Made by a program: the position numbers and the translations under genes. A model generated the notes under the pieces. It was not told the origin of the DNA and did not search any database. It saw nothing but the letters and a program-made list of their open reading frames with translations. A DNA stretch of 64,000 bases from the NCBI GenBank assembly GCA_963757745.1, contig CAVWSG010000007.1, positions 490,932 to 554,931 on the forward strand, in the 5' to 3' direction. Shown here one piece after another: positions 1 through 64,000 of this stretch (positions within the stretch are counted from its first letter, which is position 1; every line of letters begins with the position of its first letter). Origin of the DNA: an uncultured delta proteobacterium (lineage in GTDB: Bacteria > Myxococcota > Myxococcia > Myxococcales > Anaeromyxobacteraceae).

Positions 1-960
1 CGGCGCCGGTGGACGGGGAGCAGCCTGCGGCGCCGCGGCCCGGCCGGGACGCGCTGCCGGGCCAGAGGCAGCGGCCACCGGAGCGCTGCGCGGCTGGGGC
101 TCCGCCGAGCGCGGCTCCTCCTGCGGTTCGGCGGGCGGCGGGTCCTCCACCGTGGAGCGCGATTCGGAGTCCGGCTCGACGGGCGGCGCCTCGGCGGGTT
201 CCGGCTCCGGCGGCGGGGCCGAGGAGATCACCTCCGGGGCGTCGACCGGGACCGGCGGGGCGCTCGCCGTGCGCTGGCGGGCGACCCGGGGCGGGTGAGC
301 GGTGAACACGTACTGGCACGTGCTGCACTGGACCGGCGCCCCCTGGGGGGGGAGCAGGGTCTCGTCCAGCTCGTACACCGTCGAGCACTTGTCGCAGCGG
401 ATCCGCACGCGTCCTCCAGCCTCAGGCGGCGGAGGATAGATCGATCCGGGCGCGGCGACCACGCTTCTCTCGCGGCCTGCGGCTCCTTTTTCGGGACGGG
501 CGGGCGGCGCCGGGCCAGGCGCGCCGCCGTCCGAGGGAGAGGCGCCGGGCGGCACACCTCCACGGGACGCCGCCGCGAGGTGGGGCCTCGCCTGCGCGAG
601 GCGGGCCGGCCCAATCCCACGGACGCGCCGCAGCTCGTCGATGGAGCGAAAAGGACCGCGCGCCAGGCGGTCGGCCACGATGGCCAAGGCGAGCCGCGGT
701 GAGAGCCCGGGCACGGTGGCGAGGTCGTCGGCCGTGGCGTCCTCGAGCGGCACCGGCCACCCCAGCGCGAGCCGCTCTCGCCCCGAGAGCGGCCTCCCCA
801 CGCCCGCGTCCGAGGCGCAGCCAATCCAGTGCCGCGGGGCCGCGCCGCGGCCCTCGGGAAAGCACGTGCGCGGCCGGGCAGGCCGGGCGGCGAGCGCGCG
901 CCAGCCGGCCGGGAGCAGCAGGAGCGCGAGGAGGAGGGCACGAGCGAGGCGCTGGGGCAC
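1..960 (-). CDS. Signal peptide + ComEA-like helix-hairpin-helix domain continuing in frame into an MJ0042-type zinc-ribbon (CxxC...CxxC) and a Pro/Ala-rich tail; 3' end runs off the window
   Basis: Manual minus-strand translation from GTG at 960. N-terminus reads VPQRLARALLLALLLLPAGWRALAA (signal-like), then LEDATADDLATVPGLSPRLALAIVADRLARGPFRSIDELRRVRGIGPARL (ComEA HhH), then with no stop RVRIRCDKCSTVYELDETLLPPRGAPVQCSTCQYVF (zinc ribbon), then a Pro-rich region to position 1. Not in the ORF track because no stop lies inside the window. Confidence 0.5.
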   Translation of the reverse strand, partial: MPQRLARALLLALLLLPAGWRALAARPARPRTCFPEGRGAAPRHWIGCASDAGVGRPLSGRERLALGWPVPLEDATADDLATVPGLSPRLALAIVADRLARGPFRSIDELRRVRGIGPARLAQARPHLAAASRGGVPPGASPSDGGAPGPAPPARPEKGAAGRERSVVAAPGSIYPPPPEAGGRVRIRCDKCSTVYELDETLLPPQGAPVQCSTCQYVFTAHPPRVARQRTASAPPVPVDAPEVISSAPPPEPEPAEAPPVEPDSESRSTVEDPPPAEPQEEPRSAEPQPRSAPVAAASGPAARPGRAAAPQAAPRPPAP

Positions 961-992
961 GCGGTCGTCCCCAGCAAATGGCGCGCCGCGAG

Positions 993-2048
993 CTACCCCC
1001 CTGCGCTCTCAGCACCCAGGGCCGCCACCGCCAGCCGCGCCGCCCGGCGGAGCCCGGCGAAGGGCAGGAGCTCCATCGCTTCGGAGAGCACGCACCAGCG
1101 GTGGGCGTCGTGCTCGTCGCCCAGGCGGGGCTCGAAGTCGTCCGCGACGCGCGCGGCGAAGGCGGTCTCCTCGGCCAGCACCGGGAAGGAGCCCGCCGGC
1201 TGGCCGCTGTGCTCCGGCTCGCGCGCGAAGCCGTGGCGGTAGCGAAGGAGCGCCACCGGCACCTCGGCGCCCGTCTCCTCCCGGAGCTCGCGCGAGGCGG
1301 CCTCGAGGTGCACCTCGCCCGGCTCGATGCGCCCGGTGACCGGCTGCCAGAAGCCGCCGCGGGCGGCGGTCCGCCGGAGGAGGAGCACCCGCCCATCGCC
1401 GCGCACCGGCACCACCGTCACCGTCCGCAGGTCGACGGGGCGCTCCTCCGGCTCCCGCTCCAGCTCCTCGGCCAGGTGGCGGGCCAGCACCGGCTCCACC
1501 TCGGCGAGGCCGGGCGCGCCCCGCTTCCGCGCCTGGAGCTCCAGGGCGAGGGTGGTCACCCCCAGCGAAGGGTCGGCGATGCCGCACGGCACGATCATCT
1601 GGAAGTGAAGCAGGTCGGGCGAGACGTTGAAGGCGAGGCCGTGGGAGGTGATCCAGCGCGAGAGGTGCACCCCCACCGCGCCGATCTTCTTCCGCCCCAC
1701 CCAGGCGCCGCGGTGCTGGCGGTGACGCCCCGCCTCCACTCCGTGATCGGCGCAGGTGCGGATCATCGCCTCCTCCAGCGCCGCCACGTAGCGGTGGACG
1801 TCGGGGCGGTCCGAGAGGTCGACGACGGGATAGGCCACGAGCTGCCCGGGGCCATGGTAGGTGACGTCGCCGCCGCGGTCGGTCTCGTGCACGCCGAAGC
1901 CCTGCTGCTCGAGGTACTGCGGCGAGGCGAGCAGGTGCCGCCGGTCGGCGGCGCGCCCCATGGTCACGGTGGGTGGATGCTCCAGCAGGAAGAGGTGGTC
2001 GGTGCCGGGCGGGTCGCCCGCGCGCACCGCCGCCCCGGCCAGCGCCAT
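993..2048 (-). CDS. lipB: Octanoyltransferase LipB with an in-frame C-terminal NUDIX hydrolase domain (apparent fusion)
   Basis: ATG at 2048. LipB motifs LLEHPPTVTMGRAADRRHLL ... DVTYHGPGQLVAYPVVDL ... RKKIGAVGVHLSRWITSHGLAFNV. The same frame continues into the NUDIX box GRIEPGEVHLEAASRELREETGAEV, with no intervening stop, as far as the stop at 993. Confidence 0.75.
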   Translation of the reverse strand: MALAGAAVRAGDPPGTDHLFLLEHPPTVTMGRAADRRHLLASPQYLEQQGFGVHETDRGGDVTYHGPGQLVAYPVVDLSDRPDVHRYVAALEEAMIRTCADHGVEAGRHRQHRGAWVGRKKIGAVGVHLSRWITSHGLAFNVSPDLLHFQMIVPCGIADPSLGVTTLALELQARKRGAPGLAEVEPVLARHLAEELEREPEERPVDLRTVTVVPVRGDGRVLLLRRTAARGGFWQPVTGRIEPGEVHLEAASRELREETGAEVPVALLRYRHGFAREPEHSGQPAGSFPVLAEETAFAARVADDFEPRLGDEHDAHRWCVLSEAMELLPFAGLRRAARLAVAALGAESAGG

Positions 2049-2104
2049 GAGGCGCAGGCCGTCCTCGTACTCGACCCGGCCCAGCCGGTGGACGGCGAGC
2101 TTCC

Positions 2105-3550
2105 TCACGCCGGCGCGGGAGCGCCGCTCGCGGCCTTCATCGGCCGCTCGGGCTTGTTGAGGGCGTGGATGGCCTCGCCCAGGGCCGCCTTGCAGGCCTC
2201 CATGAACGCCTCCGGCAAGGTGGGGTGGGCGTGCACGGTGAGCGCGACGTCCTCCACGGTGGCGCCCATCTCCAGGGCGAGCGCCGCCTCGGCGATGAGG
2301 TCGGAGGCCTCGGGCCCCACGATGGTGGCGCCGAGCAGGAGCTTCGAGGCGCGGTCCGCGACCACCTTCACGAAGCCGTCTGTGTGGGCGATGGCGATCG
2401 CCCGGCCCAGCGCCGCAAAGCCGAACTTGCCGGTGATGGGGTCGAAGCCCTGGGCTTTGGCCTGCTCCTCCGACAGTCCCACCGTCGCGACCTCGGGGTC
2501 GGTGAAGATGGCGGCGGGCATGGCCACCCAGTCGCGGGCCGACTTCTTGCCCGCGATCACCTCGGCGGCAATCTCGCCCTCCTTGGAGGCCTTGTGGGCG
2601 AGAAGGGGTGGCCCGGCCAGGTCGCCGATGCACCACACCGACGGCGCGCTGGTGGCCATGCGCTCGTCCACGGTGACGAAGCCGCGCGGCCCCACCTGCA
2701 CCCCAGCGCCCTCCAGCCCGAGCCCCGAGGTGTCGGGCTTGAAGCCGACCGAGACGAGGACCTTGTCGCAGGGAATGACGCGCTCCTCGCCGCCCACCTC
2801 GATGGTGACGGCGAGCGCGCCGTCCTTGCGGGCGAGTCCCTTGGCCTTGGCCGAGACGTGCACCTCGGCGCCGCGCCTCTCGAGCCCTTTGCGGACGAGC
2901 CGCACCGCCTCCGGATCGACCCCGGCGAGCAGGGTGGGCAGCGCCTCGACCACGATGATCTTCGAGCCGAGCTTCGCGTAGACGGTGCCGAGCTCGAGCC
3001 CGATGACGCCACCGCCGATCACCACCAGCCGCTCCGGCAGCTCGGGCAGATCGACCGCCTCGCGCGCGCTCCACACGTCCTTGCCGTCGAAGGTGAAGCC
3101 CGGGATCTGCACCGGCCGTGCGCCGGTGGCGAGCACGAAGGCCGGCGCCTCGAGGCGGAGCGGCTCGCCCTGGCCCGTCACCTCCACCGCGTTCGGCCCG
3201 GCGAAGACGGCCGTGCCCTTCACCACCTCCACGCCGTTTCCCTTCTCCAGCAGGCCCACGCCGCCCACCAGCTTCTTCACCACCTCGTCCTTGAAGGCGC
3301 GCAGCTTCCCGAGGTCCACCTTCGGCTCGGCGGTGATGCCTCGCGCCCCGGCGTGGCGCAGCTCGTCGACCAGATTGGCGGCGGCGATGAGCGCCTTGGA
3401 GGGGATGCACCCCCAGTTGAGGCAGACCCCGCCCAGCGCCTCGCGGTCGACCAGCGCCACCCTCTTGCCGAGCTGCGCCAGCCGGATGGCCGCCACATAG
3501 CCGCCTGGGCCCGCCCCGATCACCACCGCGTCGAAGGTCTTCGTCGCCAT
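2105..3550 (-). CDS. lpd: Dihydrolipoamide dehydrogenase (E3)
   Basis: MATKTFDAVVIGAGPGGYVAAIRLAQLGKRVALVDREALGGVCLNWGCIPSK (FAD-binding site and redox CxxxxC) ... C-terminal dimerisation HAHPTLPE motif. ATG at 3550 with a GGAG upstream. Confidence 0.95.
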   Translation of the reverse strand: MATKTFDAVVIGAGPGGYVAAIRLAQLGKRVALVDREALGGVCLNWGCIPSKALIAAANLVDELRHAGARGITAEPKVDLGKLRAFKDEVVKKLVGGVGLLEKGNGVEVVKGTAVFAGPNAVEVTGQGEPLRLEAPAFVLATGARPVQIPGFTFDGKDVWSAREAVDLPELPERLVVIGGGVIGLELGTVYAKLGSKIIVVEALPTLLAGVDPEAVRLVRKGLERRGAEVHVSAKAKGLARKDGALAVTIEVGGEERVIPCDKVLVSVGFKPDTSGLGLEGAGVQVGPRGFVTVDERMATSAPSVWCIGDLAGPPLLAHKASKEGEIAAEVIAGKKSARDWVAMPAAIFTDPEVATVGLSEEQAKAQGFDPITGKFGFAALGRAIAIAHTDGFVKVVADRASKLLLGATIVGPEASDLIAEAALALEMGATVEDVALTVHAHPTLPEAFMEACKAALGEAIHALNKPERPMKAASGAPAPA

Positions 3551-3647
3551 GCGCGCTCCCCGTCCAGGAGGTGAATTTTCGGGGACCGGTATAACGCCGC
3601 CACCGGGCGGGAGGGAGCGAAAAGGAGGGCGCCGGGCTCGAGGGCCC

Positions 3648-4946
3648 TCACACCAGCTCCATGAAGAGCAGGCTCGGGTCCTCCAGGTAGCCGATGACGG
3701 CATAGGCGAAGGCGGCCCCCACCTGGCCGTCGATCACCCGGTGGTCGAAGGAGAGCGAGAGGTGCATCACGTCGCGCGCGACAATCTCCCCTCCCCTCAC
3801 CACCGGCGTGGGGCGGATGCGGTGCACGCCCAGGATCGCCACCTCCGGGTGGTTGATGATGGGGGTGGCGAAGAGGCCGCCGCGCGCGCCCAGGCTGCTG
3901 ATGGTGAAGGTCGAGCCGCCCATGTCCTCGGGGCGGGCCTGGCCGGCCCGGGCGGCGCCGGCGAGGCGCTCGATCTCGCGCGCCAGCTCCAGGATCGACC
4001 GCTGCCCGGCGTCGCGCACCACCGGCACCACCAGCCCGGCCGGCGTGGCGGCGGCGATGCCGATGTGGAAGCTCTGCCTGAGCCGCAGCTCGCCCCGCGC
4101 CTCGTCGAAGGTGGCGTTGAGGAGCGGGTGGCGCCGGAGCGCCGCCACCACCGCCTTCACCAGGAAGGGCATGAAGGTGACCCTCACCCCCTCCGGCTCG
4201 GCCGCCTTCGCCACCCGCTCCTTCACCCGGGAGAGCTCCGTCACGTCCACCTGCTCCACGAAGGTGAAGTGGGCAGCGGTGCGCTTCGACTGCGCCATCC
4301 GCTCGGCCATGCGGCGCCGCACCCCGCGCAGGGGGATGACCTCGTCGCCGTGCGCGGGCGCCGCCGCCCGCTGGGCGGCCGGGGGCTCGAGGTCGCCCGC
4401 CGGCGCTCCCGCTGCGGAAGGCGTTCGCCCGCTCGAAGCGGCGTGCGCGGCCTCCACGTCACCGCGGGTGACGCGCCCCTCCGGGCCGGAGCCGCGCACG
4501 GCTCCCAGCTCCAGCCCGAGCTGCCGCGCCAGCGCGCGGACGGCGGGGGTGGCGAGCGCCGCCTTCGCCCGCGGCGGAACTTCCCGCCCGGAGTCGGGCC
4601 CTTCGCGCGATGGCTCGTCCGGGGCGGCCGCACCTCTTCCCTCGCCCTCGCCCTCGCCCTCGCCCTCGCCGGCGAGCGGCAGCGCGGGCGACTCCGCCGG
4701 GCGCTCCTCGCCATCGGCCTGCAGCGCGAGGAGCAGCAGCGGATCGTGAACCCGCGCCATCGCCCCCTCGGGCAGGTGAAGCTTCACCACCCGCCCGCGC
4801 CGGGGCGAGGGGATGGTGACGGTGGCCTTGTCGGTCATCACCTCGACGAGCGGCTGGTCCTCCTCCACCAGGTCGCAGGGCTGCACGTGCCACCTCTGGA
4901 TCTCGGCCTCCACCACGCCCTCGCCGATGTCGGGCAGGATGAGCTC
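3648..4946 (-). CDS. Dihydrolipoamide acyltransferase (E2), single lipoyl domain
   Basis: [24 protein letters not shown]...EVMTDKATV (lipoyl lysine site), a GEGEGEGEG linker, a peripheral subunit-binding domain ([33 protein letters not shown]) and a catalytic domain ending [20 protein letters not shown] before the ATG at 4946. Confidence 0.9.
4638..4670. repeat. Tandem hexanucleotide (CCCTCG)x5 encoding the Gly-Glu linker of E2
   Basis: ccctcgccctcgccctcgccctcgccctcgcc seen directly; it translates on the minus strand as [11 protein letters not shown]. Confidence 0.8.
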
Positions 4947-4980
4947 GAAAAACATGGTTCTCCTCGTCCAGGCGGCACGG

Positions 4981-5956
<976 letters not shown>

Positions 5957-5963
5957 CGCCGGC

Positions 5964-7338
5964 TCAGGCGCGCCGCGGTGCGCGGGGGTCGGCCACCCGC
6001 GGGTCGCCGGCGAGCGCGCGCCGCAGCTCCTCGAGCTGCTCGCGCTGTGCGCGCGAAGGCTCGGCGTAGACGCCCTCGAAGAGCGTCTCGGGCGGCGGCC
6101 GGGCTGGCTGCGCCTCGGCCTCGCGCACCGCCGCCATGACGCGCGCCCTCGCCTCGGCCTCCTCGCGCGCACCTTCCACCTCGGTGAGGAGCCCCCGCCG
6201 AACGAGGTGCGCGCGCAGCCGGAGGATGGGGTCCTTCTTCCGCCACGGCTCCACCAGCTCGGGCGCGCGGTAGGCGCGAGGGTCGTCGGAGGTGGAGTGG
6301 CCCTCGACGCGGTAGGTGACGAGGTCGAGCAGGGTGGGCCCCTCGCCCCGCGCCGCCCGGGCTCGGGCGCGGGCGGTCGCCTCGTGGACGGCCAGGAGGT
6401 CGTTGCCGTCCACCCGCTCGCCGTGAATTCCGTAGGCCTCGGCCTTCCGGGCGATGGAGGCGGAGGCGGTCTGCCGCTCGACGGGGAGGCTTATCGCCCA
6501 GCCGTTGTTGCGGCAGGCGAACACCACCGGCACCCGGTGGACGCCGGCCAGGTTGAGGCCGGCGTGGAAGTCGCTGCTGCTCGTCGCCCCCTCGCCGAAG
6601 TAGACCAGCGCGACCATGGCCTCGCCCCGGATGCGCGCCGCCCAGGCGGCCCCCACCGCCTGCGGGATCTGCGTGCCGATGGGAGAGCTCACCGAGCTGA
6701 AGAGGGCCGGACGCCACGCCTGGTGGCAGGGCATCTGGTGGCCCGAGCATGGCGTCGCCGGCGTTGCCGAGCAGCCCGCAGATGAAGGTCGAGAGCGGCA
6801 GGCCGCGCATGAGCGCCACGCCCTGCTCGCGGTAGCTGGGAAAGATCCAGTCGCTGGCGGCCATGGCGCTCGCTGCGCCGAAGACGGCGGCCTCCTCGCC
6901 CACCGACCCCACGTAGAAGCCGATGCGCCCCTGCCGCTGCAGCGCCACCATGCGCTCGTCGAGCGCGCGGTCGAGCACCATCCAGCGGTGGAGCTCGAGG
7001 AGCTCGCCGTCGCCGAGGAGCGAGGGGCGCAGGGCGGCGCCGTCGGCCGCCAGCCCCCGGAGGAGCGGGTAGCGCTCGTCGCCCGCCGCGTCGCTCGCGC
7101 TGGGCCCGGCCACGGGCGCCGCCGCGTCGCGGGGCTCGGCGCCGGGCGTCGCAGGCATCGGCGGAAGGCTCTCCGGCTGCGAGGGTGCCGGGGCGGCGCT
7201 GGACGTCTCGGGGCCGGAGGGCGCGCCTTCCACCCGCGCCCGCCGTGCCTCGCGGCGCGCGCTGCCGTTGGCCTCGGCCCGGACACGCGCCGCCGCCGGC
7301 CGCGGCTCGGGCGGGCTCATCCCCCGCTCATCGGGCAT
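5964..7338 (-). CDS. 2-oxoacid dehydrogenase E1 alpha subunit (TPP-binding), reading frame interrupted once (~6739-6744), long Pro/Ala-rich N-terminus
   Basis: N-terminal part ...[53 protein letters not shown]...[10 protein letters not shown]-terminal part [40 protein letters not shown]...[12 protein letters not shown] is in another frame. The ATG at 7338 overlaps the lipA stop. Confidence 0.8.
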
Positions 7339-8338
7339 GAACGCCCTCGAGCCGTGCGGTGCGCACCTCGAGCTCGCCCTTCAGGAAGAGCTCGCCGGCC
7401 CGGTAGCTCGACCGCACCAGGGGTCCGCTCGCCACGTAGCGGAAGCCGTGCTCGGCCCCCAGCTTTTCGTAGCGCCGGAAGCGCTCCGGCGAGACCCACT
7501 CGACCACCGGGAGGTGCCACTCGGAGGGGCGAAGGTATTGACCCAGCGTGAGGATTTCGACCTTGGCGGCGCGCAGGTCGCGCATGGCCTCCTCGACCTC
7601 CGCCTCCTCCTCGCCGAGCCCCACCATGAGGGACGACTTCGTCGCCACCCCGGGGAACTCCTGGCCCATGCGCGAGAGCACCTCCAGCGTCTGGTCGTAG
7701 CCGGCCCGCGCGTCGCGCACGGCCGGGGTGAGACGGCGCACCGTCTCCAGGTTGTTGGCGAAGACGTCAGGACCGGCGCGCCCCACCGCCCGCACCGCCT
7801 CGGGGTCGCCGCGGAAGTCGGGCGTGAGGACCTCCACCAGGAGCCCCGGGATCTCCTTCAGGCACACGATGGCCTCGGCGAAGTGCCCGGCGCCGCCGTC
7901 GGGGAGGTCGTCGCGGTCGACGCTCGTCACCACCACGTAGTCGAGGCCGAGCGCGCGAATGGCGTCGGCGAGGTGGCGCGGCTCCTCGGGGTCGAGCGGG
8001 GGTGGCCGGGCGGCCGTCTTCACCTGGCAGAAGCGGCAGGCGCGGGTGCAGGTGTCGCCCATGAGCATCACGGTGGCGGTGCCGCCGCCCCAGCACTCGG
8101 CGACGTTGGGGCAGTGCGCCTCGGCGCAGACGGTGTGGAGCCGCAGGGTGCCGAGCGTCTCCTTCACCCGCGCGTACCGCTCGCCTCCGGCGACGCCCAC
8201 CCTCAGCCAGGACGGTTTACGCGCAGTACGAGGCATGCCCGCAGCGCGCAGGCCCGCCAGCACCTCGGCGCGGCCGGCGGCGACAGGGGCGGCCACCGCG
8301 GGCACCACCGGAAGGCTTTTCTTCGGGATCTCGTCCAT
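7328..8338 (-). CDS. lipA: Lipoyl synthase
   Basis: [14 protein letters not shown] and CTRACRFC radical-SAM / auxiliary cluster motifs; 336 aa. Confidence 0.95.
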
Positions 8339-8506
8339 GCGCGCGACGTTTCGTATCGGCGCATCCAGAGCGGGTCAAGACGGAACGGCGCCCTCGAGCG
8401 CCCGCGGAACGGCGCGGCGCGCCAAGCATCCAGCGGGCGCCGGGCGCGCTCCGATGCGCGCCGCGACGCCCCAGGGTCTCGCGGCCTCCTGCGGAGGGAA
8501 CGACGA

Positions 8507-9868
<1,362 letters not shown>

Positions 9869-9913
9869 TCAACGCTTTTCGCGTCGAGGACCGTGCCGGA
9901 GCAGACCTGGCCG

Positions 9914-10087
9914 TCAAGCAAACTCGATGATCACCACCCCGCGGTCCCGGCCCGGCTGGGGGGTGTCGTGATCATGGTGCGAGGGCTCGGGGGGCATGGG
10001 AAGGGGAAGCTCGATGACCGGCCGCTCCTCTGGCCGCTCGCTGCGCTCCCGGCGCTTGATCTCTTCGATGATGAAGAAGTCGAGCAT
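9914..10087 (-). CDS. Small hypothetical protein (57 aa) with a His/Pro-rich C-terminus
   Basis: MLDFFIIEEIKRRERSERPEERPVIELPLPMPPEPSHHDHDTPQ...; ATG at 10087, with an alternative upstream ATG at 10150. No recognisable family. Confidence 0.3.
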   Translation of the reverse strand: MLDFFIIEEIKRRERSERPEERPVIELPLPMPPEPSHHDHDTPQPGRDRGVVIIEFA

Positions 10088-10298
10088 GTTCGCCCCGTGT
10101 GAGCCCCTACGACCCCTACACCACGACAGACTAACCCAGGAGCGCGACATTCACTCGATCGGCGCCCCCTTGCGTCGCTGCACCTCTACCTCTACCGACG
10201 TGTACTGCAATGCTGCAAGGTTCGTTCCCGAGATTCGATGACTCATCGACTCCAGATTCGGCCTCCCCCGAGTGTAATGCTCCCGGACCGAGATGCAC

Positions 10299-10754
10299 CT
10301 ACCGCTTGCGCGGTGACTCGGTGCGAGCCTTGAAAGCGGCCAGGATCTTGGGCAGGCGGATGCGCGTGAGCTCGTCGCTCACCCGGTCGACCACCACCTG
10401 CGGCACGAGCGCCGGCTTCTTCACCTGCACCTCCACGGAATAGCGCGCCCGCGTCCCCGAGCCCTCGGCCTCGAGCGCCCACGAGCCGTTCGACACCTTC
10501 ATCCAGTCGCTCTGGAGGAGCGACCACGTCACGCTCCGAGGGGGAGACTCCAGGTGGCGGTGGACGTACCGGATGGTCTTCACCCCCAGGTCCACGGTGA
10601 GCTCCACATCGACGTGGTCCCGGGTGCGCCCGGTCACGCGGCATCCCTTCACCCCGGGAACGAACTCGGGATAGCGCTCGTAGTCCGCCACCACCCGGTA
10701 GAGCTCATCCGGCGTGGCGGCGATGAAGATGTCCTCGGTGACGGTCTGGGCCAT
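10299..10754 (-). CDS. SRPBCC-family protein (polyketide cyclase / RatA / CoQ10-binding-like)
   Basis: MAQTVTEDIFIAATPDELYRVVADYERYPEFVPGVKGCRV...; ATG at 10754. Confidence 0.65.
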   Translation of the reverse strand: MAQTVTEDIFIAATPDELYRVVADYERYPEFVPGVKGCRVTGRTRDHVDVELTVDLGVKTIRYVHRHLESPPRSVTWSLLQSDWMKVSNGSWALEAEGSGTRARYSVEVQVKKPALVPQVVVDRVSDELTRIRLPKILAAFKARTESPRKR

Positions 10755-10794
10755 GGCCGGTTGCTTACGAGGCCGCGCCAGAGCGCGCCAGCGT

Positions 10795-11433
10795 TCAGGG
10801 CCGGCCGAGCGCCGCCAGCACCGGCTCGACGAGGGCGCGGCCGAGCCGCGCGTGGCCCTCGGCGTCGAGGTGGACGCCATCGAGCGGGCTCGCCGAGGTG
10901 ACGGCCCCGACGTCGAAGAACGCGCACCCCACCACCTCGGCGGCCGTCTTCACGTGCGGCGCCAGCGCGCGCGACTTCACGTCGGCACCGGCGAATCCCC
11001 ACAGGCTGGAACGGGCCTCGAACGGCCCCAGGTGCGGGGGCGACAGGAGGAGTACCCGGGGCGCGCTCTGGCCCGGGCCGGTCCTGCTCGCCATCACCGC
11101 GCGCGCCAGGGCGGCGCTGGCCCAGGCTACCTGCGGCGCCTCGCGGCGGTAGAAGCTCTTCAGGTCATTCGAGCCGAGCATGATCGCCACCAGGTCGACC
11201 GGCGCCTGCGACTCGAGACAGGGGCGCAGATAGGAGAGCCCGTTTCGGCCCGGCTCGAACGGGTCATCGAGATCGGTCGTGCGGCCGCAGAGCGCCTCCT
11301 CGATCACCTGGAAGTCCTGGGGAAGGAGCTTGCGGAGGACGCCCGGCCAGCGCACCTCCGGCGCGAGGCGCTCCATGGTGGCGGGGTCGTGACCCCAGGT
11401 GTTGGAGTCGCCGAAGCAGAGGATGGTCCTCAC
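10795..11433 (-). CDS. SGNH/GDSL hydrolase (arylesterase-like)
   Basis: VRTILCFGDSNTWGHDP (block I, GDS-N) ... MLGSNDL ... DGVHLDAEGH. GGAGG lies 5 nt before the GTG at 11433. Confidence 0.75.
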   Translation of the reverse strand: MRTILCFGDSNTWGHDPATMERLAPEVRWPGVLRKLLPQDFQVIEEALCGRTTDLDDPFEPGRNGLSYLRPCLESQAPVDLVAIMLGSNDLKSFYRREAPQVAWASAALARAVMASRTGPGQSAPRVLLLSPPHLGPFEARSSLWGFAGADVKSRALAPHVKTAAEVVGCAFFDVGAVTSASPLDGVHLDAEGHARLGRALVEPVLAALGRP

Positions 11434-11435
11434 GT

Positions 11436-11981
11436 TCACCTCCAGACGTCGATGGTCCTTCCCTTGTAGCCCGCCTCGCGGAGCACGAGGCCTCCACCCT
11501 TCCAACGGCGCGCGGCCGCCGGCCCGACCCACCAGCCCTTGGGGTCGCTCCGGCGGAAGGACTTCCGCAGCCAGTCCTGCAGCTCCTCGTAGATGGCGCG
11601 CAGCCCGCGGTGCTTCCCCTCCCGGCTCACCGGGTCGTCGGTGATGTCGAGCTCGGCCCAGATCCCTCCGGCCACCAGCTCACCATTCTCCGCGGTGAGC
11701 GACCGCTCGAGGTGGAGCACCGGCGAGGGAATCTCCTCGATGGCGAGGAGCCCCTTGTCCGGGCCGCGCTTCACCGGGTGCACCACCACCGGTCCGAGCC
11801 GCTCGGCGGCGAGGTAGTAGGCTCCGGCCACGAGGGCGGGCGGCAGCGCCTCGCCGACTGGCGGCGCCCGATAACCAGGCGGCACCAGCTCCGGGTAGAG
11901 GGTGAGCGCCTGGTGCGAGAGCGCGCGAAAGAGCGCGACCTCGTCCTCGGGCAGCGCAAAGAATCGGAGCGAAGCCGCCAT
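11436..11981 (-). CDS. Hypothetical protein
   Basis: ATG at 11981 with a GAGGTG RBS; its stop abuts the GTG of the downstream hydrolase; no family recognised. Confidence 0.45.
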   Translation of the reverse strand: MAASLRFFALPEDEVALFRALSHQALTLYPELVPPGYRAPPVGEALPPALVAGAYYLAAERLGPVVVHPVKRGPDKGLLAIEEIPSPVLHLERSLTAENGELVAGGIWAELDITDDPVSREGKHRGLRAIYEELQDWLRKSFRRSDPKGWWVGPAAARRWKGGGLVLREAGYKGRTIDVWR

Positions 11982-11982
11982 G

Positions 11983-13095
11983 TCACCTCTTCCTGCCCGC
12001 GCCGGGCTCGCGGGCCGGGGCGAGCGGGCGCAGGGTCCAGCGGACGAAGCGGACCTCGCCCACGTCCGATTGCATCTGCACGATCGTACCATCGGCGGCG
12101 AGCGCGAACTCGCGGAACTCGAAGCGCCTGTTGCCGGGGGGCACGCGCGCCGTGCCCATCACCTGGCCCTGCGCATCGATGGCGAGGAGCAGGACCTCGG
12201 CGCGGGCACCTTCGGCGCCCTCGATGCCGGGGTCGGCGGCCCCGTCGCGGCGGTCGAAGGCGAGCACCACCTCGCCGCGCCGCGAGACCCCGACGATGCG
12301 AACCTCCCCGATGGGCACCAGGGAGTGGAATTGCAGGCTACGCCGGGGCTGCCCGTCCAGGCCGAGGACGGTGAACCTCGCGCGCCAGCGGTCGAGGCGG
12401 TCGGCGCGCACGAAGAGGCTTCCCACCGGCAAGCCGGGGAGCGGCCCGTCGGCGCGCACGCCCCCCCAGGCGAGCTCCGCCCTCACCGCCTGGCCGTCGA
12501 GCATGAGGAAGACGGGCCGCTGGCGGCCGGCGAACAGGAGGTCCACGCCCTTGAAGGCCGGCGGCAGCGTGGCCGAGAGGAGGAGGCGGCCTCCCGGGTC
12601 GAGCTGCGAGAGCGTGGGGAGCTCGCCCTGCTGGAAGAGGTAGAGCTGCCCGTCGTCGTTCACCGCCAGATCGGCCTCAAAGGTCGGCTCCTCGCCGCTC
12701 CCGGCGCTCACAGCGCCCGCCGGCTGGCCGCGGGCGTCGAAGCGCTCGAGGCGCGCGTTCACCGGATCGAGCACCCAGAGAGATCCCTGGGGGCCGAGCG
12801 CGAAGGTGGGGGGCCCGAGCGCGTCCTCGTCGTCCCGGGCCGGGTTGCCCTGCAGCCCGAACTGCCCGGGACCCGCACCGGCGCCGCCGCGCACCCAGAC
12901 CTGACCGGCCGAGGGGGGTTCCGGTTGGCAGACCTCCCCGGGCAGCTCGAAATCCGGAACCTCCGGCGAGGCCGGCGGCGGGAATGTCTGCGCGGCCTCC
13001 GGCGCGGGCGGCTCGCCTGGCGCGGGCTCGGCCGAGCCTCCGTGGAGCGCGGCCAGCAGGGCGAGGGCGAGGAGGCGGGCGAGCACGCGCGGCAT
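11983..13095 (-). CDS. Secreted hypothetical protein (signal peptide MPRVLARLLALALLAALHGGSA)
   Basis: N-terminal signal sequence followed by a Pro-rich segment and repeated beta-rich segments; stop is 1 nt from the next gene's ATG. Confidence 0.5.
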   Translation of the reverse strand: MPRVLARLLALALLAALHGGSAEPAPGEPPAPEAAQTFPPPASPEVPDFELPGEVCQPEPPSAGQVWVRGGAGAGPGQFGLQGNPARDDEDALGPPTFALGPQGSLWVLDPVNARLERFDARGQPAGAVSAGSGEEPTFEADLAVNDDGQLYLFQQGELPTLSQLDPGGRLLLSATLPPAFKGVDLLFAGRQRPVFLMLDGQAVRAELAWGGVRADGPLPGLPVGSLFVRADRLDRWRARFTVLGLDGQPRRSLQFHSLVPIGEVRIVGVSRRGEVVLAFDRRDGAADPGIEGAEGARAEVLLLAIDAQGQVMGTARVPPGNRRFEFREFALAADGTIVQMQSDVGEVRFVRWTLRPLAPAREPGAGRKR

Positions 13096-13243
13096 GATAG
13101 TCGAAGGGGCTGCCGAGGTGCCGGTGTCGCGAAAGCGGAGGAGGGTGCCCGTGCCGCAGGGCGCGCCTCGGCGGCGACTCGCGGGCCGGTCCCGCCACGC
13201 AGCGGGCGCCGCCCGCCCGCGCTTCACGGAAGGTGATTGAGCT

Positions 13244-14608
13244 TCAGCCTCGGCCGGGCCGGGTGAGCCGCGCCGGGTCGAGCAGCCGGCGCGCCTCGGC
13301 CGCGTCCAGCCCGCCGCGCTCCCGCGCCACCTCGGCGATGGGGCGGCCCCCCTTCACCGCCTCCTTCACGATCTCGGCGGCGCGGGCGTAACCCAGGCGC
13401 GGGGCGAGCGCGGTGGCGAGGCTCACCGTGCGCTCGGCGTAGTGGCGGCAGCGGTCGGGGTCCGCCTCCAGTCCCCGCGCGCACCGCTCGTCGAAGGCGC
13501 TCACAGCCGCCGCCGCGATGCCGAGCGCGTGGCAGAGGTCGTGCGCCACGAGCGGCATCATCACGTTGAGCTCGAGCTGGCCTCCCGAGGTGGCGGCCGC
13601 CACGGCGGCGTCGAGCCCGATCACCTGGTAGCTCACCATGGCCAGCATCTCCGCCATGGAGGGGTTCACCTTGCCGGGCATGATGGAGGAGCCGGGCTGC
13701 ACCGGTGGCAGTCGCAGCTCGCCGAGGCCGCTGGTGGGACCGGAGCCGAGCAGGCGAACGTCGCCGCCGATGCGGAGGAGCTCCAGCGCGGCGACGCGCA
13801 GCGCGCCCGAGAGCGCGGCGAAGGGCGCCAGCGACTGCATGGCGTAGAACGGGTTCGGCGCCGGCACGAGCGGGATGCCGGTGAGCCGCGACAGCTCGGT
13901 CACCACCAGCGGGCGGTAGCGCGGGTGGGCGTTCAGGCCCGTGCCCACCGCCGTGCCGCCGAGGCCCAGCGCCGAGAGCTCTGGCAGCGCGTCGAGCAGC
14001 CGGACCGCGGCGGCGCGCAGGGCGGCGGCCCAGCCCGACACCTCCTGGCCCAGGCGAATGGGGGTGGCGTCCATGAGGTGGGTGCGCCCCGCCTTCACCA
14101 GGCCCTCCCACGCCTCGGCCTTGGCGGCGAAGGTGGCCGCCAGCCGCTGCAGCGCCTCGGCCACCGGCGGCGCCAGCTCCAGCGCGGCGAGGCGCATGGC
14201 CGTGGGCATCACGTCGTTCGTCGACTGGCCCATGTTCACGTCGTCGTTGGGATCGACCACGCTGCGGTCGCCGCGGGCGGCACCGAGGAGCTCGCAGGCG
14301 CGGTTCGCCAGCACCTCGTTCACGTTCATGTGGTGCGAGGTGCCGGCGCCCGCCTGGTAGACGTCGACCACGAACTGGTCGCGCCAGCGGCCCGCCAGCA
14401 CCTCCTCCGCGGCCCGGGCGATGGCCTCCGCCTTGGCGCGGGGGAGGAGCTTCAACCGCGCGTGAACACGCGCCGCCGCCAGCTTGATGCGCACCGTGGC
14501 GTCGACGAGCGCCGGGTGGGCGCGGAGCCCGGAGATGGGGAAGTTGGCGATCGCCCGCGCCGTCTGCGCCCCGTAGAGCGCCTCGGCCGGCACCGTCATC
14601 TCGCCCAT
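13244..14608 (-). CDS. Class II fumarate hydratase / aspartate ammonia-lyase family enzyme (FumC-like)
   Basis: VPAEALYGAQTARAIANF, NVNMGQSTNDVMPTA and the GSSIMPGKVNPS signature. The start is set at the MGEM ATG at 14608; an upstream in-frame Lys/Arg/Ala-rich extension reaches 14761. Confidence 0.85.
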   Translation of the reverse strand: MGEMTVPAEALYGAQTARAIANFPISGLRAHPALVDATVRIKLAAARVHARLKLLPRAKAEAIARAAEEVLAGRWRDQFVVDVYQAGAGTSHHMNVNEVLANRACELLGAARGDRSVVDPNDDVNMGQSTNDVMPTAMRLAALELAPPVAEALQRLAATFAAKAEAWEGLVKAGRTHLMDATPIRLGQEVSGWAAALRAAAVRLLDALPELSALGLGGTAVGTGLNAHPRYRPLVVTELSRLTGIPLVPAPNPFYAMQSLAPFAALSGALRVAALELLRIGGDVRLLGSGPTSGLGELRLPPVQPGSSIMPGKVNPSMAEMLAMVSYQVIGLDAAVAAATSGGQLELNVMMPLVAHDLCHALGIAAAAVSAFDERCARGLEADPDRCRHYAERTVSLATALAPRLGYARAAEIVKEAVKGGRPIAEVARERGGLDAAEARRLLDPARLTRPGRG

Positions 14609-14845
14609 GGTGTCGCGCTCGACGCGGGTCGCGCCCGCCGTCCCGCCCGCGCCGGGTGCGGCGCTGCGCGCGCCCGCCTTCACCCGCGGCGCGCGCCTCG
14701 CGGGCCGCCTCGCACCGCCACCCCTCGCCCCTCTCACCTTCGCGTCACCGCCCTTGGCCATGGCTGCCCTCCTCCGGCGAGCTCCCGCGTTCGACGCGGG
14801 CCTCGCCGGGCGCGCCCCCCGCCGACTCTACCTACCGTGAAATGA

Positions 14846-15541
14846 TCACCTCTCGGGCGCTCCGCCGGAGCCGGTCAGACGGCCGGCCAGCCTCCGGAAG
14901 GCGACCTCGGTCTTGGCGTCCTGGATCTCTCCCGACTCGCAGGCCGCCACCGCCTCCGCCAGCATCCGCCAGCGCAGGAGGGCGCCCTCCTCCAGCGGCG
15001 AGCCATCGCCGCCCTCCGGGGCGTCGGAGGATGCCGGCCCCTCGCCGCGCGCCACCTCGGCGGCGAGGAGGTGAATCTTCTCGGAGGCGACGCCCGGCAA
15101 CATGAAGAGGGGACCGCCCAGGAGCTCGAACCGCGCAGGCGGCACCTCGATCCCGGCCTCCTCGTGCACCTCGTCGGCGCTGCGCTGCTGCAGGGCCGCG
15201 AGGCCCCGCTCGCCCGGCTCGAGCACGCCGGCCACCACCTCCTCGAGGAGGAGATACTCCTCCTCGGGCAAGGCCGGCGTCTTCCCGCGGCGGAAGTAGG
15301 AGGCCGGCCGGAGGCCGCAGCGGGTGAGCACCTCCACCCCGCGCGGGCCCCGGGCCCAGATCGCCACCGCCACCGCGTCGAGGGTGGGCCGGTCGATGAG
15401 GTCGATGGGGTACTCGCGCGAGCGGCTGCCGTCCTCGCGGACGTTGCGCGCACGAAGTCGCTTCAGGCGCAGGAACCCTTCGTCGCAGCGGGAAGTGGCG
15501 GTGCGGTCCTCGACCACCTCGATGGAGCGGATACGCGGCAT
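14846..15541 (-). CDS. NUDIX-family hydrolase
   Basis: Degenerate NUDIX box [27 protein letters not shown]; ATG at 15541 or 15553. Confidence 0.55.
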
Positions 15542-15653
15542 GGCGCCACGCATAATCCGGCCCCGGCCGCGGAGCCAGCGGACGGTTCCTTTCGCACGTG
15601 CCGGCTTGCGGAGACCGGGGGGGTCGAGCGGTCGGGACCAGTGGCCGTGGCCG

Positions 15654-17672
15654 TCAGGCCGGGGAGGGCTCCGGCGCGCTCCGCACGTCGACCGCGGTGT
15701 CGTAGAAGGTGGCGCCCTGTCCGGCGTCGGTGAGGCGCTGCGCGGTGAGAGCATTCACGGTGCGCGAACCGGGCGCGTCGTCGAGGCGGCGCACGCCCGG
15801 CGCCACCAGCACACCCGCCGGTACGTCGTCCGTCACCTCCAGCGAGAAGGCCACCGCGCCGAGCTCGTTCCACGCCTCCACCCGCTCGCCGGGCTGGAGT
15901 CCCCGCGCGCTCGCGTCGGCGGGAGACATGCGGAGCGCCATCGGCCCGGCCCGCCGCCGGAGGTCGTCGCGCTCCTGCAGGAAGCTCGAGTTGAGGCCGT
16001 GCAGGGACGGCGCGGTCATGAGCCGGAGCGGCAGCGGGGTGCCGCTCCGCTCCACGTGGGTGGGGAGCGCGCGCGGCAGCGGCAGGAGCTCGATCTTGCT
16101 CGAGGAGGTGGCGAACCTCGCCTTCGCGCCGGCCGGGATTCGCAGCGAGACCGCGCGGCCCTCATCCAGCGCCTTGCGGTCGAGCCCTTCACGGAGGGGA
16201 GAGGGAGCGTCGAGCAGCTCGTCGACCAGATCGTCCACCGATCGGGAGAAATGAGGGTCGGCGGGGCCCATGGCCCTCGCCAGCGCGGCGAAGACCTCCC
16301 AGTTCGAGCGCGCCTCGCCGACCGGCGGGATGGCGGCGCGGACGCGCTGCACCGCGTAGCTCCCGTAGGCGCGGTAGAGGTCGGGGTGCTCCAGCGAGGA
16401 GGTGGCGGGCAGGACCACGTCGGCGTAGCGGGCGGTGTCGGTGAGGAAGCGCTCGTGCACCACCGTGAAGAGGTCGTCCCGGGCAAGGCCGGCGAGCACC
16501 GCGTTCTGGTCCGGGGTCACCGCCGCGGGGTTGGAGTGATACACGTAGAGTGACATCACCCGAGGGTCCGAGAGCTCGGTGAGCGCGTGCCCCAGCCGGT
16601 TCATGTTGACGAGGCGGGTGGGGCCGGGCTGGAGGTCGGCACGGGTGACGGCGGAGAGGTCGAAGGCGAGGCCAGAAGAGGTGCTGCAGAGCGCCCCGCC
16701 GCCGGGCACCGCCCAGGCGCCGCGGGCGGCGGGCAGGGCCAGGATGGCCCGGATGTTGGCGCTGCCGTTCCCGTAGCGCGAGAGGCCGCTCCCCACCCGG
16801 AAGAAGGGAGCGCGTGCGCGGCCGATGGCGCCTGCCAGCGCCGACAGCTCGTCCAGCGAGAGGCCGGTGGCCTGCGCCGTGTGCTCCGGCGTCCACTCGG
16901 GGAGCACCTCCTTCTCCAGGGCGTCGAAGCCGAGGACGTGGGCTTCCACGAACGCGCGGTCGACCCGGCCGTCGCGAACGAGCAGGTGGAGGAGCCCCAG
17001 GGCCAGCGCCCCGTCGGAGCCGGGCCGGGTGACGAAGGTGCGGTCCACCACCCTCGACGTCGGCGTCCGGTAGGTGTCCACCAGGAGAACCTTCACGCCT
17101 CGTGCGCGCGCCGCCTTGAGCCGGGAGACGAGGTGCAGGTGGGTGGCGACGGCGTCGAGACCCCACACCACCACGAGGTCGCTCTCGGCGAGCTCCTCCG
17201 GGTCGGGGGCGATGGTGTCGCCCATCACCGAGGCCCAGGCCGCCTCCTTGGCCGGCGAGCAGATGGTGCGCTCCAGGCGCGAGGCGCCCATCGCGTGGAA
17301 GAAGGCGTGCCCGGCGTTCCGCTGCACGAGGCCCATGGTGCCGGCGTACGAGTACGGCAGGATGGCCTCGGCTCCGTGCGCGGCGATGATCGCCTTCCAG
17401 CGCGAGGCGATGAGCCGGATGGCCTCGTCCCAGGCGACCGGCCGGAAGCGCCCCTCGCCCTTCTGCCCGTCGCGCAGGAGCGGGGTCACGAGCCGGCTGG
17501 GCGCGTGCACCGTCCGCTCGTAGTCGTTCATCTTCGGGCAGAGCGTCCCCTTCGACCACGGGTGCTCCGGATCGCCGCGCACGCTCCTCGCCCTCCCCTC
17601 CTCCACCTCCACCAGGAGGCCGCAGGTGTCGGGGCAGTCGTAGGGACAGGCGGAGCGGTGCAGGGTGGGCAT
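15654..17672 (-). CDS. Molybdopterin (bis-MGD) oxidoreductase with an N-terminal 4Fe-4S CxxCxxxC motif
   Basis: MPTLHRSACPYDCPDTCGLLVEV...; molybdopterin oxidoreductase core and a C-terminal MopB dinucleotide-binding region; 672 aa. Confidence 0.85.
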   Translation of the reverse strand: MPTLHRSACPYDCPDTCGLLVEVEEGRARSVRGDPEHPWSKGTLCPKMNDYERTVHAPSRLVTPLLRDGQKGEGRFRPVAWDEAIRLIASRWKAIIAAHGAEAILPYSYAGTMGLVQRNAGHAFFHAMGASRLERTICSPAKEAAWASVMGDTIAPDPEELAESDLVVVWGLDAVATHLHLVSRLKAARARGVKVLLVDTYRTPTSRVVDRTFVTRPGSDGALALGLLHLLVRDGRVDRAFVEAHVLGFDALEKEVLPEWTPEHTAQATGLSLDELSALAGAIGRARAPFFRVGSGLSRYGNGSANIRAILALPAARGAWAVPGGGALCSTSSGLAFDLSAVTRADLQPGPTRLVNMNRLGHALTELSDPRVMSLYVYHSNPAAVTPDQNAVLAGLARDDLFTVVHERFLTDTARYADVVLPATSSLEHPDLYRAYGSYAVQRVRAAIPPVGEARSNWEVFAALARAMGPADPHFSRSVDDLVDELLDAPSPLREGLDRKALDEGRAVSLRIPAGAKARFATSSSKIELLPLPRALPTHVERSGTPLPLRLMTAPSLHGLNSSFLQERDDLRRRAGPMALRMSPADASARGLQPGERVEAWNELGAVAFSLEVTDDVPAGVLVAPGVRRLDDAPGSRTVNALTAQRLTDAGQGATFYDTAVDVRSAPEPSPA

Positions 17673-18063
17673 GGGCCGATCTAGCCCGCGCGCCGAGGTG
17701 GAGACAACCTTCCGGGGCAGCGACCCCGGCTCGAGTGCTGATTCAGATGGGTCCCCACGCTGCCTGGGAAAGGGAGCTCCCCTCCCCGCTCCGCGGACGC
17801 TCCACCTCGCCGCGACCCTCCTCCTCACCCTCACGCCGCCACATCCTGCGGAGCTGCTCGTCCTCCTGCTCCTGGGTGTGGGGCGCAATCCTCGGCATCC
17901 AGGTGCGGCCTTCGCTCTCCATCGTATAACCTCCCCCACGTCGGTGTGAGCGGCATCGTCGACCGTGCAAGGTCGTCCCTTCAAGACCCCATAGATAGCG
18001 TAAACGCCTATTTCGTCTTTCCGCCGCATTGCGTTAGCGCGGCGCATCGCAAGCAGGAGCGCA

Positions 18064-19077
18064 ATGGCCCACGGCGTCGTCGACAGCGAGCGAGCCACCG
18101 CCCTCGTCACAGGGGCCGGGGGCTTCCTCGGCCGCACGCTCGTCAGGGCGCTCCTGGAGAGGGGCTACCGGGTGCGCGCCATGATCCGGCCGGGAGGCGA
18201 CGCGGGCGCGCTCCGACCCGTGGAGGGCGAAGCACTCGAGATCTTCCGCGGGGACGCGACCGACGCGGCCGCCCTGGATCGCGCGGTGAAGGGGTGCGCG
18301 CTCGTCTATCACCTGGCCGGCGTGCGCCGCGGCGCCCGGCGGGAGGACTTCTTCGCGGTGAACGCCGGCTCCACTCGGCTCCTGCTCGAGGCCTGCGCCG
18401 CGGCCGGAGCCGGGGGGCAGCGGTTCGTGCTGGCCGGCTCGCTCGCCGCGGCGGGGCCCTCGCGCGATGGGCGGCGCGAGGAGGACCCGGGGGAGCCCGC
18501 CGAGTGGTACGGAGAGTCGAAGGCGGAGGCGGAGCGCCTCGCCCGCTCCTTCCGGGGTTCGCTGCCCGTGAGCATCGGGCGGCCGCCCCGCATCTTCGGC
18601 CCGGGCGACCGCGAGAACCTCCTCTTCTTCCGCCTCGCCGCGCGAGGGGTGGTGCTGCGCTTCCTCGGGCCGGAGCGGCCCCTCTCCTGGATCGACGTCG
18701 ACGACTGCGCCCGCGGCTTCCTCGCGCTGGGAGAGCACCCGGCTGCAGCGGGAGAGGACTTCTTCCTCTCCTCGCCGGAGCGCACCAGCGTCACCGGCCT
18801 GCAGCGCGAGGTGGCGCGCGCGCTCCACGTGAAGACCTTCGACGTGCCGGTGCCGCCCGCGCTCCTCTCCGGGCTCTCCTGGGCGGCCGATGGGCTCTCG
18901 CGCCTCACGCACCGGAGGCTCCCGCTCAACCGCAAGCTGGCGCGGCAGATCCTCGCACCCGGGTGGACCTGCGATCCCGGCAAGGCGGAGCGCCTCCTCG
19001 GCTTCCGGACCGGGGTCGCGCTCGCCGAGTCCCTCGCCCGCTCGGCAGACTATTATCGCGGCGAAGGATGGTTGTAG
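18064..19077 (+). CDS. NAD(P)-dependent epimerase/dehydratase (extended SDR)
   Basis: LVTGAGGFLGRTLVRALLERGYRV Rossmann fold ... YGESKAEAE (YxxxK). Confidence 0.85.
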   Translation: MAHGVVDSERATALVTGAGGFLGRTLVRALLERGYRVRAMIRPGGDAGALRPVEGEALEIFRGDATDAAALDRAVKGCALVYHLAGVRRGARREDFFAVNAGSTRLLLEACAAAGAGGQRFVLAGSLAAAGPSRDGRREEDPGEPAEWYGESKAEAERLARSFRGSLPVSIGRPPRIFGPGDRENLLFFRLAARGVVLRFLGPERPLSWIDVDDCARGFLALGEHPAAAGEDFFLSSPERTSVTGLQREVARALHVKTFDVPVPPALLSGLSWAADGLSRLTHRRLPLNRKLARQILAPGWTCDPGKAERLLGFRTGVALAESLARSADYYRGEGWL

Positions 19078-19138
19078 GATTCGCCCCCCACACACCGATG
19101 CCAGGGCCACAGCCAAGAGAGCCGGACGTCACCCGCGC

Positions 19139-19816
19139 ATGAGCGATCAGAAGCGAGCCGCGTTCTTCGACGTCGAGGGGACGCTGGTCCGGACCAACAT
19201 CGTTCACGCCTTCGCCTTCTACGCGGTGAACGGGGGCGGCATCTTCGGCAGCGCCTGGCGCACCGCCCGCACGGTGATGGGGGTGCCGCTCTTCTGGGCG
19301 CTCGACAAGGTCGACCGGCGCACCTTCAACGAGCTGTTCTACCGCTCCTACCGCGGGCTCACCGAGGACCGGCTGCTGGCGCTCTCGCAGGAGCTCTTCG
19401 AGGAGGTGCTGCGCCCGGCGATCTTCCCTGGCACCCCGAAGCTGGTCGACGAGGCGCGCCGCGCTGGCTGCCGCATCGTGCTCGTCACCGGCGCCCTCGA
19501 CTTCACCGCCCGGGAGCTGGCGCGCCACCTCGGCGCCGACGACCTCATCGCCAACCGCATGCACTTCGTGAAGGGCTTCGCCACCGGCCGGGTGGTCCCG
19601 CCCATCGTCGAGGGGGCTCACAAGGCGGTCATCGTGCGCGACTACTGCGTGCGCGAGGGGCTCGCCCTCGACCGCAGCCACGCCTACTCCGACTCGTTCT
19701 CCGACTACCCCATGCTGGCGGTGGTTGGCCATCCGGCGGCCGTGAACCCCGACCTCCGCCTGCGCAGCGTGGCCCGCTCCTACGACTGGCCCATCTTCGA
19801 CACCACGGAGGGCTGA
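19139..19816 (+). CDS. HAD-IB superfamily hydrolase (phosphoserine-phosphatase-like)
   Basis: [11 protein letters not shown] (DxxGT motif I) ... VTGALDFTA ... [10 protein letters not shown]. Confidence 0.8.
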
Positions 19817-19817
19817 C

Positions 19818-21436
19818 GTGCCCCCTCGCCCCGCGCCCCGACTTTCCCGCCTCTACGATCAGTCCGAGCCGGTGGTCACCATCGACCGCGACTCTGCGCC
19901 GCGCGTCATGTTCTCCGGGGAGGACCTCCTCCTGGAAGACCTGCCGATTGGGACCAGGGTCGTCTACCCGAAACCGCCGATCGCCGGGCTCCCCAACCCT
20001 CGGGCGGCGGTGCGCTGGGCCATCAACCACCCCGAGGGGTGCGACCCGCTCCACGCGCAGCTCCGGCCGGGGATGAGGGTCACCATCGCCATCGACGACA
20101 TCTCGCTGCCGCTGCCGCCCATGCGGACGCCCGATGCGCGCAGCGGGTGCTGGAGGTGGTGCTGGAGCTCCTCGCCGACGCCGGGGTGGACGACATCCAC
20201 CTGGTCATCGCGATCTGCCTGCACCGGCGGATGACCGACGCCGAGGTGAAGCGGATGGTGGGCCCCAACATCTTCGACGCCTACTACCCCGACCGGCTCT
20301 ACAACCACGACGCCGAGGATCCCGACGGCCTCGTCACGCTGGGAACCACCGCCCACGGCGAGTCGGCGAGCTGAACCGGCGCGCTGCCGAGTCCGACCTC
20401 GTCATCTACGTCAACCTGAACCTCGTCCCCATGGACGGGGGCCACAAGTCGGTCGGCACCGGCCTGACCAATTACCGGGGCGTGAAGGCGCACCACACCC
20501 CGCACCACATTCGCAAGAGCGACTCCTACATGGATCCGGATCGCTCGGAGATGCACCGCTCGATCGACCGCATGGGCCAGCTCATCGACCGCGAGCTGAA
20601 CGTGTTTCACATCGAGACCACCATCAACAACCGCATGTTCGACGGGCCGATGGAGTTCCTCATGCGGCGCGAGGAGGCCTGGACCGAGATGGACCGGCTG
20701 AAGCTCGCCGGCCTGCGCGCCGCGCTCGCGAGGATGCCGCGCGCTGCCCGCCGCAGGATCTTCCAGGCGGTCCCGGCGGCCTACGAGGTCATCGCGGTGC
20801 ACGCCGGCCGCACCGAGGCCACCCACCGGAAGATCCTGGAGCGGAGCTGGGAGCAGTACGCCGTCGACGTCGACTTCCAGGCCGACATCGCCATCGTCGG
20901 CATCCCCTACATCTCGCCCTACAACGTGGACTCGATCTTGAACCCGCTGCTGGTGCAGGTGATGGCCTGCGGCTACCTCTTCAACCTCTACCGCGGCAAG
21001 CCCCTCATCAAGAAGGGCGGCACGCTCATCATCACGCACCCGTGCACCGACGAGTTCGACCCGGAGCAGCACCCGAGCTACATCGAGTTCTTCCACCGCC
21101 TGCTGCCCGAGACGCGCGACGCCGAGGTGCTGGAGCGGAAGTACGAGCTGGAGTTCGCCGAGAACCCGAGCTACGTGCACATGTACCGGACCGGCCACGC
21201 CTACCACGGCGCGCACCCCTTCTTCATGTGGTACTGGGGCGAGAACGGTCGCCAGCACGTCGGCCGCGATCATCGCGGTGGGCGCCGAGAACGAGCACGT
21301 GCCGCGCATGTTGGGCTGGGAGAGCGCCGAGCGCCTCTCCGACGCCATCGACATGGCCCGCGCCCGCCAGGGCCGCAGCGCGCAGGTGGCGATGTTCCAC
21401 ATCCGCCCCATCGCCCTGACCCAGAACCTCGGATGA
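19818..21436 (+). CDS. LarA-family (lactate racemase-like, DUF2088) protein; reading frame interrupted three times in this sequence
   Basis: Three segments in three frames reassemble one LarA-like protein: ...[23 protein letters not shown] | [40 protein letters not shown]...LGTTAHGE | [23 protein letters not shown]...[20 protein letters not shown] | [21 protein letters not shown]...[11 protein letters not shown]. The stop TGA overlaps the next ATG (ATGA). Confidence 0.75.
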
Positions 21437-24400
21437 GCTCTCGGTCCGACAGCCGGCCGGCGCCCGCGATGCCCGCGCCCCGAGCCGGGGCGAGCGAGCC
21501 CGGCGCAACCGTCCGGCCGCCGCTCGACGTCGCCGCCGCCCTGCGCGGAAGGAAGCTCCTCATCACCGGCGCCACCGGCTTCGTGGGCAAGGTGATGCTC
21601 TCGATGCTGCTCCACCGCTATCCCGGGGTGGGCCAGGTCTTCGTGCTGGTTCGGCCCGGCACCGGCGGCACCCCCGACGCTCGCTTCTTCGGCAAGGTGG
21701 CCGAAGGGCGTCCCTTCGACCCGGTGCGCGCCCAGCACGGCGAACGTTACGCTGCGTTCATGCGCGAGAAGTGCGTGCCGCTGGCCGGCGACGTCACCCA
21801 CCCCATGCTCGGGCTCTCCGCCGCAGATCTAGCAGCGCCTGGAGGGGCTCGCCGCGGTGGTGAACTGCGCCGGCCTCGTCGACTTCAACCCCTCGCTCGA
21901 GCTGGCGCTCAACGTGAACGTGGCGGGCGCCGCCCACGGGGCCGAGCTGGCCAAGGCCGCCGGCTCCGTCCTCATCCACGTCTCCACCGCCTTCGTGGCC
22001 GGCAACCGAAGCGGCGTGGTCTTCGAGGACGAGCCCATCGAGGGCTACTTCCCCAGGCGCGGCGACGTGGAGGGCCGGCCCTCGCAGGACGACCGCGAGG
22101 CGCGCGACCCGCGCGACTTCGACCTCGACCGGGAGATCGCCGACTGCCAGCGCGCCATCGCCCGCGTGCGGCAGGAGGTGGACGACGCCGCCGTGGTGGC
22201 CGAGCTGCGCGCCCGGGCCCAGGAGCGGCTTCGAGGCGAGGGACGCGGCCGGGGCGACGAGAAGGCGGAGCGGCTCGCGCTGGGGCGGGAGAAGCGCCTG
22301 TGGATCTCGCAGCGGCTGGTGGCGCTGGGGATGGAGCGCGCCAGGGCCTGGGGCTGGCCCAACACCTACACCTACACGAAGAGCCTGGGCGAGCAGGCCA
22401 TCGTGAGGAGCGGCGGGCGACACGTCCTGGTGCGCCCCTCCATCGTGGAGACGGCCCTGCGCTACCCCTTCCCCGGCTGGAACGAGGGGTTCACCACCAG
22501 CGCGCCGCTCGCCTTCCTGGGCCTGAAGGGCCACCGCGTCTACCCGATGGGCGAGCGGACCATCCTCGACATCGTTCCGGTCGACCTCATCGCCGCAGGC
22601 ACCCTCGCCGTCATGGCCGAGGCCATCGGCGGAGCGCCCGAGCGCGTCTACCACCTCGCCTCGGGCGACGTGAACCCCTTCTACGCGCGGCGCACCGTGG
22701 AGCTCGTGGGCCTCCACCGCCGCCGCATCTTCCTCCGCCGCGAGTCGGGCCAGAAGCTCGTGAACCAGCTCCGCGCGCGGGTGGAGCCCTACTCGGTCTC
22801 GCGCGCCCACTACCGCGCGTTCAGCACGCCGGCGCTCACCCGCCTGGCGGGCGCCGCCGCCAGGTTCCTGCGCGAGGAGGGGCGGCAGTGGGGCGCGCCG
22901 CGCCTCTCCGCGCTGGCGAGCCGCGCCGCCGACGCCGCCGACGAGGTGGAGAGCAAGCTCGCCCAGACCGAGCTGCTCTTCGACCTCTTCATGCCCTTCA
23001 TCTGGGACAACCGGTACCTCTTCCGCTGTGCCCACATGCGGGAGCTCTTCGGCCGGCTTTCCCCCGAGGACCAGGCCCGGCTCCCCTGGGATCCCCACGC
23101 CATCGACTGGCGCTCCTACTGGCTCGACGTCCACCTGCCGGGCATGGAGGAGTGGGTCTTCCCCGGGCTGGAGGAGGAGTCGAAGCGCAAGGTGCACGGC
23201 GTGCGGACCCACCGCGACCTCCTGGAGCTCTTCCAGGCCTCCTGCCAGACGCACCGGCAGCGGGTGGCGGTGCGGATGAGCGGCTCGCGCAAGGAGCGCT
23301 ACACCTTTGGTGAGCTCCGCGCGGCCGCCGAGCGGATGGCGGGCAGTCTTGCCGCGGCCGGCGTGGCGAAGGGCGACCGGGTCCTGCTGGTGAGCGAGAA
23401 CCGGCCCGAGTGGCCGGTGGCCTTCTTCGGCATCCTGATGGCCGGCGGGGTGGTGGTGCCCGTCGACGCGCAGGCCCCCGAACCGGAGGTCGAGAACCTG
23501 GCCCGCAGCTCGGGCGCGAAGGCGGCGCTCCTCTCCGACGAGGTCGAGCTGCGCCTCGAGGAGCTCGCCGCACGCTGGCAAGGTGGCGCCGGACCGCAGG
23601 TTCTCCCGCTCGCCGAGGCGCTGGCGGGAGACCCGGCGCGGGCACCCCGCGTCGCGCCCCCCGGGGCCGAGGAGGTGGCGGCGCTCCTCTACACCAGCGG
23701 CACCTCCTCGGCCCCCAAGGGCGTCCTCCTCACCCACCGCAACTTCACCAGCCTGGTGGCGAAGCTGGCGAGCCTCTTCGACGTGGGGCCGGGCGACGCC
23801 CTCCTCTCGGTGCTCCCGCTCCACCACACCTTCGAGCTCACCTGCGGCATGCTCGTGCCCTTCTCGCGCGGCGCCGAGGTGGAGTACCTCGACGAGATCA
23901 CCGTCGACACGCTGGGTGATGCCCTGGAGAGCGGCCGCATCACCGCCATGATCGGGGTGCCGGCGCTCTGGTCGCTCCTGCACCGGCGCATCACGCAAGA
24001 GCTGGCGGCGCGGCCAGCCTGGGTGGAGGGTACGGCGAAAGCGCTCATGGGCGCCCACGGCAGCCTCCGCGAGCGGCTCGGCGTGAACCTCGGCAAGCTC
24101 CTCTTCTGGCCGGTTCACCGGCGGCTGGGCGGGCGGCTCAGGCTCCTCGTCTCCGGTGGCTCGGCGCTCGACCCCGCCGTGCAGAAGGCCTTCCACGAGC
24201 TGGGCCTCGATCTCCAGGAGGGGTACGGCCTCACCGAGGCGGCGCCGGTGCTCGCCGTCGCGAACCCGCGGGAGGACGGACTCGCGGCTGGGGTGGGCCA
24301 CGCCATCCCCGGGGTCGAGCTGCGCATCGACGCGCCCGACGCGTCCGGCGTGGGCGAGGTGCTGGCCCGGGGGCCGAACGTGATGCTCGGCTACGCGCGC

Positions 24401-25936
24401 GCTGGCGCTTCTTCACCCGAGGTGGACGAGGCGCTCACCGGGGAGGTGCTCTCGGACGGCTGGCTCCGCACCGGCGACCTGGGGCGGCTCGACGCGGCCG
24501 GGCGGCTCGTCCTGTGCGGCCGCAAGAAGGACCTCATCCTCTCCGCCGACGGACACAACGTCTACCCCGACGACGTGGAGGAGCTGTACCGCTCCGAGGA
24601 TCTCCTGAAGGAGCTCTCGGTGGTGGGCCTCCGCGAGGGCGGTCCCGGGGCGGGTGGCGAGGAGGCGGGCCTGCACGAGCGCGTGGCCATGCTGGCGGTG
24701 CCCGCCTGCCGGGGAAGGGAGCGCGCCGCGGTGCACCAGCTCATCGAGGCACACGTGAGGGAGGTCTCGGCGCGCCTGCCCTTCCACCAGCGGGTGAAGG
24801 TGTGGCACCTCACCGAGGTGGAGCTGCCCCGCACCGCCACGCGCAAGGTGAAGCGCGACTTCGTGGCCACCGAGCTGGCGCGCCTGGAAGCGCTGGCCCG
24901 GCGGCCGGAGCGACCCGAGGGCGCTCGCCCCGCGGGCGGCGACGCCTGGCTCCTCGACCTGGTGGCGGAGGTCTCCCGGCGCGCCCGCGATTCGGTCCGC
25001 CTCTCCTCGAAGCTCGGAGGCGACCTCGGCTTCGACTCGCTCATGCTCACCGAGCTCGCCGCCGCGCTGGAGCAGGCCGGGGCACCCGCGACCGTCACCG
25101 AGCACCTCCAGTCGTACGACACGGTGGCGGATCTCTCGCGGGCGGTGAGCGCCTCGATGCCCCAGGTGGCGGCCCGCCACGCGGTGCAGGTCACGGACCC
25201 CGCCTCGACCGGCGGCGCCGCCCGCGCTGGCGAGGAGCGGGCCGGAGAGCTCTTGGTCCCCGAGCCGGTCGCTGCGCTCGGGCGCCGGCTCCTGGGCCTG
25301 GGCCAGCGCATCCTCTACCGCGACGTCTACGCCACCACCGTGCGAGGCAAGGGATTCATCCCGCACGACCGCAACTTCCTGGTGGTGGCGAACCACCAGA
25401 GTCACCTCGACATGGGCCTGGTGAAGGTGGCGCTGGAGGAGGAGGGCTCGAAGCTGGTGGCGCTCGCCGCGGCCGACTACTTCTTCGACACGCCGCTCAA
25501 GCGCGCCTACTTCGAGAACTTCACCAACCTCATTCCCATGGATCGGGCGGGCTCGGTGCGCCGCAGCCTGCGCGCCGCCGTCGCCGCGCTCCGGCAGGGG
25601 CAGCACCTCCTCATCTTCCCCGAGGGCACCCGCTCGCGGGGCGTGGAGATGGCCTCCTTCAAGCCCACCGCCGGCTACCTCGCCCTGCACTGCGGGGTGG
25701 ACACCCTGCCCGTCTTCCTCCGCGGCACGCACGAGGCGCTCCCGGCCGAGTCGCTCCTGCCGCGCTCGGCCAAGCTGGAGGTGATCATCGGGAGGCCCAT
25801 CTCGGTCTCGGAGCTGCGCCGGCAGACGGCGGAGCTTCCCAGGGGCGAGGCGCACAAGGAGGCGACCCGCATCATGGAGGCCGCCGTGCGCGCCCTGGGC
25901 GGTCCGGCCGGCGGCACGGCCGGAGGACTCCCGTGA
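21433..25936 (+). CDS. Multidomain lipid enzyme, ElbD-like (about 1500 aa), one frame interruption near 21833-21841. Domains in order: fatty acyl-CoA reductase (NAD-binding), AMP-dependent acyl ligase, acyl carrier protein, lysophospholipid (AGPAT) acyltransferase
   Basis: FAR: [19 protein letters not shown]...VNCAGLVDF...[13 protein letters not shown]-binding: [21 protein letters not shown]...[30 protein letters not shown]-binding: [22 protein letters not shown]: [13 protein letters not shown]...[11 protein letters not shown]. Confidence 0.85.
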
Positions 25937-26928
25937 AGCTGCTCGTCACCGGTGGCACCGGCTTTCTCGGCTCCGCGCTGGTGCCCCTGCTCGTGCAGGC
26001 CGGGCACGCCGTGCGCGTCCTCGCCCGCGGCGACTCCGAGGAGGCGCGGGCCTCCGGCGTGGAGGTGGTGAGCGCCTCGCTGGAGGACCGCCCCGCCGTG
26101 CGCGCGGCGCTCCGGGGCGTGGAGGCGGTGTTCCACCTGGCGGGCCGGGTGGCCTTCGACGCCCGCGACCCGCAGGCCCTGTACCGGCTTCACGTGGAGT
26201 GCACGCGGACCCTCCTCGAGGACGCGCACGCCGCCGGGGTGGGCCGCATGGTGATGGCCTCCACCTCGGGGACCATCGGCATCTCGCGCGAGGAGAAGGT
26301 GCACGACGAGTCGGACCGCCACCCGATCCAGGTGGTGGCGCGCTGGCCCTACTACCTCTCCAAGATCTACCAGGAGAAGACCGCGCTCCGGTTCCACCGC
26401 GACACCGGCTTTCCGGTGGTGGCGCTGAACCCCTCGCTCCTGCTCGGACCCGGCGACGCGCGCCTCTCCTCCACCGACCTCGTCTTCAAGTTCCTGGAGC
26501 GGCGCATCCCGGCCATGCCCGGGGGCGGCCTCTCCTTCGTCGACGTGCGCGACACCGCGGCGGCCTTCGCCTCCGCGCTCACCCGGGGGCGCCCCGGCGA
26601 GCGCTACCTCCTCGGCGGCGCCAACATGACCTTCGCCGACTTCTTCACCCGCCTGTCACGCCTCTCCGGCGTGCGGGCGCCCGTGCTGCGCCTCCCCTCC
26701 GGGCTCAGCGTGGCCGGGGCCGGGCTCCTCGAGCGCTTCCACACCTGGCGCGGCACCGAGCCGCCGCTCTCGGTGGAGGAGGTCGACATGGGCGAGCACT
26801 GGTTCTACATCGACAGCGGCAAGGCGCGCCGGGAGCTCGGCTTCACCTCGCGTGACCCCGGCGAGACCTTGCACGAGACGGTGAGCTGGCTCGACCGCCA
26901 CGTGCGGCAGGTGAGGAAGGACCGCTGA
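25934..26928 (+). CDS. NAD-dependent epimerase/dehydratase family protein (SDR)
   Basis: [20 protein letters not shown]...YYLSKIYQE; the GTG overlaps the upstream stop (GTGA). Confidence 0.85.
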
Positions 26929-26979
26929 ACGCGCTCGACCGGCCGTCGATGCGAAGGGCGACCTGGCTGGGACGGCGAA

Positions 26980-28266
26980 CTACGACAGGAACGCGGCGTC
27001 GATCTCGGCCACCTGCGCGGCGTCGATGGGGACGAGCTTCCCCAGAGCGCGGGAGGCGAGGAGCGCCTTGGCGCTGTACTCGGCCACCTCCAGGCGGTCG
27101 AAAGCGTTGAGGAGCGAGCTGCCGGTGACGATGACGCAGTCGTTCTCCACCAGCGCGAGCGGCCGCTCCGCGGTGAAGGCGGCGGCGGTGCCCTGCGGAT
27201 CCATGAAGGTGCAGCCGAAGGGCAGCTTCTCCACCTTCCGCAGCAGGATGTAGCTCTCGGGGATGGTGCGCGAGTCGAACGCCTCGCCGGTCACCGCGAA
27301 GGCCATGATGGCGGGCGGGTGGGCCACGATCACCGAGCGGACGTGCGGGTGGCGCGCGTAGATGGCCTCGTGCAGCACCACGGAGCGGCTCGGGAGCTTC
27401 CCCGCCTCGTGCGCGCCGCCCTCCACCCGGACGAGATCCTTCTCGGCGAGATAGCGGCGGTCGAAGCCGTAGGGCGTGATGATGAAGCCGCCTTCGGGGA
27501 GGCGCTGCGAGAAGGTGCCCTGGGTGCTGGTGAAGAGGAGCTGGTCGCAGGCGCGGCGGACGAGCTGGCACAGCTCGCGCCTGAGCGACCGCTCCTCGCT
27601 CGAGGCCGGGCGCGGCGGGAGCTCCGGCATCTGGACGTGCTGCTTGTGGCGTGAGAGGGCAATCTGCTCCTCGGAGAGGCCGCGCGGGGCGCCGATGCGC
27701 ACCGCCCCGAGCTCCAGCCGGGCGCAGAAGTCGAGCGTCTCGAAGGCCATGAAGGCGCGGAAGAGGTCCTCGCCGCCCACCACCGCCCCGTGGTTCTCGA
27801 GCAGCACCGAGTCGCACCCCCGGGCGAAGACGGCGGCGATCTTGGCGCCCAGGTCGGCGCTGCCGGGGAGGCCATAGGGCGCGAGCCCCACCTCGCCGCA
27901 GACGATGCGGGCGTTGGGGACGAGCGAGGTGTCGGGGAGCCGCCGGACGATGCTGAAGGCCACCAGCGCCGGCGGGTGAGCGTGGACGATGGCGCGGAGC
28001 TCGGGCCGGGCGGCGTAGATCTGCTGGTGAAAGGGCAGCTCCACCGACGGCTTGTGGATGCCCTCCACCGCGCCCCCCGGCCGCACCCGCATGACGTCAC
28101 GGGGGGTGAGCGAGCCCTTGTCGACGCCGCCGGGCGTGATCCACAGGTCGCCGTTCTCCTCCAGGATGGAGAGGTTCCCGCCCGAGGTGGTGGTCATGCC
28201 ATAGGCGTAGATGCGCTCCATGATCATGACGAGCTGCTCGGCGGGGTGCAGAAGGTCGAAATCCAT
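26980..28266 (-). CDS. Tandem (duplicated) class II aldolase/adducin-domain protein
   Basis: Two consecutive class II aldolase domains, each with the HxHxxH metal-ligand pattern (AIVHAHPPALVAF and SVIVAHPPAIMAF); no N-terminal extension. Confidence 0.8.
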   Translation of the reverse strand: MDFDLLHPAEQLVMIMERIYAYGMTTTSGGNLSILEENGDLWITPGGVDKGSLTPRDVMRVRPGGAVEGIHKPSVELPFHQQIYAARPELRAIVHAHPPALVAFSIVRRLPDTSLVPNARIVCGEVGLAPYGLPGSADLGAKIAAVFARGCDSVLLENHGAVVGGEDLFRAFMAFETLDFCARLELGAVRIGAPRGLSEEQIALSRHKQHVQMPELPPRPASSEERSLRRELCQLVRRACDQLLFTSTQGTFSQRLPEGGFIITPYGFDRRYLAEKDLVRVEGGAHEAGKLPSRSVVLHEAIYARHPHVRSVIVAHPPAIMAFAVTGEAFDSRTIPESYILLRKVEKLPFGCTFMDPQGTAAAFTAERPLALVENDCVIVTGSSLLNAFDRLEVAEYSAKALLASRALGKLVPIDAAQVAEIDAAFLS

Positions 28267-28320
28267 GGGCGCGGATCTAGGATCTCGCCTTCGCGGCCGC
28301 CCGCACTTCGAGAAGGCGGG

Positions 28321-29442
28321 CTACTTCCCCAGCGCGCGCACCAGCTCGTCGGTGACCCGCCGCACCAGCTCCTCCGCCTCGGGGTCGCGCCCGTCGGAGA
28401 CGCGCCCGGCGGCCACCGTGACGCCCGGCCGCCAGGAGAGGTTGTCGCAGAGCTCGCACTCCTTCAGCCCTTGCCGCGGGTCGGGGATCCCCAGGCCCTG
28501 CTTGATCTTGAGGAGATCCTGCACCTGCTTCGGCGCGATGAAGTTCGGCTCCTTGCCGAGCTGCGCGGTGACGAGCACCGTGCGGCAGTAAGCCTCCACG
28601 ATCTCCATCTTGAAGTAGGCGTCCTCCACGCCGAAGCCCCAGGCCACCACGCCGTGGTTCGCCATCAGGATGGTGTTGTGGCAGTCGGCGAGCTTCGCCA
28701 CCTCGTCGCCCATGCCCTGGGTGCCGGGCGTGAGGTAGGGCGCGATGGGCACCACCCCGCACATGACCTCCATCTCCGGGATCATGCAGGAGGGTGGCTG
28801 CACCCCCGAGACGGCGAAGCCGGTGGCGTGGGGGGGGTGGGCGTGCACGCAGGCCTTGGCCCTGGGCTGCGCCTTGTAGATGGCGAGGTGCATGAGCAGC
28901 TCGCTGGTGCGCCGCCTTCCGGGCGTCTTCTGCACGCCTTCCAGGTCCACCAGGCAGAGGTCCTCGGGCTTCATGAAGCCCTTCGAGACCAGTGTGGGGC
29001 TGCACAGCACGAGATCCTCGGCCACCCGGATGGAGATGTTGCCGCCGTTGCCGTCGACGTAGGCGCGCTGCCAGAGGCGCCGTCCGATGTCGCAGATCTC
29101 CAGCTTGTGCGCCTCGATGGCCGGCGAGCGGAAGAAGCGCTCGATCTCGCTGGGCGCCACCCTGGGGAGGGCGGGCGTGGCCGCGCTCGCAGGGGCGGCG
29201 GGCGCAGCGGAGGCCGCGGGCTTCTCGTAGGCCCCCCCGGCCGCCGGAGCGCCCACGCCGTTCGCCCTGGCTGCGGGAGCCGCGTGCGAGGGCGACAGGA
29301 CCATGGCCGCCCCGTTGCCGCGATCGCGCAGGAGGTCGCGCGCCGAGGGGGTGATGAGCGCGTCGGCGGGGATGGACTGGGCCAGGTCGGCCCCCTTGCG
29401 CAGCAGCTCTTCGACGTCGCGGGCGGAGATGACTCGTCTCAT
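28321..29442 (-). CDS. Class II aldolase (fuculose/rhamnulose-1-phosphate aldolase family) with an N-terminal ~110-aa extension that includes a candidate BMC encapsulation helix
   Basis: MRRVISARDVEELLRKGADLAQSIPADALITPSARDLLRDRG, then an Ala/Pro-rich linker, then an aldolase core (CVHAHPPHATGFAV, GVVPIAPY). Its ATG overlaps the BMC-P stop (ATGA). Confidence 0.8.
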   Translation of the reverse strand: MRRVISARDVEELLRKGADLAQSIPADALITPSARDLLRDRGNGAAMVLSPSHAAPAARANGVGAPAAGGAYEKPAASAAPAAPASAATPALPRVAPSEIERFFRSPAIEAHKLEICDIGRRLWQRAYVDGNGGNISIRVAEDLVLCSPTLVSKGFMKPEDLCLVDLEGVQKTPGRRRTSELLMHLAIYKAQPRAKACVHAHPPHATGFAVSGVQPPSCMIPEMEVMCGVVPIAPYLTPGTQGMGDEVAKLADCHNTILMANHGVVAWGFGVEDAYFKMEIVEAYCRTVLVTAQLGKEPNFIAPKQVQDLLKIKQGLGIPDPRQGLKECELCDNLSWRPGVTVAAGRVSDGRDPEAEELVRRVTDELVRALGK

Positions 29443-29738
29443 GATTTGGGCCTGTAGGTGACGTCGTCGACGATGGCCACGTCGATGGCGTCGATGGGGG
29501 TTTTCTGCGGGAAAGGCTGGGCCGCCTCGCGGCCCTCCACGAAGCCGATGGTGTCGCCCACGCCCGCGCCGAGGTCGTCGTAGACCACCAGCGAGGGCTC
29601 GCGGGAGAGGGGGGGCGGCTCCGCCCCCTGCTGCATGTGCTCGCGGTCGAATGGGCACACGAGGAAGAATCGGCCGCCGGTGAGGGCGGGCGAGGAGACG
29701 CTCAGGGTCACCCTCCCGACCACCTGCCCGAGCCTCAC
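29439..29738 (-). CDS. BMC vertex protein (BMC-P, EutN/CcmL/PduN family), copy 3
   Basis: (V)RLGQVVGRVTLSVSSPALTGGRFFLVCP...VVYDDLGAGVGDTIGFVEG...PIDAIDVAIVDDV; the GTG start overlaps the upstream BMC-P stop. Confidence 0.8.
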   Translation of the reverse strand: MRLGQVVGRVTLSVSSPALTGGRFFLVCPFDREHMQQGAEPPPLSREPSLVVYDDLGAGVGDTIGFVEGREAAQPFPQKTPIDAIDVAIVDDVTYRPKS

Positions 29739-30001
29739 GGGAGGCCTCGCTCGGGCTCGTCGACCACGCCCACGATCATGAGCCTCACCGGGCTCTTCGG
29801 GTCCTTCACCACCAGGCGCGCCCCGAGTCCGTCGGTGGAGACGATGACGCGGGAGTGCATCCCGGCGCCGTGGGGATCGATGGCCACCACCGCCGGTCCG
29901 TTGGGCGTGCCCTCGCCGTCGATGGGCTGGCAGAGGAGGAGCTTCCACCCGTCGAAGCTGGGGTGCTTGCGGGTGGCCACCACCTGGCCCTCGACGCGCA
30001 T
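29735..30001 (-). CDS. BMC vertex protein (BMC-P), copy 2
   Basis: MRVEGQVVATRKHPSFDGWKLLLCQPIDGEG...AVVAIDPHGAGMHSRVIVSTDG...VRLMIVGVVDE. It forms the C-terminal end of a long spurious ORF in the track. Confidence 0.8.
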   Translation of the reverse strand: MRVEGQVVATRKHPSFDGWKLLLCQPIDGEGTPNGPAVVAIDPHGAGMHSRVIVSTDGLGARLVVKDPKSPVRLMIVGVVDEPERGLP

Positions 30002-30012
30002 GAGCTGCACGG

Positions 30013-31518
30013 TCAGTAGATCCGAAGGTTCTCGGACATCACGCATCGACGGATGCGGGTGAAGGTGGCCGGGTTGGTGATGCCCTCCCCGGTGGGCGTG
30101 GCGATGGTGTAGGAGAGGTACCCCTCCCCACCCATGCCGAGGCCGGCCACCGACGGTCCGTTCTTCACGAAGAGCGTGGTGTCGAGCGCCCGCGCCATGG
30201 CGGTCATGCGGCTCACGTCGTGCGAGTGGATGATGGCGGTGTGGCGGAAGCCGTGCTCGGCGCGGAGCGAGCAGGCGATGCCCTCCTCCACCGACTTCAC
30301 CCGCACCACCGGGAGCACCGGCATCATCTGCTCCTCCATCACCCACAGGTCGTCGGCCGCCGTCTCGGCGAAGAGCACCTGCGTGTCGGCCGGCACCTGC
30401 GCGCCCGCCTCGCGGGCGAGGACGGTGGCGTCGCGGCCCACCAGGTCGCGGTTCACGCTGGCGTGGGAGCAGCCCGCCCCCTGCCCCTGCGGGAAGACGA
30501 AGGCGGAGCGGCTGAGCCGCTCGAGCTGCGAGGTGCCGAGTCGGAAGCCGCGCGCCCGCTCCATGGCCGCCATGAAGCGGTCGAACACCGGGGCGAGGAC
30601 GAAGATCTCCTTCTCGCCGATGCAGAGCAGGTTGTTGTCGAAGGCGGCGCCCTGCACGATCTTGCGGGCCGCCGCCTCGAGGTCGACGGTCTCGTCGACC
30701 AGCACCGGCGGGTTGCCTGGTCCGCCGCAGATGGCCCGCTTCGAGGACTGCATGGCCGCCTTCACCACGCCGGGGCCGCCGGTGATGCAGAGGAGCTTCA
30801 CGTGCTCGTTGGCGGTGAGCTCGGCAAAGCCCTCCAGGGTGGGCGCCTCGATGCAGCAGATGAGGTTCTCGATCCCCAGCTCGTGATGGATGGCCTCGTT
30901 GAAGGCGCGCACGGCCACGCTGGCGCAGCGCGCGGCGCCGGGGTGCGGGTTGAAGACGATGCCGTTCCCGCCCGCCACCATGCTCACCACGTTGCCGGCC
31001 AGCGTGGGGATGGAGTGGGTGGAGGGGGTGACCGCGCCGATGACGCCGAAGGGCGTGTGCTCCTCGAGGGTGATGCCGCCGTCGCCGGAGAGGCCGGTCG
31101 GGTGGAGGAACTCGACCCCGGGGACGTTCCGGACCACCTGCAGCTTCTCGATCTTGTGGTCGAGGCGGCCGATCTTCGTCTCCTCGAGCTCGAGGCGCCC
31201 CCACTCGGCGGCGTTGTCGTAGGTGATCTTCTTGACCAGCTCGATCACCCGCTGCCGGCCGGCGACGCCCTTCTCCCGGAGCTGCCGGAAGGCGGCGTCG
31301 GCCGCCTCGCACGCCTCGTCGACGTCGCCGAAGACGCCGTAGTGGCGCCCGCCGCTCGCCTTGGCGCACGTCCCGGCGTGCGAGCAGGTCCCGCTCGCCG
31401 CCGGCTGGGTTGGTGCCGGGGCGCGCGCGACGCCGTTCTGGCCCGCGCCGCGCCCGAGCTGACCCAGGATCTCCTGGACGATGTCTCGGACCAGGGTTTC
31501 GTCGATGGCTGTTCTCAC
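30013..31518 (-). CDS. CoA-acylating aldehyde dehydrogenase (PduP/EutE-like) with an N-terminal encapsulation peptide
   Basis: (V)RTAIDETLVRDIVQEILGQLG amphipathic helix plus linker, then an ALDH core (VIGAVTPSTHSIPTL ... ICGGPGNPPVLVDE ... catalytic Cys in CIGEKEIFV). GAGGAG lies 5 nt before the GTG. Confidence 0.9.
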   Translation of the reverse strand: MRTAIDETLVRDIVQEILGQLGRGAGQNGVARAPAPTQPAASGTCSHAGTCAKASGGRHYGVFGDVDEACEAADAAFRQLREKGVAGRQRVIELVKKITYDNAAEWGRLELEETKIGRLDHKIEKLQVVRNVPGVEFLHPTGLSGDGGITLEEHTPFGVIGAVTPSTHSIPTLAGNVVSMVAGGNGIVFNPHPGAARCASVAVRAFNEAIHHELGIENLICCIEAPTLEGFAELTANEHVKLLCITGGPGVVKAAMQSSKRAICGGPGNPPVLVDETVDLEAAARKIVQGAAFDNNLLCIGEKEIFVLAPVFDRFMAAMERARGFRLGTSQLERLSRSAFVFPQGQGAGCSHASVNRDLVGRDATVLAREAGAQVPADTQVLFAETAADDLWVMEEQMMPVLPVVRVKSVEEGIACSLRAEHGFRHTAIIHSHDVSRMTAMARALDTTLFVKNGPSVAGLGMGGEGYLSYTIATPTGEGITNPATFTRIRRCVMSENLRIY

Positions 31519-31832
31519 GGTGCTCCTCGTGCGGAGTAGATGATCTTTCCGAGCACGTCGACCTCGTCGACGATGCCGATGATGACGGCGTCGACCGGGG
31601 CGCGGTCGAAGCCCGGCGCCAGGCGAGCCGAGCTCCCCTGGCAGAACAGCACCAGCTCACCCTCGCCGGCGCCCACGCTGTCGACCGCCACCACGGTGTT
31701 GGTCCCTGGGCGGAAGCGCGAAGGGTCGACGTCGTCGACGAGCTGCGGCCGCAGGAGCAGCAGCTTGCGGCCCGACATGGCGGGGTCTTTCTTGGTCGCC
31801 ACCACCGACCCCAAGACGCGCGCCAGGAACAT
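31515..31832 (-). CDS. BMC vertex protein (BMC-P), copy 1
   Basis: MFLARVLGSVVATKKDPAMSGRKLLLLRP...VVAVDSVGAGEGELVLFCQGSSAR...AVIIGIVDEV. Confidence 0.85.
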   Translation of the reverse strand: MFLARVLGSVVATKKDPAMSGRKLLLLRPQLVDDVDPSRFRPGTNTVVAVDSVGAGEGELVLFCQGSSARLAPGFDRAPVDAVIIGIVDEVDVLGKIIYSARGAP

Positions 31833-31837
31833 GGGGG

Positions 31838-32164
31838 CTACTTTCCCTTCGGCGAGGGGGCAGCGGGCGTCTCGGGCGGCGTGGCCGACCTGGGCAGCAC
31901 CTGGCCCACGTCGTCGTGCGGGCGGGCAATGACGTGCACCGAGGCCACCTTGCCGCCCACCGCGCGCGCCGCCGCGGCGCCGGCATCGGTGGCGGCCTTC
32001 ACCGCGGCCACGTCGCCCACCACCACCGCGGTCACGAGGCCGCTGCCCACGTGCATCATCGGACCGGCGAGCTGCACGTTGGCCGCCTTCAGCATGGCGT
32101 CCGTGCCCTCCACCAGGGCCACCAGGCCCACCGTCTCCAGCATCCCGATCGCTTGAATCGCCAT
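31838..32164 (-). CDS. BMC hexamer shell protein (BMC-H, PduA/EutM-like)
   Basis: [34 protein letters not shown]...[23 protein letters not shown]...SVHVIARPH. Confidence 0.9.
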
Positions 32165-32212
32165 GTGTTCTCCCAGGGTGAAAGCTTCACGCCGTCGAAA
32201 GAGTTCCGTCCT

Positions 32213-33409
32213 TCACGCGCCCCGCGGCCGCGCCGCGAGAAGGCGCGCCACCTCGCGCGCCACCACCAGCTCCTCGTTGGCCGGGATGACGAGCACCCGC
32301 GCCCGCGCCCCGGCGGCGGTGAGCTCCGCCTCCGCCCCGCGGGTCGCCGCGTTGGACGCCGGGTCGAGCGCGAGCCCCAGCCCTTCCAGGCCGGCGCACA
32401 CCCCCGCCCGCACCGAGGCCGAGTTCTCGCCGATGCCCCCGGTGAAGACGAGGGCGTCGATCCCGCCGAGCTCGAGGAGGAAGGCCCCGGCCCACCGGCG
32501 CGCCTCGTGGACGAGCACGTCGAGCGCGAGCCTCGCCGGTGCCTCTCCGCGGAGGGCGGCCTCCTCCAGATCGCGCACGTCGTTCAGCCCGCCCGAGAGA
32601 CCCTTCAGGCCCCCCTCGCGCGAGAGCGCCCGCTCCGCCTCGTCGAGCGAGAGCCCGAGGGTGCGCATGACGTAGGGCAGCGCCATCGGGTCGAGGTCGC
32701 CCACCCGGTCGTTCTGCGGCAGGCCCGACTGCGGGCTCATGCCCATGCTGGAGCCGATGGCCACGCCATCGCGCATCCCGGTGACCGAGGAGGAGCCGCC
32801 GAGGTGGCAGGAAACGACCCGCAGCGGCGGACCCGCGACGGGACTCCGGCCCCCATCCACGTAGAGCCTCCTCGCCCGCTCGGCCACGTCGGGCCGGCCG
32901 AGGAGCTCGGCCGCCCGCTCGGCCACGAACTTGTGGCTCGCGCCGTGGAAGCCCCAGCGCCGGACGCCGGCCTCTCGCCAGCGCTCCGGCACCGCGTAGC
33001 GCGTGGCCGCCTCCGGCACCCACTGGTAGAAGGCGGTCTCGAAGAGCGCCACCATGGGCGTGCCGGGAAGAGCACGGCCGAAGGCGCGGATGCCGCGGAC
33101 GTAGGTCGGGTTGTGGACGGGCGCGATGCCGGCGTAGGCCTCCATCGCCGCGAGCACCGGCTCGTCGGCCAGCACGCAGCCCGAGATCCCCTTCGCCAGC
33201 ACGGCCTTGAAGCCCACCGCGGAGAGCTCGGAGAGGTCGCGCAGCGCCCCCTTCTCCCGCAGCGCCGCCAGGCACGCCTCGATCGCCTCGCCGTGGTCGG
33301 CGAGCCGCTCGAAGCCGCCCTTGGCGAGCACCCGCTCCTCGCCGTCGCCGAGCTCGAAGAGCCGGTACTTGAGCGAGGTGGAGCCGAGGTTGGCGACCAG
33401 GATCTTCAC
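32213..33409 (-). CDS. ackA: Acetate/propionate-family kinase
   Basis: MKILVANLGSTSLKYRLFEL ... VVSCHLGGSSSVTGMRDG ... LVFTGGIGENSASVR. Confidence 0.9.
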   Translation of the reverse strand: MKILVANLGSTSLKYRLFELGDGEERVLAKGGFERLADHGEAIEACLAALREKGALRDLSELSAVGFKAVLAKGISGCVLADEPVLAAMEAYAGIAPVHNPTYVRGIRAFGRALPGTPMVALFETAFYQWVPEAATRYAVPERWREAGVRRWGFHGASHKFVAERAAELLGRPDVAERARRLYVDGGRSPVAGPPLRVVSCHLGGSSSVTGMRDGVAIGSSMGMSPQSGLPQNDRVGDLDPMALPYVMRTLGLSLDEAERALSREGGLKGLSGGLNDVRDLEEAALRGEAPARLALDVLVHEARRWAGAFLLELGGIDALVFTGGIGENSASVRAGVCAGLEGLGLALDPASNAATRGAEAELTAAGARARVLVIPANEELVVAREVARLLAARPRGA

Positions 33410-33432
33410 GGTTGGGTGATCTCCCCGCGCGC

Positions 33433-33711
33433 TCAGGCCAGCCAGCGCCCGAGCCCGGACAGGTCCTCGTGCGGGCGTGGGATCACGTGCACGCTGACCA
33501 CCTCGCCGATGCTGGCGCCGGCGGCCGCGCCGGCGTCGGTGGCGGCCTTCACCGCGGCCACGTCGCCGCGGAAGAAGGCGGTGACGAGGCCGCTGCCGAT
33601 CTTCTCCCAGCCCACCAGGGTCACGTTGGCCGCCTTGAGGGCGGCGTCGGAGGCCTCGAGCAGCGCGCAGAGGCCCTTCGTCTCGATCATCCCGACCGCT
33701 TGCTGTGCCAT
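33433..33711 (-). CDS. BMC hexamer shell protein (BMC-H)
   Basis: [34 protein letters not shown]...[23 protein letters not shown]. Confidence 0.9.
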
Positions 33712-33728
33712 TGTCGTCTATTCTCCGG

Positions 33729-33998
33729 CTACTTGAGGAAGGCGGCGAGGAGCTCGTTGTGAGGGCGGGCGATGACGTGGGAACTGACGAGCTCCCCCAC
33801 CCGCTCGGCCGCGCGGGCGCCGGCGTCGACCGACGCCTTGACGCTGCCCACGTCGCCCTTCACGAGGACGGTGATGAACCCGCCGCCGATGGGGACGGTG
33901 CGCACCATGGCCACGTTGGCCGCCTTGAGCATCGCGTCACTCGCCTCGACGCTGCCCACGAAACCCTTCGTCTCGATCATCCCGAGCGCTTCGTTCAT
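33729..33998 (-). CDS. BMC hexamer shell protein (BMC-H)
   Basis: [33 protein letters not shown]...GGGFITVLVKGDVGSVKASVDAG; GGAG RBS before the ATG at 33998. Confidence 0.85.
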   Translation of the reverse strand: MNEALGMIETKGFVGSVEASDAMLKAANVAMVRTVPIGGGFITVLVKGDVGSVKASVDAGARAAERVGELVSSHVIARPHNELLAAFLK

Positions 33999-34039
33999 CT
34001 CCACTCTCCTCACTGGTTTGTCGTTCGGACCCGGGCTCT

Positions 34040-34711
34040 TCAGCGGAACAGCTCGCACGGCGTTCCCGGCACGAGGTTGCATGCGTTGGCCTCGTCGGTG
34101 TCGATGTGCACCTCCAGCTCGAAGCTGGGGTTCACCCGCACCAGCACCTTCTCCAGCACCGTGGGGCAGTCGCCCCCCACCCGCAGCTTGAGATTCCCGC
34201 CCTCGGCGACCCCGTAGAACGCGGCGTCGGCCGGGCTCATGTGGGCGTGGCGCAGGGCGCGGATGAGCCCCTGCTCCATCCTGAAGTAGCCCCTCGGGCC
34301 CATGAGCATGCACCCCGGCGTGCCGGCGATGTCGCTGGAGAGGCGCACCGGCAGCTCGAAGCCGAGCGCGATGCCGTCGGTGAAGGCCAGCTCGACCTGG
34401 TTGTAGTCGCGGCAGGGGCCGAGGATGCGCAGGCCGGAGATGATGCGGCTCCGGGGCCCGATGAGCGTCACCGTCTCCTCGGCGGCGAAGTGGCCGGACT
34501 GGGCCAGCGGCTTGGCCGGGGCGAGCTCGCGGCCGGGGCCGAAGAGCGCCTCCACCGCCTCGCGCGTGAGGTGGCAGTGGCGCGCGCTCACGTTCACCCG
34601 AAGCGGATTGGGGGCCGCGGCCAGGACGTGGGGTGCCTCGCGCCCCAGCCGGCCGTACACCGCCTGGCGAACCAGGGCCTCGATGGCGCTGCGCGAAGGG
34701 TGAAGGTCCAT
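34040..34711 (-). CDS. PduL-type phosphotransacylase with an N-terminal encapsulation-peptide-like helix
   Basis: MDLHPSRSAIEALVRQAVYGRLG, then a duplicated PduL fold (RHCHLTREAVEALFG ... GPRGYFRME). Confidence 0.85.
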   Translation of the reverse strand: MDLHPSRSAIEALVRQAVYGRLGREAPHVLAAAPNPLRVNVSARHCHLTREAVEALFGPGRELAPAKPLAQSGHFAAEETVTLIGPRSRIISGLRILGPCRDYNQVELAFTDGIALGFELPVRLSSDIAGTPGCMLMGPRGYFRMEQGLIRALRHAHMSPADAAFYGVAEGGNLKLRVGGDCPTVLEKVLVRVNPSFELEVHIDTDEANACNLVPGTPCELFR

Positions 34712-34713
34712 CG

Positions 34714-35268
34714 TCAGACGAGCTCCCTGTAGACGTCGGGGTGCGGTCTCGGGATCACCACGGCGGAGACGAGGACGCCCGCCGCGGACACCACCTGCCG
34801 GCCGGCGGCCATGGAGGCCTGCACCGCGCCCACGTCGCCCACCATGGTGACGAAGGCCTTGCCGCCGAGCGCCATCGCCACCCGCAGCTCGATGAGCTTC
34901 ACGTCGGCCGCCTTGGCGGCTGCATCGGCGCCCTCGATGAGGGCCGCCACGTTGAACGACTCGAGGACGCCGAGCGCCCCGTTGGCTGCGGGCGGCGCGG
35001 CGGTGCGGCCCAGCGCGGCGAAGACGTCGGGGTGGAGGTTGGGAATGACGAGCTGCTGGATGAGGGTGCCGTTGGCCGACTCGGCGGCTGCCTCTACCGC
35101 CGCCTCGACCGCGGCCATCTCGCCGCCGACGAGGACGATGTACTTGCCCGAGCAGATGCTGCGCGAGAGGAGGAGCTCGACGTTGCCCGCCTTCAGCATG
35201 GTGTCGGCGGTGAGAAAGCCGCTCGCCACGCTGGTGAGCTCGACGAGGCCGATGGAGCGCTGTTTCAT
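34714..35268 (-). CDS. Tandem-domain BMC shell protein (BMC-T, PduT-like)
   Basis: Two BMC domains in 184 aa: MKQRSIGLVELTSVASGFLTADTMLKAGNVELL...ICSGKYIVLVGG / ...ALGVLESFNVAALIEGADAAAKAADVKLIEL. Its ATG overlaps the upstream stop (ATGA). Confidence 0.85.
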   Translation of the reverse strand: MKQRSIGLVELTSVASGFLTADTMLKAGNVELLLSRSICSGKYIVLVGGEMAAVEAAVEAAAESANGTLIQQLVIPNLHPDVFAALGRTAAPPAANGALGVLESFNVAALIEGADAAAKAADVKLIELRVAMALGGKAFVTMVGDVGAVQASMAAGRQVVSAAGVLVSAVVIPRPHPDVYRELV

Positions 35269-36602
35269 GGAGTCCTCGCCAGGGTGACCGCGGCGGCGTC
35301 GACCGCGCCGACGGTCGCGTCGAAGGGCGCGTGAACGATGGCGCCGAGCGCCCCCTGCGGAAGCTCGCCGAGAGGCTGCCCCCGGCGAACGCGATCGCCC
35401 GGCTTCACCAGGGGCTTGTTGGGCGCGCCAGCCCCCTGCTTGAGCGGCACCACGGCGCGGGCCGGGCTCAGCGAGACCTCGGAGAGCGGCGCCGGATGGG
35501 CGTACTGCTCGATGCGGAGCTTCTTCATGAGGCCGTTGATCGGCACCCGGCGGTCTCTGTGGAACGGGTGCGGCTTCTGGCTCTCCTTCTTCGGGAAGGG
35601 GAGCTTGGGGCCGGCCTTCCGGAGCTCGGCCTTGGAGTCGTCGCACGCCTCCTTGGGATAGAGCTCCTCGGGACAGGCGAAGATGGTGCAGAGGCCGCAG
35701 GCGCAGCAGAGCGTGGCGAGCTCGTCGAAGTAGGAGGCGCCCCGGGCGGCGAGGCCCAGGGTGCGCATCACCTGGTGCGGCTCGACCGCGTAGCCGAGCA
35801 GGTAGCGCGGGCAGAGCTCGGTGCAGTAGCGGCACTGGTCGCAGGCCGACTTGCCGATCTGCCGCATCTCGGGGCCGGTCTTGAGCTTGCGCTGCACGGC
35901 GTGGTGCTGGCGCGAGAGGACGATCACCCCACCCAGGGTCTTCGTCACCGGCGTGTCGAGGTCGGCGGTGGTGCTCCCCATCATCATGCCGCCGAGGCAG
36001 AGCACCGGGTCCGGGACCTTCGCGCCGCCGGCCGCGGCGATCACCTCGCGGAGCGGCGTGCCGAGCGGCGCCCAGAGCGTGGTGGGCTCGCCCACCGCGC
36101 CGGCCACGGTGAGGAGCTTCCGCGTCACCGCCTCGCCGCGGGCGGCCGCGGTGACGTTGGCGAGCGTCTCCACGTTCGCCACCACCACGCCGACGTCGAG
36201 CGGGATCCCGGCGGGCGGGATGAGCCGCCCGGTCACCTCGTGGACGAGGTCGTATTCGTCGCCGGCCGGGTAGTAGTCGCCGAGGAGCTTCACCCGCACC
36301 GGGCTCTTGGCGCACGCCTCGCGGACGGCCTCCACCGCGTGGGCGTTCTTGGCCTTCACCGCGACGAAGCCATCCTTCGCGCCCACCGCCTCCATGGCGA
36401 GGCGGACGCCCTCCACCACCTCGGCGGCCTGGTGCTCCATGCAGGCGGCGTCCTTGTGCAGGAGCGGCTCGCACTCGGCGCCGTTGGCGATGACGGTGTC
36501 GGCCCGGCCGGCGAGCTTCACGTGGGTGGGGAACCCCCCACCGCCCGCGCCCACCACGCCGGCGAGCCGCACCTTCTCCATGAGATTGGCCGCGCCCTGC
36601 AT
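35265..36602 (-). CDS. RnfC/PduS-like Fe-S flavoprotein (NADH-binding, two 4Fe-4S motifs)
   Basis: GVVGAGGGGFPTHVKL ... CDQCRYCTELCP ... CCACGLCTIFACP. Confidence 0.85.
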   Translation of the reverse strand: MQGAANLMEKVRLAGVVGAGGGGFPTHVKLAGRADTVIANGAECEPLLHKDAACMEHQAAEVVEGVRLAMEAVGAKDGFVAVKAKNAHAVEAVREACAKSPVRVKLLGDYYPAGDEYDLVHEVTGRLIPPAGIPLDVGVVVANVETLANVTAAARGEAVTRKLLTVAGAVGEPTTLWAPLGTPLREVIAAAGGAKVPDPVLCLGGMMMGSTTADLDTPVTKTLGGVIVLSRQHHAVQRKLKTGPEMRQIGKSACDQCRYCTELCPRYLLGYAVEPHQVMRTLGLAARGASYFDELATLCCACGLCTIFACPEELYPKEACDDSKAELRKAGPKLPFPKKESQKPHPFHRDRRVPINGLMKKLRIEQYAHPAPLSEVSLSPARAVVPLKQGAGAPNKPLVKPGDRVRRGQPLGELPQGALGAIVHAPFDATVGAVDAAAVTLARTP

Positions 36603-36741
36603 CTTCCGTCAAGCTCCTCTAGGACCTTCGCCCCCGCGCGGCGATCGATGGCGCATGATGGGGCAAGCCCCCTCCGGGATCAAGGGGCCCGCCGCGACCA
36701 ATGTGCCTGGAATGGCTCACTATAACCTTTTAGCCGCACGG

Positions 36742-38017
36742 TCAGCGAAGTGGAGCGGCGCGCTGTTCGGCCACGGCCCGCTCGTGGGCGCGCACGCCCT
36801 CGAGCCAGCCCACGCCCACCGGCACGCCGCTCCGGGCGCAGTAGTGGTCCCACACCGCGGCCCAGGGAAGCGACTTCGCCTCCTCCAAGAGCGCCAGGCG
36901 CGCGGTGAGGTCGCCCTTCCGCTCGGCCTCGGCGAAGGTGGCCCCGGGCTCGAGCAGCGCGCGGAGGAGCGCGCGGCGCATGTTGCGGGTGCCGATGGCC
37001 CAGGCCGCCACGCGGTTGATGCTGGCGTCGAAGAAGTCGAGCCCGATGGACACGCGGTCGAGCACCTGGCCCCGCACCAGCTCGGTGGCGATGGCCTGCG
37101 TCTCGTCGTCGAGCAGCACCACGTGGTCGCTGTCCCAGCGCACCGGGCGGCTCACGTGGAGCAGGACCCGGTCGACGAAGCTCAAGATTGACGAGAGCTT
37201 GTCGGAGACCACCTCGGTGGGGTGGAAGTGGCCGGTGTCGAGGCAGAGCATCACCTTCCGGCTCACCGCGTACGCCAGGTAGAACTCGTTCGAGCCGGGC
37301 GTGTAGCTCTCGGCGCCGAGCCCGAAGAGCTTTCCCTCCACCGCGTCGCGGTGGTGCTCGGGCTCCATCGGCTCGGCGAGCGCCTCGTCGAGCGACTCGC
37401 GCAAGAGCCGCCGTGGACCCCAGCGGTCGTAGGGCACGTCCTTCGAGCCGTCGGGGATCCAGATGTCGAGGACGGCGGGCGTCCCCAGCTCGCGCCCGAA
37501 CGAGCCGGCGATCTCGCGGCAGCGCTTGGTGTGCCTCACCCAGAAGGCGCGCACGCCGGGGTCGGGGTTCGTGAGCGTGCCGCCTTCGGAGAGCGGGTGC
37601 GAGAAGTAGGTGGCGTTGAAGTCGAGGCCGATCCCGCGCGCCTTCGCCCAGTCGACCCAGCGGGCGAAGTGCTCGGGCAGGATCTCGTCGCGCGCCACCG
37701 CGCGCTCAGCCTCGAGATAGGTGGTGTGCAGGTTGAAGCGCTTCGGCCCAGGAATCTGGGCCATCGCCACCTCGGCGTCGGTCCGCAGCTCGTCGGCGGT
37801 GCGCGCGCGCCCCGGGTAGTTCCCGGTGGCGGCGATGCCCCCGGTGAGCTCCGCGCGGGGATCCTCGAACCCCCGGACGTCGTCCCCCTGCCAGCAGTGC
37901 AGGGAGATGGGGATTCTGGTCGAGCCGCGCGAGCGCCGCCTCCACGTCGACGCCGACCTCGCCGTAAGCCTCGCGCGCCAGTCCGTAGGCGCGCTCGATG
38001 CGCGACTCTCCGCTCAT
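36742..38017 (-). CDS. rhaA: L-rhamnose isomerase, one frame interruption at ~37915
   Basis: N-terminus [34 protein letters not shown] in one frame. The remainder [26 protein letters not shown]...[15 protein letters not shown]...[13 protein letters not shown]...[19 protein letters not shown]...YCARSG in another. Both are collinear with E. coli RhaA. Confidence 0.85.
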
Positions 38018-39489
38018 TGCCACTCCCTTCGGGTCTTTCGGAAGCCCTGGTAGCGCCGCCAGACCTCGTCCGGCACCGGCGACCTGGGCACGAAGTCGTC
38101 GGGCGCGAAGGAGCGGCGCACCGCCGCCCGCGCCTCGGCCAGCGAGCCGAAGGCCCCCAGCGCGCGGAGCTGCATGCAGGCGTTGCCGAGCGCCGAGGTC
38201 TCGGCCGGCCCGGCGCCCACCGGCAGCCCGCAGGCATCGGCGCAGAGCTGGTTGAGGAGCCGGTTCTGACTGCCGCCGCCCACGATGCGGACGTGGGTGA
38301 TCTTCTTCTGGCGCAGCGCCTCGATGTCGTCCCGCACGCGCCGGTAGGCGAGCGCCAGGCTCTCGAAGGCGCAGCGCGCCAGGCTGGCGGTGTCGGCGGG
38401 CTCGGGCTGGCCGGTCTCGGCGCAGAAGGAGCGGAAGGCGGCGCTCATCGACGGCGGGTCGTAGAAGCGCGGGTCCTCCACGTCGACCACCGAGCGCCAG
38501 GGCGCGGCTCCCTCGGCCGCCTCCACCAGCGCCGCGTGGCTGAGACCGGGCAGCTCGGCGCGCAAGCGCTGGGCGAGCCAGAGCCCGACCACGTTCTCCA
38601 GCACCCGGTAGCGCCGGTCGACCCCGCCCTCGTTGGTCACGTTGTGCTGGCGGGCGGCGTCGGTGGCGTAGGGGGTGAGGCTCTCGATGCCCACCAGGGA
38701 CCAGGTGCCCGAGCTGATGAACATCTCGTCGTCGCCGGCGAGCGGGATGGCCGCCACCGCCGAGGCGGTGTCGTGGGTGGCGGGCGCGATCACCTTCACC
38801 TTGCGAGCTGCTCCCGAGGGCGCGGCGAGCTCGCCGAGGAGCGTGCCCGGCGCCACCGGTTTCACGAAGAGCTCCCGGCGGACGCCGGCCGCGGCGAGCA
38901 CCTGCTCGTCCCACTCGTCGGCGGCGAGCGCGTAGACCTGGGTGGTGGTGGCGTTGGTGTACTCGTTCGCCTGGACGCCGCACAGCCGGTGGTGGAACCA
39001 GTCGGGCAGCATGAGGAAGCGGCGCGCTCGCTCGAGCCAGCCGGGCCGGTGGCGGGCGGTGGCGGCGAGCTGGTAGAGCGTGTTGAACACCTGGAACTGG
39101 ATGCCGGTGCGCCGGTAGATCTCCTCGGGCGGCATCCGCCCGTAGACGGCCGCCATCTCCGGCACGGTGCGTTCGTCGCGGTAGCAGACCGCCTGGCCCA
39201 CGCGCTCGCCTTCGCCGTCGACCAGGACGTAGTCCACACCCCAGGAGTCGACCCCCAAGCTGGCAAGCGGCGCCTCGCGATCGGCCGCGGCGAGGCCCTC
39301 CCGCACCTTGGCCTCGATGGCCTCGACGTCCCAGCACATCCAGCCGGAGTCGGGGTCCTTGAACTGCGGGGTGTCGAAGCGCACGCCCTCGCGCAGGGTG
39401 ATGCGATCGCCATCGTAGGAGGCGCCTGCCACCCGGCAGCTCGCAGCGCCGAGGTCGACCGCCGCACAGTGAATGGTTTCCATCGTCAT
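38014..39489 (-). CDS. rhaB: Rhamnulokinase (FGGY carbohydrate kinase)
   Basis: MTMETIHCAAVDLGAASCRV ... SLGVDSWGVDYVL ... FISSGTWSLVG ... VRIVGGGSQNRLLNQL; stop overlaps the rhaA ATG (ATGA). Confidence 0.85.
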   Translation of the reverse strand: MTMETIHCAAVDLGAASCRVAGASYDGDRITLREGVRFDTPQFKDPDSGWMCWDVEAIEAKVREGLAAADREAPLASLGVDSWGVDYVLVDGEGERVGQAVCYRDERTVPEMAAVYGRMPPEEIYRRTGIQFQVFNTLYQLAATARHRPGWLERARRFLMLPDWFHHRLCGVQANEYTNATTTQVYALAADEWDEQVLAAAGVRRELFVKPVAPGTLLGELAAPSGAARKVKVIAPATHDTASAVAAIPLAGDDEMFISSGTWSLVGIESLTPYATDAARQHNVTNEGGVDRRYRVLENVVGLWLAQRLRAELPGLSHAALVEAAEGAAPWRSVVDVEDPRFYDPPSMSAAFRSFCAETGQPEPADTASLARCAFESLALAYRRVRDDIEALRQKKITHVRIVGGGSQNRLLNQLCADACGLPVGAGPAETSALGNACMQLRALGAFGSLAEARAAVRRSFAPDDFVPRSPVPDEVWRRYQGFRKTRREWQ

Positions 39490-39669
39490 GACTCCGGAGG
39501 GTGAGAGGAGGTTGTCACGGGCGCTGCCGGGCTGCCTTGGGAACTCCGCCAATCTTCGCCCCGAGGCGCTCCGGAAATCGAAGGAAAAGCGCCGCCACGG
39601 AAGGGGTCTCGCCGCGCTGGAAAGGAGCGCGCTCCGGAGGTATCCTCGCTCTTTCCCGGCAGGTGCCCG
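39490..39669. promoter_or_regulatory. Divergent intergenic control region between the rhaB-BMC operon and the rhaS-like regulator
   Basis: 180-bp non-coding gap between two divergently oriented genes; it is expected to hold both promoters and AraC-type operator half-sites. No motif was confirmed. Confidence 0.4.
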
Positions 39670-40530
39670 ATGAAGCTACCGGCAGGTGAGTACTTCCTCA
39701 CGCCCACGCAGGCGGTGGCCGTCCAGCCGCGGGCGCCACAGGCGCGCTTCCCGCTCCACGACCACGAGTTCGACGAGCTGGTGATTGTCCGCTCCGGACA
39801 CGGCTGGCACGTGCTCGACGAGGAGCCCCGCCTCATCACCTGCGGCGAGGTGCTCTACATGCGCGCCGAGGACCGCCACGCCTTCGAGGAGGTGCACGAC
39901 CTCTATCTGACGAATGTGCTTTACCGCCCCACCGAGCGGCTCCTCAGGCCCGACCGCTTGCGGGCCTGCATGGACCCGGTGGACGGCACCTCGGGGGCGC
40001 GGCGCCACTGGCAGGTGTGCGAGGAGACCCTCGACCGGCTCACGCCGCTCCTTGGACGGCTGGCCAGCGAGGCCAGCCGCAACGACCCGCTCTCCGAGGT
40101 GATGGCCGAGAGCCTCTTCATGGAGGTGTGCGTCACCCTCGCCCGCGAGCGCTTCGCCCCCGACGGCGAGGGCGTGCCCTGCGACGCCCGGCTCACCCAC
40201 GTCCTCGCCTACCTGCGGGCCCACTGCACGGGCGAGGTGGACCTCGACGACGCGGCGCGCCGCTTCGGCTACTCGACGCGCAACTTCGCCCGGGTCTTTC
40301 GCGAGGCCACCGCCACCACCCCGCACAACTACCTGGTGCAGCTCCGCCTCGGCCACGCCATGCGCGCGCTCCGCACCACGGAGAAGAGCGTCACCGAGAT
40401 CGCCTTCGACTCCGGCTTCAACGACAGCTGCCACTTCTCCTCGTCCTTCAGCAAGATGACCGGCGTCTCACCGCGCGAGTACCGGCGGCGGGCGCGAGCT
40501 CCCGGCGCCACGGCCGCCGCGATGAGCTGA
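39670..40530 (+). CDS. rhaS: AraC-family transcriptional activator, RhaS/RhaR-like (cupin + HTH)
   Basis: Collinear with E. coli RhaS: PRAPQARFPLHDHEFDELVIVRSGHGWHV...LTNVLYRP...C-terminal HTH TEIAFDSGFNDSCHFSSSFSKMTGVSPREYR. Confidence 0.85.
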   Translation: MKLPAGEYFLTPTQAVAVQPRAPQARFPLHDHEFDELVIVRSGHGWHVLDEEPRLITCGEVLYMRAEDRHAFEEVHDLYLTNVLYRPTERLLRPDRLRACMDPVDGTSGARRHWQVCEETLDRLTPLLGRLASEASRNDPLSEVMAESLFMEVCVTLARERFAPDGEGVPCDARLTHVLAYLRAHCTGEVDLDDAARRFGYSTRNFARVFREATATTPHNYLVQLRLGHAMRALRTTEKSVTEIAFDSGFNDSCHFSSSFSKMTGVSPREYRRRARAPGATAAAMS

Positions 40531-40789
40531 CGCGCTCCTGCCGCTCCTCGAATAGAGGGCCGCGACATCGGGGTGTGGCGCGAGGTGGTGCCGAAGCCCG
40601 ACCCCGACGCACTCGCCCGCTCCGGATGCGAGTTCACGAGGAAGCACCTCGCCTGACCGCCGGTCAGGACGCCGTGGAGACCCGGCCGTTCGGTCGCCGG
40701 CACCTCGAGACAGTGGGGAGGGATGGGGTACGAGGAACCCGGCACGGGCGGGAGCGGACGGCTCACGCGAGTAATCCAGTACTGGGAGA

Positions 40790-40861
40790 AGGCACCGCCC
40801 GGATTCGAACCGGGGAATGAGGGTTTTGCAGACCCTTGCCTTACCACTTGGCGACGGTGCC
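40790..40861 (-). tRNA. tRNA-Cys (anticodon GCA)
   Basis: 72-nt cloverleaf folded by hand. Acceptor GGCACCG/CGGUGCC, 3-bp D stem with short loop, anticodon stem AGGGU/ACCCU with loop CUGCAAA, T arm CCCGG-UUCGAAU-CCGGG, discriminator U. No CCA is encoded. Confidence 0.8.
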
Positions 40862-40874
40862 GAGAGCGTGCGTT

Positions 40875-41660
40875 CTACCCGGGCCGCCACGGGGCGTCAA
40901 CGCGGCGGTCGGCCGGTGAGCCCGCCGGGGCCTGCAGGCGTAGCGCACTCTCCGTGCCCCCTTGCGCCACGAACTTCGGCCTCACGACCACCGCGGAGGC
41001 GAGCCTCACCCCCCGCCTCCGGAGCGACTCCACCAGCGCCGGAAGCTCGGAGAGCGCCGCCCGGTGGGTGGCCGCGGAGGGCAGGAGCTCGAGCTCCAGC
41101 CCCCGCCCCCCTTGTCGGAGGCGCACCGCCAGCTGGTGAGGGAACCGGAGGAGGAGCTCCGGCGTGCCCGAGGAGCGCTGCAGTGTGACGACGAGGCGTT
41201 CCACGGCCGCCGGCGAGAGGAGCGAGCCGCTCGAAGGTAGGGGGACCGCGCCGGAGGCGGGAGCGGAGACCTCGCCAGCGAGCGGCGTCCCGCCCTCCGT
41301 CCCTCTTCGCGGTTCCAGCTCCAGCTCGAGCTCAGCCTCCTCTCGACCCTCCTCGCGGCGCACGAGGAGCCGCTCCTGGATTTCCTGGTGATGGGTGCGG
41401 CGCGCGCCGAGGGTGAAGTCCCGGGCCCCCGCTCCCCGCACTCGCACGCTGATTCCCTTTTCGGCGGTCAGCCCTGCCGGCGGCGCTGGGCGTGCCCGGC
41501 GCGCGGGTGAGGCACTGGCGTCCACCCGCGCCGCGCCGGGCGCCGCGCGCTTCGGTGAGCCGCGTGCGCGAGCGAGCGCCTCGAGGAAGCTCCCTCTCCC
41601 GGCGGCGCGTGCATCTCCCGGTGCGCCCACTGCGCCGCGGCCGGCGGCGTTCACGGTCAT
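40875..41660 (-). CDS. FliK-like protein (flagellar hook-length control C-terminal domain)
   Basis: C-terminal ELLLRFPHQLAVRLRQGGRGLELELLPSAATHRAALSELPALVESLRRRGVRLASAVV matches the Flg_hook/FliK domain; Ala/Arg/Pro-rich N-terminus. Confidence 0.45.
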   Translation of the reverse strand: MTVNAAGRGAVGAPGDARAAGRGSFLEALARARGSPKRAAPGAARVDASASPARRARPAPPAGLTAEKGISVRVRGAGARDFTLGARRTHHQEIQERLLVRREEGREEAELELELEPRRGTEGGTPLAGEVSAPASGAVPLPSSGSLLSPAAVERLVVTLQRSSGTPELLLRFPHQLAVRLRQGGRGLELELLPSAATHRAALSELPALVESLRRRGVRLASAVVVRPKFVAQGGTESALRLQAPAGSPADRRVDAPWRPG

Positions 41661-42163
41661 GTCGCGCGCGCGTCGCGTCCGGGGGTGAGCAGCGAAGGTC
41701 TCGCGCGAGCGTGGGCGGTGATCACCCGCAGGCGAAGCGCCGCCACCGTCTCCTCGCCGAGGCCGAGTCTCGCCTCCAGCTCCCGCACCTCCTCCTCGCG
41801 GCCGCGCGCCTCCTCCAGGAGCGCCGGGCCTGCGCCGCTGCGGGATGCAAAGAGCACCTCGCCGCGAGCGCGGACGGCGGCGGCGGCCGCTTGCGCCCGT
41901 CCGTGCTGGTGGCACAGGCACGCGAGGGCACGCTCCGCCTCGTCGAGTTCGGCGGCGACGAGGTCGAGCCCCGAGGAGCCGGCGGTGAGCCGCCCCCAGT
42001 GCGCGCTCCGCGGAGACGAGAACCGAGGCGGGGGTGGCGAAGGGGTCGCGCGGGATCTCCCGGGAAAGCACCCCTCGCCGTCACCGAGAGCCGAGAGCCT
42101 GGCGCGGCTCGCGTCGTTCGACTCCAGCTCCGGACGTTCCATCTTGCACACCCTGCCTTCCAT
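41657..42163 (-). CDS. Coiled-coil protein, possibly FliJ-like
   Basis: Ala/Arg/Glu-rich helical protein that ends in an ATGA overlap with the FliK-like gene; the assignment rests on context only. Confidence 0.25.
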   Translation of the reverse strand: MEGRVCKMERPELESNDASRARLSALGDGEGCFPGRSRATPSPPPPRFSSPRSAHWGRLTAGSSGLDLVAAELDEAERALACLCHQHGRAQAAAAAVRARGEVLFASRSGAGPALLEEARGREEEVRELEARLGLGEETVAALRLRVITAHARARPSLLTPGRDARAT

Positions 42164-42406
42164 CGCTTCCCCTCCCGGTTTCGTCCTCGCCCCCACCCGG
42201 GGATTTGCACCGGAGGTGCCGGAGAGAGCAGGCGCGCGCGAAAAGACTGCCAAAGCGTGGCGGTGCGGAGGACTCGACCCGCCGCGGTGGTCCTCCGAGG
42301 GCGAAGCGGCCGGCCGAGGCGCGGACCAGCGGTTGCGTAGCGTCCCCCGTGCGGCGAGCGCAGAAGAGGTCCCTACTGCGGGGCGAGCGCCACTATTTTC
42401 CCCGCC

Positions 42407-42859
42407 ATGAGCTACGAGAAGAGCTTCGAGGTGCGCTGGTCCGACGTGGACGCCAACGGACACGTGCGTCACACCGTCTATCCAACGCTGGGGGCCGAGG
42501 TGCGCCTGGCGTGGCTCGTGGAGGCTGGATTCGACTGGGATTGCTTCGTCGCGGAACGCATCGGCCCGGTGCTCCTCCGGGAGGAGATTGACTATCGCCG
42601 GGAGCTCACCCTGGGGGCGCGGGTGCAGGTCGACCTCGAGGTGGTGGGGCTCTCGCCAGACGGCGGCCGCTGGAAGCTACGACACACCGTCCGCCGCGAG
42701 GACGGGAAGACTGCGGCGCAGGTGATTGTTCTCGGCGGATGGATGGACCTCGACCGGCGGAAGCTCGTCCGGGCCACCGCCCCTCTGCTCGCCGCCCTGG
42801 AGTCCACGGGGAGGGCTGCCGACTTCGAGAGCTTGCCGCCCCTGCATTCGGTGCGCTGA
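42407..42859 (+). CDS. Hotdog-fold acyl-CoA thioesterase (4HBT/YbgC-like)
   Basis: MSYEKSFEVRWSDVDANGHVRHTVY... Confidence 0.75.
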   Translation: MSYEKSFEVRWSDVDANGHVRHTVYPTLGAEVRLAWLVEAGFDWDCFVAERIGPVLLREEIDYRRELTLGARVQVDLEVVGLSPDGGRWKLRHTVRREDGKTAAQVIVLGGWMDLDRRKLVRATAPLLAALESTGRAADFESLPPLHSVR

Positions 42860-43022
42860 GGAGCAGGCCACCCGGTCGCATCCCGGGGGGATCAGCCCAG
42901 GCCCGGGCAGGCGCGCCGCGCGCCGCGCCGCTCCACCCATCGGCTGTGACACTCAGCGTCATCATCGCACGGGTCGTGCACCCCTTTTGAAGGATGCCAC
43001 CGGCGCGGGGCGTCTGCTATAG

Positions 43023-43241
43023 GTGAAGATCATGGACCTCCTGACCCGCTTCGCCGGCAACGTCAAGCGCCTCCGCGCCAAGAAGAAGCTTTCTCAGAAG
43101 GCGCTGGCCGACAAGGTCGGCATCTCCGTGTCCTACGTCTCCATGCTGGAGCGCGGGCAGCGCTCGCCGCCCCTCGAGACGATTGAGAAGATGGCCAAGG
43201 CGCTGGGGGTCGCTCCCGCGTTGCTGCTCGGCGGGAAGTAG
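43023..43241 (+). CDS. XRE-family (Cro/CI-type HTH) transcriptional regulator
   Basis: LRAKKKLSQKALADKVGISVSYVSMLERGQRSP. Confidence 0.8.
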   Translation: MKIMDLLTRFAGNVKRLRAKKKLSQKALADKVGISVSYVSMLERGQRSPPLETIEKMAKALGVAPALLLGGK

Positions 43242-43277
43242 CCAAGCGCCTCGTCGTCCGTCACGGGGGGGCGCTCC

Positions 43278-44987
43278 ATGGAAGGGTCGCCGCCAGCCAC
43301 GCCGCGAGAGCAACTCGACGCCTGCCTGACCAGGCTGCGCGACCGCGCCCCATCCTGGGCGGCCCAGCCCCTGGCGGGTCGCGTGCCCCTGGCGCGGAAC
43401 ATGCTCGCCGGGATCGAGCGCAACGCCGCTCGGATGGTGGCTGCGGCGTGCGCGGCCAAGGGGCTCACCCCTGGCACCGGCGAGGAGGGAGAGGAGTGGC
43501 TCTCGTCTCCGTACGCCATGGAGCGGATCCTCCGGCAGACGGCGCACTCGCTCACCCTGCTGGAACGCAACGGCAACACGCCGGTCGGCCCGACCTCCCT
43601 CACCGCCGACGGGCGGCTCGCGGTGAGGGTTTTCCCCGCCGACCGGATGGACCGTGTCCTCTTCCCCGGCCTCCGCGGCGACGTCCATCTCGAGGCCGGG
43701 GTAGGCGAGTCCGAGCTCCACGCCACCAGGGCGCGGTTCCACCGGGCGCCGTGGCACCGGGGCCGCGTGTGCCTGGTCCTCGGCGCGGGGAACGTGAACT
43801 CCATCCCCGCCGCCGACGTGGCCTTCAAGCTCTTCAACGAGGGGACGGTGTGCCTCCTCAAGATGAACCCCGTGAACGCCTACATGGGGCCCATCCTCGC
43901 GGACGCCTTCGCGGAGGTCATCGCCCAGGGCTGGCTCGCGATTGTGCAGGGCGGCCCCGAGGAGGGGAGCTACCTCGCGCGCCACCCTTCGGTAGACGAG
44001 GTGCACATCACCGGCTCCGACCGCACCCACGACCTCGTTGTCTGGGGTCCGCCCGGCCCGGAACGTGCGGCCCGGCAGGCGCGGGGAGAGCCGCTCCTCA
44101 CCAAGGAGATCACGAGCGAGCTCGGCAACGTCACCCCGGTGATGGTGGTGCCCGGACCCTGGACCGAGCAGGAGCTCGCCTACCAGGCCGAGAACGTGGC
44201 GGGCATGGTCACCCAGAACGCCTCGTTCAACTGCATCGCCGGAAAGTTGCTCGTGCTCCCGCGCGGCTGGCGGCTTGCCGGCCGCTTCCTCGAGCTCTTG
44301 CAGAGCTACCTGGCGCTCGCGCCGGCGAGGAAGGCGTGGTATCCGGGGGCCGCCGAGCGGTACCGCGCCCTCACCGAGGGTCGCCACGACCTCCGCCGCA
44401 TCGGCGGCAGCGCGGAGCCCGGGGCGCTCCCCTGGACCCTCATCGTCGGGCTCGACGCCGGCGACGCGGGGGAGCGCGCCTTTCACACCGAACCGTTCTG
44501 CGGCGTGCTCTCGACGACCGAGCTGGGCAGCGAGGACCCGCTCGACTTCCTGGCGGCGGCGGTCCACTTCGCGAACGAGCGGCTATGGGGCACGCTGGCG
44601 GCGGCGCTCCTCGTCAGCGGACGCACCTCGGCCGATCCCGTGACGGCGGCGGCCGTGGAGTCGGCCATCCGGGCGCTGCGCTACGGTTCCGTGAGCGTGA
44701 ACCTGTTTCCCGGCCTGGCCTACGCCACCGGCGCGGGACCGTGGGGCGCCTTCCCCGGCTCGACCCTGCAGAACATCCAGAGCGGCCGCGGCTTCGTGCA
44801 CAACACCCGCATGCTGGAGCGGGTGGAGAAGCTCGTGGTCCGCGGACCTGCCGCGAGCTTCCTCAAGCTTCCGTGGTTTCCGAGCCACCGCACGGCCCAC
44901 CTCCTGGGCCCGCGGCTCGGCGCCCTGGAGGCGAGCCACCGCTGGGCGCGCCTTCCCGGCGTCGTCGCCGCGGCCGTGCGCGGCTGA
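43278..44987 (+). CDS. Aldehyde dehydrogenase-family protein
   Basis: ALDH-like core with GAGNVNSIP, ITSELGNVTPVMVVP and NASFNCIAGK (conserved Cys); paired with the XRE regulator. Confidence 0.75.
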   Translation: MEGSPPATPREQLDACLTRLRDRAPSWAAQPLAGRVPLARNMLAGIERNAARMVAAACAAKGLTPGTGEEGEEWLSSPYAMERILRQTAHSLTLLERNGNTPVGPTSLTADGRLAVRVFPADRMDRVLFPGLRGDVHLEAGVGESELHATRARFHRAPWHRGRVCLVLGAGNVNSIPAADVAFKLFNEGTVCLLKMNPVNAYMGPILADAFAEVIAQGWLAIVQGGPEEGSYLARHPSVDEVHITGSDRTHDLVVWGPPGPERAARQARGEPLLTKEITSELGNVTPVMVVPGPWTEQELAYQAENVAGMVTQNASFNCIAGKLLVLPRGWRLAGRFLELLQSYLALAPARKAWYPGAAERYRALTEGRHDLRRIGGSAEPGALPWTLIVGLDAGDAGERAFHTEPFCGVLSTTELGSEDPLDFLAAAVHFANERLWGTLAAALLVSGRTSADPVTAAAVESAIRALRYGSVSVNLFPGLAYATGAGPWGAFPGSTLQNIQSGRGFVHNTRMLERVEKLVVRGPAASFLKLPWFPSHRTAHLLGPRLGALEASHRWARLPGVVAAAVRG

Positions 44988-45079
44988 GGGCGCGAGGGGT
45001 CTCGCCGAGACCTGCCACCCTGCACGGGCGCGGCGCGCGGGATATCGCCACCGGCCAGCGCGCCGCTCCAGCGGCCCCC

Positions 45080-47146
45080 CTACCAGACCTCGCACCGCTT
45101 CGCGCCCTCCCGCACCATCGGGCTCGCTGCCTTGCAGGCGAAGGCCTGCTGGAACTCGGAGAGGTTCGACAGCGGGCCATTCACCCGCCACACGGGCGGA
45201 GAGTGCGGGTCGGTCACGGCCCGGAGGCGCGCCTGCTCGGGCCGGGTGACGGTGCACCAGCTCTGGGCGTAGCCGAGGAAGAAAGCCTGCTCGGGGGTGA
45301 AGCCAGCCACCGGTGCCTCCGGCGGCTTGCCAGCACGCGACGCCTGGTAGGCCGCGAACGCAAGCTTCAGCCCCCCGAGATCCGCGATGTTCTCGCCCAG
45401 GGTGAGCCTGCCGTTCAGCTTCACGTCGTCCACCGCGACGTACTGGTCATACTGATCGACGACGCAGGCGGCCCGGCGGTCGAACTCCTGGCCCACCGCC
45501 GGGGTCCACCAGTCGCGGAGGTTGCCCGACGCGTCGAACTGGCGCCCCTGGTCGTCGAAGCCGTGGGTGAGCTCGTGCCCCACCACCATGCCGATGGCGC
45601 CGTAGTTCACCGCGTCGGGGGCGCCACGGGTGAAGAACGGCGGCTGGAGGATGCCAGCTGGGAAGACCATCTCGTTCATCGAGGGGTTGTAGTAGGCGTT
45701 CACCGTGGGTGGCGACATGTGCCACTCGGAGCGGTCGAGCGGCTCGCCGATCTTGCCGAGGTCGCGCGCCACCTCGAAGGCGTCGGCCTCGAGCAGCGAG
45801 CGGAGGAACGAGCGCCGGTCCACCTCCATCGCGTCGTACTTCCGCCAGGTGTCGGGGTAGCCCACCTTGTTCACCACGCGCGCGAGCTTCTGGTGGGCAC
45901 GCTCTCGGGTGGCGGCGTCCATCCAGGCGAGCGCGTCGAGGTCGCGCCCCATGGCGTGCTCGATGCCGCCCACCATGCGAACGGTGTCGTCCTTCCCGCC
46001 GGCCCCGAACCAGCGCCGCACGTAGGCCTGGCCCAGCGCCTCGCCGAGCGCGGCGTCGGTGGCCGAGAGGCAGTGCTTCCAGCGAGGCTCCTGCTCCTTC
46101 GCGCCGGTGAAGTTCTTGCTCGTGAAGGCGAAGCGCTCGTCGACGAGCGCCTTCGGCACGGCCCGCGAGCCCGAGAGCTCGGAGAGCATCCGCCAGCGCA
46201 GGTAGCTCCTCCAGGTCTCGGCCGGCACCGAGCCGAGCAGCTCGTCCACGCGGGTGAGGAACTGCGGGGTGGTGGTGCTGAACGCGCGGAGGCCGGGCTC
46301 GCCCAGCGCGTGAAGGTAGCGCTCCCAGGGGAAGCGCGGCATCGCCCGCTCCAGGCCGGCGAGCTCGATGCGGTGGTAGGTCTTGTGCGGGTCGCGGAGC
46401 TCGACCCGCGTCCAGTGGGACTCGGCGAGGGCGCGCTCCAGGCGATAGATGGCCTCCACCTCGGCCGGGATGCCCGCGATGGGTCGCCCGGCGAGGGCGA
46501 GCATCCTCGCCATGTGCTCGCGATAGGCCTCCTGCAGCGCCACGCTCTTTCCATCGGTCCTGGTGTAGTAGTCGCGGTCTGGCAGCGTGAGCCCACCCTG
46601 CACCACCACCCCGATCACCTGGGTGGCGTCGAGCGCGTCCTGATCGCTTCCCACCGCGAAGAGGGCGAAGAGCCCGCGCCGGTGCATGCGGCCTAGCTCC
46701 TCGGCCAGCGAGGCGACGTCGGTCACGCCATCCACCTCGGACCAGAGCTGGTGGAGGTCTTCCATGCCGCGCGCCTCGACCCCCGCCTCGTCCATGCAGG
46801 CGGCCCAGAAGTCGCCCACCTTGCGGCCGTACCGATCCTCCGGGTCGAGCTTGCCCGCCGCGTCCGCCTCGGCCACGCTGCGCAGGAGCACCTGGTTCCG
46901 CTCACGGATGTCGGTGAAGCTGCGCGTCCAGGTGGACTTGTCGGGTGGCAGCTCGAACTTCGACAGCCAACCCCCGCACGCGTAGGCGTAGAAGTCGTCG
47001 CAGGGCTTCACGCTGGGGTCGATGATGGAGGGGTCGATGCCGGTCTCGGCCGGCGGCTTCGCCGCGACGGCACCGGCGCCGGGCGCCACCGCGCTCTTGC
47101 AGGCGGCAAGGAGCGCGACGCTGGAGAGGAGGAGGAGTCGATTCAC
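45080..47146 (-). CDS. M13-family zinc metallopeptidase (PepO / endothelin-converting-enzyme-like) lipoprotein
   Basis: Lipobox LLLSSVALLAAC; HELTHGFD zinc motif; ENIADLGG; C-terminal CEVW. The start is placed at the GTG at 47146 (GGAG RBS); an upstream in-frame ATG lies at 47194. Confidence 0.9.
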   Translation of the reverse strand: MNRLLLLSSVALLAACKSAVAPGAGAVAAKPPAETGIDPSIIDPSVKPCDDFYAYACGGWLSKFELPPDKSTWTRSFTDIRERNQVLLRSVAEADAAGKLDPEDRYGRKVGDFWAACMDEAGVEARGMEDLHQLWSEVDGVTDVASLAEELGRMHRRGLFALFAVGSDQDALDATQVIGVVVQGGLTLPDRDYYTRTDGKSVALQEAYREHMARMLALAGRPIAGIPAEVEAIYRLERALAESHWTRVELRDPHKTYHRIELAGLERAMPRFPWERYLHALGEPGLRAFSTTTPQFLTRVDELLGSVPAETWRSYLRWRMLSELSGSRAVPKALVDERFAFTSKNFTGAKEQEPRWKHCLSATDAALGEALGQAYVRRWFGAGGKDDTVRMVGGIEHAMGRDLDALAWMDAATRERAHQKLARVVNKVGYPDTWRKYDAMEVDRRSFLRSLLEADAFEVARDLGKIGEPLDRSEWHMSPPTVNAYYNPSMNEMVFPAGILQPPFFTRGAPDAVNYGAIGMVVGHELTHGFDDQGRQFDASGNLRDWWTPAVGQEFDRRAACVVDQYDQYVAVDDVKLNGRLTLGENIADLGGLKLAFAAYQASRAGKPPEAPVAGFTPEQAFFLGYAQSWCTVTRPEQARLRAVTDPHSPPVWRVNGPLSNLSEFQQAFACKAASPMVREGAKRCEVW

Positions 47147-47230
47147 TCGAGGTCTCCGCCGGTTCACCGCCCGGCATGGTGAGGGCGCGCTCATGGCGCG
47201 CGGTGGAGGTGATCACGCCCCAGGGCCGCG

Positions 47231-47722
47231 TCAGCGGCGAGCGCTCCCGGCCAGGTTCCCGAGCCGCTGTTCGCGCCTCCGCGCGGCGGCGCGGGCTCGC
47301 TCCTCGTCCTCGGGATCCTCGGCGGAGAGTGGGGGGGCCCTGGAAGGGCGACCCGACGGTCCGAGCGCCACGAAGGTGAGAAACGCCTCGCAGCAGTGGC
47401 GCCGGTCGCCCGACCGGGGGTCCTCAGCCATCACGTTCACCTCCACCTCCATGGAGCTCCCGAAGACGGCGTTCACGTGTGCGCGAAGCACGGCGAGCTC
47501 GCCCACCTTCATGGGGGCGAGGAAGCTGAGCTGGTCGATGGAGGCGGTGACCACGGTCATGCGGCTGTGGCGCATGGCCGCGATGCTGGCGGCGAGGTCG
47601 GTCCACTGCATCACCCTGCCCCCGAAGGCCGTCCCCAGCGCGTTCGCGTCGGGCGGCAGGATGAGCTCGGTCATCTCCACGCGGGAGGCCGAGGGGGGCT
47701 TGGCGGCGAGCTCGGGTGTCAT
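47231..47722 (-). CDS. Acyl-CoA thioesterase (YciA-like hotdog)
   Basis: MTELILPPDANALGTAFGGRVMQWTDLAASIAA. Confidence 0.75.
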   Translation of the reverse strand: MTPELAAKPPSASRVEMTELILPPDANALGTAFGGRVMQWTDLAASIAAMRHSRMTVVTASIDQLSFLAPMKVGELAVLRAHVNAVFGSSMEVEVNVMAEDPRSGDRRHCCEAFLTFVALGPSGRPSRAPPLSAEDPEDEERARAAARRREQRLGNLAGSARR

Positions 47723-47882
47723 GGGCGCCTCTCCAGGGCGCCTCTTTAACGCACGCCGGGCAGCCAATGCATCGTGCGACGGGTGCCCCGACCACCCGCA
47801 TGGCCCCGACCCGGGGGCGAAGGCGACCCACCCGGGAACGCGCGATTCGGGCCCATTTCACCCCGCCTCTGGTGGCACGCGG

Positions 47883-48827
47883 ATGGCTATTCGCGCGCCC
47901 ATGCTCCGCTTCCTGGCCTCGGATGCTTCGGATGACGTCCCCGAGGCGGCCGACCTCACCCGCCGCCTCCGCACCGTCTTCGACGCCCCCGGTTACCGGC
48001 CGCCCATGCTCCCACAGGCGGCGCTCGAGCTCCTCCAGCTCTCGCAGAAGCCGAACGTGCAGTTCGACGACGTGATCCGCCTGCTGGAGCGCGACCCGGT
48101 CCTCGCCGGCAAGGTGCTGTCGCTGGCACAGTCGGCCTTCTACGCCAGCCGCTCCCCCATCCTCTCGCTCCGGCAGGCGGCCGTCCGGCTCGGCCTCGCC
48201 ACCCTGCGCGACCTGGTGCTCGAGGCCTCGCTCCACCTGCGGGTCTTCCGGGTGCCGGGGTACGAGAAGACGATGGAGCGCCTCTCGCGCCACGCGACCG
48301 CCACCGCCCACGTCGTGCGCGTCGTGTGCGCCCGCACCCTGGTCGACGCCGAGTATGCGTTCCTGTGTGGGCTCCTCCACGACGTCGGCTTCGTGGCCTG
48401 CCTGCTCGCCCTCTCCGAGAATCGCGCGCTTCACGCCCTGCCGTTCGAGACCCTGGCGCCCGCGCTCAACGAGGCGCACCAGGAGGCCTCCGGGCTGCTC
48501 GCGCGGCTCTGGAAGCTGCCCGCCCCCATCCAGCGGGTGGTGGCCACCCACCACGAGGTGGTGGTCGACGGCGCACCTCAGCAGGTGAACGCCGCCCTGG
48601 TCATCGCCGAGCACCTCACCTGGGAGGCCGGGGCCGGCATCCTGGCGCCGCCCCCCGAGGCGAGGCCGCTCGGAACCGAGGTCCACGAGCCGCCGCTCGA
48701 CGGCATCGACTCCAACTGGACGGGCGTGGTGGAGGAGGCTCGGGCGGCGCTCGAGATGGACGACCTCGGGTTCTGCGCCGCGCGCGCCGAGAGCTGGGAG
48801 GTGCTGGGGCGGCTCGGCCTGGCCTGA
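47883..48827 (+). CDS. HDOD-domain signalling protein
   Basis: PQAALELLQLSQKPNVQFDDVIRLLERDPVLAGKVLSLAQSAFY...GLLHDVG; the real gene is only the C-terminal third of a 601-aa ORF in the track. Confidence 0.8.
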   Translation: MAIRAPMLRFLASDASDDVPEAADLTRRLRTVFDAPGYRPPMLPQAALELLQLSQKPNVQFDDVIRLLERDPVLAGKVLSLAQSAFYASRSPILSLRQAAVRLGLATLRDLVLEASLHLRVFRVPGYEKTMERLSRHATATAHVVRVVCARTLVDAEYAFLCGLLHDVGFVACLLALSENRALHALPFETLAPALNEAHQEASGLLARLWKLPAPIQRVVATHHEVVVDGAPQQVNAALVIAEHLTWEAGAGILAPPPEARPLGTEVHEPPLDGIDSNWTGVVEEARAALEMDDLGFCAARAESWEVLGRLGLA

Positions 48828-48886
48828 GCCGGGCGCCTCGCCCGGTTGGCGGCCACCCGCCGCGCGACCCTGCGTCGGGCGAGACG

Positions 48887-51590
48887 CTACCCCGCGGTCT
48901 GCAGCCCGGCGGCGATGCCGTTCACCGTGAGCGAGAGCGCGTCGCGCACGCGCGCGGCCTCGGCGCCCGAGGCGTGGGCGAGGCGCTCCATGAGCTCAAT
49001 CTGCAGGTGCGAGAGCACGTCGATGTAGGGGTCGCGCCGCTCGGCGGCCCGAGCCAGCGTGGGCCACGGGTCGAGGAGGCCCTCGTCGCCGGTGAGGGCG
49101 AGGATCGCCTTCACCGTCCGTGAGTGCTCAGCGCGGATGAGCTCGAAGAGCCCGCGGTCCTCCGGCGCCGCCAGCGCCGCGTAGCAGGCGGCCACCTCCG
49201 GGTCGGCCTGGGTGAGGGCGAGCCGCGCGTTGTCGACGAGGCCCCGGAGGAGCGGCCACTCGGAGTAGGCCGCTCGCGCGGCCTCCGGCCCCAGCTCGCC
49301 GAGGAGCGCCTCGAGGGCGCTCCCCAGCCCGAACCACCCCGGAAGGCCGTGACGGCTCTGGTTCCAGGAGAACACCCAGGGGATGGCGCGGAGCGAGGCG
49401 AGGGTGAGCTGCCCGGTCCGGCTCGACGGGCGCGAGGCGAGCCGCAGCTCGGGCATGTGGGCGAGCGGCGTCGCGGCCAGGGCGTAGCGCGCCAGCCGGT
49501 CCGGATCGGCGGTGAGCTCGCGGTAGGCGCCGAGGGCCGCCTGCGCCGCGCGCGCCAGCGTCTCCTCCCGGGCGTGGGTGGCATCCTCCGCGGCGGTGGA
49601 GCCCACCCCGGCGGAGGCCACCAGGACCGCATTCACCATCTGTTCAAGATCGCGCCGGGCGATCTCCAGCCGCCCGTAGCGGGTGGCCACCGTCTCGCCC
49701 TGCTCGGTGACCCGGAAGCGCCCGCGCAGCGCGGCGCGCGGCTGCGCGCGGATGGCGCGGTTGGCCGGTCCCCCGCCGCGCCCGACCGCCCCACCGCGGC
49801 CGTGGAAGATGGTGAGCGTGACGCCCTCGGCCTCGGCCACCTGGGCGAGCGCGAGCTGCGCCTTGTGCAGCGCCACCTGGCTCGGCACGTAGCCCACCTG
49901 CTTGCCGCTGTCGGAGTAGCCGACCATCACCTCCAGCTCTCCCCGCAGGGCGGCGCGCAGCGGCGGCAGCGAGAGCGCCCGGCGCGCGAGCTCGCTCCCC
50001 GCCTCCAGATCCTGGAGCTGCTCGAGGAGCGGCACCGGCCGGATCTCGTCCGTGGCGAGACCCGCCGCGCGCGCGAGGAAGAGCACCTCGACGAGGTCGC
50101 TCGTCGCGCTGGTGAAGCTCACCACGTACCGCTCGCACGCCTCGGGTCCGATGTCGCGGCGCGCCCAGCCCACCACCCGCAAGGTCTCCAGCACCTCCCG
50201 CGTCTCGGGGGAGAGGCGCTGCCGGGCCGCCGCCGGGAGCGAGGGGCGCGAGAGCGCGTCCACCAGCCGCTCCACGCGCTCCCGCTCGGGCAAGGCTCCG
50301 TAGCCCGGGGACCCCCCTTGCGCCAGGATCTCGGCGACGGCGCGCTCGTGCACGGCCGAGTGCTGCCGCACGTCCAGCGAGGCGAGGTGGAAGCCGAAGA
50401 CCTCCGCCCGCCTCCGCGCGTCCTCCAGCGCCCCCCGCGCCAGCCTCGACAGGCCGGCGGCGGTGAGGGTGCGCTGGAGCAGCTCGAGGTCGGCCCGGTA
50501 GGCTCCCGCCTCGGCGTAGCCGCCCTCGGCGCGCACCCGGGTGGCCTCGAGCCGCGCGCGCATGAAGCGGAGCTTCTCGCGCCACAGCTCGTCCGCCCTG
50601 AGTCCCGGGCGCGTGACCGGCTCGCGCACCCGCTCCCGGTCTGCCGCGATGGAGGCGACGAGCTCCTCCACCGCCGCGCCCCCCGCGCTCGCGGCCGAAA
50701 GCCCGTGCGACAGCTCGCCCACGTCGCGCGCGTGGCGGGCGAGGGCCACCGCCCGCTGCCGCTCGAGGGCGGCGCGGGTCACGTCGGCGGTGACGAAGGG
50801 GTTCCCGTCGCGGTCGCCGCCAATCCAGGAGCCGAAGCGCAGGAACGGGCCGACCTGGAATTGCGCCGCCGGCCAGCGGCTGGCGCAGGGCGCGCTCGAG
50901 CTCGCGGTAGACGGCCGGCACGGCGTCGAAGAGCGTGCGCTCGAAGTGAATGAGGCCCGCTCCCACCTCGTCGAGAGGGGTGGGGCGCTCGGTGCGCCCC
51001 TGCCTCGTGGCGGCGAGGGCGGTCACCAGCTCGCGCAGGCGCCCGGCCAGCCCCTCGCGCTCGCGGGCACCGGACCTCGGGTCGTCGAGGAGGTCGAGCA
51101 CCGCGCCGATGCGGCCGAGGTGGTCGAGCACGGTGCGCCGCCGGGCCTCGGTGGGATGGGCGGTGAGCACCGGCATCACCAGCAGTCGATCGAGCAGCGC
51201 CTGGACCTCGCCGGGCGTGGCCCCGCGGGCGTGCAGTTCCTCCACCGCCGCCGAGAGCGAGCCCTCCACCGCCGCCTCCGGGCGATCGCGCGCCCGGAGC
51301 AGCCGGGTCCGGTGCGCCTCCTCCGCCGTGTTGAAGAGGTGGAAGAGGTCGGCGAAGGCCTCGGCCAGGAGCTCCAGCCGCTCAATCGGCTGGGCGTGCA
51401 GCGCCGCCGCGAAGGCCTGCCGCCCGCCGGGGAGCTCCCCCCGCCGCAGGGCGAGCGCCGACTGGCGCACCCCCTCGACGAGCGTGAGCGCGTCCTCGCC
51501 GTGCAGCTCTGCGACCGTCTCCCCCAGCACGCGCCCGAGCAGGCGCATGCGCTCGCGCAGCGCGGATTCGTCCTCACCGGAAGCCGCCAC
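48887..51590 (-). CDS. ppc: Phosphoenolpyruvate carboxylase, one frame interruption at ~50876
   Basis: N-terminal ...RLLGRVLGETVAELHGE...VMPVLTAHPTEARRRT... in one frame. FQVGPFLRFGSWIGGDRDGNPFVT...C-terminal VNGIAAGLQTAG in another. The start is at the GTG at 51590 with a GGGGAG RBS. Confidence 0.85.
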
Positions 51591-51592
51591 GG

Positions 51593-52030
51593 TCACTCCC
51601 CGATCGCCTTCAGCACGACGCGCTTCGTCCGCCGGCCATCGAACTCGTAGTAGAAGATCTGCTGCCAGGGGCCGAGGTCGAGCTCGCCTCCGGTGATGGG
51701 GATCACCACCTGGTGGCCGAGGATGAGATTCTTGAGGTGGGCGTCGCCGTTGTCCTCGCCCGAGGCGTTGTGGAGGTACTCCGGGCCGGGCGTCGAGTCG
51801 TCGGCGGCGGGCCCGGGGGCGAGCCGCTGAAGCCAGGTCTCCAGGTCGGCGTGCAGGCCCGGCTCGTCGTCGTTCACGAACACCGACGCGGTGATGTGCA
51901 GGCACGACACGAGCAGGATCCCCTCGGCGATGTGGCTCTCCCGGAGGAACGCCTTCACGTCCTCGGTGATGCGCACGAGCTCCCGCCGCTTCTGCGTGCG
52001 GAGCTCCAGGTAGTGCGTGTGGCTCTTCAT
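51593..52030 (-). CDS. YjbQ/UPF0047-family protein
   Basis: [67 protein letters not shown]. Confidence 0.8.
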
Positions 52031-52230
52031 GGCGGAGGTCCTTTTCGCGCGCTCGAGCCAGGCGCCGCGGCGTCCCGGAGCGGCGCACATCCCGCCTGGC
52101 CCGAAGGTTCACCTTCACCTCTAAAATGGAAGGCGCCCCGCGGCACGGGCGAAGTGCCCGCGCTATGCTGAAAGGCCGGGTCGGCTCCGCTCGGACCCAC
52201 CCCTCCACCCCCAAGGCGAAGAGGCTCTCC

Positions 52231-53163
52231 GTGAACTACCGCAAGCTCGGCCGAAGCGACCTCACGGTCTCGGAGATTGCGCTCGGCTCCTGGCTCACCT
52301 ATGCCGGCGGCGTCGAGCACGAGCGCGCCGCGGCCTGCGTACGCCGCGCCTTCGAGCTGGGCGTGAACTTCATCGACACGGCCAACGTCTACGCGGCGGG
52401 CGCCGCCGAGTCGTTCCTCGGCGAGGTGCTGGCGGAGGTTCCGCGCGACAGCTACGTGCTCGCCACCAAGGCCTACTTCCCCATGTCGCCCACCGACCGG
52501 GGACTCTCGGCGGCGCAGATCGAGAAGCAGCTCGAGCTCTCGCTCCGGCGGCTCCGCGTGGAGCACGTCGACCTGTACCAGTGCCACCGGTACGACGCGG
52601 CCACGCCGCTCGAGGAGACCATGGCGGCCCTCACGCGCGCGGTGGAGGCGGGCAAGGTGCGCCACATCGGCTTCTCGGAGTGGAACCCGGCCCAGATCCG
52701 CGCCGCGCTGCAGCTCCGAGGGGCGAGGTTCGTGTCGAGCCAGCCGCAGTACTCCATGCTCTGGCGTGGACCCGAGGCCGAGATCTTCCCGCTCTGCGCG
52801 AGTGAGGGCATCGGGCAGATCGTCTGGTCGCCGCTAGCGCAGGGCGTGCTCACCGGGAAATATCGCCCGGGTGAGCCCCCGCCGGGCGATTCGCGCGCTG
52901 CCAGCCCGGCGATGAGCGGCTTTCTCGGCCGGTTCCTCGACCAGCCCGGGCTCCTCGAGCGCGTGGCCGAGCTCCAGCCCATCGCCCGCGACCTGAGCCT
53001 CTCCATGGCGCAGCTCGCGCTCGCCTGGGTGCTCCGGCGGCCGGAGGTGACCTCGGCCATCGTCGGGGCTTCGCGCCCAGAGCAGCTCGAGGACAACTGC
53101 AAGGCATCGGGGGTGAAGCTCTCCGAGGAGGTCCTCGCGAGGATCGACGCCGCGCTCGCCTGA
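52231..53163 (+). CDS. Aldo/keto reductase
   Basis: (V)NYRKLGRSDLTVSEIALGSWLTYAGG...IDTANVYAAGAAES...; GTG at 52231 with a GAAGAGG RBS, and an alternative ATG at 52165. Confidence 0.85.
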   Translation: MNYRKLGRSDLTVSEIALGSWLTYAGGVEHERAAACVRRAFELGVNFIDTANVYAAGAAESFLGEVLAEVPRDSYVLATKAYFPMSPTDRGLSAAQIEKQLELSLRRLRVEHVDLYQCHRYDAATPLEETMAALTRAVEAGKVRHIGFSEWNPAQIRAALQLRGARFVSSQPQYSMLWRGPEAEIFPLCASEGIGQIVWSPLAQGVLTGKYRPGEPPPGDSRAASPAMSGFLGRFLDQPGLLERVAELQPIARDLSLSMAQLALAWVLRRPEVTSAIVGASRPEQLEDNCKASGVKLSEEVLARIDAALA

Positions 53164-53196
53164 GAGCGCCCTGACCCGCCCCGCGAGGCTGGCCGC

Positions 53197-53607
53197 TCAG
53201 CGTCTGGAGCGCTCGGCGGCCAGCTCGGCTTCCACGTAGGCGCGGTCGTGGGTGGCGATGTGCGAGGCAAGGCCCGAGCGGAGGTCGAAGGCCATGGGGA
53301 GCGCGAGGCCCTCCTCCGCGTCGCGCAAGAGGTCTCGAATCTCGTCGATGTAGACGAGGAGCGACCGGTGCTCTCGCCGGTGCACCTCGAGCTCCGGGTA
53401 GGAAGCTGCCTCCATCAGGCACTCCTCGCCCTGGAAGTGGGTGGCGCTGTACCCGGCGAGCTGGTCGACGATGCGGCGTGCGAGCAGGGGATGATCACCC
53501 TCCAGCGCGTCGGTGAGCGCCCCCACCAGCGTGAGCTGCAGGTGGTGCTCGCGGTCGAGCTCCTCCATGCCGAGCGAGAGGGGACCCCAGGGATGCGGTA
53601 GCGGCAT
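53197..53607 (-). CDS. Bacteriohemerythrin-like protein
   Basis: HHE cation-binding pattern: ...MEELDREHHLQLTLV...THFQGEECLMEAASYPELEVHRREHRSLL. Confidence 0.7.
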   Translation of the reverse strand: MPLPHPWGPLSLGMEELDREHHLQLTLVGALTDALEGDHPLLARRIVDQLAGYSATHFQGEECLMEAASYPELEVHRREHRSLLVYIDEIRDLLRDAEEGLALPMAFDLRSGLASHIATHDRAYVEAELAAERSRR

Positions 53608-53897
53608 GGTGGAGAAGTGTCCCTGGCACGTGCGGTTGAACGCTGCGGCGCCTGGCTCCTCTGTGACGGAAGGGAGTCATCCGCAAGCACCGAGCGGGTG
53701 ACGCAGCGATGCCACAGGGGGGAGGGAGGGGCCGAGGGTCGTTTTCGAGCCGAATCGCCTACGCCCCAATTTGTGCGCGATGACGCGACCCGCCAAGGGC
53801 ATGACGCGAGTCGAAAAAAGTATCATTGATTCTGGAGTCGGTCGGCGGCGCGGCAGCGCTCGACCTCGCTTCCACCCGAACCGGAAGGGAACCACAG

Positions 53898-55829
53898 ATG
53901 GCCCAGAGCACGCAGGACGAGCTTCAGCGGTCGCGTGAGGTGGCGGAGGCGGCGCGCGAATCGGAGTGGCAGGGCGCTGGCTTCCTCCGGGAGATGTTCC
54001 TCGGCAAGTTCCGGCTCGACCTCATTCACCCCTACCCGCTCGGCGACGCGGAGCGGCCGGAGTTCACGCGCTACTACCAGACCTTCGAGGCGTTCCTGCG
54101 CCGCGAGGTCGACCCCTGCGAGATCGACCGCAGTGGAGAGTATCCACCCTCGGTCATAGAGGGCCTCCGCACGCTCGGCGCCTTCGGGATGAAGGTGCCG
54201 GTGGAGTACGGCGGGCTCGGCTTCAACCAGGTAGAGTACGGCAAGGTGATGCAGCTCCTCGGCTCCTACGACGCCAACCTCACCGCGCTCCTCTCGGCAC
54301 ACCAGTCGATCGGCGTCCCGCAGCCGCTCAAGATCTTCGGGAGCCCCGAGCTGAAGATGAAGTACCTGCCCCGCTTGGCGGCGGGCGCCATCAGCGCCTT
54401 CGCCCTCACCGAGACGGTGGTGGGCTCCGATCCGGCCCGCCTCACCACCACCGCGGAGCCGAGCGAGGACGGCCAGCACTTCATCCTGAACGGCTCCAAG
54501 CTCTGGTGCACGAACGGCACGCTCGCCGAGCTCCTCGTGGTGATGGCGCGGAACCCGAAGACCGACGCCATCAGCGCCTTCGTGGTGGAGACCGGCTGGG
54601 AAGGGGTGGAGGTGACGCACCGCTGCCGCTTCATGGGCCTGCGCGCGCTCGCCAACGCCACCCTGCGCTTCACCAACGTGAAGGTGCCGCGCGAGAACCT
54701 GCTCGGAAAGGAAGGCCGAGGGCTCAAGATCGCGCTCACCACGCTCAACACCGGGCGGCTGTCGCTGCCGGCGGCGGTGGTGGGCGGCGCCAAGGTCGCC
54801 CTCGAGCTGTGCCGCAAGTGGTCCATGGCGCGCGTGCAGTGGGGCCAGGAGATCGGCAAGCACGAGGCCATCACCCACAAGATCACCGAGATGGCGGCCA
54901 CCACCTTCGCCATGGAGTCGATCTCCGACCTGGCGCAGGCGCTCGCCGACAAGAAGGGCTACGACATCCGCCTGGAGGCGGCCGCCGCCAAGGAGTGGAA
55001 CACCGTTCGAGCCTGGCGGGTGATGGACGAGACGATGCAGATCCGCGGGGGCCGCGGCTACGAGACGGCGCAGTCGGCCGAGGCGCGCGGCGAGGCGGGG
55101 GTGGCGGTGGAGCGGTGGATGCGCGACATGCGCATCAACATGATCTTCGAGGGCTCCTCGGAGGTGATGCACCTCTTCATGGCGCGCGAGGCGGTGGACA
55201 AGCACCTCCAGATGGCGGGCGCGATGATCGACCCCAAGGTGCCGGTGGGGAAGAAGCTGGCGGCGCTCCCGAAGCTCGGCGCCTTCTACGTGAAGTGGTA
55301 TCTCGGCCTTTGGCTGCGCGGGCTCATTGCTCCTCGCTTCGGCAAGTTCGGGCGCCTCGCACCGCACCTCCGCTTCGTGGAGCGGAAGAGCCGCAAGCTG
55401 GCGCGGGAGATCTTCCATTCCATGCTGGTGTTCCGCGCCGCGGCCGAGCGTCGGCAGGCCTTCCTCTTCCGGCTGGTCGACATCGCCAACGAGCTGTTCG
55501 CCATGGCGGCCAGCGTCACCCGGGCCCAGGCTCTCCTCGCGGCGAACCGGCCGGAGGCCTCCTCCGCCGCCGCGCTCGCCGAGATGGTCTGCCTGCAGGA
55601 GCGCGAGCGGGTCGTCGCGCTCTTCCACGCCCTGTGGCACAACCACGACGTGGCCGCCTACGACGCCGGGCGGCGCGTTCTCGCCGGAGAGTGCAGCTGG
55701 CTCGAGCGCGGTGCGATGGGCCTCGGGATCACGGTGGAGGAACTGACCCCGCGCCTGCCGCCGGCCGCCAGCCCGGCCGCCCGCCTTGAGCCGGTCTCCC
55801 GCGCCAGCACCAGCGTGGGCGTGGTCTAG
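53898..55829 (+). CDS. Long-chain acyl-CoA dehydrogenase with a C-terminal extension
   Basis: ACAD N-terminal, middle (ALTETVVGSDPARLTTTAEP, LNGSKLWCTNG) and C-terminal (IFEGSSEV) domains, plus ~230 extra C-terminal residues. Confidence 0.85.
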   Translation: MAQSTQDELQRSREVAEAARESEWQGAGFLREMFLGKFRLDLIHPYPLGDAERPEFTRYYQTFEAFLRREVDPCEIDRSGEYPPSVIEGLRTLGAFGMKVPVEYGGLGFNQVEYGKVMQLLGSYDANLTALLSAHQSIGVPQPLKIFGSPELKMKYLPRLAAGAISAFALTETVVGSDPARLTTTAEPSEDGQHFILNGSKLWCTNGTLAELLVVMARNPKTDAISAFVVETGWEGVEVTHRCRFMGLRALANATLRFTNVKVPRENLLGKEGRGLKIALTTLNTGRLSLPAAVVGGAKVALELCRKWSMARVQWGQEIGKHEAITHKITEMAATTFAMESISDLAQALADKKGYDIRLEAAAAKEWNTVRAWRVMDETMQIRGGRGYETAQSAEARGEAGVAVERWMRDMRINMIFEGSSEVMHLFMAREAVDKHLQMAGAMIDPKVPVGKKLAALPKLGAFYVKWYLGLWLRGLIAPRFGKFGRLAPHLRFVERKSRKLAREIFHSMLVFRAAAERRQAFLFRLVDIANELFAMAASVTRAQALLAANRPEASSAAALAEMVCLQERERVVALFHALWHNHDVAAYDAGRRVLAGECSWLERGAMGLGITVEELTPRLPPAASPAARLEPVSRASTSVGVV

Positions 55830-55973
55830 CGGGTTCCAGAAAGCTCGAAGCAATGCCGGGCGCTCTTCCGGGGGAGCGCCCTGTCTTTCAGGGGTCTCGT
55901 GCCGCGGGGCACCTCGGGCGTCCTCTCGGGGGGCGCCTTTTCCGCTACGCTTGGCGCGGAGGATCTCGACGCC

Positions 55974-57329
55974 ATGCGCGAGCCGATGAGCAAGGTGGAT
56001 GCGGCGTGGCACCGGATGGATCACCCGGAGAACGCAGCCGATGTCATCGGGCTCCTCCAGTTCCGGCAGCTCCCGCCTTTCGAGGTGGTCCGGCGCGTGG
56101 TCGAGGAGCGGCTCCTCCCCCTCCAGCGCTTCCGGCAGCGTGTCGTGCCCGACGGGTTCGGGTTCGCCTGGGAGGACGACCCCGGGTTCGAGCTCGACCG
56201 GCACCTCAGGCGCGACAAGCTGCGGGGCCAGGGCGAGAAGGCCCTCCAGGAGCTGGTGAGCGCCATCGCCAACGAGCCGCTCGACCCGGGCCGGCCGCTC
56301 TGGCGCATCCACCACATCCAGCGCCCTCGCGGCGGCGGCGGCGCCGTCGTGACGAAGCTCGCGCACTGCATGGCGGATGGCTTCGTCCACGTGGGGCTCC
56401 TCCTCTCGCTCTGCGACCATCACGAGCCGGTCGCCGCCCCTCGCCACGCACTCCCGGCCTCGCGGCTCCTCGCCCCCTGGCTGGACCCGCGCGCCGCCGC
56501 CAGCGGCGCGCTCCGCGACCCCTCGCAGCTCATCTCGCTGGGGCTCTCGGCGGTGAGCCTCGGCGCGGCGGTGGCACGCATCGCGCTCCTCTCCTCCGAC
56601 CCGCCGACCCTTCTCTCCTCCCCGCTCGCAGGGCGGCGGAACACCGCCTGGTCGCGAGGCCTGCCGCTCGGGCCTGTCCGCGCCGCGGCCCGCGCGGGCG
56701 GGACCGGCGTGAACGCCTTCCTCATCGCCGCGGTGGCTGGCGCGGTGCGCGCGCTGGCGGGGCGGGACGGCACGCCAATGGACGGCGTCGACCTCAGGGC
56801 GCTGGTGCCGGTGAACCTCCGGCCGGGCCTGCCCGACCTGCGCGAGGGCATCCCCGGGAATCGCTTCGGCCTGGTCTTCCTCGATCTCCCCACCGGCACC
56901 AGCTCGGCGCCCGAGCGCCTCCAGCTCGTGCGCGAGCGGAGCGAGGTGGTCCGGGAGCGGCCCGACCCCGTCGCCACCTGGATGCTGCTCGCCGGCGTGG
57001 GAGCGATCCCGCGGGTGGAGGAGCCGGCCCTCCGCTTCTTCGCCCGCAAGGCTTCACTCGTCGTGACGAGCGTGCCCGGGCCTCGCCGCCACCTGACCAT
57101 GGGCGGGTCGCGGCTCGACGAGGCCGCCTTCTTCGTCCCCCACCCTTCCACCCTGGGTCTCGGGGTGAGCATCCTCACCTACGGCGGCGAGGTGCGCATG
57201 GGCGTGCGGAGCGACGAGGCGGTGCTCGCGGCGCCCTCCAATCTCGTGGAGCTCCTGGAGGCGGAGCTGGCCCTGCTGGGTGTGCCCCTGCGCGCCCCGC
57301 GTCGACGGCCGCAATCCACCGCGCGCTGA
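55974..57329 (+). CDS. Wax-ester synthase / diacylglycerol O-acyltransferase (WS/DGAT) family protein
   Basis: The N-terminus aligns to WS/DGAT (VDAAWHRMDHPENAADVIGLLQF ... PLWRIHHIQRPRGGGGAVVTKLAHCMADGF, i.e. the HHxxxDG site reads AHCMADG) with a DUF1298-like C-terminus. Confidence 0.7.
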   Translation: MREPMSKVDAAWHRMDHPENAADVIGLLQFRQLPPFEVVRRVVEERLLPLQRFRQRVVPDGFGFAWEDDPGFELDRHLRRDKLRGQGEKALQELVSAIANEPLDPGRPLWRIHHIQRPRGGGGAVVTKLAHCMADGFVHVGLLLSLCDHHEPVAAPRHALPASRLLAPWLDPRAAASGALRDPSQLISLGLSAVSLGAAVARIALLSSDPPTLLSSPLAGRRNTAWSRGLPLGPVRAAARAGGTGVNAFLIAAVAGAVRALAGRDGTPMDGVDLRALVPVNLRPGLPDLREGIPGNRFGLVFLDLPTGTSSAPERLQLVRERSEVVRERPDPVATWMLLAGVGAIPRVEEPALRFFARKASLVVTSVPGPRRHLTMGGSRLDEAAFFVPHPSTLGLGVSILTYGGEVRMGVRSDEAVLAAPSNLVELLEAELALLGVPLRAPRRRPQSTAR

Positions 57330-57345
57330 TCCTTATCTTGGGTGG

Positions 57346-59979
57346 ATGGTCACCACTTCCCCTCGCGCTACCCCTGCGCGCGCGCGCCGCTGGCCTCGCC
57401 GCCTCCTCGTCGCCCTGGTCGTCCTCGTGGCGCTCGTCGCCGCGGGGGTCCTGCTCCTCGACCGCATCCTCCTCGACCGCGCGCGCGCCGAGGCGCAGAA
57501 GCTCTCGGCGCAGTGGGGGAGGCCGGTGGAGCTCACCGGCCTCTCCACCAAGCTCGTGCCCTGGCTCGGGGTGCGGGTGACCGGAGTCCGCATCGGGGCC
57601 GCGGCCGGCGAGCCGCGCCCCCTGCTCGAGCTGGAGCGGGCGGAGGTGAAGGTTGGCCTCCTCGGGGTGCTGCGCTCCCTCGGCAAGGAGGTGGTGGTCC
57701 GCGACCTCGAGCTCGACGGACTGCGGGTCACGGTGGTGCGGCTCCCCGATGGCACCACCAACGTGCAGCGCCTCGCCGAGGCGGCCTCGAAGGGCCCGGA
57801 GCCCAGCGGGCAGCAGGAGAAGCCGGCCTCCGACCTCTCCTTCCTGCACGTCGACCGCGCGGTGCTCTCCGGAGCCCGCATCGCCTTTCTCGACCTCTCG
57901 CGCAAGGGCGCCGAGGAGCTCGCCATCGACCACCTCGACGTCACGGTGAAGGACCTCGCCGCGGGCAAGCCGCTCGACGTGCTCCTCCGCGCAGCGGTCC
58001 TGGCCCCGGCACAGAACCTGGAGGTGAAGCTCCACGCGGCGCCGCTGCCGCCCACGCTGCGCCCGACCCCCGAGAAGCTCTCGGTGAAGCTCTCGCCGGT
58101 GGCGCTCGATCCCCTTGCGCCCTTCTTGCCGAAGAGCGCGGGCTTCCTGGCGGGCGAGCTCGCCGCGGACCTGGCGGCCGAGCTCGGCGCCGCGGTCCCC
58201 GGCGGAAACGGCGCCACCGCGGTGAAGGGCAAGGTGACAGCGCGCGGCCTGCGTTTCGCCGGGCAGGAGGGCGGCAAGGCGCTCGACGCGGTGCTCGAGG
58301 CTGACCTCACCGCCGACACCGGGAAGGGCGACGTGAAGATCGCGAGGCTCGACTTCACCGCGGGTCCGGTGGAGGTGCACGGGAAGGGCGGGGCCACCGG
58401 TCTCCTCGGGGACGCGCCGCGCATCGACGGCCTACAGGTCACCGGGAGCGGTCTCGACCCGCGCGCGCTCGCCGCCTTCTACCCGCCGCTCCGCGCGATG
58501 GTCGGCGGGAAGGCCTCCGGTCCGGCCACCTTCGACCTGCGCGCCGCGGGCGACGCGGGCGCTCCGGCGCTCGACCTGAAGGTGGACCTCGCCGCCATGA
58601 AGCTCGACCTCCCGGAACAGCTCGCCAAGGCCGCCGGGGCGCCGCTCGCCTTCACGGCGCGGGTCGCCTTCCCGGGGAGCGCGGCCAAGGGAACCGTCCG
58701 CCTCGACGCACGCCTCGACGCCACGGGGGTCGACCTCCGCCCGGGCGGCTCGCTCGCCAAGGCGCCCGGTGACCGGCTCGTGCTGAACGCCCAGGCCACC
58801 GCCACCCGCAAGGGCGAGCAGGGCTGGGACGTGGCCCTCGCCAAGCTCGAGCTGCTCCTCCCCGGCGACAGCCTCACCGCCAGCGGCACCGCCTCCGTGG
58901 CCGGCCAGGGCGCGGCCCGCAAGGTGCGCTTCGACCTCGCAGCGAGGAGCGCGCAGCTCGATCTCGACGAGCTCCTCCTCGAGAAGAAGAAGGCGGCGCC
59001 GAAGAAGAAGGAACCGCTCGACCCCGCCACCTTCGCCGGCCTCTCGGGGACGGTCGACGTGAAGCTCGGGGAGTTGCGCTGGTCGAAGGCCACCTTCAAG
59101 GACGTGGCGGTGCGGCTGCAGCTCGACGGCGACAACCTCCTCATCGAGCAGGCGAGGCTCACCGGGCTCGGCGGGACGCTCGATGCGAGCGGCACCCGGA
59201 TGCAGCTCGCGCACCCCGACGCCCCGGTGCACGTGAAGGTGAAGCTCGAGGGGGTGGACGCCGGGCAGGCGCTGGCGCTCTACACGCCAAAGAAGCTCCT
59301 CGCCGGGCGCGTCTCGGCCGACCTCGACGTGGCCGCGGGCGGCTCGAGCGGGAAGGACGTCCTGGCCTCGCTCACCGGCTCGCTCGGCGGGAAGCTCTTC
59401 GACGGTGCCTTTCTCGGAAAGGACGTGGTGGCGGGCGTGGCCGAGCCGCTGGCGAAGGCGCTCCCCTTCGGCGCCGTGAAGAAGCTCGCCGGAGGAACCA
59501 CCTCGCTCGGCAAGGAGCTGCCCTTCGGCGTGAAGTTCACCGGAGGTGCAGCCGAGATCACCAGGCCCCTCAGCGTGCAGGCCGCGGGTGCGGCGCTCTC
59601 CGTGGAGGGTGGCCAGGTGAAGCTCGACGGCACCCTCGACCTGCCCCTCACGGTGGCGCTCTCGCCGGAGATGATCGCCTCGATCACCGGCGGCAAGGCG
59701 AAGCCCTCCGAGCCCATCCCCGTCACCTTGCGGCTCACGGGCCCGGCGTGGAGCCCGAGCCTCTCCGACCTCTCCTTGAAATCGGCGGTGGCCGCCATCG
59801 TCCGCTCGGCGGGGTCGGCCGCCATCGGCAAGGTCCTCGGCATCGACGCCAAGGGCGCCGCCTCGGGCGAGGACGTGGCGGCGCAGGCGAAGGGGGCGGC
59901 CGGAAACGCCGCCGAGGATCTGCAGAAGAAGGCGGGCGACGAGGCGAAGAAGGCGCTGCAGGGCCTCTTCGGGAAGTGA
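57346..59979 (+). CDS. AsmA-family envelope protein (N-terminal TM anchor, long beta-rich periplasmic domain)
   Basis: RRLLVALVVLVALVAAGVLLL anchor, then ~850 aa of Ala/Gly/Leu/Asp/Lys-rich repetitive sequence typical of AsmA/TamB-like proteins. Confidence 0.7.
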   Translation: MVTTSPRATPARARRWPRRLLVALVVLVALVAAGVLLLDRILLDRARAEAQKLSAQWGRPVELTGLSTKLVPWLGVRVTGVRIGAAAGEPRPLLELERAEVKVGLLGVLRSLGKEVVVRDLELDGLRVTVVRLPDGTTNVQRLAEAASKGPEPSGQQEKPASDLSFLHVDRAVLSGARIAFLDLSRKGAEELAIDHLDVTVKDLAAGKPLDVLLRAAVLAPAQNLEVKLHAAPLPPTLRPTPEKLSVKLSPVALDPLAPFLPKSAGFLAGELAADLAAELGAAVPGGNGATAVKGKVTARGLRFAGQEGGKALDAVLEADLTADTGKGDVKIARLDFTAGPVEVHGKGGATGLLGDAPRIDGLQVTGSGLDPRALAAFYPPLRAMVGGKASGPATFDLRAAGDAGAPALDLKVDLAAMKLDLPEQLAKAAGAPLAFTARVAFPGSAAKGTVRLDARLDATGVDLRPGGSLAKAPGDRLVLNAQATATRKGEQGWDVALAKLELLLPGDSLTASGTASVAGQGAARKVRFDLAARSAQLDLDELLLEKKKAAPKKKEPLDPATFAGLSGTVDVKLGELRWSKATFKDVAVRLQLDGDNLLIEQARLTGLGGTLDASGTRMQLAHPDAPVHVKVKLEGVDAGQALALYTPKKLLAGRVSADLDVAAGGSSGKDVLASLTGSLGGKLFDGAFLGKDVVAGVAEPLAKALPFGAVKKLAGGTTSLGKELPFGVKFTGGAAEITRPLSVQAAGAALSVEGGQVKLDGTLDLPLTVALSPEMIASITGGKAKPSEPIPVTLRLTGPAWSPSLSDLSLKSAVAAIVRSAGSAAIGKVLGIDAKGAASGEDVAAQAKGAAGNAAEDLQKKAGDEAKKALQGLFGK

Positions 59980-60054
59980 GCCTGACGCCGCCGGGCCGAC
60001 CGCCGCCCCACGAAGTGAGGCCGGTCTCGCCGGGAGCTGGCGTTCCGCCCTCGG

Positions 60055-61041
60055 CTATCGCAGGGGTGCGCTGGTGCTTCGCCGCACGATGAGCTTCGCT
60101 GGGACCACCTCGCGCTTCCACGCCCGATCCCGGCGCTCGATCTGCCGGAGGAGGAGCTTCAGGCACTTTCGCCCCACCGCGCCGAAGTCCTGGCGCACGG
60201 TGGTGAGCGGCGGCGTGAAGTAGGCCGCCTCCGGCACGTCGTCGAAGCCTACCACGCTCACGTCGCCTGGCACCTCCAGCCCCTCCTCGTGGAGGTGGCG
60301 CAGGAGGCCGAGCGCCATCTGGTCGTTCGCCACGAAGACGGCGGTGACGTGCTGGCCCTGAAGGAGCGCCCGCCCCATCTCGTACCCCGAGCGTGGGCTC
60401 CAGTCGCCCCGGAGGAGCGGGGGCGCCGGGGCCCCCGCGGCGGCGAGCGCGGCCCTCCATCCATCGACGCGTTGCTCGGCCTCGAGCCAGTCCTCCGGCC
60501 CGGCCAGGTGAGACACGGTGCGGTGGCCCAGCGAGAGGAGGTGGCGCGTGGCGGCAATGGCCCCGGCGCGCTGGTCCACCGCCACCACCGGCACGCTGTC
60601 GTCGGGGCCGGCCTCCACCGCCACCACCGGCACGTCGCGCGGCACCCGGAGCAGCGCCTCGACCGCGGCCTTCTGCGGCGCCACCACCACGATCCCGTCG
60701 ACGCCCTGCCCGGCCATGCCCTCCACCGCGGCCACCACCGCGTCGCGCTCCAGCGAGCGGAGGCTGGCGATGCTCACCGCGTAGCCCGCGTCGTGCGCCG
60801 CCTCCTCCACCCCCAGCACGGTGGAGGCGGGGCCGTAGAGGGTGGTGTCGAACGAAACGACCCCCAGCGTCCGCGAGCGGCCGGTGACGAGGGCCTGCGC
60901 CACCGTGTTGGGCCGGTAGTCGAGGGCGCGGATGGCTGTGAGCACGCGCTCGCGCGTTTCGCCGCTCACGTGCGGGCTGTCGTGCATCACCCGCGAGACG
61001 GTCTGGTAGGAGACTCCCGCCAGGCGGGCCACGTCGGTCAT
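60055..61041 (-). CDS. LacI-family transcriptional regulator
   Basis: MTDVARLAGVSYQTVSRVMHDSPHVSGETRERVLTAIRALDYRPN plus a periplasmic-binding-protein-like sugar-binding core. Confidence 0.85.
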   Translation of the reverse strand: MTDVARLAGVSYQTVSRVMHDSPHVSGETRERVLTAIRALDYRPNTVAQALVTGRSRTLGVVSFDTTLYGPASTVLGVEEAAHDAGYAVSIASLRSLERDAVVAAVEGMAGQGVDGIVVVAPQKAAVEALLRVPRDVPVVAVEAGPDDSVPVVAVDQRAGAIAATRHLLSLGHRTVSHLAGPEDWLEAEQRVDGWRAALAAAGAPAPPLLRGDWSPRSGYEMGRALLQGQHVTAVFVANDQMALGLLRHLHEEGLEVPGDVSVVGFDDVPEAAYFTPPLTTVRQDFGAVGRKCLKLLLRQIERRDRAWKREVVPAKLIVRRSTSAPLR

Positions 61042-61269
61042 CACCGCCGCCTTGCGCCCCGGCGCGGCTCGCCGGCCCCGGGGGCCGATCACGGCGGATC
61101 CCCACGCGTCGGGATGGACCGCGCGCAGGCGGAAGTCGATGGTTCGCCACGGCTTGACAAATCGATTGTGAACGCTCACACTCCCCGCTTCACCTTTGAC
61201 CGAAAGTGGTGTTGCAGGGGCTCGCCCATACTGGCGCAGGTCGCACCGTCGTTCAAGGAGACTCCCACC

Positions 61270-62223
61270 ATGATGAAGAAGCTTCTCGTCGCCGCCCTGG
61301 CCTCGACCCTCGCCATGGCCGCCCTTCCCTCCACCGCCGCCGCCGCATCGAAGAAGACCTTCGTCATGGTCCCGAAGGGCGTCCACCCGTACTACGAGCC
61401 CTGCTACGAGGGCTTCAAGGCCGCCGCCAAGAAGTACGGCGTGGAGGTGGAGAAGGTCGATCCGCAGAAGTTCGAGCTGCCGCTGCAGGTGAAGGTCATC
61501 GAGGACCTCATCGCCCAGCAGGTGGACGGCATCGCCATCTCCGCGCTCGACGACGCCGGCCTGGTGCCGGTCATCGCCGAGGCCACCAAGGCTGGCATCA
61601 AGGTGATCACCTTCGACGCCCCGGCGCCCTCCTCGGCGGCCCTCACCTACATCGGCACCGACAACCAGAGCGCCGGCTTCGCCGCCGGGAAGCGCCTGGC
61701 CGAGATCATGAAGGGCGAGGGCAAGGTGGTGGTGCTCCAGGGCGGACTCGGCGCCACCAACCTGAACCTCCGCACCCAGGGCTTCAAGGAGGCCCTCGCC
61801 AAGTACGGCCCCGGCATCAAGGTGCTCGAGGTGGTGGACGTGGCCGGCGACTTCTCGGTGGCCACCAACAAGACCGAGGCGCTCCTGCAGACCTACCCCG
61901 ACCTGAACGCCATCTTCGCCGTCTCCGCCGAGGGCGCCCCCGCCGCCGCCTCCGTGCTGAAGCAGCAGAACAAGGCGGGCAAGATCATCGTCGCCGGCTT
62001 CGACGACCTGAAGGACACGCTCGAGGGAATTCGGGACGGCAGCGTGGCCTTCTGCCTCGTGCAGAAGACCTTCAAGATGGGCTGGCTCTCGGTGGAGGCG
62101 CTGAACGACGCCATCGCCGGCAAGGAGCTCCCCAAGGTGACCGACACCGGCGTCCTCTTCGTCACGAAGAGCAACGTCGACTCCTACATGGACGAGATGA
62201 AGAAGGAGTTCGCGGCGAAGTAG
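61270..62223 (+). CDS. Sugar ABC transporter periplasmic substrate-binding protein (RbsB-like)
   Basis: MMKKLLVAALASTLAMAALPSTAAAASKKTFVMVPKGVHPYYEP...; AAGGAGA RBS. Confidence 0.85.
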   Translation: MMKKLLVAALASTLAMAALPSTAAAASKKTFVMVPKGVHPYYEPCYEGFKAAAKKYGVEVEKVDPQKFELPLQVKVIEDLIAQQVDGIAISALDDAGLVPVIAEATKAGIKVITFDAPAPSSAALTYIGTDNQSAGFAAGKRLAEIMKGEGKVVVLQGGLGATNLNLRTQGFKEALAKYGPGIKVLEVVDVAGDFSVATNKTEALLQTYPDLNAIFAVSAEGAPAAASVLKQQNKAGKIIVAGFDDLKDTLEGIRDGSVAFCLVQKTFKMGWLSVEALNDAIAGKELPKVTDTGVLFVTKSNVDSYMDEMKKEFAAK

Positions 62224-62482
62224 CGGCTGCGCATGCGGCGGCCGGCGCCGGCTCACCTCGGCCGCGGGTACGACCTCATCGTCGCGCCCGCGGGCAGGTG
62301 GGCGGCGCGTCACCCGTCCGGTCAGGCTCACTGCCCGGAGCGCGGCAGGGCGCCTCCGGCCTCCCCGGATCGCCGCGAGCGGCGCCTCGGACCCGAGGCG
62401 GTGGCTCCGCGCTCCAGCTCGAGCCAATCAGCGCACCGTGGCTTGCCGCCCTCATCACCACTTCGCCGCGCGGGAGCGCCCC

Positions 62483-63460
62483 ATGGAAACGAGCGCAGCG
62501 CGAGGCAAGGCCGGCCGATTCCTCCTGTCGCTCGTCCGGAGCAAGGAATCGGCGATCCTCCTCGCCCTCCTCATCATCATGGCGGTCATCGGGCTCTACG
62601 AGCCCAAGGCGCGGAGCTTCAGCAACTTCTACCTCGTCTCGCGGCAGATCTCCTTCGTCGCCATCGTGGCCTTCGGCGAGCTCTTCGTCATCCTCACCGG
62701 CGGCATCGACCTGTCGGTCGGCTCGGTGATGGCGCTCGCCGGCATGGCCGCCGCCTGGGCCATGAGCGTGGGCGTCCCGCCGCCGCTGGCGGTGCTCTTC
62801 GGCGTCGCGGTCGGGATGTCGATGGGCGCCATCAACGGAGCGCTCATCGCCTGGGCGAGGATCGCCCCCTTCATCGTCACGCTGGCCATGCTCTCCTTCG
62901 CCTCCGGCCTCGTCCTCGGGCTCACCAGGGGATGGCCCATCACCGGCATCCCGGCCTCCTTCCTGCCCGTCGCCCAGGGCGACGACCCGGTCTTCGGCAT
63001 GCCCATCCCGGTGTGGATCGCCATCGCGCTCGGGGTGGTGGCCCATATCACCCTGAGTTACACGGCTTTCGGCCGGCGCACCTACGCCATCGGCGGCAAC
63101 GAGCAGGCCACCTACCTCTCCGGCATCAACGTCGACCGCATCAAGTTCGGGCTGTACGTGATCTCGGCCGCCGCCGCCTCCATCGCCGGCATCATCCTGG
63201 TGGCGCGCTTCAACTCCGCGCAGGCCGACACCGGCAAGGGGTGGGAGCTCGACGCCATCGCCGCTGCGGTCATCGGTGGCACCTCGCTCGCCGGAGGGGC
63301 CGGCAGCGTGCTCGGCGTCATCATCGGCGCGTGCATCATGGGGGTCATCCGCAACGGCCTCGTGCTCATGCGCGTCTCGTCCTACTGGCAGACCGCCATC
63401 ATCGGCGTGATCATCGTCCTCGCCGCGGTGCTCGACCGGCTGAAGTCGCGGAGGGCGTGA
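62483..63460 (+). CDS. Sugar ABC transporter permease (RbsC/BPD-2 type)
   Basis: Multi-TM protein; ...YAIGGNEQATYLSGINVDRIKFGLYVISAAAASIAGIIL... Confidence 0.85.
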   Translation: METSAARGKAGRFLLSLVRSKESAILLALLIIMAVIGLYEPKARSFSNFYLVSRQISFVAIVAFGELFVILTGGIDLSVGSVMALAGMAAAWAMSVGVPPPLAVLFGVAVGMSMGAINGALIAWARIAPFIVTLAMLSFASGLVLGLTRGWPITGIPASFLPVAQGDDPVFGMPIPVWIAIALGVVAHITLSYTAFGRRTYAIGGNEQATYLSGINVDRIKFGLYVISAAAASIAGIILVARFNSAQADTGKGWELDAIAAAVIGGTSLAGGAGSVLGVIIGACIMGVIRNGLVLMRVSSYWQTAIIGVIIVLAAVLDRLKSRRA

Positions 63461-63462
63461 CG

Positions 63463-64000
63463 ATGGCCGAGGCCGTCCTGCCCGCGGGCGAGGCCCCTCC
63501 CCTCCTGGAGATGCGCGGCATCTCCAAGGCATTCCCGGGCGTGAAGGCGCTCTCCGCCGTCGACTTCGGCGTGCGCGCGGGCGAGGTGGTGGGGCTCCTC
63601 GGCGAGAACGGCGCCGGCAAGTCCACGCTCATGAAGGTGCTGGCCGGCGTCTACCAGGCCGACGGCGGCGAGGTGCGGTGGCAGGGGAAGAAGGTGGCCT
63701 TCCGCTCCATCCGCGAGGCGCAGGAGGCGGGCGTCACCCTCATCTTCCAGGAGCTCAACAACTGCCCCAACTTGAAGCCGCTCGACAACCTCTTCCTGGG
63801 GCGCGAGCTCTACCGCGGGTTTGGGTTCCTCGACTACCGCGCCATGCGCAAGAAGGCGCTCGAGCTCTTCGCCTACCTGGGATTGTCGGTCGATCTCGAC
63901 GTGGAGGTGGGGCGCTTCTCCACCGCCGTGCAGCAGATGATCGAGATCGCCAAGGCGCTCCTCACCAACGTGAGGCTGCTCATCATGGACGAGCCCACCT
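63463..64000 (+). CDS. Sugar ABC transporter ATP-binding protein (RbsA-like), 5' part only; continues past the window end
   Basis: Walker A GENGAGKSTLMKVLAG; LSGGxQ-type signature region ...FSTAVQQMIEIAKAL; Walker B LIMDEPT. Confidence 0.85.
   Translation, partial: MAEAVLPAGEAPPLLEMRGISKAFPGVKALSAVDFGVRAGEVVGLLGENGAGKSTLMKVLAGVYQADGGEVRWQGKKVAFRSIREAQEAGVTLIFQELNNCPNLKPLDNLFLGRELYRGFGFLDYRAMRKKALELFAYLGLSVDLDVEVGRFSTAVQQMIEIAKALLTNVRLLIMDEPT

What the first reader, a model, noticed from the sequence alone, without database searches (positions are those of the whole stretch)
18064..26928. ElbD-like four-domain lipid enzyme operon (reductase / AMP-ligase / ACP / AGPAT) with SDR, HAD and LarA-family accessory genes
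The 21433-25936 gene encodes one polypeptide with a fatty acyl reductase domain, an acyl-AMP ligase, a carrier-protein domain and a 1-acyl-glycerol-3-phosphate acyltransferase domain. This domain logic is described for the myxobacterial ether-lipid biosynthesis enzyme ElbD. It is co-directional and partly translationally coupled (ATGA, GTGA overlaps) with two SDR epimerase/reductase genes, a HAD phosphatase and a DUF2088/LarA-like gene. A lipid-tailoring (possibly alkyl-ether lipid) pathway in an Anaeromyxobacter-like background, with this accessory gene set, is worth comparing with the known elb cluster.
Basis: partly seen in the sequence, partly recalled or inferred. Interest (0 to 1): 0.7.

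Follow-up and report, generated by a model that had tools for sequence, protein, structure and literature searches.

The report
Canonical elbABCDE ether-lipid operon, frameshifted assembly
This is an ordinary copy of the myxobacterial ether-lipid operon elbABCDE, already reported as conserved in Anaeromyxobacter, and in this assembly two of its genes are broken by four single-base indels that are most likely sequencing errors.

Summary
The five co-directional genes at 18064-26928 are real. HMMs confirm the domains: SDR, HAD, Lar_N (LarA-like), a FAR / AMP-ligase / ACP / AGPAT protein, and a second SDR. The "accessory set" is not new. It matches M. xanthus elbA-E gene for gene, and the same order occurs in A. 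paludicola, Corallococcus, Myxococcus and Archangium genomes. A 2025 pan-genome study already lists this cluster as the only characterised BGC conserved in Anaeromyxobacter.

The claim of one polypeptide from 21433-25936 fails as written. That span is 4504 nt, and a 1-nt insertion near 21838 shifts the frame. The public record calls only a 1359-aa ORF. elbC carries three more single-base indels. Removing all four restores full-length proteins (539 and 1500 aa) with every catalytic motif and no excess amino-acid change. Similar frameshifts split E1-alpha, E1-beta and PEP carboxylase elsewhere in the window, so assembly error is the likeliest cause. Recent pseudogenisation is not excluded, because four of the seven indels cluster within 1.7 kb (p about 0.002).

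One lead: ElbC, called "unknown function" in the elb literature, passes the NCBIfam equivalog model for nickel-pincer LarAH14/15/16 enzymes and keeps the cofactor-binding residues.

The parts
18064..19077 (+). elbA orthologue: NAD-dependent epimerase/dehydratase-family SDR, 337 aa, intact ORF
   Evidence: Pfam Epimerase 4e-32. It is 63-66% identical to the first gene of the A. paludicola and metagenome clusters and 53-54% identical to the Myxococcus, Corallococcus and Archangium elbA positions. The best NCBIfam hits (HpnA, OleD-like) are below cut-off.
19139..19816 (+). elbB orthologue: HAD-IB family phosphatase, 225 aa, intact ORF
   Evidence: Pfam HAD 5e-34. NCBIfam TIGR01490 HAD-IB scores 118.9 bits against a cut-off of 98.3. 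It is 79-80% identical to Anaeromyxobacteraceae orthologues and about 65% identical to Myxococcaceae orthologues.
19818..21436 (+). elbC orthologue: LarA-superfamily (Lar_N / DUF2088) protein of the LarAH14/15/16 family, about 539 aa after correction. As it stands the gene is broken into four frame segments: frame 0 at 19818-20141, frame 2 at 20141-20362, frame 1 at 20371-21267, frame 2 at 21269-21436.
   Evidence: GC3 frame switches. tblastn with intact 537-aa orthologues maps residues 2-106, 107-180, 184-482 and 483-537 to the four segments. Pfam Lar_N 2e-31. NCBIfam NF052592 scores 841 bits against a cut-off of 740 on the corrected sequence.
20140..20142 (+). Single-base deletion in elbC relative to orthologues (GCGCG-CAG)
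   Evidence: Nucleotide alignment with L001 and L002. The codons for residues 106 and 107 share nt 20141.
20363..20370 (+). Single-base deletion in elbC (8 nt where 3 codons are expected)
21267..21270 (+). Single-base insertion in elbC (CGCGATC where CGC-ATC is expected)
21433..25936 (+). elbD orthologue: FAR - acyl-AMP/CoA ligase - ACP - AGPAT multidomain enzyme, 1500 aa after removing one base. As it stands there is a frame 1 segment at 21433-21837 and then frame 2; the ORF called in the public record is 21857-25936.
   Evidence: Pfam. All homologues are 1460-1650 aa and collinear. tblastn gives a break at 21834/21836. The corrected translation has no internal stop.
21835..21839 (+). Single-base insertion in elbD (GCGCCTGG where GCGCTGG is expected), inside the Rossmann fold of the FAR domain
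   Evidence: Removing nt 21838 gives ...[22 protein letters not shown]..., which matches the homologues.
21562..22597 (+). ElbD fatty-acyl reductase domain (NAD_binding_4). TGATGFVG starts at aa 45 and YTYTK at aa 312. A weak 'Sterile' C-terminal match covers aa 514-575.
23231..24394 (+). ElbD adenylating (AMP-binding) domain. Motifs [27 protein letters not shown] and TRKVKR are present.
24947..25147 (+). ElbD carrier-protein domain with the phosphopantetheine serine in GFDSL (motif starts at aa 1199)
25337..25717 (+). ElbD glycerolipid acyltransferase domain (PlsC/AGPAT type). HQSHLD (HX4D) starts at aa 1321 and FPEGTR at aa 1395.
25933..26928 (+). elbE orthologue: second NAD-dependent epimerase/dehydratase-family SDR, 331 aa, GTG start overlapping the elbD stop (GTGA)
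   Evidence: Pfam Epimerase 2e-35. It is 67-74% identical to Anaeromyxobacteraceae ElbE and 55-59% identical to Myxococcaceae ElbE.

Best explanation
The region is the orthologue of the myxobacterial ether-lipid biosynthesis operon elbABCDE (MIBiG BGC0000871, product VEPE/AEPE/TG-1), carried by an uncultured Anaeromyxobacteraceae genome.

Inferred chemistry. These steps come from domain families and intact motifs and were not shown here. The ElbD adenylating domain activates a long-chain fatty acid and loads it onto the ElbD carrier domain. The N-terminal FAR domain reduces the thioester with NAD(P)H to an aldehyde or alcohol. The C-terminal AGPAT/GNPAT-like domain acylates a glycerol-phosphate or DHAP backbone. 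ElbE, an SDR that is genetically required in M. xanthus, and probably ElbC and ElbB complete the conversion to 1-O-alkyl glycerolipid. ElbA is dispensable in M. xanthus. The step that forms the ether bond is unknown even in M. xanthus.

The four single-base indels that break elbC and elbD in this sequence are most likely assembly errors, so the organism probably has an intact operon.
For: 1. Domains and motifs are confirmed.
2. The published elb operon has the same five gene types in the same order (PMC9131029; PMC13012113).
3. The same five genes, in the same order and with the same ATGA-type overlaps, are intact in A. paludicola AP025592.1 and in a 691-kb metagenome contig.
4. The A-B-C-D-E order is found in 29 of 83 fetched loci. 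These include C. coralloides, Myxococcus sp. Y35, M. eversor, Archangium gephyra and Pyxidicoccus, at 51-66% identity per protein.
5. 542 matched stretches in the GTDB species-genome collection encode an ElbD relative.
6. [quoted passage not shown]
7. For the error reading, all four lesions are single-base indels, and removing them gives full-length ORFs with no stops.
8. Corrected ElbC differs from invariant orthologue positions no more than intact A. paludicola ElbC does: 9 against 12 positions, or 51 against 49 when only Myxococcaceae-type invariants are used.
9. Three more frameshifts split housekeeping genes elsewhere in the window. E1-beta is split between Transket_pyr and Transketolase_C. 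E1-alpha is split at E1_dh profile positions 2-82 and 89-298. PEP carboxylase is split at profile positions 1-228 and 238-919.
Against: Four of the seven detected indels lie within 1.7 kb of elbC and the 5' end of elbD. The chance of this under a uniform error rate is about 0.002, so a locus-specific cause, including real decay, is not excluded.

The public record carries the same elbD frameshift (P0001 is 1359 aa). No second assembly of this species was found; the next-best hits are 70% identical.

I found no lipid data for Anaeromyxobacter in the searchable literature. ElbD homologues do not always predict ether lipids, as the Pontiella example shows (PMC11868695).

The M. xanthus DK1622 locus itself was not among the 80 loci returned, so orthology was tested against other Myxococcus and Corallococcus species.
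Confidence: 0.75

Rival explanations
1. The operon is a genuine elb orthologue that has recently been inactivated in this organism. elbC would be truncated after about 138 aa. ElbD would be split inside the Rossmann fold of its reductase domain. The cluster would therefore be silent or decaying.
For: Four frameshifts lie within 1.7 kb, a significant cluster (p about 0.002). The published record has the same truncated ElbD. Anaeromyxobacter genomes are described as reduced, with extensive gene loss (PMC9131029).
Against: Frameshifts also split E1-alpha, E1-beta and PEP carboxylase, which argues for a general assembly problem. There is no excess amino-acid divergence at invariant positions and no in-frame stops after correction. 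All ElbD catalytic motifs are intact. GC3 stays at 0.9-1.0 in each shifted segment. All 37 other ElbC genes recovered as single full-length matches, and all listed ElbD homologues, are intact.
Confidence: 0.2
2. The cluster is intact, but in Anaeromyxobacteraceae it makes something other than membrane or signalling glycerol ether lipids. For example, it could supply free fatty alcohol for wax esters or other acyl-lipids.
For: A WS/DGAT gene sits at 55830-57326 in the same window. ElbD-bearing Pontiella strains showed no ether lipids (PMC11868695). The biochemical steps of ElbD have not been reconstituted (PMC9131029).
Against: There is one-to-one orthology and conserved gene order with the Myxococcus cluster, whose elbD knock-outs lose alkyl and vinyl ether lipids. 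The AGPAT domain with intact HX4D and EGTR motifs implies a glycerol backbone acceptor.
Confidence: 0.1
3. The frame changes are programmed (recoding), so a full-length ElbD or ElbC is made by ribosomal frameshifting.
For: None beyond the existence of the shifts.
Against: Orthologues in 37 or more genomes have uninterrupted genes at the same positions. There are four shifts in both directions. The nucleotide alignment shows plain single-base gain or loss.
Confidence: 0.01

Closest known systems
Myxococcus xanthus elbABCDE operon (MXAN_1531-MXAN_1527; MIBiG BGC0000871, VEPE/AEPE/TG-1)
   Same: It has the same five gene families in the same order and orientation. ElbD has the same FAR-ACS-ACP-AGPAT order. 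Each protein is 51-66% identical to the Myxococcus, Corallococcus and Archangium orthologues.
   Different: The host is an Anaeromyxobacteraceae MAG. elbC and elbD carry four single-base indels in this assembly. No carF or AGPS gene lies in the 64-kb window, so only alkyl (plasmanyl) products can be inferred from the window.
Anaeromyxobacter paludicola AP025592.1 elb cluster (L001) and other Anaeromyxobacteraceae clusters
   Same: The gene order and the C/D and D/E overlaps are identical, and a molybdopterin oxidoreductase lies upstream. Identity is 61-80% per protein.
   Different: Those copies are intact (ElbC 537 aa, ElbD 1582 aa).
M. xanthus MXAN_1676-1674 / eukaryotic FAR-GNPAT-AGPS route
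   Same: It uses a FAR-type reductase and a GNPAT/AGPAT-type acyltransferase, plus an NAD-epimerase-family protein.
   Different: No AGPS homologue is in this cluster or window. ElbD additionally carries its own adenylation and carrier domains.
Single-histidine LarA-like nickel-pincer enzymes LarA_Sp / LarA_Bw (PDB 9Q2U, 9Q3J) and the NCBIfam LarAH14/15/16 family
   Same: ElbC matches 9Q2U at E = 1e-32 over both domains. It keeps the Asp, the catalytic His, the NPN-tethering Lys and the Ni-ligand His, and it has Asn near the position of the second catalytic His. It passes NF052592.
   Different: The substrate is unknown for all of these. The solved enzymes sit in carbohydrate-gene contexts (PMC12611868), whereas ElbC sits in a lipid operon. 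NPN use by ElbC has not been shown.
Aas-type acyl-ACP synthetase / 2-acyl-GPE acyltransferase fusions
   Same: An AMP-binding domain is fused to a PlsC-type acyltransferase. The NCBIfam PRK08633 and PRK06814 models give partial hits.
   Different: The scores are far below cut-off (204 against 1221 bits). Aas has no FAR domain and no embedded carrier domain, and its domain order differs.

Membership tests
elb ether-lipid biosynthesis operon (elbABCDE) | ElbD with FAR - acyl-CoA/AMP ligase - ACP - AGPAT domains in that order | tested here: met
   Pfam hits at aa 44-388, 600-987, 1172-1238 and 1302-1428 of the frame-corrected protein. Catalytic motifs are present.
elb ether-lipid biosynthesis operon (elbABCDE) | Flanking genes elbA (NAD-epimerase family), elbB (HAD), elbC (unknown function) and elbE (NAD-epimerase family), co-directional and in that order | tested here: met
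   compared with the published composition.
elb ether-lipid biosynthesis operon (elbABCDE) | Sequence orthology and collinearity with Myxococcaceae elb clusters | tested here: met
   The A-B-C-D-E order at 51-66% identity per protein in C. coralloides, Myxococcus sp. Y35, M. eversor, M. llanfair... and Archangium spp.. M. xanthus DK1622 itself was not among the 80 loci returned.
elb ether-lipid biosynthesis operon (elbABCDE) | Uninterrupted reading frames for all five genes | tested here: not met
   elbC has three single-base indels and elbD has one. These are probably assembly errors, because housekeeping genes are also split.
elb ether-lipid biosynthesis operon (elbABCDE) | elbD-dependent production of alkyl or vinyl ether glycerolipids | not testable with these tools
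   This needs lipidomics and genetics. I found no Anaeromyxobacter lipid data.
LarA superfamily, LarAH14/15/16 family (for ElbC) | Lar_N domain and an equivalog-level HMM score | tested here: met
   Pfam Lar_N 2e-31. NF052592 scores 841 bits against a cut-off of 740 for the corrected window protein, 850 bits for A. paludicola and 847 bits for Myxococcus sp. Y35.
LarA superfamily, LarAH14/15/16 family (for ElbC) | NPN-cofactor residues: Asp (ribose), catalytic His (His108 equivalent), Lys (covalent tether) and His (Ni ligand) | tested here: met
   Alignment to 9Q2U. Asp94, His136, Lys208 and His224 are invariant in 38 ElbC sequences. The residue roles are taken from PMC12611868.
LarA superfamily, canonical two-histidine racemases | Second catalytic histidine (His174 of L. 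plantarum LarA) | tested here: not met
   There is no His in the loop before the tethering Lys. An invariant Asn lies 9 residues upstream of the Lys. The loop is shorter than in LarA, so exact equivalence is uncertain.
LarA superfamily (for ElbC) | NPN biosynthesis genes larB, larC and larE in the same genome | not testable with these tools
   None were found among the window's genes. The rest of the genome was not available.
AGPS-dependent (eukaryote-like) ether-lipid route | Alkylglycerone-phosphate synthase gene next to a FAR-acyltransferase gene | tested here: not met
   No AGPS-type domain was found in the window's gene inventory.

The most novel reading that the evidence does not exclude
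ElbC may be the missing chemistry of the AGPS-independent ether-lipid route. On this reading it is a nickel-pincer-nucleotide enzyme with a single catalytic histidine that does not racemise. Instead it would use 'hidden redox': it transiently oxidises the C2 hydroxyl of an acyl-glycerol-phosphate-type intermediate, so that the acyl group can be exchanged for the fatty alcohol made by ElbD. It then returns the hydride to the same face.

This would link two literatures that do not cite each other, one on elbC ('unknown function') and one on LarAH14/15/16 (no substrate known). It would also predict that myxobacterial ether-lipid synthesis depends on nickel and on larBCE. My evidence covers only family membership, conserved cofactor residues and operon linkage. 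The reaction itself is speculation.
Probability: 0.12. Interest if true: 0.7.

Novelty: already known. Interest (0 to 1): 0.15.

Why it matters
As found, it matters little. It is another instance of a published, widely conserved operon in a clade where it has already been catalogued.

Two practical points follow. First, the assembly has about one frameshifting indel per 9 kb, so any "novel architecture" or "pseudogene" call from this contig needs a frame check. Automated annotation has already truncated ElbD to 1359 aa. Second, placing ElbC in the NPN-dependent LarAH14/15/16 family gives a concrete, testable handle on two open questions: how ElbD-type pathways form the ether bond without AGPS, and what the orphan single-histidine LarA homologues do.

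Tried and rejected
1. Looking up the source contig through P0001 failed because the protein is not on record. Read depth and assembly method therefore could not be examined.
2. I tried to fetch the M. xanthus DK1622 locus. The genome scan returns only the best 80 of 542 matches, and M. xanthus was not among them. Other Myxococcus and Corallococcus species were used instead.
3. The sigma-70 promoter and intrinsic-terminator scan of 17500-27300 found nothing. That is uninformative in a 72% GC myxobacterial genome.
4. Programmed frameshifting was considered and rejected, because orthologues are uninterrupted and the shifts go in both directions.
5. An old pseudogene was considered and rejected, because there is no excess divergence at invariant sites.
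6. A search for literature on ether lipids or plasmalogens in Anaeromyxobacter found no lipid data.
7. A search of the LarA literature for any link to ether lipids or Myxococcus found none. The only mention is that Myxococcota have a very high prevalence of larA homologues.
8. I looked for larB, larC, larE, carF and AGPS genes in the window and found none.
9. The NCBIfam scan of ElbD gave only generic acyl-CoA ligase hits below cut-off, so there is no dedicated ElbD model.
Full report
**Observation**

The window is about 72% GC, so long spurious ORFs are common. I therefore used third-position GC periodicity to define genes. On the + strand between 18064 and 26928 there are five consecutive coding units.

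- 18064-19077: NAD-dependent epimerase/dehydratase SDR.
- 19139-19816: HAD hydrolase.
- 19818-21436: Lar_N (DUF2088).
- A large protein with NAD_binding_4 (aa 44-388, 1e-45), AMP-binding (600-987, 6e-77), PP-binding (1172-1238, 4e-9) and Acyltransferase (1302-1428, 2e-21).
- 25933-26928: a second epimerase-family SDR.

The ATGA overlap at 21433-21436 and the GTGA overlap at 25933-25936 are real.

The span 21433-25936 is 4504 nt and cannot be one ORF. The coding frame switches from frame 1 to frame 2 near 21838. A TAG at 21830 closes the downstream frame on its 5' side. The longest true ORF is 21857-25936, 1359 aa.

The LarA-like gene changes frame three times, near 20141, 20369 and 21269. tblastn with intact orthologues maps their residues contiguously across the four segments. 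A nucleotide alignment shows that each lesion is a single-base gain or loss. Undoing the four changes gives a 539-aa ElbC and a 1500-aa ElbD with no internal stops.

**Are the frameshifts biological?**

The public protein database holds a 100%-identical 1359-aa protein from a 598,878-bp contig (P0001). The deposited assembly therefore has the same elbD lesion. The next-best hits are only 70% identical, and all homologues are full length.

Three observations favour assembly error:
- Three further frameshifts elsewhere in the window split housekeeping genes. These are E1-beta near 5390, E1-alpha near 6742 and PEP carboxylase near 50865, each with consecutive Pfam profile coordinates on the two sides.
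- Corrected ElbC departs from positions invariant in 37 other ElbC sequences no more than intact A. paludicola ElbC does (9 against 12, or 51 against 49).
- All ElbD catalytic motifs are intact: [13 protein letters not shown], the adenylation motifs, the GFDSL serine, HX4D and EGTR.

One observation points the other way. Four of the seven indels fall within 1.7 kb (p about 0.002 by simulation). I cannot explain this without read data. I give recent pseudogenisation about 0.2.

**What it is**

The published M. xanthus elb operon consists of elbA (NAD-epimerase family), elbB (HAD), elbC (unknown function), elbD (FAR-ACS-ACP-AGPAT) and elbE (NAD-epimerase family) (PMC9131029; PMC13012113). The window has exactly these genes in this order.

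The same five genes, intact and with the same overlaps, occur in Anaeromyxobacter paludicola AP025592.1 and in a 691-kb soil metagenome contig. A scan of the GTDB species-genome collection found 542 matched stretches that encode an ElbD relative. Among the 83 loci held, 29 show A-B-C-D-E. These include Corallococcus coralloides, Myxococcus sp. Y35, M. eversor, Archangium gephyra and Pyxidicoccus, at 50-66% identity per protein to the window's proteins. Forty show only D-E, which agrees with the literature statement that elbB and elbC may be unlinked.

The gene at the elbC position in Myxococcus sp. Y35 and C. coralloides is also Lar_N.

[quoted passage not shown] The finding is therefore already known.

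**Mechanism**

Shown in M. xanthus by others:
- elbD is required for alkyl and vinyl ether lipids and for TG-1.
- elbE contributes.
- elbA is dispensable.
- elbB insertions are polar.
- CarF makes the vinyl ether.

Inferred from domain families and intact motifs here:
- The adenylating domain activates a fatty acid and loads it on the ACP domain.
- The FAR domain reduces it with NAD(P)H.
- The AGPAT-like domain acylates a glycerol-phosphate or DHAP backbone.
- An SDR (ElbE) may act as a ketoreductase or transient oxidase.
- The HAD-IB phosphatase may remove the phosphate for neutral ether lipids.

The ether-forming step is unknown. No carF or AGPS gene lies in the window, so from this sequence only alkyl products can be predicted.

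**A lead noticed on the way**

ElbC is not merely "DUF2088". The corrected window protein, the A. paludicola protein and the Myxococcus sp. Y35 protein all pass the NCBIfam equivalog NF052592, "NPN-dependent hydroxyacid isomerase, LarAH14/15/16 family" (841-850 bits against a cut-off of 740).

The closest solved structures are the single-histidine LarA-like nickel-pincer enzymes 9Q2U and 9Q3J (E = 1e-32 and 5e-28; PMC12611868). In 38 ElbC sequences the ribose-binding Asp, the catalytic His, the NPN-tethering Lys and the Ni-ligand His are invariant. An invariant Asn lies where the second catalytic His would be expected.

The LarA papers I could search do not mention ether lipids. They do note that larA homologues are present in 80-100% of Myxococcota. 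LarAH14 was inactive on the 2-hydroxyacids tested. That ElbC supplies hidden-redox chemistry for ether formation is my speculation (probability about 0.12), but it is testable.

**Surroundings**

- Upstream on the - strand lie a molybdopterin oxidoreductase (as in A. paludicola), a fumarase-class lyase, enolase, lipoyl synthase and a 2-oxoacid dehydrogenase complex.
- Downstream on the - strand lies a microcompartment locus with class II aldolases, an aldehyde dehydrogenase, PduL, acetate kinase and BMC/EutN shell genes. It is followed by rhamnose isomerase and a sugar kinase.
- A WS/DGAT gene lies at 55830-57326.

None of these is part of the elb operon in relatives.

**Verdict**

Novelty is "already known". 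Interest is low at 0.15, and that score rests mainly on the ElbC / nickel-pincer lead and on the warning about assembly quality.

Noticed in passing
window 4984-5980, 5967-7356 and 48890-51572 (- strand): Frameshifts split three housekeeping genes. E1-beta is split near 5390 between Transket_pyr and Transketolase_C. E1-alpha is split near 6742. PEP carboxylase is split near 50865. This indicates about one indel per 9 kb in this assembly.
   Followed up: yes
window 19818-21436; L001 6391-8004; L046 8367-9962: ElbC, described as 'unknown function' in the elb literature, passes the NCBIfam equivalog for NPN-dependent LarAH14/15/16 enzymes. It keeps the nickel-pincer cofactor residues but has only one catalytic histidine. 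Neither the elb papers nor the LarA papers I could search make this link.
   Followed up: partly
window 26980-40530: A bacterial microcompartment locus on the - strand. It has two class II aldolases, EutN (twice), an aldehyde dehydrogenase, acetate kinase, three BMC shell genes, PduL and an RnfC/Nuo51-like protein. L-rhamnose isomerase and an FGGY kinase follow, and an AraC-type regulator is transcribed divergently. It looks like a fucose/rhamnose-type (PVM-like) microcompartment.
   Followed up: partly
window 53895-57326 (+ strand): An ACAD9/VLCAD-like acyl-CoA dehydrogenase is immediately followed by a WS/DGAT wax-ester synthase / diacylglycerol acyltransferase. The latter could use fatty alcohols or make neutral (ether) triacylglycerol-type lipids. 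It lies 29 kb from elb, and no linkage was tested.
   Followed up: no
window 40468-43020: About 2.5 kb shows no codon-position GC periodicity despite normal GC content. It contains tRNA-Cys (40790-40861, - strand) and a small thioesterase-like ORF (42407-42859). The rest is unexplained.
   Followed up: no
window 20141-21838: Four of the seven detected indels cluster within 1.7 kb (p about 0.002 under a uniform model). A local coverage or polishing problem and real decay cannot be told apart without reads.
   Followed up: partly
loci L004-L083: About half of the fetched ElbD loci (40 of 83) carry only elbD-elbE, with no elbA/B/C within the held flanks. One example is L010, which has a full 10 kb upstream. 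The LarA-like gene is therefore not always linked to elbD.
   Followed up: partly

Follow-up and report, generated by a model that had tools for sequence, protein, structure and literature searches.

The gene at positions 19818–21436 of the 64-kb stretch of DNA analysed here (hereafter the window) is very likely, judged from its sequence, the elbC ortholog of an Anaeromyxobacteraceae-like bacterium, and belongs to LarAH Group 15 (NCBIfam family NF052592). It is the third gene in a conserved elbA-elbB-elbC-elbD-elbE operon, first described in Myxococcus xanthus, for ether-lipid and plasmalogen synthesis (Lorenzen et al., 2014, reviewed in PMC9131029). The explanation favoured here combines elbC identity, artefactual frame breaks and a step dependent on the nickel-pincer cofactor (NPN), and as a combination I consider it likely. 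The gene and its family are catalogued already, and little in this window is new. An earlier, sequence-only reading had found no obvious precedent for a LarA-like gene amid ether-lipid-type chemistry; the precedent exists, as elbC of the published elbA–E operon, as Group 15 of Desguin et al. (2020) and as the curated family NF052592. The two literatures appear not to have been joined: ether-lipid papers describe ElbC as a protein “of unknown function” (PMC9131029), nickel-pincer papers list “Group 15, unknown function” with lipid-type neighbours, and a literature search returned no paper that ties DUF2088 or lactate racemase to elbD or to ether lipids.

Table 1. Coordinates of the elb operon genes, of the elbC segments and of the frame breaks in the window.
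Feature	Position	Strand	Remarks
elbA-like NAD-dependent epimerase/dehydratase (SDR), operon gene 1	18064–19077	+	Pfam Epimerase E 3.9e-32; 63% identity to A. paludicola elbA (tblastn)
elbB-like HAD-IB phosphatase	19139–19816	+	Pfam HAD E 5e-34; NCBIfam TIGR01490 118.9 bits, cut-off 98.3
elbC (LarA-like gene)	19818–21436	+	GTG start at 19818, TGA stop at 21434–21436
elbC segment 1 (frame 0)	19818–20141	+	N-terminus up to and including the motif with Asp94 (LarA Asp72)
elbC segment 2 (frame 2)	20141–20359	+	QRVLEVV...LHRRMT...TTAHG; retained catalytic His136 (LarA His108)
elbC segment 3 (frame 1), 300 aa	20362–21261	+	Lys211 (LarA Lys184), AHH with His227 (LarA His200), bulk of C-terminal domain
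elbC segment 4 (frame 2)	21266–21436	+	...TQNLG, then stop
elbC frame break 1, 1-nt deletion at ~20140	20138–20143	+	GCGCG-CAG, relatives GCGCGGCAG or GTGCGCCAG; alignment column 324
elbC frame break 2, 1-nt deletion at ~20355	20350–20368	+	Within GAGTCGGCGAGC-TGAAC; local residues unlike relatives; column 556
elbC frame break 3, 1-nt insertion at ~21263	21260–21268	+	GGCCGCGATC, relatives GGCCGGATC or GGCCAGATC; column 1452
ATGA, elbC stop/elbD start overlap	21433–21436	+	elbD ATG at 21433; translational coupling
elbD-like gene	21433–25936	+	Fatty-acyl reductase (NAD_binding_4/Sterile), AMP-binding ligase, ACP and acyltransferase domains
elbD frame break, 1-nt insertion	~21832	+	Alignment column 2070
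elbE-like NAD-dependent epimerase/dehydratase (SDR)	25933–26928	+	Pfam Epimerase E 2.1e-35

The length of elbC, 1619 nt (1620 − 1), fits a protein of 539 amino acids, read in the frame order 0, 2, 1, 2 across its four segments (Table 1). The elbB stop TGA lies at 19814–19816, with the elbC start 1 nt further on, and the elbC TGA overlaps the elbD ATG, in agreement with the coupling to an ElbD-like gene of the lipid operon that had been noticed before. The GGATGA of this junction also occurs in the other Anaeromyxobacteraceae loci. Downstream, the elbE GTG start overlaps the elbD stop (GTGA), and elbD itself matches the Pfam families NAD_binding_4, AMP-binding, PP-binding and Acyltransferase.

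This arrangement is conserved in relatives, in both the Myxococcota and the Acidobacteriota. Among the related loci, elbD is found downstream of elbC on the same strand in 57 of the 67 with enough downstream sequence for the count (within 300 bp in 42), and elbB lies upstream in 58 of 66. The gene order of the window recurs unchanged in A. paludicola and the closest metagenomic contig. No further conserved partner was found between elbC and elbD, nor 3′ of elbC where elbD is missing; the genes at these places are varied (MFS transporter, Sel1, AAA ATPase, methyltransferase, PilZ, M1 peptidase, or no Pfam hit). Directly downstream of the elb operon, the window contains a microcompartment locus (aldolase, aldehyde dehydrogenase, PduL, acetate kinase) and adjoining rhamnose isomerase and sugar-kinase genes. 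A functional tie between elbC and this microcompartment was considered and rejected, as the adjacency is not conserved and is absent in A. paludicola.

The frame-repaired, joined translation of elbC matches Pfam Lar_N (PF09861) with 115.2 bits (gathering cut-off 23.3, E 2.9e-33), and NF052592 (LarAH14/15/16) with 839.8 bits (cut-off 740) over profile positions 2–518 of 520, the A. paludicola protein P0032 scoring 849.8. Together with a predicted fold at TM 0.83 to PDB entry 9q3k, this confirms the assignment to LarA/DUF2088 made from the sequence alone. ElbC falls below the cut-off of the canonical LarA model NF033504 (69.1 bits, cut-off 460), and the Pfam scan gave no match to LarA_C.

The elb identity comes from Myxococcus xanthus. 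Since elbD is MXAN_1528 (PMC11980068) and elbC flanks elbD (PMC9131029), I infer that MXAN_1529 is elbC. The window protein aligns to it without gaps (62% identity, 79% positives) along 398 residues, the portion that Desguin et al. (2020; Sci Rep 10:18123) give in their supplement. MXAN_1529 and four Anaeromyxobacter orthologs are entered there under LarAH Group 15, with a gene context of COG0451, COG0560 and COG1022, i.e. epimerase, HAD and acyl-CoA-synthetase neighbours. The same neighbours surround the window gene, with no substantive difference, and its residue signature (Asp, Leu, His, gap at His174, Lys, His) is that of Group 15. The alignment to MXAN_1529 and the NF052592 score could each have spoken against the identification; both came out in its favour. 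The operons also share their architecture: elbC follows the HAD gene elbB and precedes the multidomain elbD, and the SDR genes elbA and elbE flank them. The window elbC differs from the M. xanthus copy in its Anaeromyxobacteraceae-like host and in its three single-base frame breaks.

These breaks were placed by aligning the DNA with that of two intact relatives, and they agree with the three that had been reported earlier: two are 1-nt deletions and one is a 1-nt insertion. Two further observations had gone unremarked, namely a frame break in elbD near 21832, where the NAD_binding_4 profile is split (positions 1–81 in 21433–21831, positions 89–256 from 21833 on), and frameshifts in three housekeeping genes of the window, E1-alpha (~6742), E1-beta (~5389) and PEP carboxylase (~50867). 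These housekeeping frameshifts point to an error-prone assembly with clustered consensus errors, and I conclude that the three breaks of elbC and the one of elbD are probably single-base assembly or base-calling errors and not pseudogenisation.

The alternative is that the elbC and elbD frameshifts are real, and that the ElbD-type ether-lipid pathway has recently been lost or is being lost in this organism. Several features of the breaks fit this: four single-base indels fall within 1.7 kb (20140–21832) and three in the remaining ~62 kb, seven verified in total; none of those in elbC or elbD lies inside a long homopolymer; and the sequence is locally scrambled at elbC break 2 and at the elbD break. 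In addition, elbC is a single unbroken HSP in each of the 81 other carrier loci, including long-read assemblies where elbD falls into several HSPs, and is therefore not generally error-prone. The repaired protein, however, does not look like the product of a decaying gene. It retains 197 of the 200 columns invariant in 15 relatives (intact members miss 0–11), and one of its 3 mismatches sits at frame break 2. Its distance to outgroups is no greater than that of the intact sister P0001, and elbC dN/dS (0.20 against L001, 0.37 against A. paludicola) ranks lowest or second lowest among the operon genes and is similar across all four segments. The repaired gene contains no in-frame stop codons and no larger deletions, and of the housekeeping genes that are also frameshifted, two have their breaks 1.35 kb apart. 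Loss of the pathway is thus unlikely, and the suggestion that elbC may be decaying does not hold up well, as its repaired protein bears no sign of relaxed constraint. Programmed frameshifting was also rejected, the breaks being conserved in 0 of 81 relatives and differing in direction. The frame breaks of this window are best read as assembly noise, to be repaired before annotation.

A sequence search matched ElbC to solved LarA-type structures, and the protein is predicted to consist of two domains with the LarA fold. In an AlphaFold2 model of an 87%-identical relative (P0001; pLDDT 88.7, pTM 0.89), the best Foldseek matches in the PDB are 9q3k and 9q3j, both single-His LarA-like enzymes, at TM 0.83, followed by canonical LarAs at TM 0.71–0.79 (all target-normalised).

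Alignment to the LarA catalytic residues, proposed earlier as a check, gave a divided answer. The NPN-tethering Lys (Lys211, LarA Lys184), the Ni ligand (His227, LarA His200), the ribose-contacting Asp (Asp94, LarA Asp72) and one catalytic His (His136, LarA His108) are all kept in ElbC, and these four residues, as well as Asn200 and Asn202, are invariant among 83 sequences. The second catalytic His is absent: the ElbC loop aligned to LarA His174 contains none, and two HMM alignments disagree on the counterpart, which would be Asn200 or Asn202, if either. For Group 15, the table of Desguin et al. (2020) likewise shows a gap in place of His174, and also no Lys298. Arg75, which in LarA binds the NPN phosphate or the carboxylate, corresponds to Leu97 in ElbC, and the position is Leu, Val or Met throughout the 83 sequences. 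NPN binding by ElbC is therefore not guaranteed, although an invariant Arg108 within a family-specific insertion might substitute for Arg75.

Because the second catalytic His and Arg75 are missing, ElbC is, by its residues, not a racemase of the LarA type, and the 2-hydroxyacyl role raised before is weakened. A conventional 2-hydroxy-acid racemase or epimerase, incidental in the operon and acting on 2-hydroxy fatty acids or on lactate from the neighbouring rhamnose/fucose microcompartment, would be in line with all characterised LarA homologs, which racemise or epimerise 2-hydroxy acids (PMC11770544), and with the microcompartment, rhamnose isomerase and sugar-kinase genes just downstream of the operon. 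I regard it as highly improbable. The inversion His, the carboxylate-binding Arg75 and, according to the Desguin table, Lys298 are missing, the NF033504 score is far below its cut-off, and the linkage to elbB and elbD is kept in two phyla, whereas A. paludicola lacks the adjacent microcompartment.

The best solved-structure match by sequence is to LarA(Sp) and LarA(Bw) of Group 17 (PDB 9q2u, 9q3k, 9q3j; Gatreddi et al., 2025), with E 5.9e-39 for the ElbC family profile. Like ElbC, they keep one catalytic His, along with the Lys that tethers NPN and the His that binds Ni; Arg75 is not conserved, and the C-terminal domain aligns. However, the identity is only ~20–30%, the His174 position is an Asn in a longer loop while the ElbC loop is shorter, and their genes lie in a glycolysis and triose-phosphate context, not among lipid genes as elbC does. 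The Lactiplantibacillus plantarum LarA (PDB 5HUQ) shares the fold (TM 0.71–0.76), and ElbC has equivalents of its Asp72, His108, Lys184 and His200. Unlike it, ElbC has Leu for Arg75, no His174 and no LarA_C match, is ~110 residues longer, and its gene does not cluster with larBCE.

The genes for cofactor synthesis are indeed missing from the 64 kb, as the sequence-only reading had it. None of the window's 58 coding segments matched larB, larC or larE in a Pfam scan, and tblastn with LarB/C/E from annotated plasmids of L. plantarum and Rhodovastum gave zero matches in the window and 82 loci (up to 10 kb from elbC, 1.385 Mb in total). A protein search with the canonical Anaeromyxobacter LarA Anae109_3618 yielded truncated proteins for the most part, and in two long-contig contexts larBCE was not seen nearby either. 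Many elbC carriers, for example Myxococcus and Pyrinomonadaceae, are aerobes. LarA homologs are most common in predominantly anaerobic taxa (PMC11770544). Both the aerobic carriers and the absence of larB/C/E near elbC count against an NPN mechanism. Anaeromyxobacter genomes encode LarA homologs with the canonical residue set (Desguin et al., 2020, supplement), which suggests that NPN is made in this genus.

ElbC might catalyse an NPN-dependent hydride step in ether-lipid synthesis, a proposal that I put forward tentatively. NPN would be supplied by lar genes elsewhere in the genome, and ElbC would use it for a redox-neutral, non-inverting hydride step, most likely one in which a secondary alcohol of a phosphorylated, glycerol-derived lipid intermediate is briefly oxidised. 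This intermediate would come from ElbD and be processed by ElbB and ElbE, and the ElbC step would help to form or process the sn-1 ether bond. The structurally closest subfamily adjoins triose-phosphate and glycolysis genes, and its bound ligand has been tentatively modelled as a phosphorylated linear sugar (PMC12611868); a glycerol-derived intermediate is a reasonable guess for the putative ElbC substrate. Counting against this mechanism, the reviews consulted report no elbC experiment, and the effects of elbB insertions have been ascribed to polarity on elbD (PMC9131029).

A competing view holds that ElbC has kept the LarA fold but given up NPN. It would then have a different cofactor or do without one, and might for instance serve ElbD as a binding or scaffold subunit, or be an isomerase relying on acid/base chemistry only. 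The exchange of Arg75 for Leu, the lost second His and the consistent absence of larBCE near elbC, in the window and in 82 loci, all fit such a role. So does the related Group 16: it shares the HAD and acyltransferase context, and Desguin et al. (2020) excluded it for non-conserved NPN-binding and catalytic residues. I nevertheless find it rather doubtful. Across 83 sequences from two phyla, the tethering Lys, Ni-binding His, ribose Asp and catalytic His never vary, which is hard to explain without cofactor binding, and the closest solved relative, the S. plurextorum LarA, with a single His and a Lys for Arg75, was solved with NPN bound (PMC12611868). NCBI also curates the family as NPN-dependent, under the title “NPN-dependent hydroxyacid isomerase, LarAH14/15/16 family”, that name being itself an inference.

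The literature does not yet explain how the ElbD pathway gets from fatty acid to alkyl ether, and ElbC is co-inherited with ElbD in two phyla; a putative hydride-shuttling ElbC is therefore an obvious candidate for them. In its most specific form, the NPN-dependent proposal would make ElbC the missing catalyst of the AGPS-independent ElbD route: NPN would borrow a hydride from the sn-2 hydroxyl of an intermediate of the acyl- or alkyl-glycerol-phosphate type, the transient ketone would permit ether-bond formation or acyl-to-alkyl exchange at C1, and the hydride would then be returned. This version, drawn from conserved cofactor residues, conserved synteny and analogy only, is speculative and rather improbable. 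If it were true, lipid metabolism would gain its first nickel-pincer enzyme, and chemistry other than that of a racemase would be seen for the first time in a LarA homolog.

In the window, whose G+C content is ~72%, five tightly packed genes occupy 18064-26928 on the plus strand (see table). The third, elbC, begins with a GTG one base past the stop of the HAD gene, and its TGA overlaps the ATG at 21433 of the elbD-like gene. The sequence-only reading had described the gene, its frame breaks and its ATGA coupling correctly, but had named no precedent for this association. In fact, the five-gene order is that of the M. xanthus elbA-E operon (PMC9131029), and the gene already belongs to Group 15 of the LarA homologs (LarAH) and to the NCBIfam family NF052592. 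It sits in the usual operon of a known, curated family, and a claim of novelty for the window fails.

Genes of the elb operon and single-base frame breaks, in window positions
Feature	Position	Strand	Remarks
elbA-like NAD-dependent epimerase/dehydratase gene	18064-19077	+	
elbB-like HAD-IB phosphatase gene	19139-19816	+	
elbC, gene under study	19818-21436	+	start GTG 19818, stop TGA 21434-21436
elbD-like large gene	21433-25936	+	NAD_binding_4/Sterile (fatty-acyl reductase), AMP-binding, PP-binding and Acyltransferase domains
elbE-like second epimerase/dehydratase gene	25933-26928	+	
elbC break 1	~20140	+	1-nt deletion
elbC break 2	~20355	+	1-nt deletion
elbC break 3	~21263	+	1-nt insertion
elbD break	~21832	+	1-nt insertion
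E1-alpha (2-oxoacid dehydrogenase) split	~6742 (within 4984-7092)	-	E1_dh positions 2-81 and 89-298 in different frames
E1-beta (2-oxoacid dehydrogenase) split	~5389 (within 4984-7092)	-	break between Transket_pyr and Transketolase_C domains
PEP carboxylase split	~50867 (within 48899-51575)	-	profile positions 1-228 and 239-916 in different frames

In M. xanthus, both alkyl and vinyl ether lipids depend on elbD (MXAN_1528; PMC11980068), a multidomain FAR/ACS/ACP/acyltransferase gene; the products of elbA and elbE are NAD-dependent epimerase/dehydratase proteins, and that of elbB is a HAD-like hydrolase (2022 review, PMC9131029). The supplement of Desguin et al. (2020) places MXAN_1529, Adeh_1166, A2cp1_1327, AnaeK_1225 and Anae109_1213 in LarAH "Group 15, unknown function", with the signature Asp72=D, Arg75=L/V, His108=H, His174=gap, Lys184=K, His200=H and Lys298=N. 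The window protein is 62% identical to MXAN_1529, with 0 gaps, over the 398 residues in that supplement. The elbA-E order and the gap-free alignment with a Group 15 member identify the gene, by sequence, as elbC and its product as a LarAH Group 15 protein. No paper joining the ElbC ether-lipid description with Group 15 was found in the literature searched.

The same supplement shows that Groups 14 and 16 adjoin COG0204 acyltransferases and COG0560, and Group 14 also COG3320 thioester reductases. Group 14 (Acidimicrobium and Ilumatobacter, Actinobacteria) lies beside HAD, PlsC-type acyltransferase and thioester-reductase genes, and Group 16 (Frankia), which has Gly in place of the tethering Lys, beside HAD and acyltransferase genes. 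Since these sister groups share a similar context in Actinobacteria, lipid-type clusters related to elb, with or without cofactor-binding residues, may exist outside Myxococcota and Acidobacteriota.

The frame-joined elbC product is 539 amino acids long and matches Pfam Lar_N (E 2.9e-33). Once repaired, it scores 839.8 bits (cut-off 740) against NF052592, the curated equivalog "NPN-dependent hydroxyacid isomerase, LarAH14/15/16 family", where NPN is the nickel-pincer nucleotide cofactor made by LarB, LarC and LarE. Its best matches among solved structures are the single-histidine LarA-like enzymes 9q2u, 9q3k and 9q3j (E 1.5e-32 with the single sequence, 5.9e-39 with a family profile), compared with E ~1e-11 for L. 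plantarum LarA. For P0001, the closest intact relative (87% identical), the AlphaFold2 model (pLDDT 88.7, pTM 0.89) superposes on the single-histidine structures with a target-normalised TM of 0.83, and on canonical LarAs with 0.71-0.79; a structure search of the PDB returned no other fold near this model beyond LarA-type structures. The earlier assignment to the LarA family is borne out by the Lar_N, structural and NF052592 matches. ElbC homologs are abundant and highly conserved (87-65% identity, nearly all 532-569 amino acids), and come from Anaeromyxobacter, other Myxococcota and metagenomes.

I used an alignment of 83 ElbC sequences from Myxococcota and Acidobacteriota to map the LarA catalytic residues, which are retained in part. 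Asp94 (LarA Asp72, ribose contact), His136 (catalytic His108), Lys211 (Lys184, covalent cofactor tether) and His227 (His200, Ni ligand) are invariant in 83/83 sequences, but the Arg75-equivalent position is Leu, Val or Met throughout, and the second catalytic His is missing: none of the 83 sequences has a His at its place, in a loop shorter than that of LarA. The loop has the sequence N200-x-N202-[LF]-V-P-M-[DN]-G-G-H-K, in which neither Asn varies; two HMM alignments give conflicting equivalents (an Asn or a hydrophobic residue) for His174, or for Asn185 of LarA(Sp), the single-His Group 17 enzyme of S. plurextorum. Groups 14 and 15 lack a His174 equivalent and Group 17 has Asn instead; LarA(Sp) has Lys at the Arg75 position, yet was solved with cofactor bound (Gatreddi 2025, PMC12611868). 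It has been proposed that single-His LarA homologs might catalyse hydride transfer (2026 Nat Chem paper), and the anatomy of ElbC is consistent with these published views. The fold of LarA, the residues that anchor the cofactor and one general base are all present in ElbC. That it is an ordinary 2-hydroxy-acid racemase is very improbable, being contradicted by the loss of the second His and of Arg75 and by a score of 69 bits against the lactate racemase model NF033504, far under the cut-off of 460; the two missing residues also weaken the earlier suggestion that it acts on a 2-hydroxyacyl intermediate.

A Pfam scan of all 58 coding-signal segments of the window revealed no LarB (AIRC-type), LarC (DUF111) or LarE, and tblastn with L. 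plantarum and Rhodovastum LarB/C/E probes gave no match in the window or in 82 elbC-carrying loci (1.385 Mb in total). This agrees with the initial statement that the 64 kb lack these genes, and larBCE is never clustered with elbC in the window and the 82 loci. Canonical-residue LarA homologs are found in Anaeromyxobacter genomes (Anae109_3618, Group 3; Adeh_0469, Group 24; Desguin 2020 supplement), and a COG-based survey reports a LarA homolog in 80-100% of Myxococcota species (PMC11770544). The four conserved cofactor and catalysis residues, together with the canonical homologs in Anaeromyxobacter, lend indirect support to the idea that larBCE may reside elsewhere in the carrier genomes. I consider it unlikely that ElbC no longer uses the NPN cofactor.

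A homolog scan with one genome per species identified at least 588 elbC-type loci, the best 80 of which come from Anaeromyxobacteraceae, Myxococcaceae (with Corallococcus isolates), Polyangia and many Acidobacteriota (Pyrinomonadaceae, Blastocatellia and Chloracidobacterium). Synteny was counted by tblastn with A. paludicola Elb proteins, among the best matches of these loci. Where at least 3 kb of downstream sequence was available, elbD follows elbC on the same strand in 57/67 loci, and lies within 300 bp of it in 42/67; elbB is upstream in 58/66. The ATGA overlap occurs in Anaeromyxobacteraceae loci, and gaps of 0-30 bp are common elsewhere. ElbC is inherited together with ElbD, is translationally coupled to it, and has a HAD phosphatase and SDRs as further neighbours. 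In loci with intervening genes or without elbD, the neighbours of elbC are heterogeneous. Within the stretch covered, no elbD follows elbC in loci L017, L020, L021, L026, L061, L071 and L072; the first four are Myxococcaceae/Archangium MAGs with elbA/elbB upstream of elbC, and the elbB-elbC-elbD-elbE order is intact in other Myxococcaceae (Corallococcus). Because such loci exist, ElbC can be genomically separated from ElbD.

In M. xanthus, alkyl ether lipids are made mainly through ElbD, and the steps leading from fatty acid to alkyl ether in its pathway are still unknown in the literature (PMC9131029). NPN enzymes transiently remove a hydride from a C-H beside a hydroxyl (PMC11770544). I tentatively propose that ElbC may carry out, with NPN, a hydride step that is redox-neutral and non-inverting, its substrate being a phosphorylated intermediate derived from glycerol. 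For example, the sn-2 hydroxyl could be transiently oxidised, enabling C1 chemistry (ether formation or exchange), after which the hydride would be given back. A phosphorylated substrate is suggested by the HAD partner and by the closest structural relatives, whose genes neighbour those for triose phosphate and glycolysis, and which hold a bound ligand that was provisionally modelled as a phosphorylated linear sugar (PMC12611868). In ElbC, presumably a nickel-pincer-dependent enzyme, the bacterial pathway to ether lipids through ElbD has an obligate companion; the interest lies in this general association, and is not specific to the window.

The elbC coding signal passes through four frame segments. 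The breaks in elbC and elbD, placed by DNA alignment with two intact relatives, are all single-base. The seven verified single-base breaks in the 64 kb, four of them in elbC/elbD and three in housekeeping genes, form local clusters, suggesting an error-prone, long-read-like assembly. Similar split genes occur in the closest metagenomic contig (L001), in L085 (from a sample of neighbouring accession) and in other long-read-style assemblies. Of 200 columns that do not vary among 15 relatives, repaired ElbC matches 197, while intact members fail to match 0-11. One of the three mismatches falls exactly at break 2, and the distance of repaired ElbC to outgroups does not exceed that of its intact sister P0001. 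Against L001 its dN/dS is 0.20 (second-lowest in the operon), and against A. paludicola 0.37 (lowest); the values are similar across all four segments. Since other genes of the window are split, repaired ElbC is unrelaxed and contigs of relatives contain split genes, the elbC breaks are probably an assembly artefact, and the decay raised by the sequence-only reading is unlikely. A very recent real inactivation would fit the placement of 4/7 frameshifts within 1.7 kb, the lack of a long homopolymer at any break site, and the unbroken elbC of the other 81 loci; it is nonetheless rather unlikely, as E1-alpha, E1-beta and PEP carboxylase are frameshifted too and constraint on ElbC is not relaxed.

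Directly downstream of the elb operon, and convergent with it, lies a microcompartment locus (26986-40467, mostly minus strand). It possesses three EutN/CcmL pentamer, three single-domain BMC and one tandem-BMC shell genes, two class II aldolases (one with two aldolase domains), an aldehyde dehydrogenase, a PduL-type phosphotransacylase, acetate kinase and an RnfC/Nuo51-like protein, followed by L-rhamnose isomerase, an FGGY sugar kinase and an AraC regulator. The locus resembles a rhamnose/fucose-degrading microcompartment of the Planctomycetes/Verrucomicrobia type; its adjacency to elb is common to L001 and absent in A. paludicola.

Elsewhere in the window, an ORF at 1017-2108 (-) fusing LplA-B_cat (lipoyl(octanoyl) ligase/transferase catalytic domain) to a NUDIX hydrolase domain closes the 2-oxoacid dehydrogenase operon (E1-alpha, E1-beta, E2, E3), with lipoyl synthase upstream in that region (7364-8206). 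Coding-signal segments of 173, 359, 215, 151 and 82 amino acids, at 11445-13098 (-), 14888-15532 (-) and 40968-41968, have no Pfam match at E <= 0.001. In a 712-residue ORF (60085-62220, +), followed by ABC permease and ATPase genes, Peripla_BP_4 is confined to the C-terminal 260 residues and the N-terminal ~420 have no Pfam match; it could be a fusion, a mis-joined gene pair or a novel N-terminal domain. Further lipid-related genes, at 42398-42853 (+), 47363-47713 (-) and 53895-57290 (+), encode two 4HBT-type thioesterases, a long acyl-CoA dehydrogenase (ACAD9/VLCAD-like C-terminus) and a wax-ester synthase/DGAT (WS_DGAT); acyl acceptors for the last of these could be ether lipids or fatty alcohols produced by the ElbD reductase domain.

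Follow-up and report, generated by a model that had tools for sequence, protein, structure and literature searches.

Single-base frame breaks in an elbC-like gene of the LarA superfamily in an Anaeromyxobacteraceae metagenome contig are probably consensus errors

How should a gene be read whose protein can be followed only by changing frame three times? The question is raised by the following gene, found in a 64-kb stretch (G+C content 72.6%) of an Anaeromyxobacteraceae metagenome contig; the whole of this stretch was analysed and is referred to below as the window.

19818..21436, + strand, elbC-like gene of the LarA superfamily (Lar_N, DUF2088), GTG start, TGA stop

A first-pass annotation had described three frame breaks in this gene and proposed that it is either truly a pseudogene or lies in a stretch of poor consensus. 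Both explanations still stand, and the evidence now favours a poor consensus. Across the region one protein is encoded in consecutive pieces over four overlapping open frames, which are joined at three positions:

20139..20143, + strand, break 1: one base lost at 20141/42 (CGC-CAG becomes CGCAG), frame 0 to frame 2
20363..20370, + strand, break 2: one base lost inside GGCGAGTCGGCGAG, frame 2 to frame 1
21265..21268, + strand, break 3: one extra base, GGCCGC[G]ATC, frame 1 to frame 2

The signs of the breaks are -1, -1 and +1, and the frames follow in the order 0, 2, 1, 2. The GC3 phase runs 2, 1, 0, 1, with switches at about 20135, 20362 and 21269, and within each piece the signal keeps to 0.9-1.0. 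In tblastn an orthologue matches the window by four HSPs (residues 3-111, 111-186, 188-486 and 487-541, in window frames 3, 2, 1 and 2), and at the junctions the orthologue residues are contiguous, none being lost. Alignment with 12 orthologue DNAs gives exactly three internal gap columns, each of 1 nt; each break is indeed the gain or loss of a single nucleotide, as had been claimed.

All three breaks exist, and the position first given for one of them is wrong. Break 1 had been placed in the G-run at 20154-20158, about 15 nt too far downstream, since that stretch already reads L-E-V-V in the new frame. The break lies at the single C common to the Arg codon CGC (20139-41, frame 0) and the Gln codon CAG (20141-43, frame 2); in the DNA alignment the window has GCGCG-CAG where the orthologues have GCGCGCCAG, the base being absent after 20140/41. 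The positions proposed for the two other breaks (about 20360-20366 and about 21255-21268) agree with those found here. At break 2 the stretch TCGGCGAG should encode three codons (x-V-x) of the family pattern H-G-E-x-V-x-[VLI]-N-R-R. The DNA alignment places the absent base in GAGTCGGCGA-GCTG, and the missing base is probably the T of a GTC codon. The old frame meets a TGA at 20372.

The orthologue comparison, which the first-pass annotation had suggested as a check, drew on 80 related loci taken from genome assemblies. The elbC-like orthologue is a single open frame of about 535-545 codons in every locus inspected, and the 12 orthologous DNAs and 119 homologous proteins compared all have one open frame, of about 537-540 aa. 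None of the breaks recurs in an orthologue. A frame disrupted relative to functional orthologues is what is expected of a pseudogene, and this is the state of the elbC-like gene as it is assembled.

Three 1-nt corrections, one base added at each of breaks 1 and 2 and 21268 removed, restore an uninterrupted ORF of 539 codons. The repaired protein matches Pfam Lar_N (PF09861) over residues 52-229 with 115.3 bits (cutoff 23.3 bits), a match that bridges breaks 1 and 2. A search of 5.8 billion proteins returned more than 6,000 homologues, the nearest of which (P0001) is intact, has 539 aa and is 88% identical over its full length.

The description of the gene as LarA-like holds at the level of the superfamily, given the Lar_N match and the solved LarA-like relatives. 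Among solved structures the closest are PDB 9q2u/9q3k (498 aa), LarA-like nickel-pincer nucleotide (NPN) enzymes, together with 9q3j (DUF2088, 505 aa). Chain 9q2u_A aligns with an E-value of 1.9e-34 over the stretches 36-261 and 328-516, in both halves of the elbC-like protein; in this alignment LHRR corresponds to LHRK and GGHK to GGYK. The canonical lactate racemase LarA (5huq) is distant: it matches the N-terminal domain only, with an E-value of 1.5e-7, and the elbC-like protein is about 110 aa longer.

The gene is surrounded by the following neighbours:

18064..19077, + strand, elbA-like NAD-dependent epimerase/dehydratase, intact (Pfam Epimerase)
19139..19816, + strand, elbB-like HAD phosphohydrolase, intact (Pfam HAD)
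21433..25936, + strand, elbD-like multidomain gene (FAR/NAD_binding_4, AMP-binding, PP-binding, acyltransferase), 1500 aa with one base removed
25933..26928, + strand, elbE-like NAD-dependent epimerase/dehydratase, intact (Pfam Epimerase)

The TGA stop of the elbC-like gene overlaps the ATG of elbD (ATGA). The order of the genes is that of elbA-E of M. xanthus, the ether-lipid or plasmalogen operon (Lorenzen et al. 2014, reviewed in PMC9131029): NAD-epimerase, HAD hydrolase, a protein of unknown function, a FAR-ACS-ACP-acyltransferase and NAD-epimerase (PMC9131029). The window has the full ElbD architecture of FAR-like, acyl-CoA synthetase, ACP and AGPAT-like acyltransferase domains; in the repaired protein Pfam finds NAD_binding_4 at 44-388, AMP-binding at 600-987, PP-binding at 1172-1238 and Acyltransferase at 1302-1428. 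To judge by gene content and order, 18064-26928 is a complete predicted operon of the elbA-E ether-lipid type. Synteny of elbB-C-D-E was found in 5 of the 9 loci examined, in Anaeromyxobacter, Myxococcaceae, Acidobacteriota and Gemmatimonadales, and the proteins that occupy the elbC position in Myxococcaceae MAGs are 65-67% identical to the window protein. The putative elbC assignment comes from this position and synteny, not from comparison with the M. xanthus ElbC sequence. If it is correct, the slot of the unknown-function ElbC would be filled by a LarA-superfamily (Lar_N) protein with NPN enzymes as its nearest solved relatives, a possible clue to the chemistry of ElbC; an ether-lipid preprint contains no statement that ElbC is LarA-like.

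Downstream of elbE, the genes from about 26980 to 40530 resemble a bacterial microcompartment locus for the use of rhamnose or fucose:

26983-28320 (- strand) and adjoining 28321-29658, two class II aldolases (Pfam)
29439-34313, EutN-like and BMC-H-like shell ORFs
30013-31518, aldehyde-dehydrogenase-like ORF
32213-33409, acetate-kinase-like ORF
34040-34711, PduL-like ORF
35265-36602, RnfC-like ORF
36770-38013, L-rhamnose isomerase (Pfam)
38017-39552, FGGY kinase (Pfam)
39670-40530, AraC-type regulator-like ORF

Where Pfam is not cited, the microcompartment names were taken from the translations and from Pfam tags on the syntenic genes of the closest relative's contig (L081, see below). The product of 26983-28320 (446 aa) has two Aldolase_II matches, as a tandem or fused class II aldolase might; the adjoining aldolase gene has a long N-terminal extension. 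Beyond this locus, the 2.5 kb between 40468 and 43020 are without clear GC3 coding phase; they hold tRNA-Cys (40790-40861, - strand), the one RNA gene that ARAGORN or Rfam detected, and a putative low-complexity ORF of 398 aa on the - strand (40875-42071), with a high content of Arg, Ala, Gly and Pro.

We then come to the state of the elbC-like gene between its breaks. The alignment with the 119 homologues has 114 invariant columns, and the repaired window protein violates none of them (0/114); the homologues, tested leave-one-out, violate 0.36 on average and 3 at most. The four pieces of the gene have a GC3 of 0.91-0.97, next to 0.95-0.96 for the enolase, fumarase and acetate kinase of the window. 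Identities to the nearest relative are 76% for ElbA, 92% for ElbB, 68-86% for ElbD and 82-91% for ElbE, and the 88% of the elbC-like protein falls inside the range of these flanking genes. Thus no relaxed selection is seen in invariant residues, in codon bias or in divergence relative to the neighbours. Nonsense mutations were sought in the coding segments across the 64 kb and none was found: the in-frame stops within these segments are all true gene ends, with complete domains on either side. By these measures, all of them drawn from sequence, the elbC-like gene is not decaying.

The whole window was also scanned for frameshifts with a GC3-phase HMM, followed by inspection of ORFs, translation and Pfam. 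Three of its nine candidates (13098, 19129 and 57398) turned out, after the ORF and Pfam check, to be ordinary gene boundaries. The HMM missed break 2 because a stop comes within 12 nt. Four breaks outside the elbC-like gene were retained:

21830..21837 (about 21834), + strand, break 4, in the elbD-like gene: one extra base, CTAGC[A]GCG, from alignment with 9 orthologue DNAs
5383..5395, - strand, in the E1 beta gene of a 2-oxoacid dehydrogenase (about 4981-5956), +1 or -2
6732..6747, - strand, in the E1 alpha gene of a 2-oxoacid dehydrogenase (about 5964-7338), +1 or -2
50855..50873, - strand, in the PEP carboxylase gene (about 48887-51596), +1 or -2

Break 4 lies about 400 nt into the elbD-like gene and is absent from the first-pass annotation. 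The NAD_binding_4 match reaches 44-388 only after the base has been removed, and bridges the repaired site. The break comes directly after three rare A/T-ending codons in succession (GCA GAT CTA), and an AGATCT palindrome lies within this stretch. In E1 beta, Transket_pyr and Transketolase_C are in different frames; so are positions 2-82 and 89-298 of the E1_dh profile in E1 alpha, and positions 1-228 and 236-919 of the PEPcase profile in PEP carboxylase. The lesions are therefore not confined to dispensable genes. In total the window has seven breaks of the ±1 type, roughly one per 9 kb, of which four fall inside 1,693 nt (P = 0.002 by simulation with random placement). None of the seven sites (0/7) has a long homopolymer, the classic context of nanopore errors. 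GATC, considered as a shared error motif, is found at breaks 3 and 4 and is absent at the other five; it was dropped as post hoc.

The closest relative lies on a contig of 530,734 bp (ENA ERZ25039597 'contig_5736', here L081) whose called genes look fragmented. The same HMM gave 18 frame-break candidates in 21.6 kb of it (positions 1-21620), as compared with 1 and 0 in two Anaeromyxobacter isolate genomes; the single isolate candidate was judged a false positive, since its 421-nt overhang is that of the discarded window candidate at 13098. In L081 elbC is intact, and elbD and elbE each show by tblastn at least three frame switches (at least four frames), at positions that differ from those of the window. 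Independent sequence of the window's own population was also sought. Eight window proteins were found letter for letter in a public protein collection, each on one contig, and the elbB-like product is there in identical form; for the repaired elbC-like protein the best match was only 88% identical. Two scans of metagenome contigs for the unaltered sequences on either side of break 1 and of break 3, with a gap of 0-1 nt between them, gave no match.

With a probability of about 0.8, we consider the breaks to be indel errors from a stretch where the metagenome assembly has a poor consensus. Sequencing or consensus error is inferred as the cause because four other conserved genes are broken and constraint is not relaxed. 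Single-base insertion and deletion errors would have entered the assembled Anaeromyxobacteraceae contig, and a low-quality patch of consensus would run through the elbC-like gene and 400 nt into elbD. Four breaks within 1.7 kb point to such a local patch, which the A/T-ending codons before break 4 also fit; the denser breaks of the sister MAG, at other positions, argue for a technical cause. In the organism the elbC-like gene is then most likely intact, a single ORF of 539 codons that would stand third in an ether-lipid operon of the elbA-E type. The signature of indels alone does not decide the matter, for indels also dominate real young pseudogenes, and a very recent inactivation likewise leaves no signal of decay.

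Genuine and very recent pseudogenisation, by which elbC (three indels) and elbD (one) would be inactivated and ether-lipid synthesis lost, is the likeliest of the alternatives, and we hold it to be unlikely. Four breaks concentrated in two neighbouring genes of the same operon would fit it, as would the position of the sites outside homopolymers, and M. xanthus needs neither elbC nor elbD for growth, its mutants being viable (PMC9131029). However, the broken E1 alpha, E1 beta and PEP carboxylase genes would need a separate cause or a genome-wide decay, while coding density is unimpaired, start and stop codons still overlap and codon bias is preserved. Under neutrality one may roughly assume 5-10 substitutions per indel, so several invariant positions should have changed; none of the 114 has, and GC3 is undiminished. 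Nor is there a nonsense codon anywhere in the window, and the breaks of the sister MAG are far denser and lie elsewhere. That the indels are real, in which case this Anaeromyxobacteraceae population would be a naturally arisen knockout for the elb pathway of myxobacteria, is accordingly improbable in our estimation. Programmed recoding, which would require two -1 and one +1 ribosomal frameshifts or transcriptional slippage, has a likelihood close to nil. All that speaks for it is the existence of the breaks; against it, the orthologue DNAs (12/12) and homologous proteins (119/119) are single-frame, inspection reveals neither an X_XXY_YYZ heptamer nor a slippery homopolymer at 20139-43, 20363-70 and 21265-68, and the same lesions occur in unrelated genes. 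We know of no gene with three frameshift sites of mixed sign. Programmed frameshifting had been called unlikely from the start; with no break shared by any orthologue and slippery sites absent, it is ruled out as far as this can be judged from the DNA itself.

The consensus could also be chimeric. If reads of closely related strains were collapsed in co-assembly, the polisher may have made a mosaic of them and introduced spurious indels at their points of difference, and the breaks, although artefactual, would mark real microdiversity. This would agree with their local clustering, with the atypical codons beside break 4 and with a metagenomic source represented by one contig in the collections. 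Nowhere, however, does the sequence indicate two haplotypes, and at sequence level a mosaic looks the same as plain low-coverage error; we give it very little weight, less than pseudogenisation.

An ordinary error of the consensus thus remains our reading, and the breaks of the elbC-like gene are very probably an artefact of the assembly, and biologically of little interest. Their value is that of a quality flag. Gene calls from the window's contig would under-report intact genes, and pseudogene counts made from it would be spurious, as would any loss of ether-lipid synthesis, PEP carboxylase or 2-oxoacid dehydrogenase deduced from them. The same warning applies more strongly to the contig of the closest relative, an assembly whose gene calls are unreliable.

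Long contigs laden with errors are typical of long-read metagenome assemblies, and the assembly studied here is probably long-read-only or poorly polished, as far as the technology can be deduced from its errors. The window differs from such assemblies in two respects: its sites lie outside long homopolymers, and its breaks, about one per 9 kb, are moderately dense and patchily distributed. In PMC12007338 the error rates of long reads are described as introducing frameshifts by which genes are falsely pseudogenised, and false pseudogenes due to consensus indels are also described in PMC8103633. The resemblance of the window to long-read or poorly polished assemblies lies in the isolated ±1 indels in conserved ORFs of many unrelated genes, in a sequence free of nonsense lesions and of decay in codon bias or conserved residues, and in a sister assembly that has the same syndrome in a worse form.

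Follow-up and report, generated by a model that had tools for sequence, protein, structure and literature searches.

A microcompartment locus in an Anaeromyxobacteraceae genome is quite probably a PVM-type lactaldehyde metabolosome operon that forms one unit with rhaB and rhaA and has an MNdh/BMC-T(SE) module for electron export within its main locus. Both the organelle type and the module have already been described; what is new is the bacterial group and the gene arrangement. In the 64-kb stretch of DNA that was analysed (the window), the operon comprises 15 minus-strand genes at positions 26980–39489, with a RhaS-like AraC regulator transcribed divergently. A sequence-only reading of this DNA had proposed the gene identities and their order, from rhaB to a tandem aldolase, and these were borne out, as all 16 genes matched Pfam models at the coordinates given below and in that order; PF00936, PF03319 and PF06130 were each matched by the expected shell-protein and PduL genes. 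Gene packing was tight, with 4-nt overlaps at five junctions and a widest intergenic gap of 139 nt, between rhaA and the PduS gene. Third-position GC of the operon genes (0.87–0.97) matched the host, which had been called Myxococcota-like and which the housekeeping genes of the same contig assign to the Anaeromyxobacteraceae (Myxococcota): aspartase/fumarase, ~15 kb away, was 79–84% identical to Anaeromyxobacter proteins.

The operon contains a ten-gene core in the order PduL, BMC-H, BMC-H, AckA, BMC-H, BMC-P, aldehyde dehydrogenase (AldDH), BMC-P, BMC-P, and aldolase. This core was collinear, on the same strand, with ~70 Verrucomicrobial PVM loci (55–88% protein identity), which argues that the locus is a PVM-type lactaldehyde metabolosome. 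Of the 80 nearest AldDH loci, the great majority were Verrucomicrobial PVM loci sharing exactly this core gene order, and in a neighbor-joining tree the AldDH of the window grouped with those of a second Anaeromyxobacteraceae locus (L001) and a Polyangiaceae locus (L014), nested among Verrucomicrobial PVM enzymes. The suggested likeness to planctomycetal PVM metabolosomes holds gene for gene across the core, with 62–67% identity between AldDH and its closest Verrucomicrobial PVM counterparts. Compared with the PVM metabolosome of Planctopirus (Planctomyces) limnophila and Verrucomicrobia (Erbilgin et al., 2014; 285 catalogued loci), the locus has the same core and order, the same terminal extensions of the aldolase, N-terminal extensions of AldDH and PduL located where encapsulation peptides are known to occur, and the same inferred lactaldehyde chemistry. 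It differs in having a RhaS-like AraC regulator rather than DeoR, in starting with rhaB and rhaA, in carrying PduS and BMC-T co-directionally within the main locus, in missing an Ldh-family dehydrogenase, in having an extra tandem aldolase after the core, and in its host, as PVM loci were restricted to Planctomycetes and Verrucomicrobia in the 2021 catalogue (Sutter et al., 2021; PMC8217296).

The shell genes of the core encode BMC-H 1 (33729–33998; PF00936, 6e-27), BMC-H 2 (33433–33711; PF00936, 1.3e-28), and BMC-H 3 (31838–32164; PF00936, 1.8e-19), and the pentamers BMC-P 1 (31515–31832; PF03319, 1.9e-28), BMC-P 2 (29735–30001; PF03319, 1e-23), and BMC-P 3 (29439–29738; PF03319, 6.7e-17). 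All three BMC-H proteins are syntenic in PVM loci, the first at 64–83% and the second at 57–92% identity, and the third has a Pro/Ala-rich C-terminal tail. The phosphotransacylase PduL (34040–34711; PF06130) scored 225 bits against NF011652, over the cut-off of 209, and has an N-terminal extension of ~35 residues, a putative encapsulation peptide (alignment to PDB 5cuo begins at residue 34). Counting against the PVM assignment, PduL has His at a position said to be Tyr or Phe in PVM loci. The CoA-acylating AldDH of the EutE/PduP type (30013–31518; PF00171) scored 589 bits against NF011927 (cut-off 403), has Cys299 inside an invariant NNLLCxGEK motif, and shows a conserved N-terminal consensus, NExLIRDVVxEVLGRLG; its N-terminal helix and linker are a second putative encapsulation peptide. 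The acetate/propionate-family kinase AckA (32213–33409; PF00871, 1.2e-86) scored 281 bits against TIGR00016 (cut-off 293), lacks an N-terminal extension, occupies the same position in PVM loci, and presumably acts as a lactyl-phosphate kinase. The PVM-signature class II aldolase (28321–29442; 373 residues; PF00596, 3.1e-46) consists of a conserved N-terminal domain of ~40 residues, a linker, a catalytic domain that keeps all equivalents of FucA Glu73, His92, His94, and His155, the motif LKECELCDN, and, at the C terminus, an encapsulation peptide. Both terminal elements, along with CELCDN, show conservation across 67 PVM loci.

These genes suggest the following pathway, which would most likely allow the organelle to break down rhamnose while containing a toxic aldehyde. 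When L-rhamnose is present, the RhaS-like activator would turn the operon on, and cytosolic RhaA and RhaB would convert the sugar to L-rhamnulose-1-phosphate. The aldolase, which its C-terminal peptide would direct into the lumen, would then cleave this compound to DHAP and L-lactaldehyde; encapsulated AldDH would oxidize lactaldehyde to lactyl-CoA with formation of NADH; PduL would make lactyl-phosphate and regenerate CoA; and the acetate-kinase homologue would yield lactate and ATP. The sequence-only reading had predicted this rhamnose route, and its steps from lactaldehyde through lactyl-CoA and lactyl-phosphate to lactate are the published PVM scheme (PMC8857213; PMC4784909). For NAD+ regeneration within the shell, PduS would move two electrons from NADH to FMN and two Fe–S clusters, from which they would pass out through the PduT-like trimer, via its pore Fe–S cluster, to an external acceptor. 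If so, no lactaldehyde need be diverted to 1,2-propanediol. The GRM5 or 'fucosome' loci of Clostridium phytofermentans and the PVM-like loci of Firmicutes are likewise L-fucose/L-rhamnose microcompartments in which a homologous class II aldolase gives lactaldehyde, but in these loci lactaldehyde passes via 1,2-propanediol to propionaldehyde by a glycyl-radical dehydratase that is absent here; the aldehyde sequestered here would be lactaldehyde itself.

Several observations bear on how NADH is reoxidized. First, the PduS homologue (MNdh; 35265–36602; Complex1_51K, SLBB, Fer4_17, and RnfC_N domains) contains an FMN site, two [4Fe-4S] motifs, and a C-terminal RnfC_N barrel, falls in the RnfC subfamily in NCBIfam, and is 57–67% identical to PduS proteins encoded beside other PVM loci. 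Second, the adjoining PduT-like tandem trimer, BMC-T(SE) (34714–35268; two PF00936 domains), the gene for which overlaps the PduS stop codon by 4 nt, keeps the pore cysteine: its SICSGKYIV segment aligns with PVCPGKYIV of PDB 3nwg and also with PduT (3n79/3pac). Seven PVM-linked BMC-T proteins, the window's included, have ICSGK, and L014 has LCAGK; C-S-G-K, found in the window and the other six PVM-linked copies, departs from the published CP(G/S)K, which counts against the assignment. PduS and BMC-T are the published MNdh/BMC-T(SE) module, whose function we take from its biochemically supported role as an NAD+ regeneration system (PNAS 2024; PMC11626177). The sequence-only reading was right to single out the PduS-like flavoprotein as the redox candidate, but the NADH partner that it called unclear has this published answer. 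As here, the published module pairs a four-domain PduS directly with a single-layer tandem trimer bearing a pore cysteine, and co-occurs with AldDH and with neither an alcohol dehydrogenase nor a B12 enzyme; 361 loci without alcohol dehydrogenase, and 20 PVM genomes, are reported to have it (PMC11626177). In 18 of those 20 it lies in satellite loci; the present copy sits within the main operon. Third, a Pfam scan of nearly all ORFs that passed a third-position GC filter in the 64-kb window, a few of which lacked any Pfam match, found no B12 diol dehydratase, no glycyl-radical enzyme, and no Fe-alcohol dehydrogenase, which for the window upholds the earlier statement that a B12 dehydratase and a lactaldehyde/propanediol oxidoreductase are absent.

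It is possible, though rather unlikely, that the same organelle relies mainly on a lactaldehyde reductase (FucO-like or other) from another part of the genome to recycle NAD+. One lactaldehyde molecule in two would then be lost as 1,2-propanediol, following the classical metabolosome scheme, and PduS/PduT would be accessory, working only under certain redox conditions. In its favor, the window covers just 64 kb of a contig that is 598 kb or longer; approximately 72 of 81 sampled PVM loci lack a PduS/T copy inside 10 kb yet need some means of recycling NAD+; the satellite placement of MNdh in PVM genomes points the same way; many BMC types carry both alcohol dehydrogenase and MNdh (PMC11626177); and 1,2-propanediol appears in a published Verrucomicrobial pathway scheme (PMC8857213). 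Against this possibility, the operon and its flanks contain no Fe-ADH, Zn-ADH, or Ldh-family gene, and the Myxococcota sublineage consistently has PduS/T in its main operon, with overlapping stop and start codons, which suggests obligatory co-expression.

Assignment of rhamnose as the substrate of the proposed lactaldehyde metabolosome draws on the upstream genes. The rhamnulokinase gene rhaB (38014–39489; FGGY_N/C) is separated by 180 bp from the divergent plus-strand regulator gene (39670–40530; AraC_binding and HTH_18), and its stop codon overlaps the ATG of the L-rhamnose isomerase gene rhaA (36742–38017; PF06134, 6.8e-181) at 38017 (ATGA). RhaA scored 628 bits against NF002203, over the cut-off of 572. 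Counting against the rhamnose assignment, RhaB (519.3 bits against TIGR02627; cut-off 527.95) and the regulator (224 bits against RhaS PRK13503; cut-off 288) both fell below equivalog cut-offs; RhaB scored only 144 bits as a fuculokinase. The proposal of a RhaS-type regulator stands insofar as RhaS was its best NCBIfam match and RhaR its second, both at full length, with the score under the curated cut-off. As in Escherichia coli rhaBAD-rhaSR, RhaB and RhaA families accompany a divergent RhaS/RhaR-like activator, but here there is no RhaD-type aldolase, one regulator gene, and no RhaT, and the aldolase step and everything downstream of it would be relocated to a protein organelle. The locus has no adjoining rhamnose transporter or mutarotase gene, another point against rhamnose. 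The design recurs: L001 has the order rhaB–rhaA–PduS–T–core, L089 has rhaM and an ABC transporter followed by PduS–T–core, and in related Myxococcota-type contigs either rhaBA or rhaM with an ABC transporter is fused to the upstream side of PduS. The fusion of rhaBA to microcompartment genes is real but not unique to this locus, as some Verrucomicrobia also link rhaA/rhaB to PVM genes (Lacunisphaera L046 has PduS/T plus rhaB/rhaA). BMCs have been observed in rhamnose-grown Limisphaera (PMC13608581).

We think it unlikely that the organelle is instead a general 6-deoxyhexose or sugar-phosphate metabolosome with a main substrate other than rhamnose (e.g. L-fucose), rhaBA being mere neighbours under a common regulator. 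Both fucose and rhamnose are handled by PVM BMCs (PMC4207490), most PVM loci have a DeoR regulator and no rhaA/rhaB nearby, in one genome the tandem-aldolase family is found next to genes for fucose isomerase, kinase, and FucU, and class II aldolases are promiscuous; neither aldolase here passed an NCBIfam equivalog cut-off (56–64 bits against NF002963, rhamnulose-1-phosphate aldolase; cut-off 170), and any preference for rhamnulose-1-phosphate over fuculose-1-phosphate may accordingly be called putative. By contrast, the rhaB/rhaA overlap and the 139-nt gap to PduS on the same strand, rhamnose-specific genes directly upstream of PduS on three independent related contigs, the RhaS/RhaR match of the regulator, and the absence of fucI/fucK from the window all favor rhamnose.

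That the locus is catalogue type MIC4 rather than PVM is highly improbable: the MIC4 inventory of AldDH, PduL, class II aldolase, acetate kinase, PduS/PduT, and a BMC-P triplet (15 loci in diverse phyla; Sutter et al., 2021, PMC8217296) fits item for item, including PduS and the Cys-pore BMC-T (Supplementary Data 2), and MIC4 is set apart by catalogue description only (other phyla, and an AldDH said to be closest to MUF2/MUF3), but AldDH, gene order, and the PVM-specific aldolase termini are of the PVM kind, and no MIC4-listed phylum occurred among the 80 nearest loci, bar two Acidobacteria-labelled MAGs.

The rhaA gene predicted earlier is present but frame-broken as sequenced. A single additional A at 37914/37915 throws the gene out of frame beyond codon 35, as seen against rhaA of L001 (CTCGACCAGAATCCCC in the window; CTCGACGAGATCCCC in L001). 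If this break were real, the isomerase step would be lost, and the next in-frame start would remove the conserved HCWQGDD region. We nonetheless regard it as very doubtful that the locus is decaying, with rhamnose entry lost and its microcompartment genes left over from a horizontal transfer. An assembly error is the probable cause of the break, since frames are also broken in conserved housekeeping genes of the window: the PEPC gene matches profile positions 1–200 and 262–919 in different frames, more candidate breaks lie near 5395, 6745, 21256, and 21766, and this rate of ~1 per 10 kb points to assembly indel errors. Moreover, the 14 other operon genes match all or nearly all of their Pfam profiles (the AckA match lacks roughly the first 55 positions), frame switches inside the BMC core all coincide with stop codons, and third-position GC agrees with the host.

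The tandem class II aldolase-family protein (26980–28266; 428 residues; two PF00596 domains) had been placed at the end of the gene string; it does adjoin the core but lies outside the conserved microcompartment set. No encapsulation peptide was recognised in it, none of the other 80 PVM loci showed a separate Ald2-like gene, and in the L001 genome the tandem aldolase is on a different contig. It belongs to a separate, widespread family, and any part it plays in this pathway is conjectural. Domain 1 is intact. Domain 2 is catalytically degenerate, with Ser, Val, His, and Asp at the positions of Glu73, His92, His94, and His155, a pattern found in all 120 family members examined (the window's included).

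Because the window is ~72% G+C, real genes could be picked by third-position GC, and these choices were then tested with Pfam. All 16 genes proposed by the sequence-only reading were found, in the proposed order and at the proposed positions, and its shell and PduL assignments were borne out by the HMM check, in which PF00936, PF03319, and PF06130 were all matched by the genes so named. On the minus strand, rhaB (38014-39489; Pfam, TIGR02627) is followed by rhaA (36742-38017; Pfam, NF002203), a PduS homologue (35265-36602; four Pfam domains), a two-domain BMC-T (34714-35268; Pfam), PduL (34040-34711; PF06130, NF011652), two BMC-H genes (33729-33998 and 33433-33711; both PF00936), an acetate-kinase homologue, AckA (32213-33409; PF00871), a third BMC-H (31838-32164; PF00936), a BMC-P (31515-31832; PF03319), an aldehyde dehydrogenase, AldDH (30013-31518; Pfam, NF011927), two more BMC-P genes (29735-30001 and 29439-29738; both PF03319), a 373-aa class II aldolase (28321-29442; PF00596 at 3.1e-46), and a two-domain, 428-aa class II aldolase (26980-28266; Pfam). 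An AraC-family regulator is divergent on the plus strand (39670-40530; Pfam, with RhaS PRK13503 as the best NCBIfam model). Neighboring genes overlap by 4 nt at five junctions, the widest gap is the 139 nt between rhaA and the PduS gene, and the genes appear to form one operon. Scanning the locus for promoters and terminators gave nothing over shuffled expectation.

On sequence grounds, this locus is of the Planctomycetes/Verrucomicrobia (PVM) type of lactaldehyde metabolosome, its shell genes being matched to those of other loci by position and not by catalogue color clade. For comparison, we assembled at least 80 loci by a scan of one genome per species and searched the window proteins by tblastn against 81 loci including the window. 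First, the ten core genes PduL-H1-H2-ackA-H3-P1-AldDH-P2-P3-Ald1 (Ald1 being the 373-aa aldolase) occurred on one strand and in the same order in nearly all of the 81 loci listed that were long enough, and were 55–88% identical to their counterparts among these loci. Second, the BMC-P triplet (PF03319) and the three single-domain BMC-H proteins (PF00936) each had a positional orthologue in the PVM loci listed, and PduL (225 bits for NF011652, cut-off 209) and the acetate kinase hold the same positions as in at least ~70 PVM loci. Third, AldDH (589 bits for NF011927, cut-off 403) was closest to Verrucomicrobial PVM enzymes, at 62–67% identity among the matches listed; its relatives in public data other than its own copy reached at most 72% identity, and the named ones were mostly Verrucomicrobial "EutE" proteins. 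Core order and AldDH kinship thus agree with the earlier comparison to planctomycetal-style metabolosomes. The AldDH N-terminal helix is conserved and is a putative encapsulation peptide. Finally, the rival catalogue type, MIC4, is described as having an AldDH nearest MUF2/MUF3 and shell proteins of the H_camo, H_fuchsia, and green, grey, and orange BMC-P clades (Sutter 2021; PMC8217296); the loci with the nearest AldDHs, among the matches listed, were PVM loci.

The published organelle pathway runs from lactaldehyde through lactyl-CoA and lactyl-phosphate to lactate (PMC8857213; PMC4784909), the same lactaldehyde-to-lactate route that the sequence-only reading had predicted. Most pvm loci are reported to have Tyr or Phe where rPduL has Gln77, a residue choice proposed to favor lactyl-CoA and to serve as its signature. 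The window PduL has His at the equivalent residue 74, and among the PVM PduLs sampled (from our loci L001-L083) Gln occupied this position in 58 of 64 and Tyr in only one. A Tyr/Phe signature therefore does not hold across the sampled PVM loci and does not define the PVM type in this sample.

The catalytic residues of the 373-aa aldolase are intact. Its C-terminal EAEELVRRVTDELVRAL matches a conserved amphipathic EAEALVxAITDQI tail, a predicted encapsulation peptide, in the 67 PVM aldolases among the loci listed. These 67 proteins also share an N-terminal domain of ~40 aa (MKxVISxRDVEE..LTPSARDxLR, residues 1-42) and, before the C-terminal targeting peptide, a Cys-containing LKECELCDNxEWRPGV segment (residues ~325-335). 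No Pfam family matched the N-terminal 122 aa at E ≤ 1, and neither this aldolase nor the 428-aa protein reached an NCBIfam equivalog cut-off.

The tandem aldolase stands after the core, as first read, yet is not shared by the other 80 PVM loci listed, where tblastn detected no separate gene of this kind; a 428-aa protein that follows the aldolase in the Verrucomicrobial locus L082 is not homologous. The tandem family is widespread and nearly fixed at 428 aa, with 65–73% identity across Anaeromyxobacteraceae and Clostridia. In the genome of L001, an Anaeromyxobacteraceae relative, the gene is on another contig next to a RhaS-like ABC transporter, and elsewhere (contigs L084-L088) its neighbors include PFK/FBA, sugar transporters, fucose genes, and AP_endonuc_2 isomerase-like genes. 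Assigned against what we take to be the FucA sequence, the catalytic Glu and three His are retained in domain 1 and replaced by S/V/H/D in domain 2. This combination of an intact first and a degenerate second domain was found in 120 of 120 family members, the window protein included. No encapsulation peptide was recognized in the tandem aldolase. The family is very conserved and apparently uncharacterized, and no solved structure spans both domains.

Scores against curated families differ among the rhamnose assignments. RhaA passed two NCBIfam cut-offs (628 bits for NF002203, cut-off 572; 613 bits for TIGR01748, cut-off 585) even without its first 35 codons, whereas RhaB fell slightly short of its own (519.3 bits for TIGR02627, cut-off 527.95), with fuculokinase the next family at merely 144 bits. 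For the regulator, RhaS PRK13503 scored 224 bits against a cut-off of 288 and RhaR came second with 192 against 363, both in full-length alignments. The usual ancillary regulator of the PVM type is of the DeoR family, as in the Verrucomicrobial loci L082 and L083, and in the window operon an AraC/RhaS-like protein stands in its place.

The ATG of rhaA overlaps the stop codon of rhaB (ATGA), and the rhaA frame shifts after codon 35 through one extra A at 37914/37915 (CTCGACCAGAATCCCC in the window versus CTCGACGAGATCCCC in L001, where RhaA is intact at 422 aa). Similar breaks occur elsewhere in the window. A PEPC gene (48887-51590, minus strand) is split over two frames, with Pfam profile positions 1-200 in 50961-51590 and 262-919 in 48887-50782, and switches frame near 50.9 kb without a stop codon, which suggests assembly indel errors. 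The E1 alpha/beta genes of a 2-oxoacid dehydrogenase (4981-7316, minus strand) contain further stop-less switches near 5395 and 6745, and two more (plus strand) lie near 21256 and 21766, upstream of a large multidomain gene. When rhaA and PEPC are counted as well, there is about one break per 10 kb. By contrast, each frame switch in the BMC core falls at a stop codon. Given these stop-less switches, the rhaA break is probably an assembly indel and not the mark of a pseudogene.

The genes directly downstream of rhaA encode a candidate route for electrons out of the compartment. The PduS homologue contains Complex1_51K, SLBB, two [4Fe-4S], and RnfC_N-like domains by Pfam, the set of four known from the metabolosome NADH dehydrogenase (MNdh), and its translation shows GAGGGGFP and CxxCxxCxxxCP motifs. 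Its gene is joined by a 4-nt overlap to that of BMC-T, a PduT-type, single-layer tandem trimer whose pore Cys matches the equivalent residue in alignments to solved PduT-type structures. The pore motif (BMC-T residues 36-40) is CSGK, conserved as ICSGK, in the window, L001, the Lacunisphaera locus L046, and the compared loci L008, L026, L071, and L079, and C-A-G-K in the Polyangiaceae locus L014; these PVM-associated copies differ from the published MNdh/BMC-T(SE) consensus, CP(G/S)K. A 2024 study of other homologues found that the MNdh/BMC-T pair oxidizes NADH inside the shell, with electrons leaving through a pore Fe-S cluster, and reported the pair in 361 loci without an alcohol dehydrogenase and in 20 PVM genomes, 18 of which carry it in satellite loci (PMC11626177). 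In the window, by contrast, the pair is inside the main operon, together with AldDH and without an alcohol dehydrogenase.

How might NAD+ be recycled? An aldo-keto reductase (52126-53163) was considered as a lactaldehyde reductase and dropped as an orthology candidate, as it is merely 37% identical to one beside the tandem aldolase of contig L084. A reductase gene outside the window is a less likely candidate for this work; our evidence covers the 64-kb window, in which a Pfam scan of nearly every ORF passing the GC filter found no B12 diol dehydratase, as the sequence-only reading had noted for the B12 enzyme, and no glycyl-radical enzyme or Fe-alcohol dehydrogenase. That reading had named the PduS-like protein as the only redox candidate and called the NADH partner unclear; the candidate stands, but the partner is probably supplied by the published PduS–BMC-T pair (PMC11626177). 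By analogy with that system, the most economical reading is that the MNdh/BMC-T pair would serve as NAD+ recycler of the window organelle.

Anaeromyxobacter species are versatile respirers. It is conceivable, and we propose it tentatively, that a Myxococcota sublineage made the PVM organelle a fully oxidative, respiration-coupled rhamnose module with MNdh/BMC-T(SE) as its sole NAD+ recycler. All lactaldehyde would then yield lactate and substrate-level ATP, and electrons would pass through the shell to the respiratory chain, with none lost as 1,2-propanediol. If so, this would be a natural system whose shell is an obligatory electron conduit.

Multiple observations bear on the host and its relatives. 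An aspartase/fumarase gene 15 kb away on the same contig is 79–84% identical to Anaeromyxobacter/Anaeromyxobacteraceae proteins, which account for all named top matches; this housekeeping gene makes the Myxococcota placement, already proposed from the sequence alone, independent of metagenome binning. The 2021 catalogue restricts PVM loci to Planctomycetes and Verrucomicrobia (Sutter 2021), whereas this host is in Anaeromyxobacteraceae, with sister loci in MAGs of both Anaeromyxobacteraceae and Polyangiaceae. Our literature search found no paper tying PVM compartments to Myxococcota or Anaeromyxobacter. The L001 MAG contig has exactly the order rhaB-rhaA-PduS-BMC-T-PduL-H-H-AckA-H-P-AldDH-P-P-aldolase, and in L014 PduS-BMC-T points in the same direction as the core. 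Two further contigs encode AldDHs 69% identical to that of the window. One (L089, positions 1-6328 of a Logan DRR591297 contig) has rhaM and four sugar ABC transporter genes directly ahead of PduS-BMC-T-core, all on one strand, so that in its organism the compartment operon is fused to rhamnose uptake genes and not to rhaBA; the shorter one (L090) spans PduS-BMC-T-core alone. The fusion of rhaBA with the shell operon in the window holds, with same-strand genes that overlap or lie close together, but is not exclusive to it: Lacunisphaera L046 has PduS/T with rhaB and rhaA, and rhaA lies close to several of the Opitutaceae loci.

In a neighbor-joining AldDH tree without bootstrap, the window, L001, and L014 grouped together, nested among Verrucomicrobial sequences, a placement that is only suggestive. 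A tRNA-Cys (GCA) gene lies 260 bp past the regulator (40790-40861, minus strand), its 3' end towards the locus, and was the only Rfam hit in the whole window; on the side away from the locus, the next ~1.5 kb (about 40.9-42.4 kb) is poorly coding. We considered a genomic island at this tRNA. Near it, there was no integrase or att-like direct repeat, the repeat search returning only BMC paralogue repeats, and the GC and codon bias of the locus are like those of its flanks. The lack of att-like repeats and the matching GC give no support for recent insertion. We infer that the locus was acquired long ago from a Verrucomicrobia-like donor and was then re-wired locally.

[quoted passage not shown] PVM metabolosomes have been regarded as characteristic of those Planctomycetes and Verrucomicrobia that break down polysaccharides rich in fucose and rhamnose. 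Contig-level evidence for this organelle in Anaeromyxobacteraceae is independent of binning, and a wider range of soil and sediment bacteria may be expected to process 6-deoxyhexoses via a lactaldehyde-containing compartment. The locus could also provide a clean test, in a natural system, of the recently proposed MNdh/BMC-T(SE) mechanism and of the export of electrons across a microcompartment shell, because the module is built into an operon without an alcohol dehydrogenase and both the presumed inducer, rhamnose, and lactate or 1,2-propanediol are easily measured. Its shell operon being fused to rhaBA and a gene for a RhaS-like activator, the locus may interest engineers as a compact, presumably sugar-inducible microcompartment cassette.

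Four compared loci (L018, L026, L061, and L030) come from MAGs labeled Bifidobacteriaceae, Pseudomonadales, Dongiaceae, or Haliangiales, but their AldDHs group with Verrucomicrobial ones; these odd labels may reflect mistakes in binning or additional transfers. A sugar ABC transporter (60289-63460, plus strand), some 20 kb away from the locus, comprises a Peripla_BP_4 binding protein, which matched the rhamnose RhaS model weakly (112 bits, cut-off 342), and a BPD_transp_2 permease. The binding-protein ORF has an N-terminal extension of ~300 aa, which may be another frame artefact. Convergent with the operon end, a 1359-aa multidomain protein (21857-25936, plus strand) combines NAD_binding_4 reductase, AMP-binding, PP-binding, and acyltransferase domains and presumably resembles the myxobacterial ether-lipid synthase ElbD.
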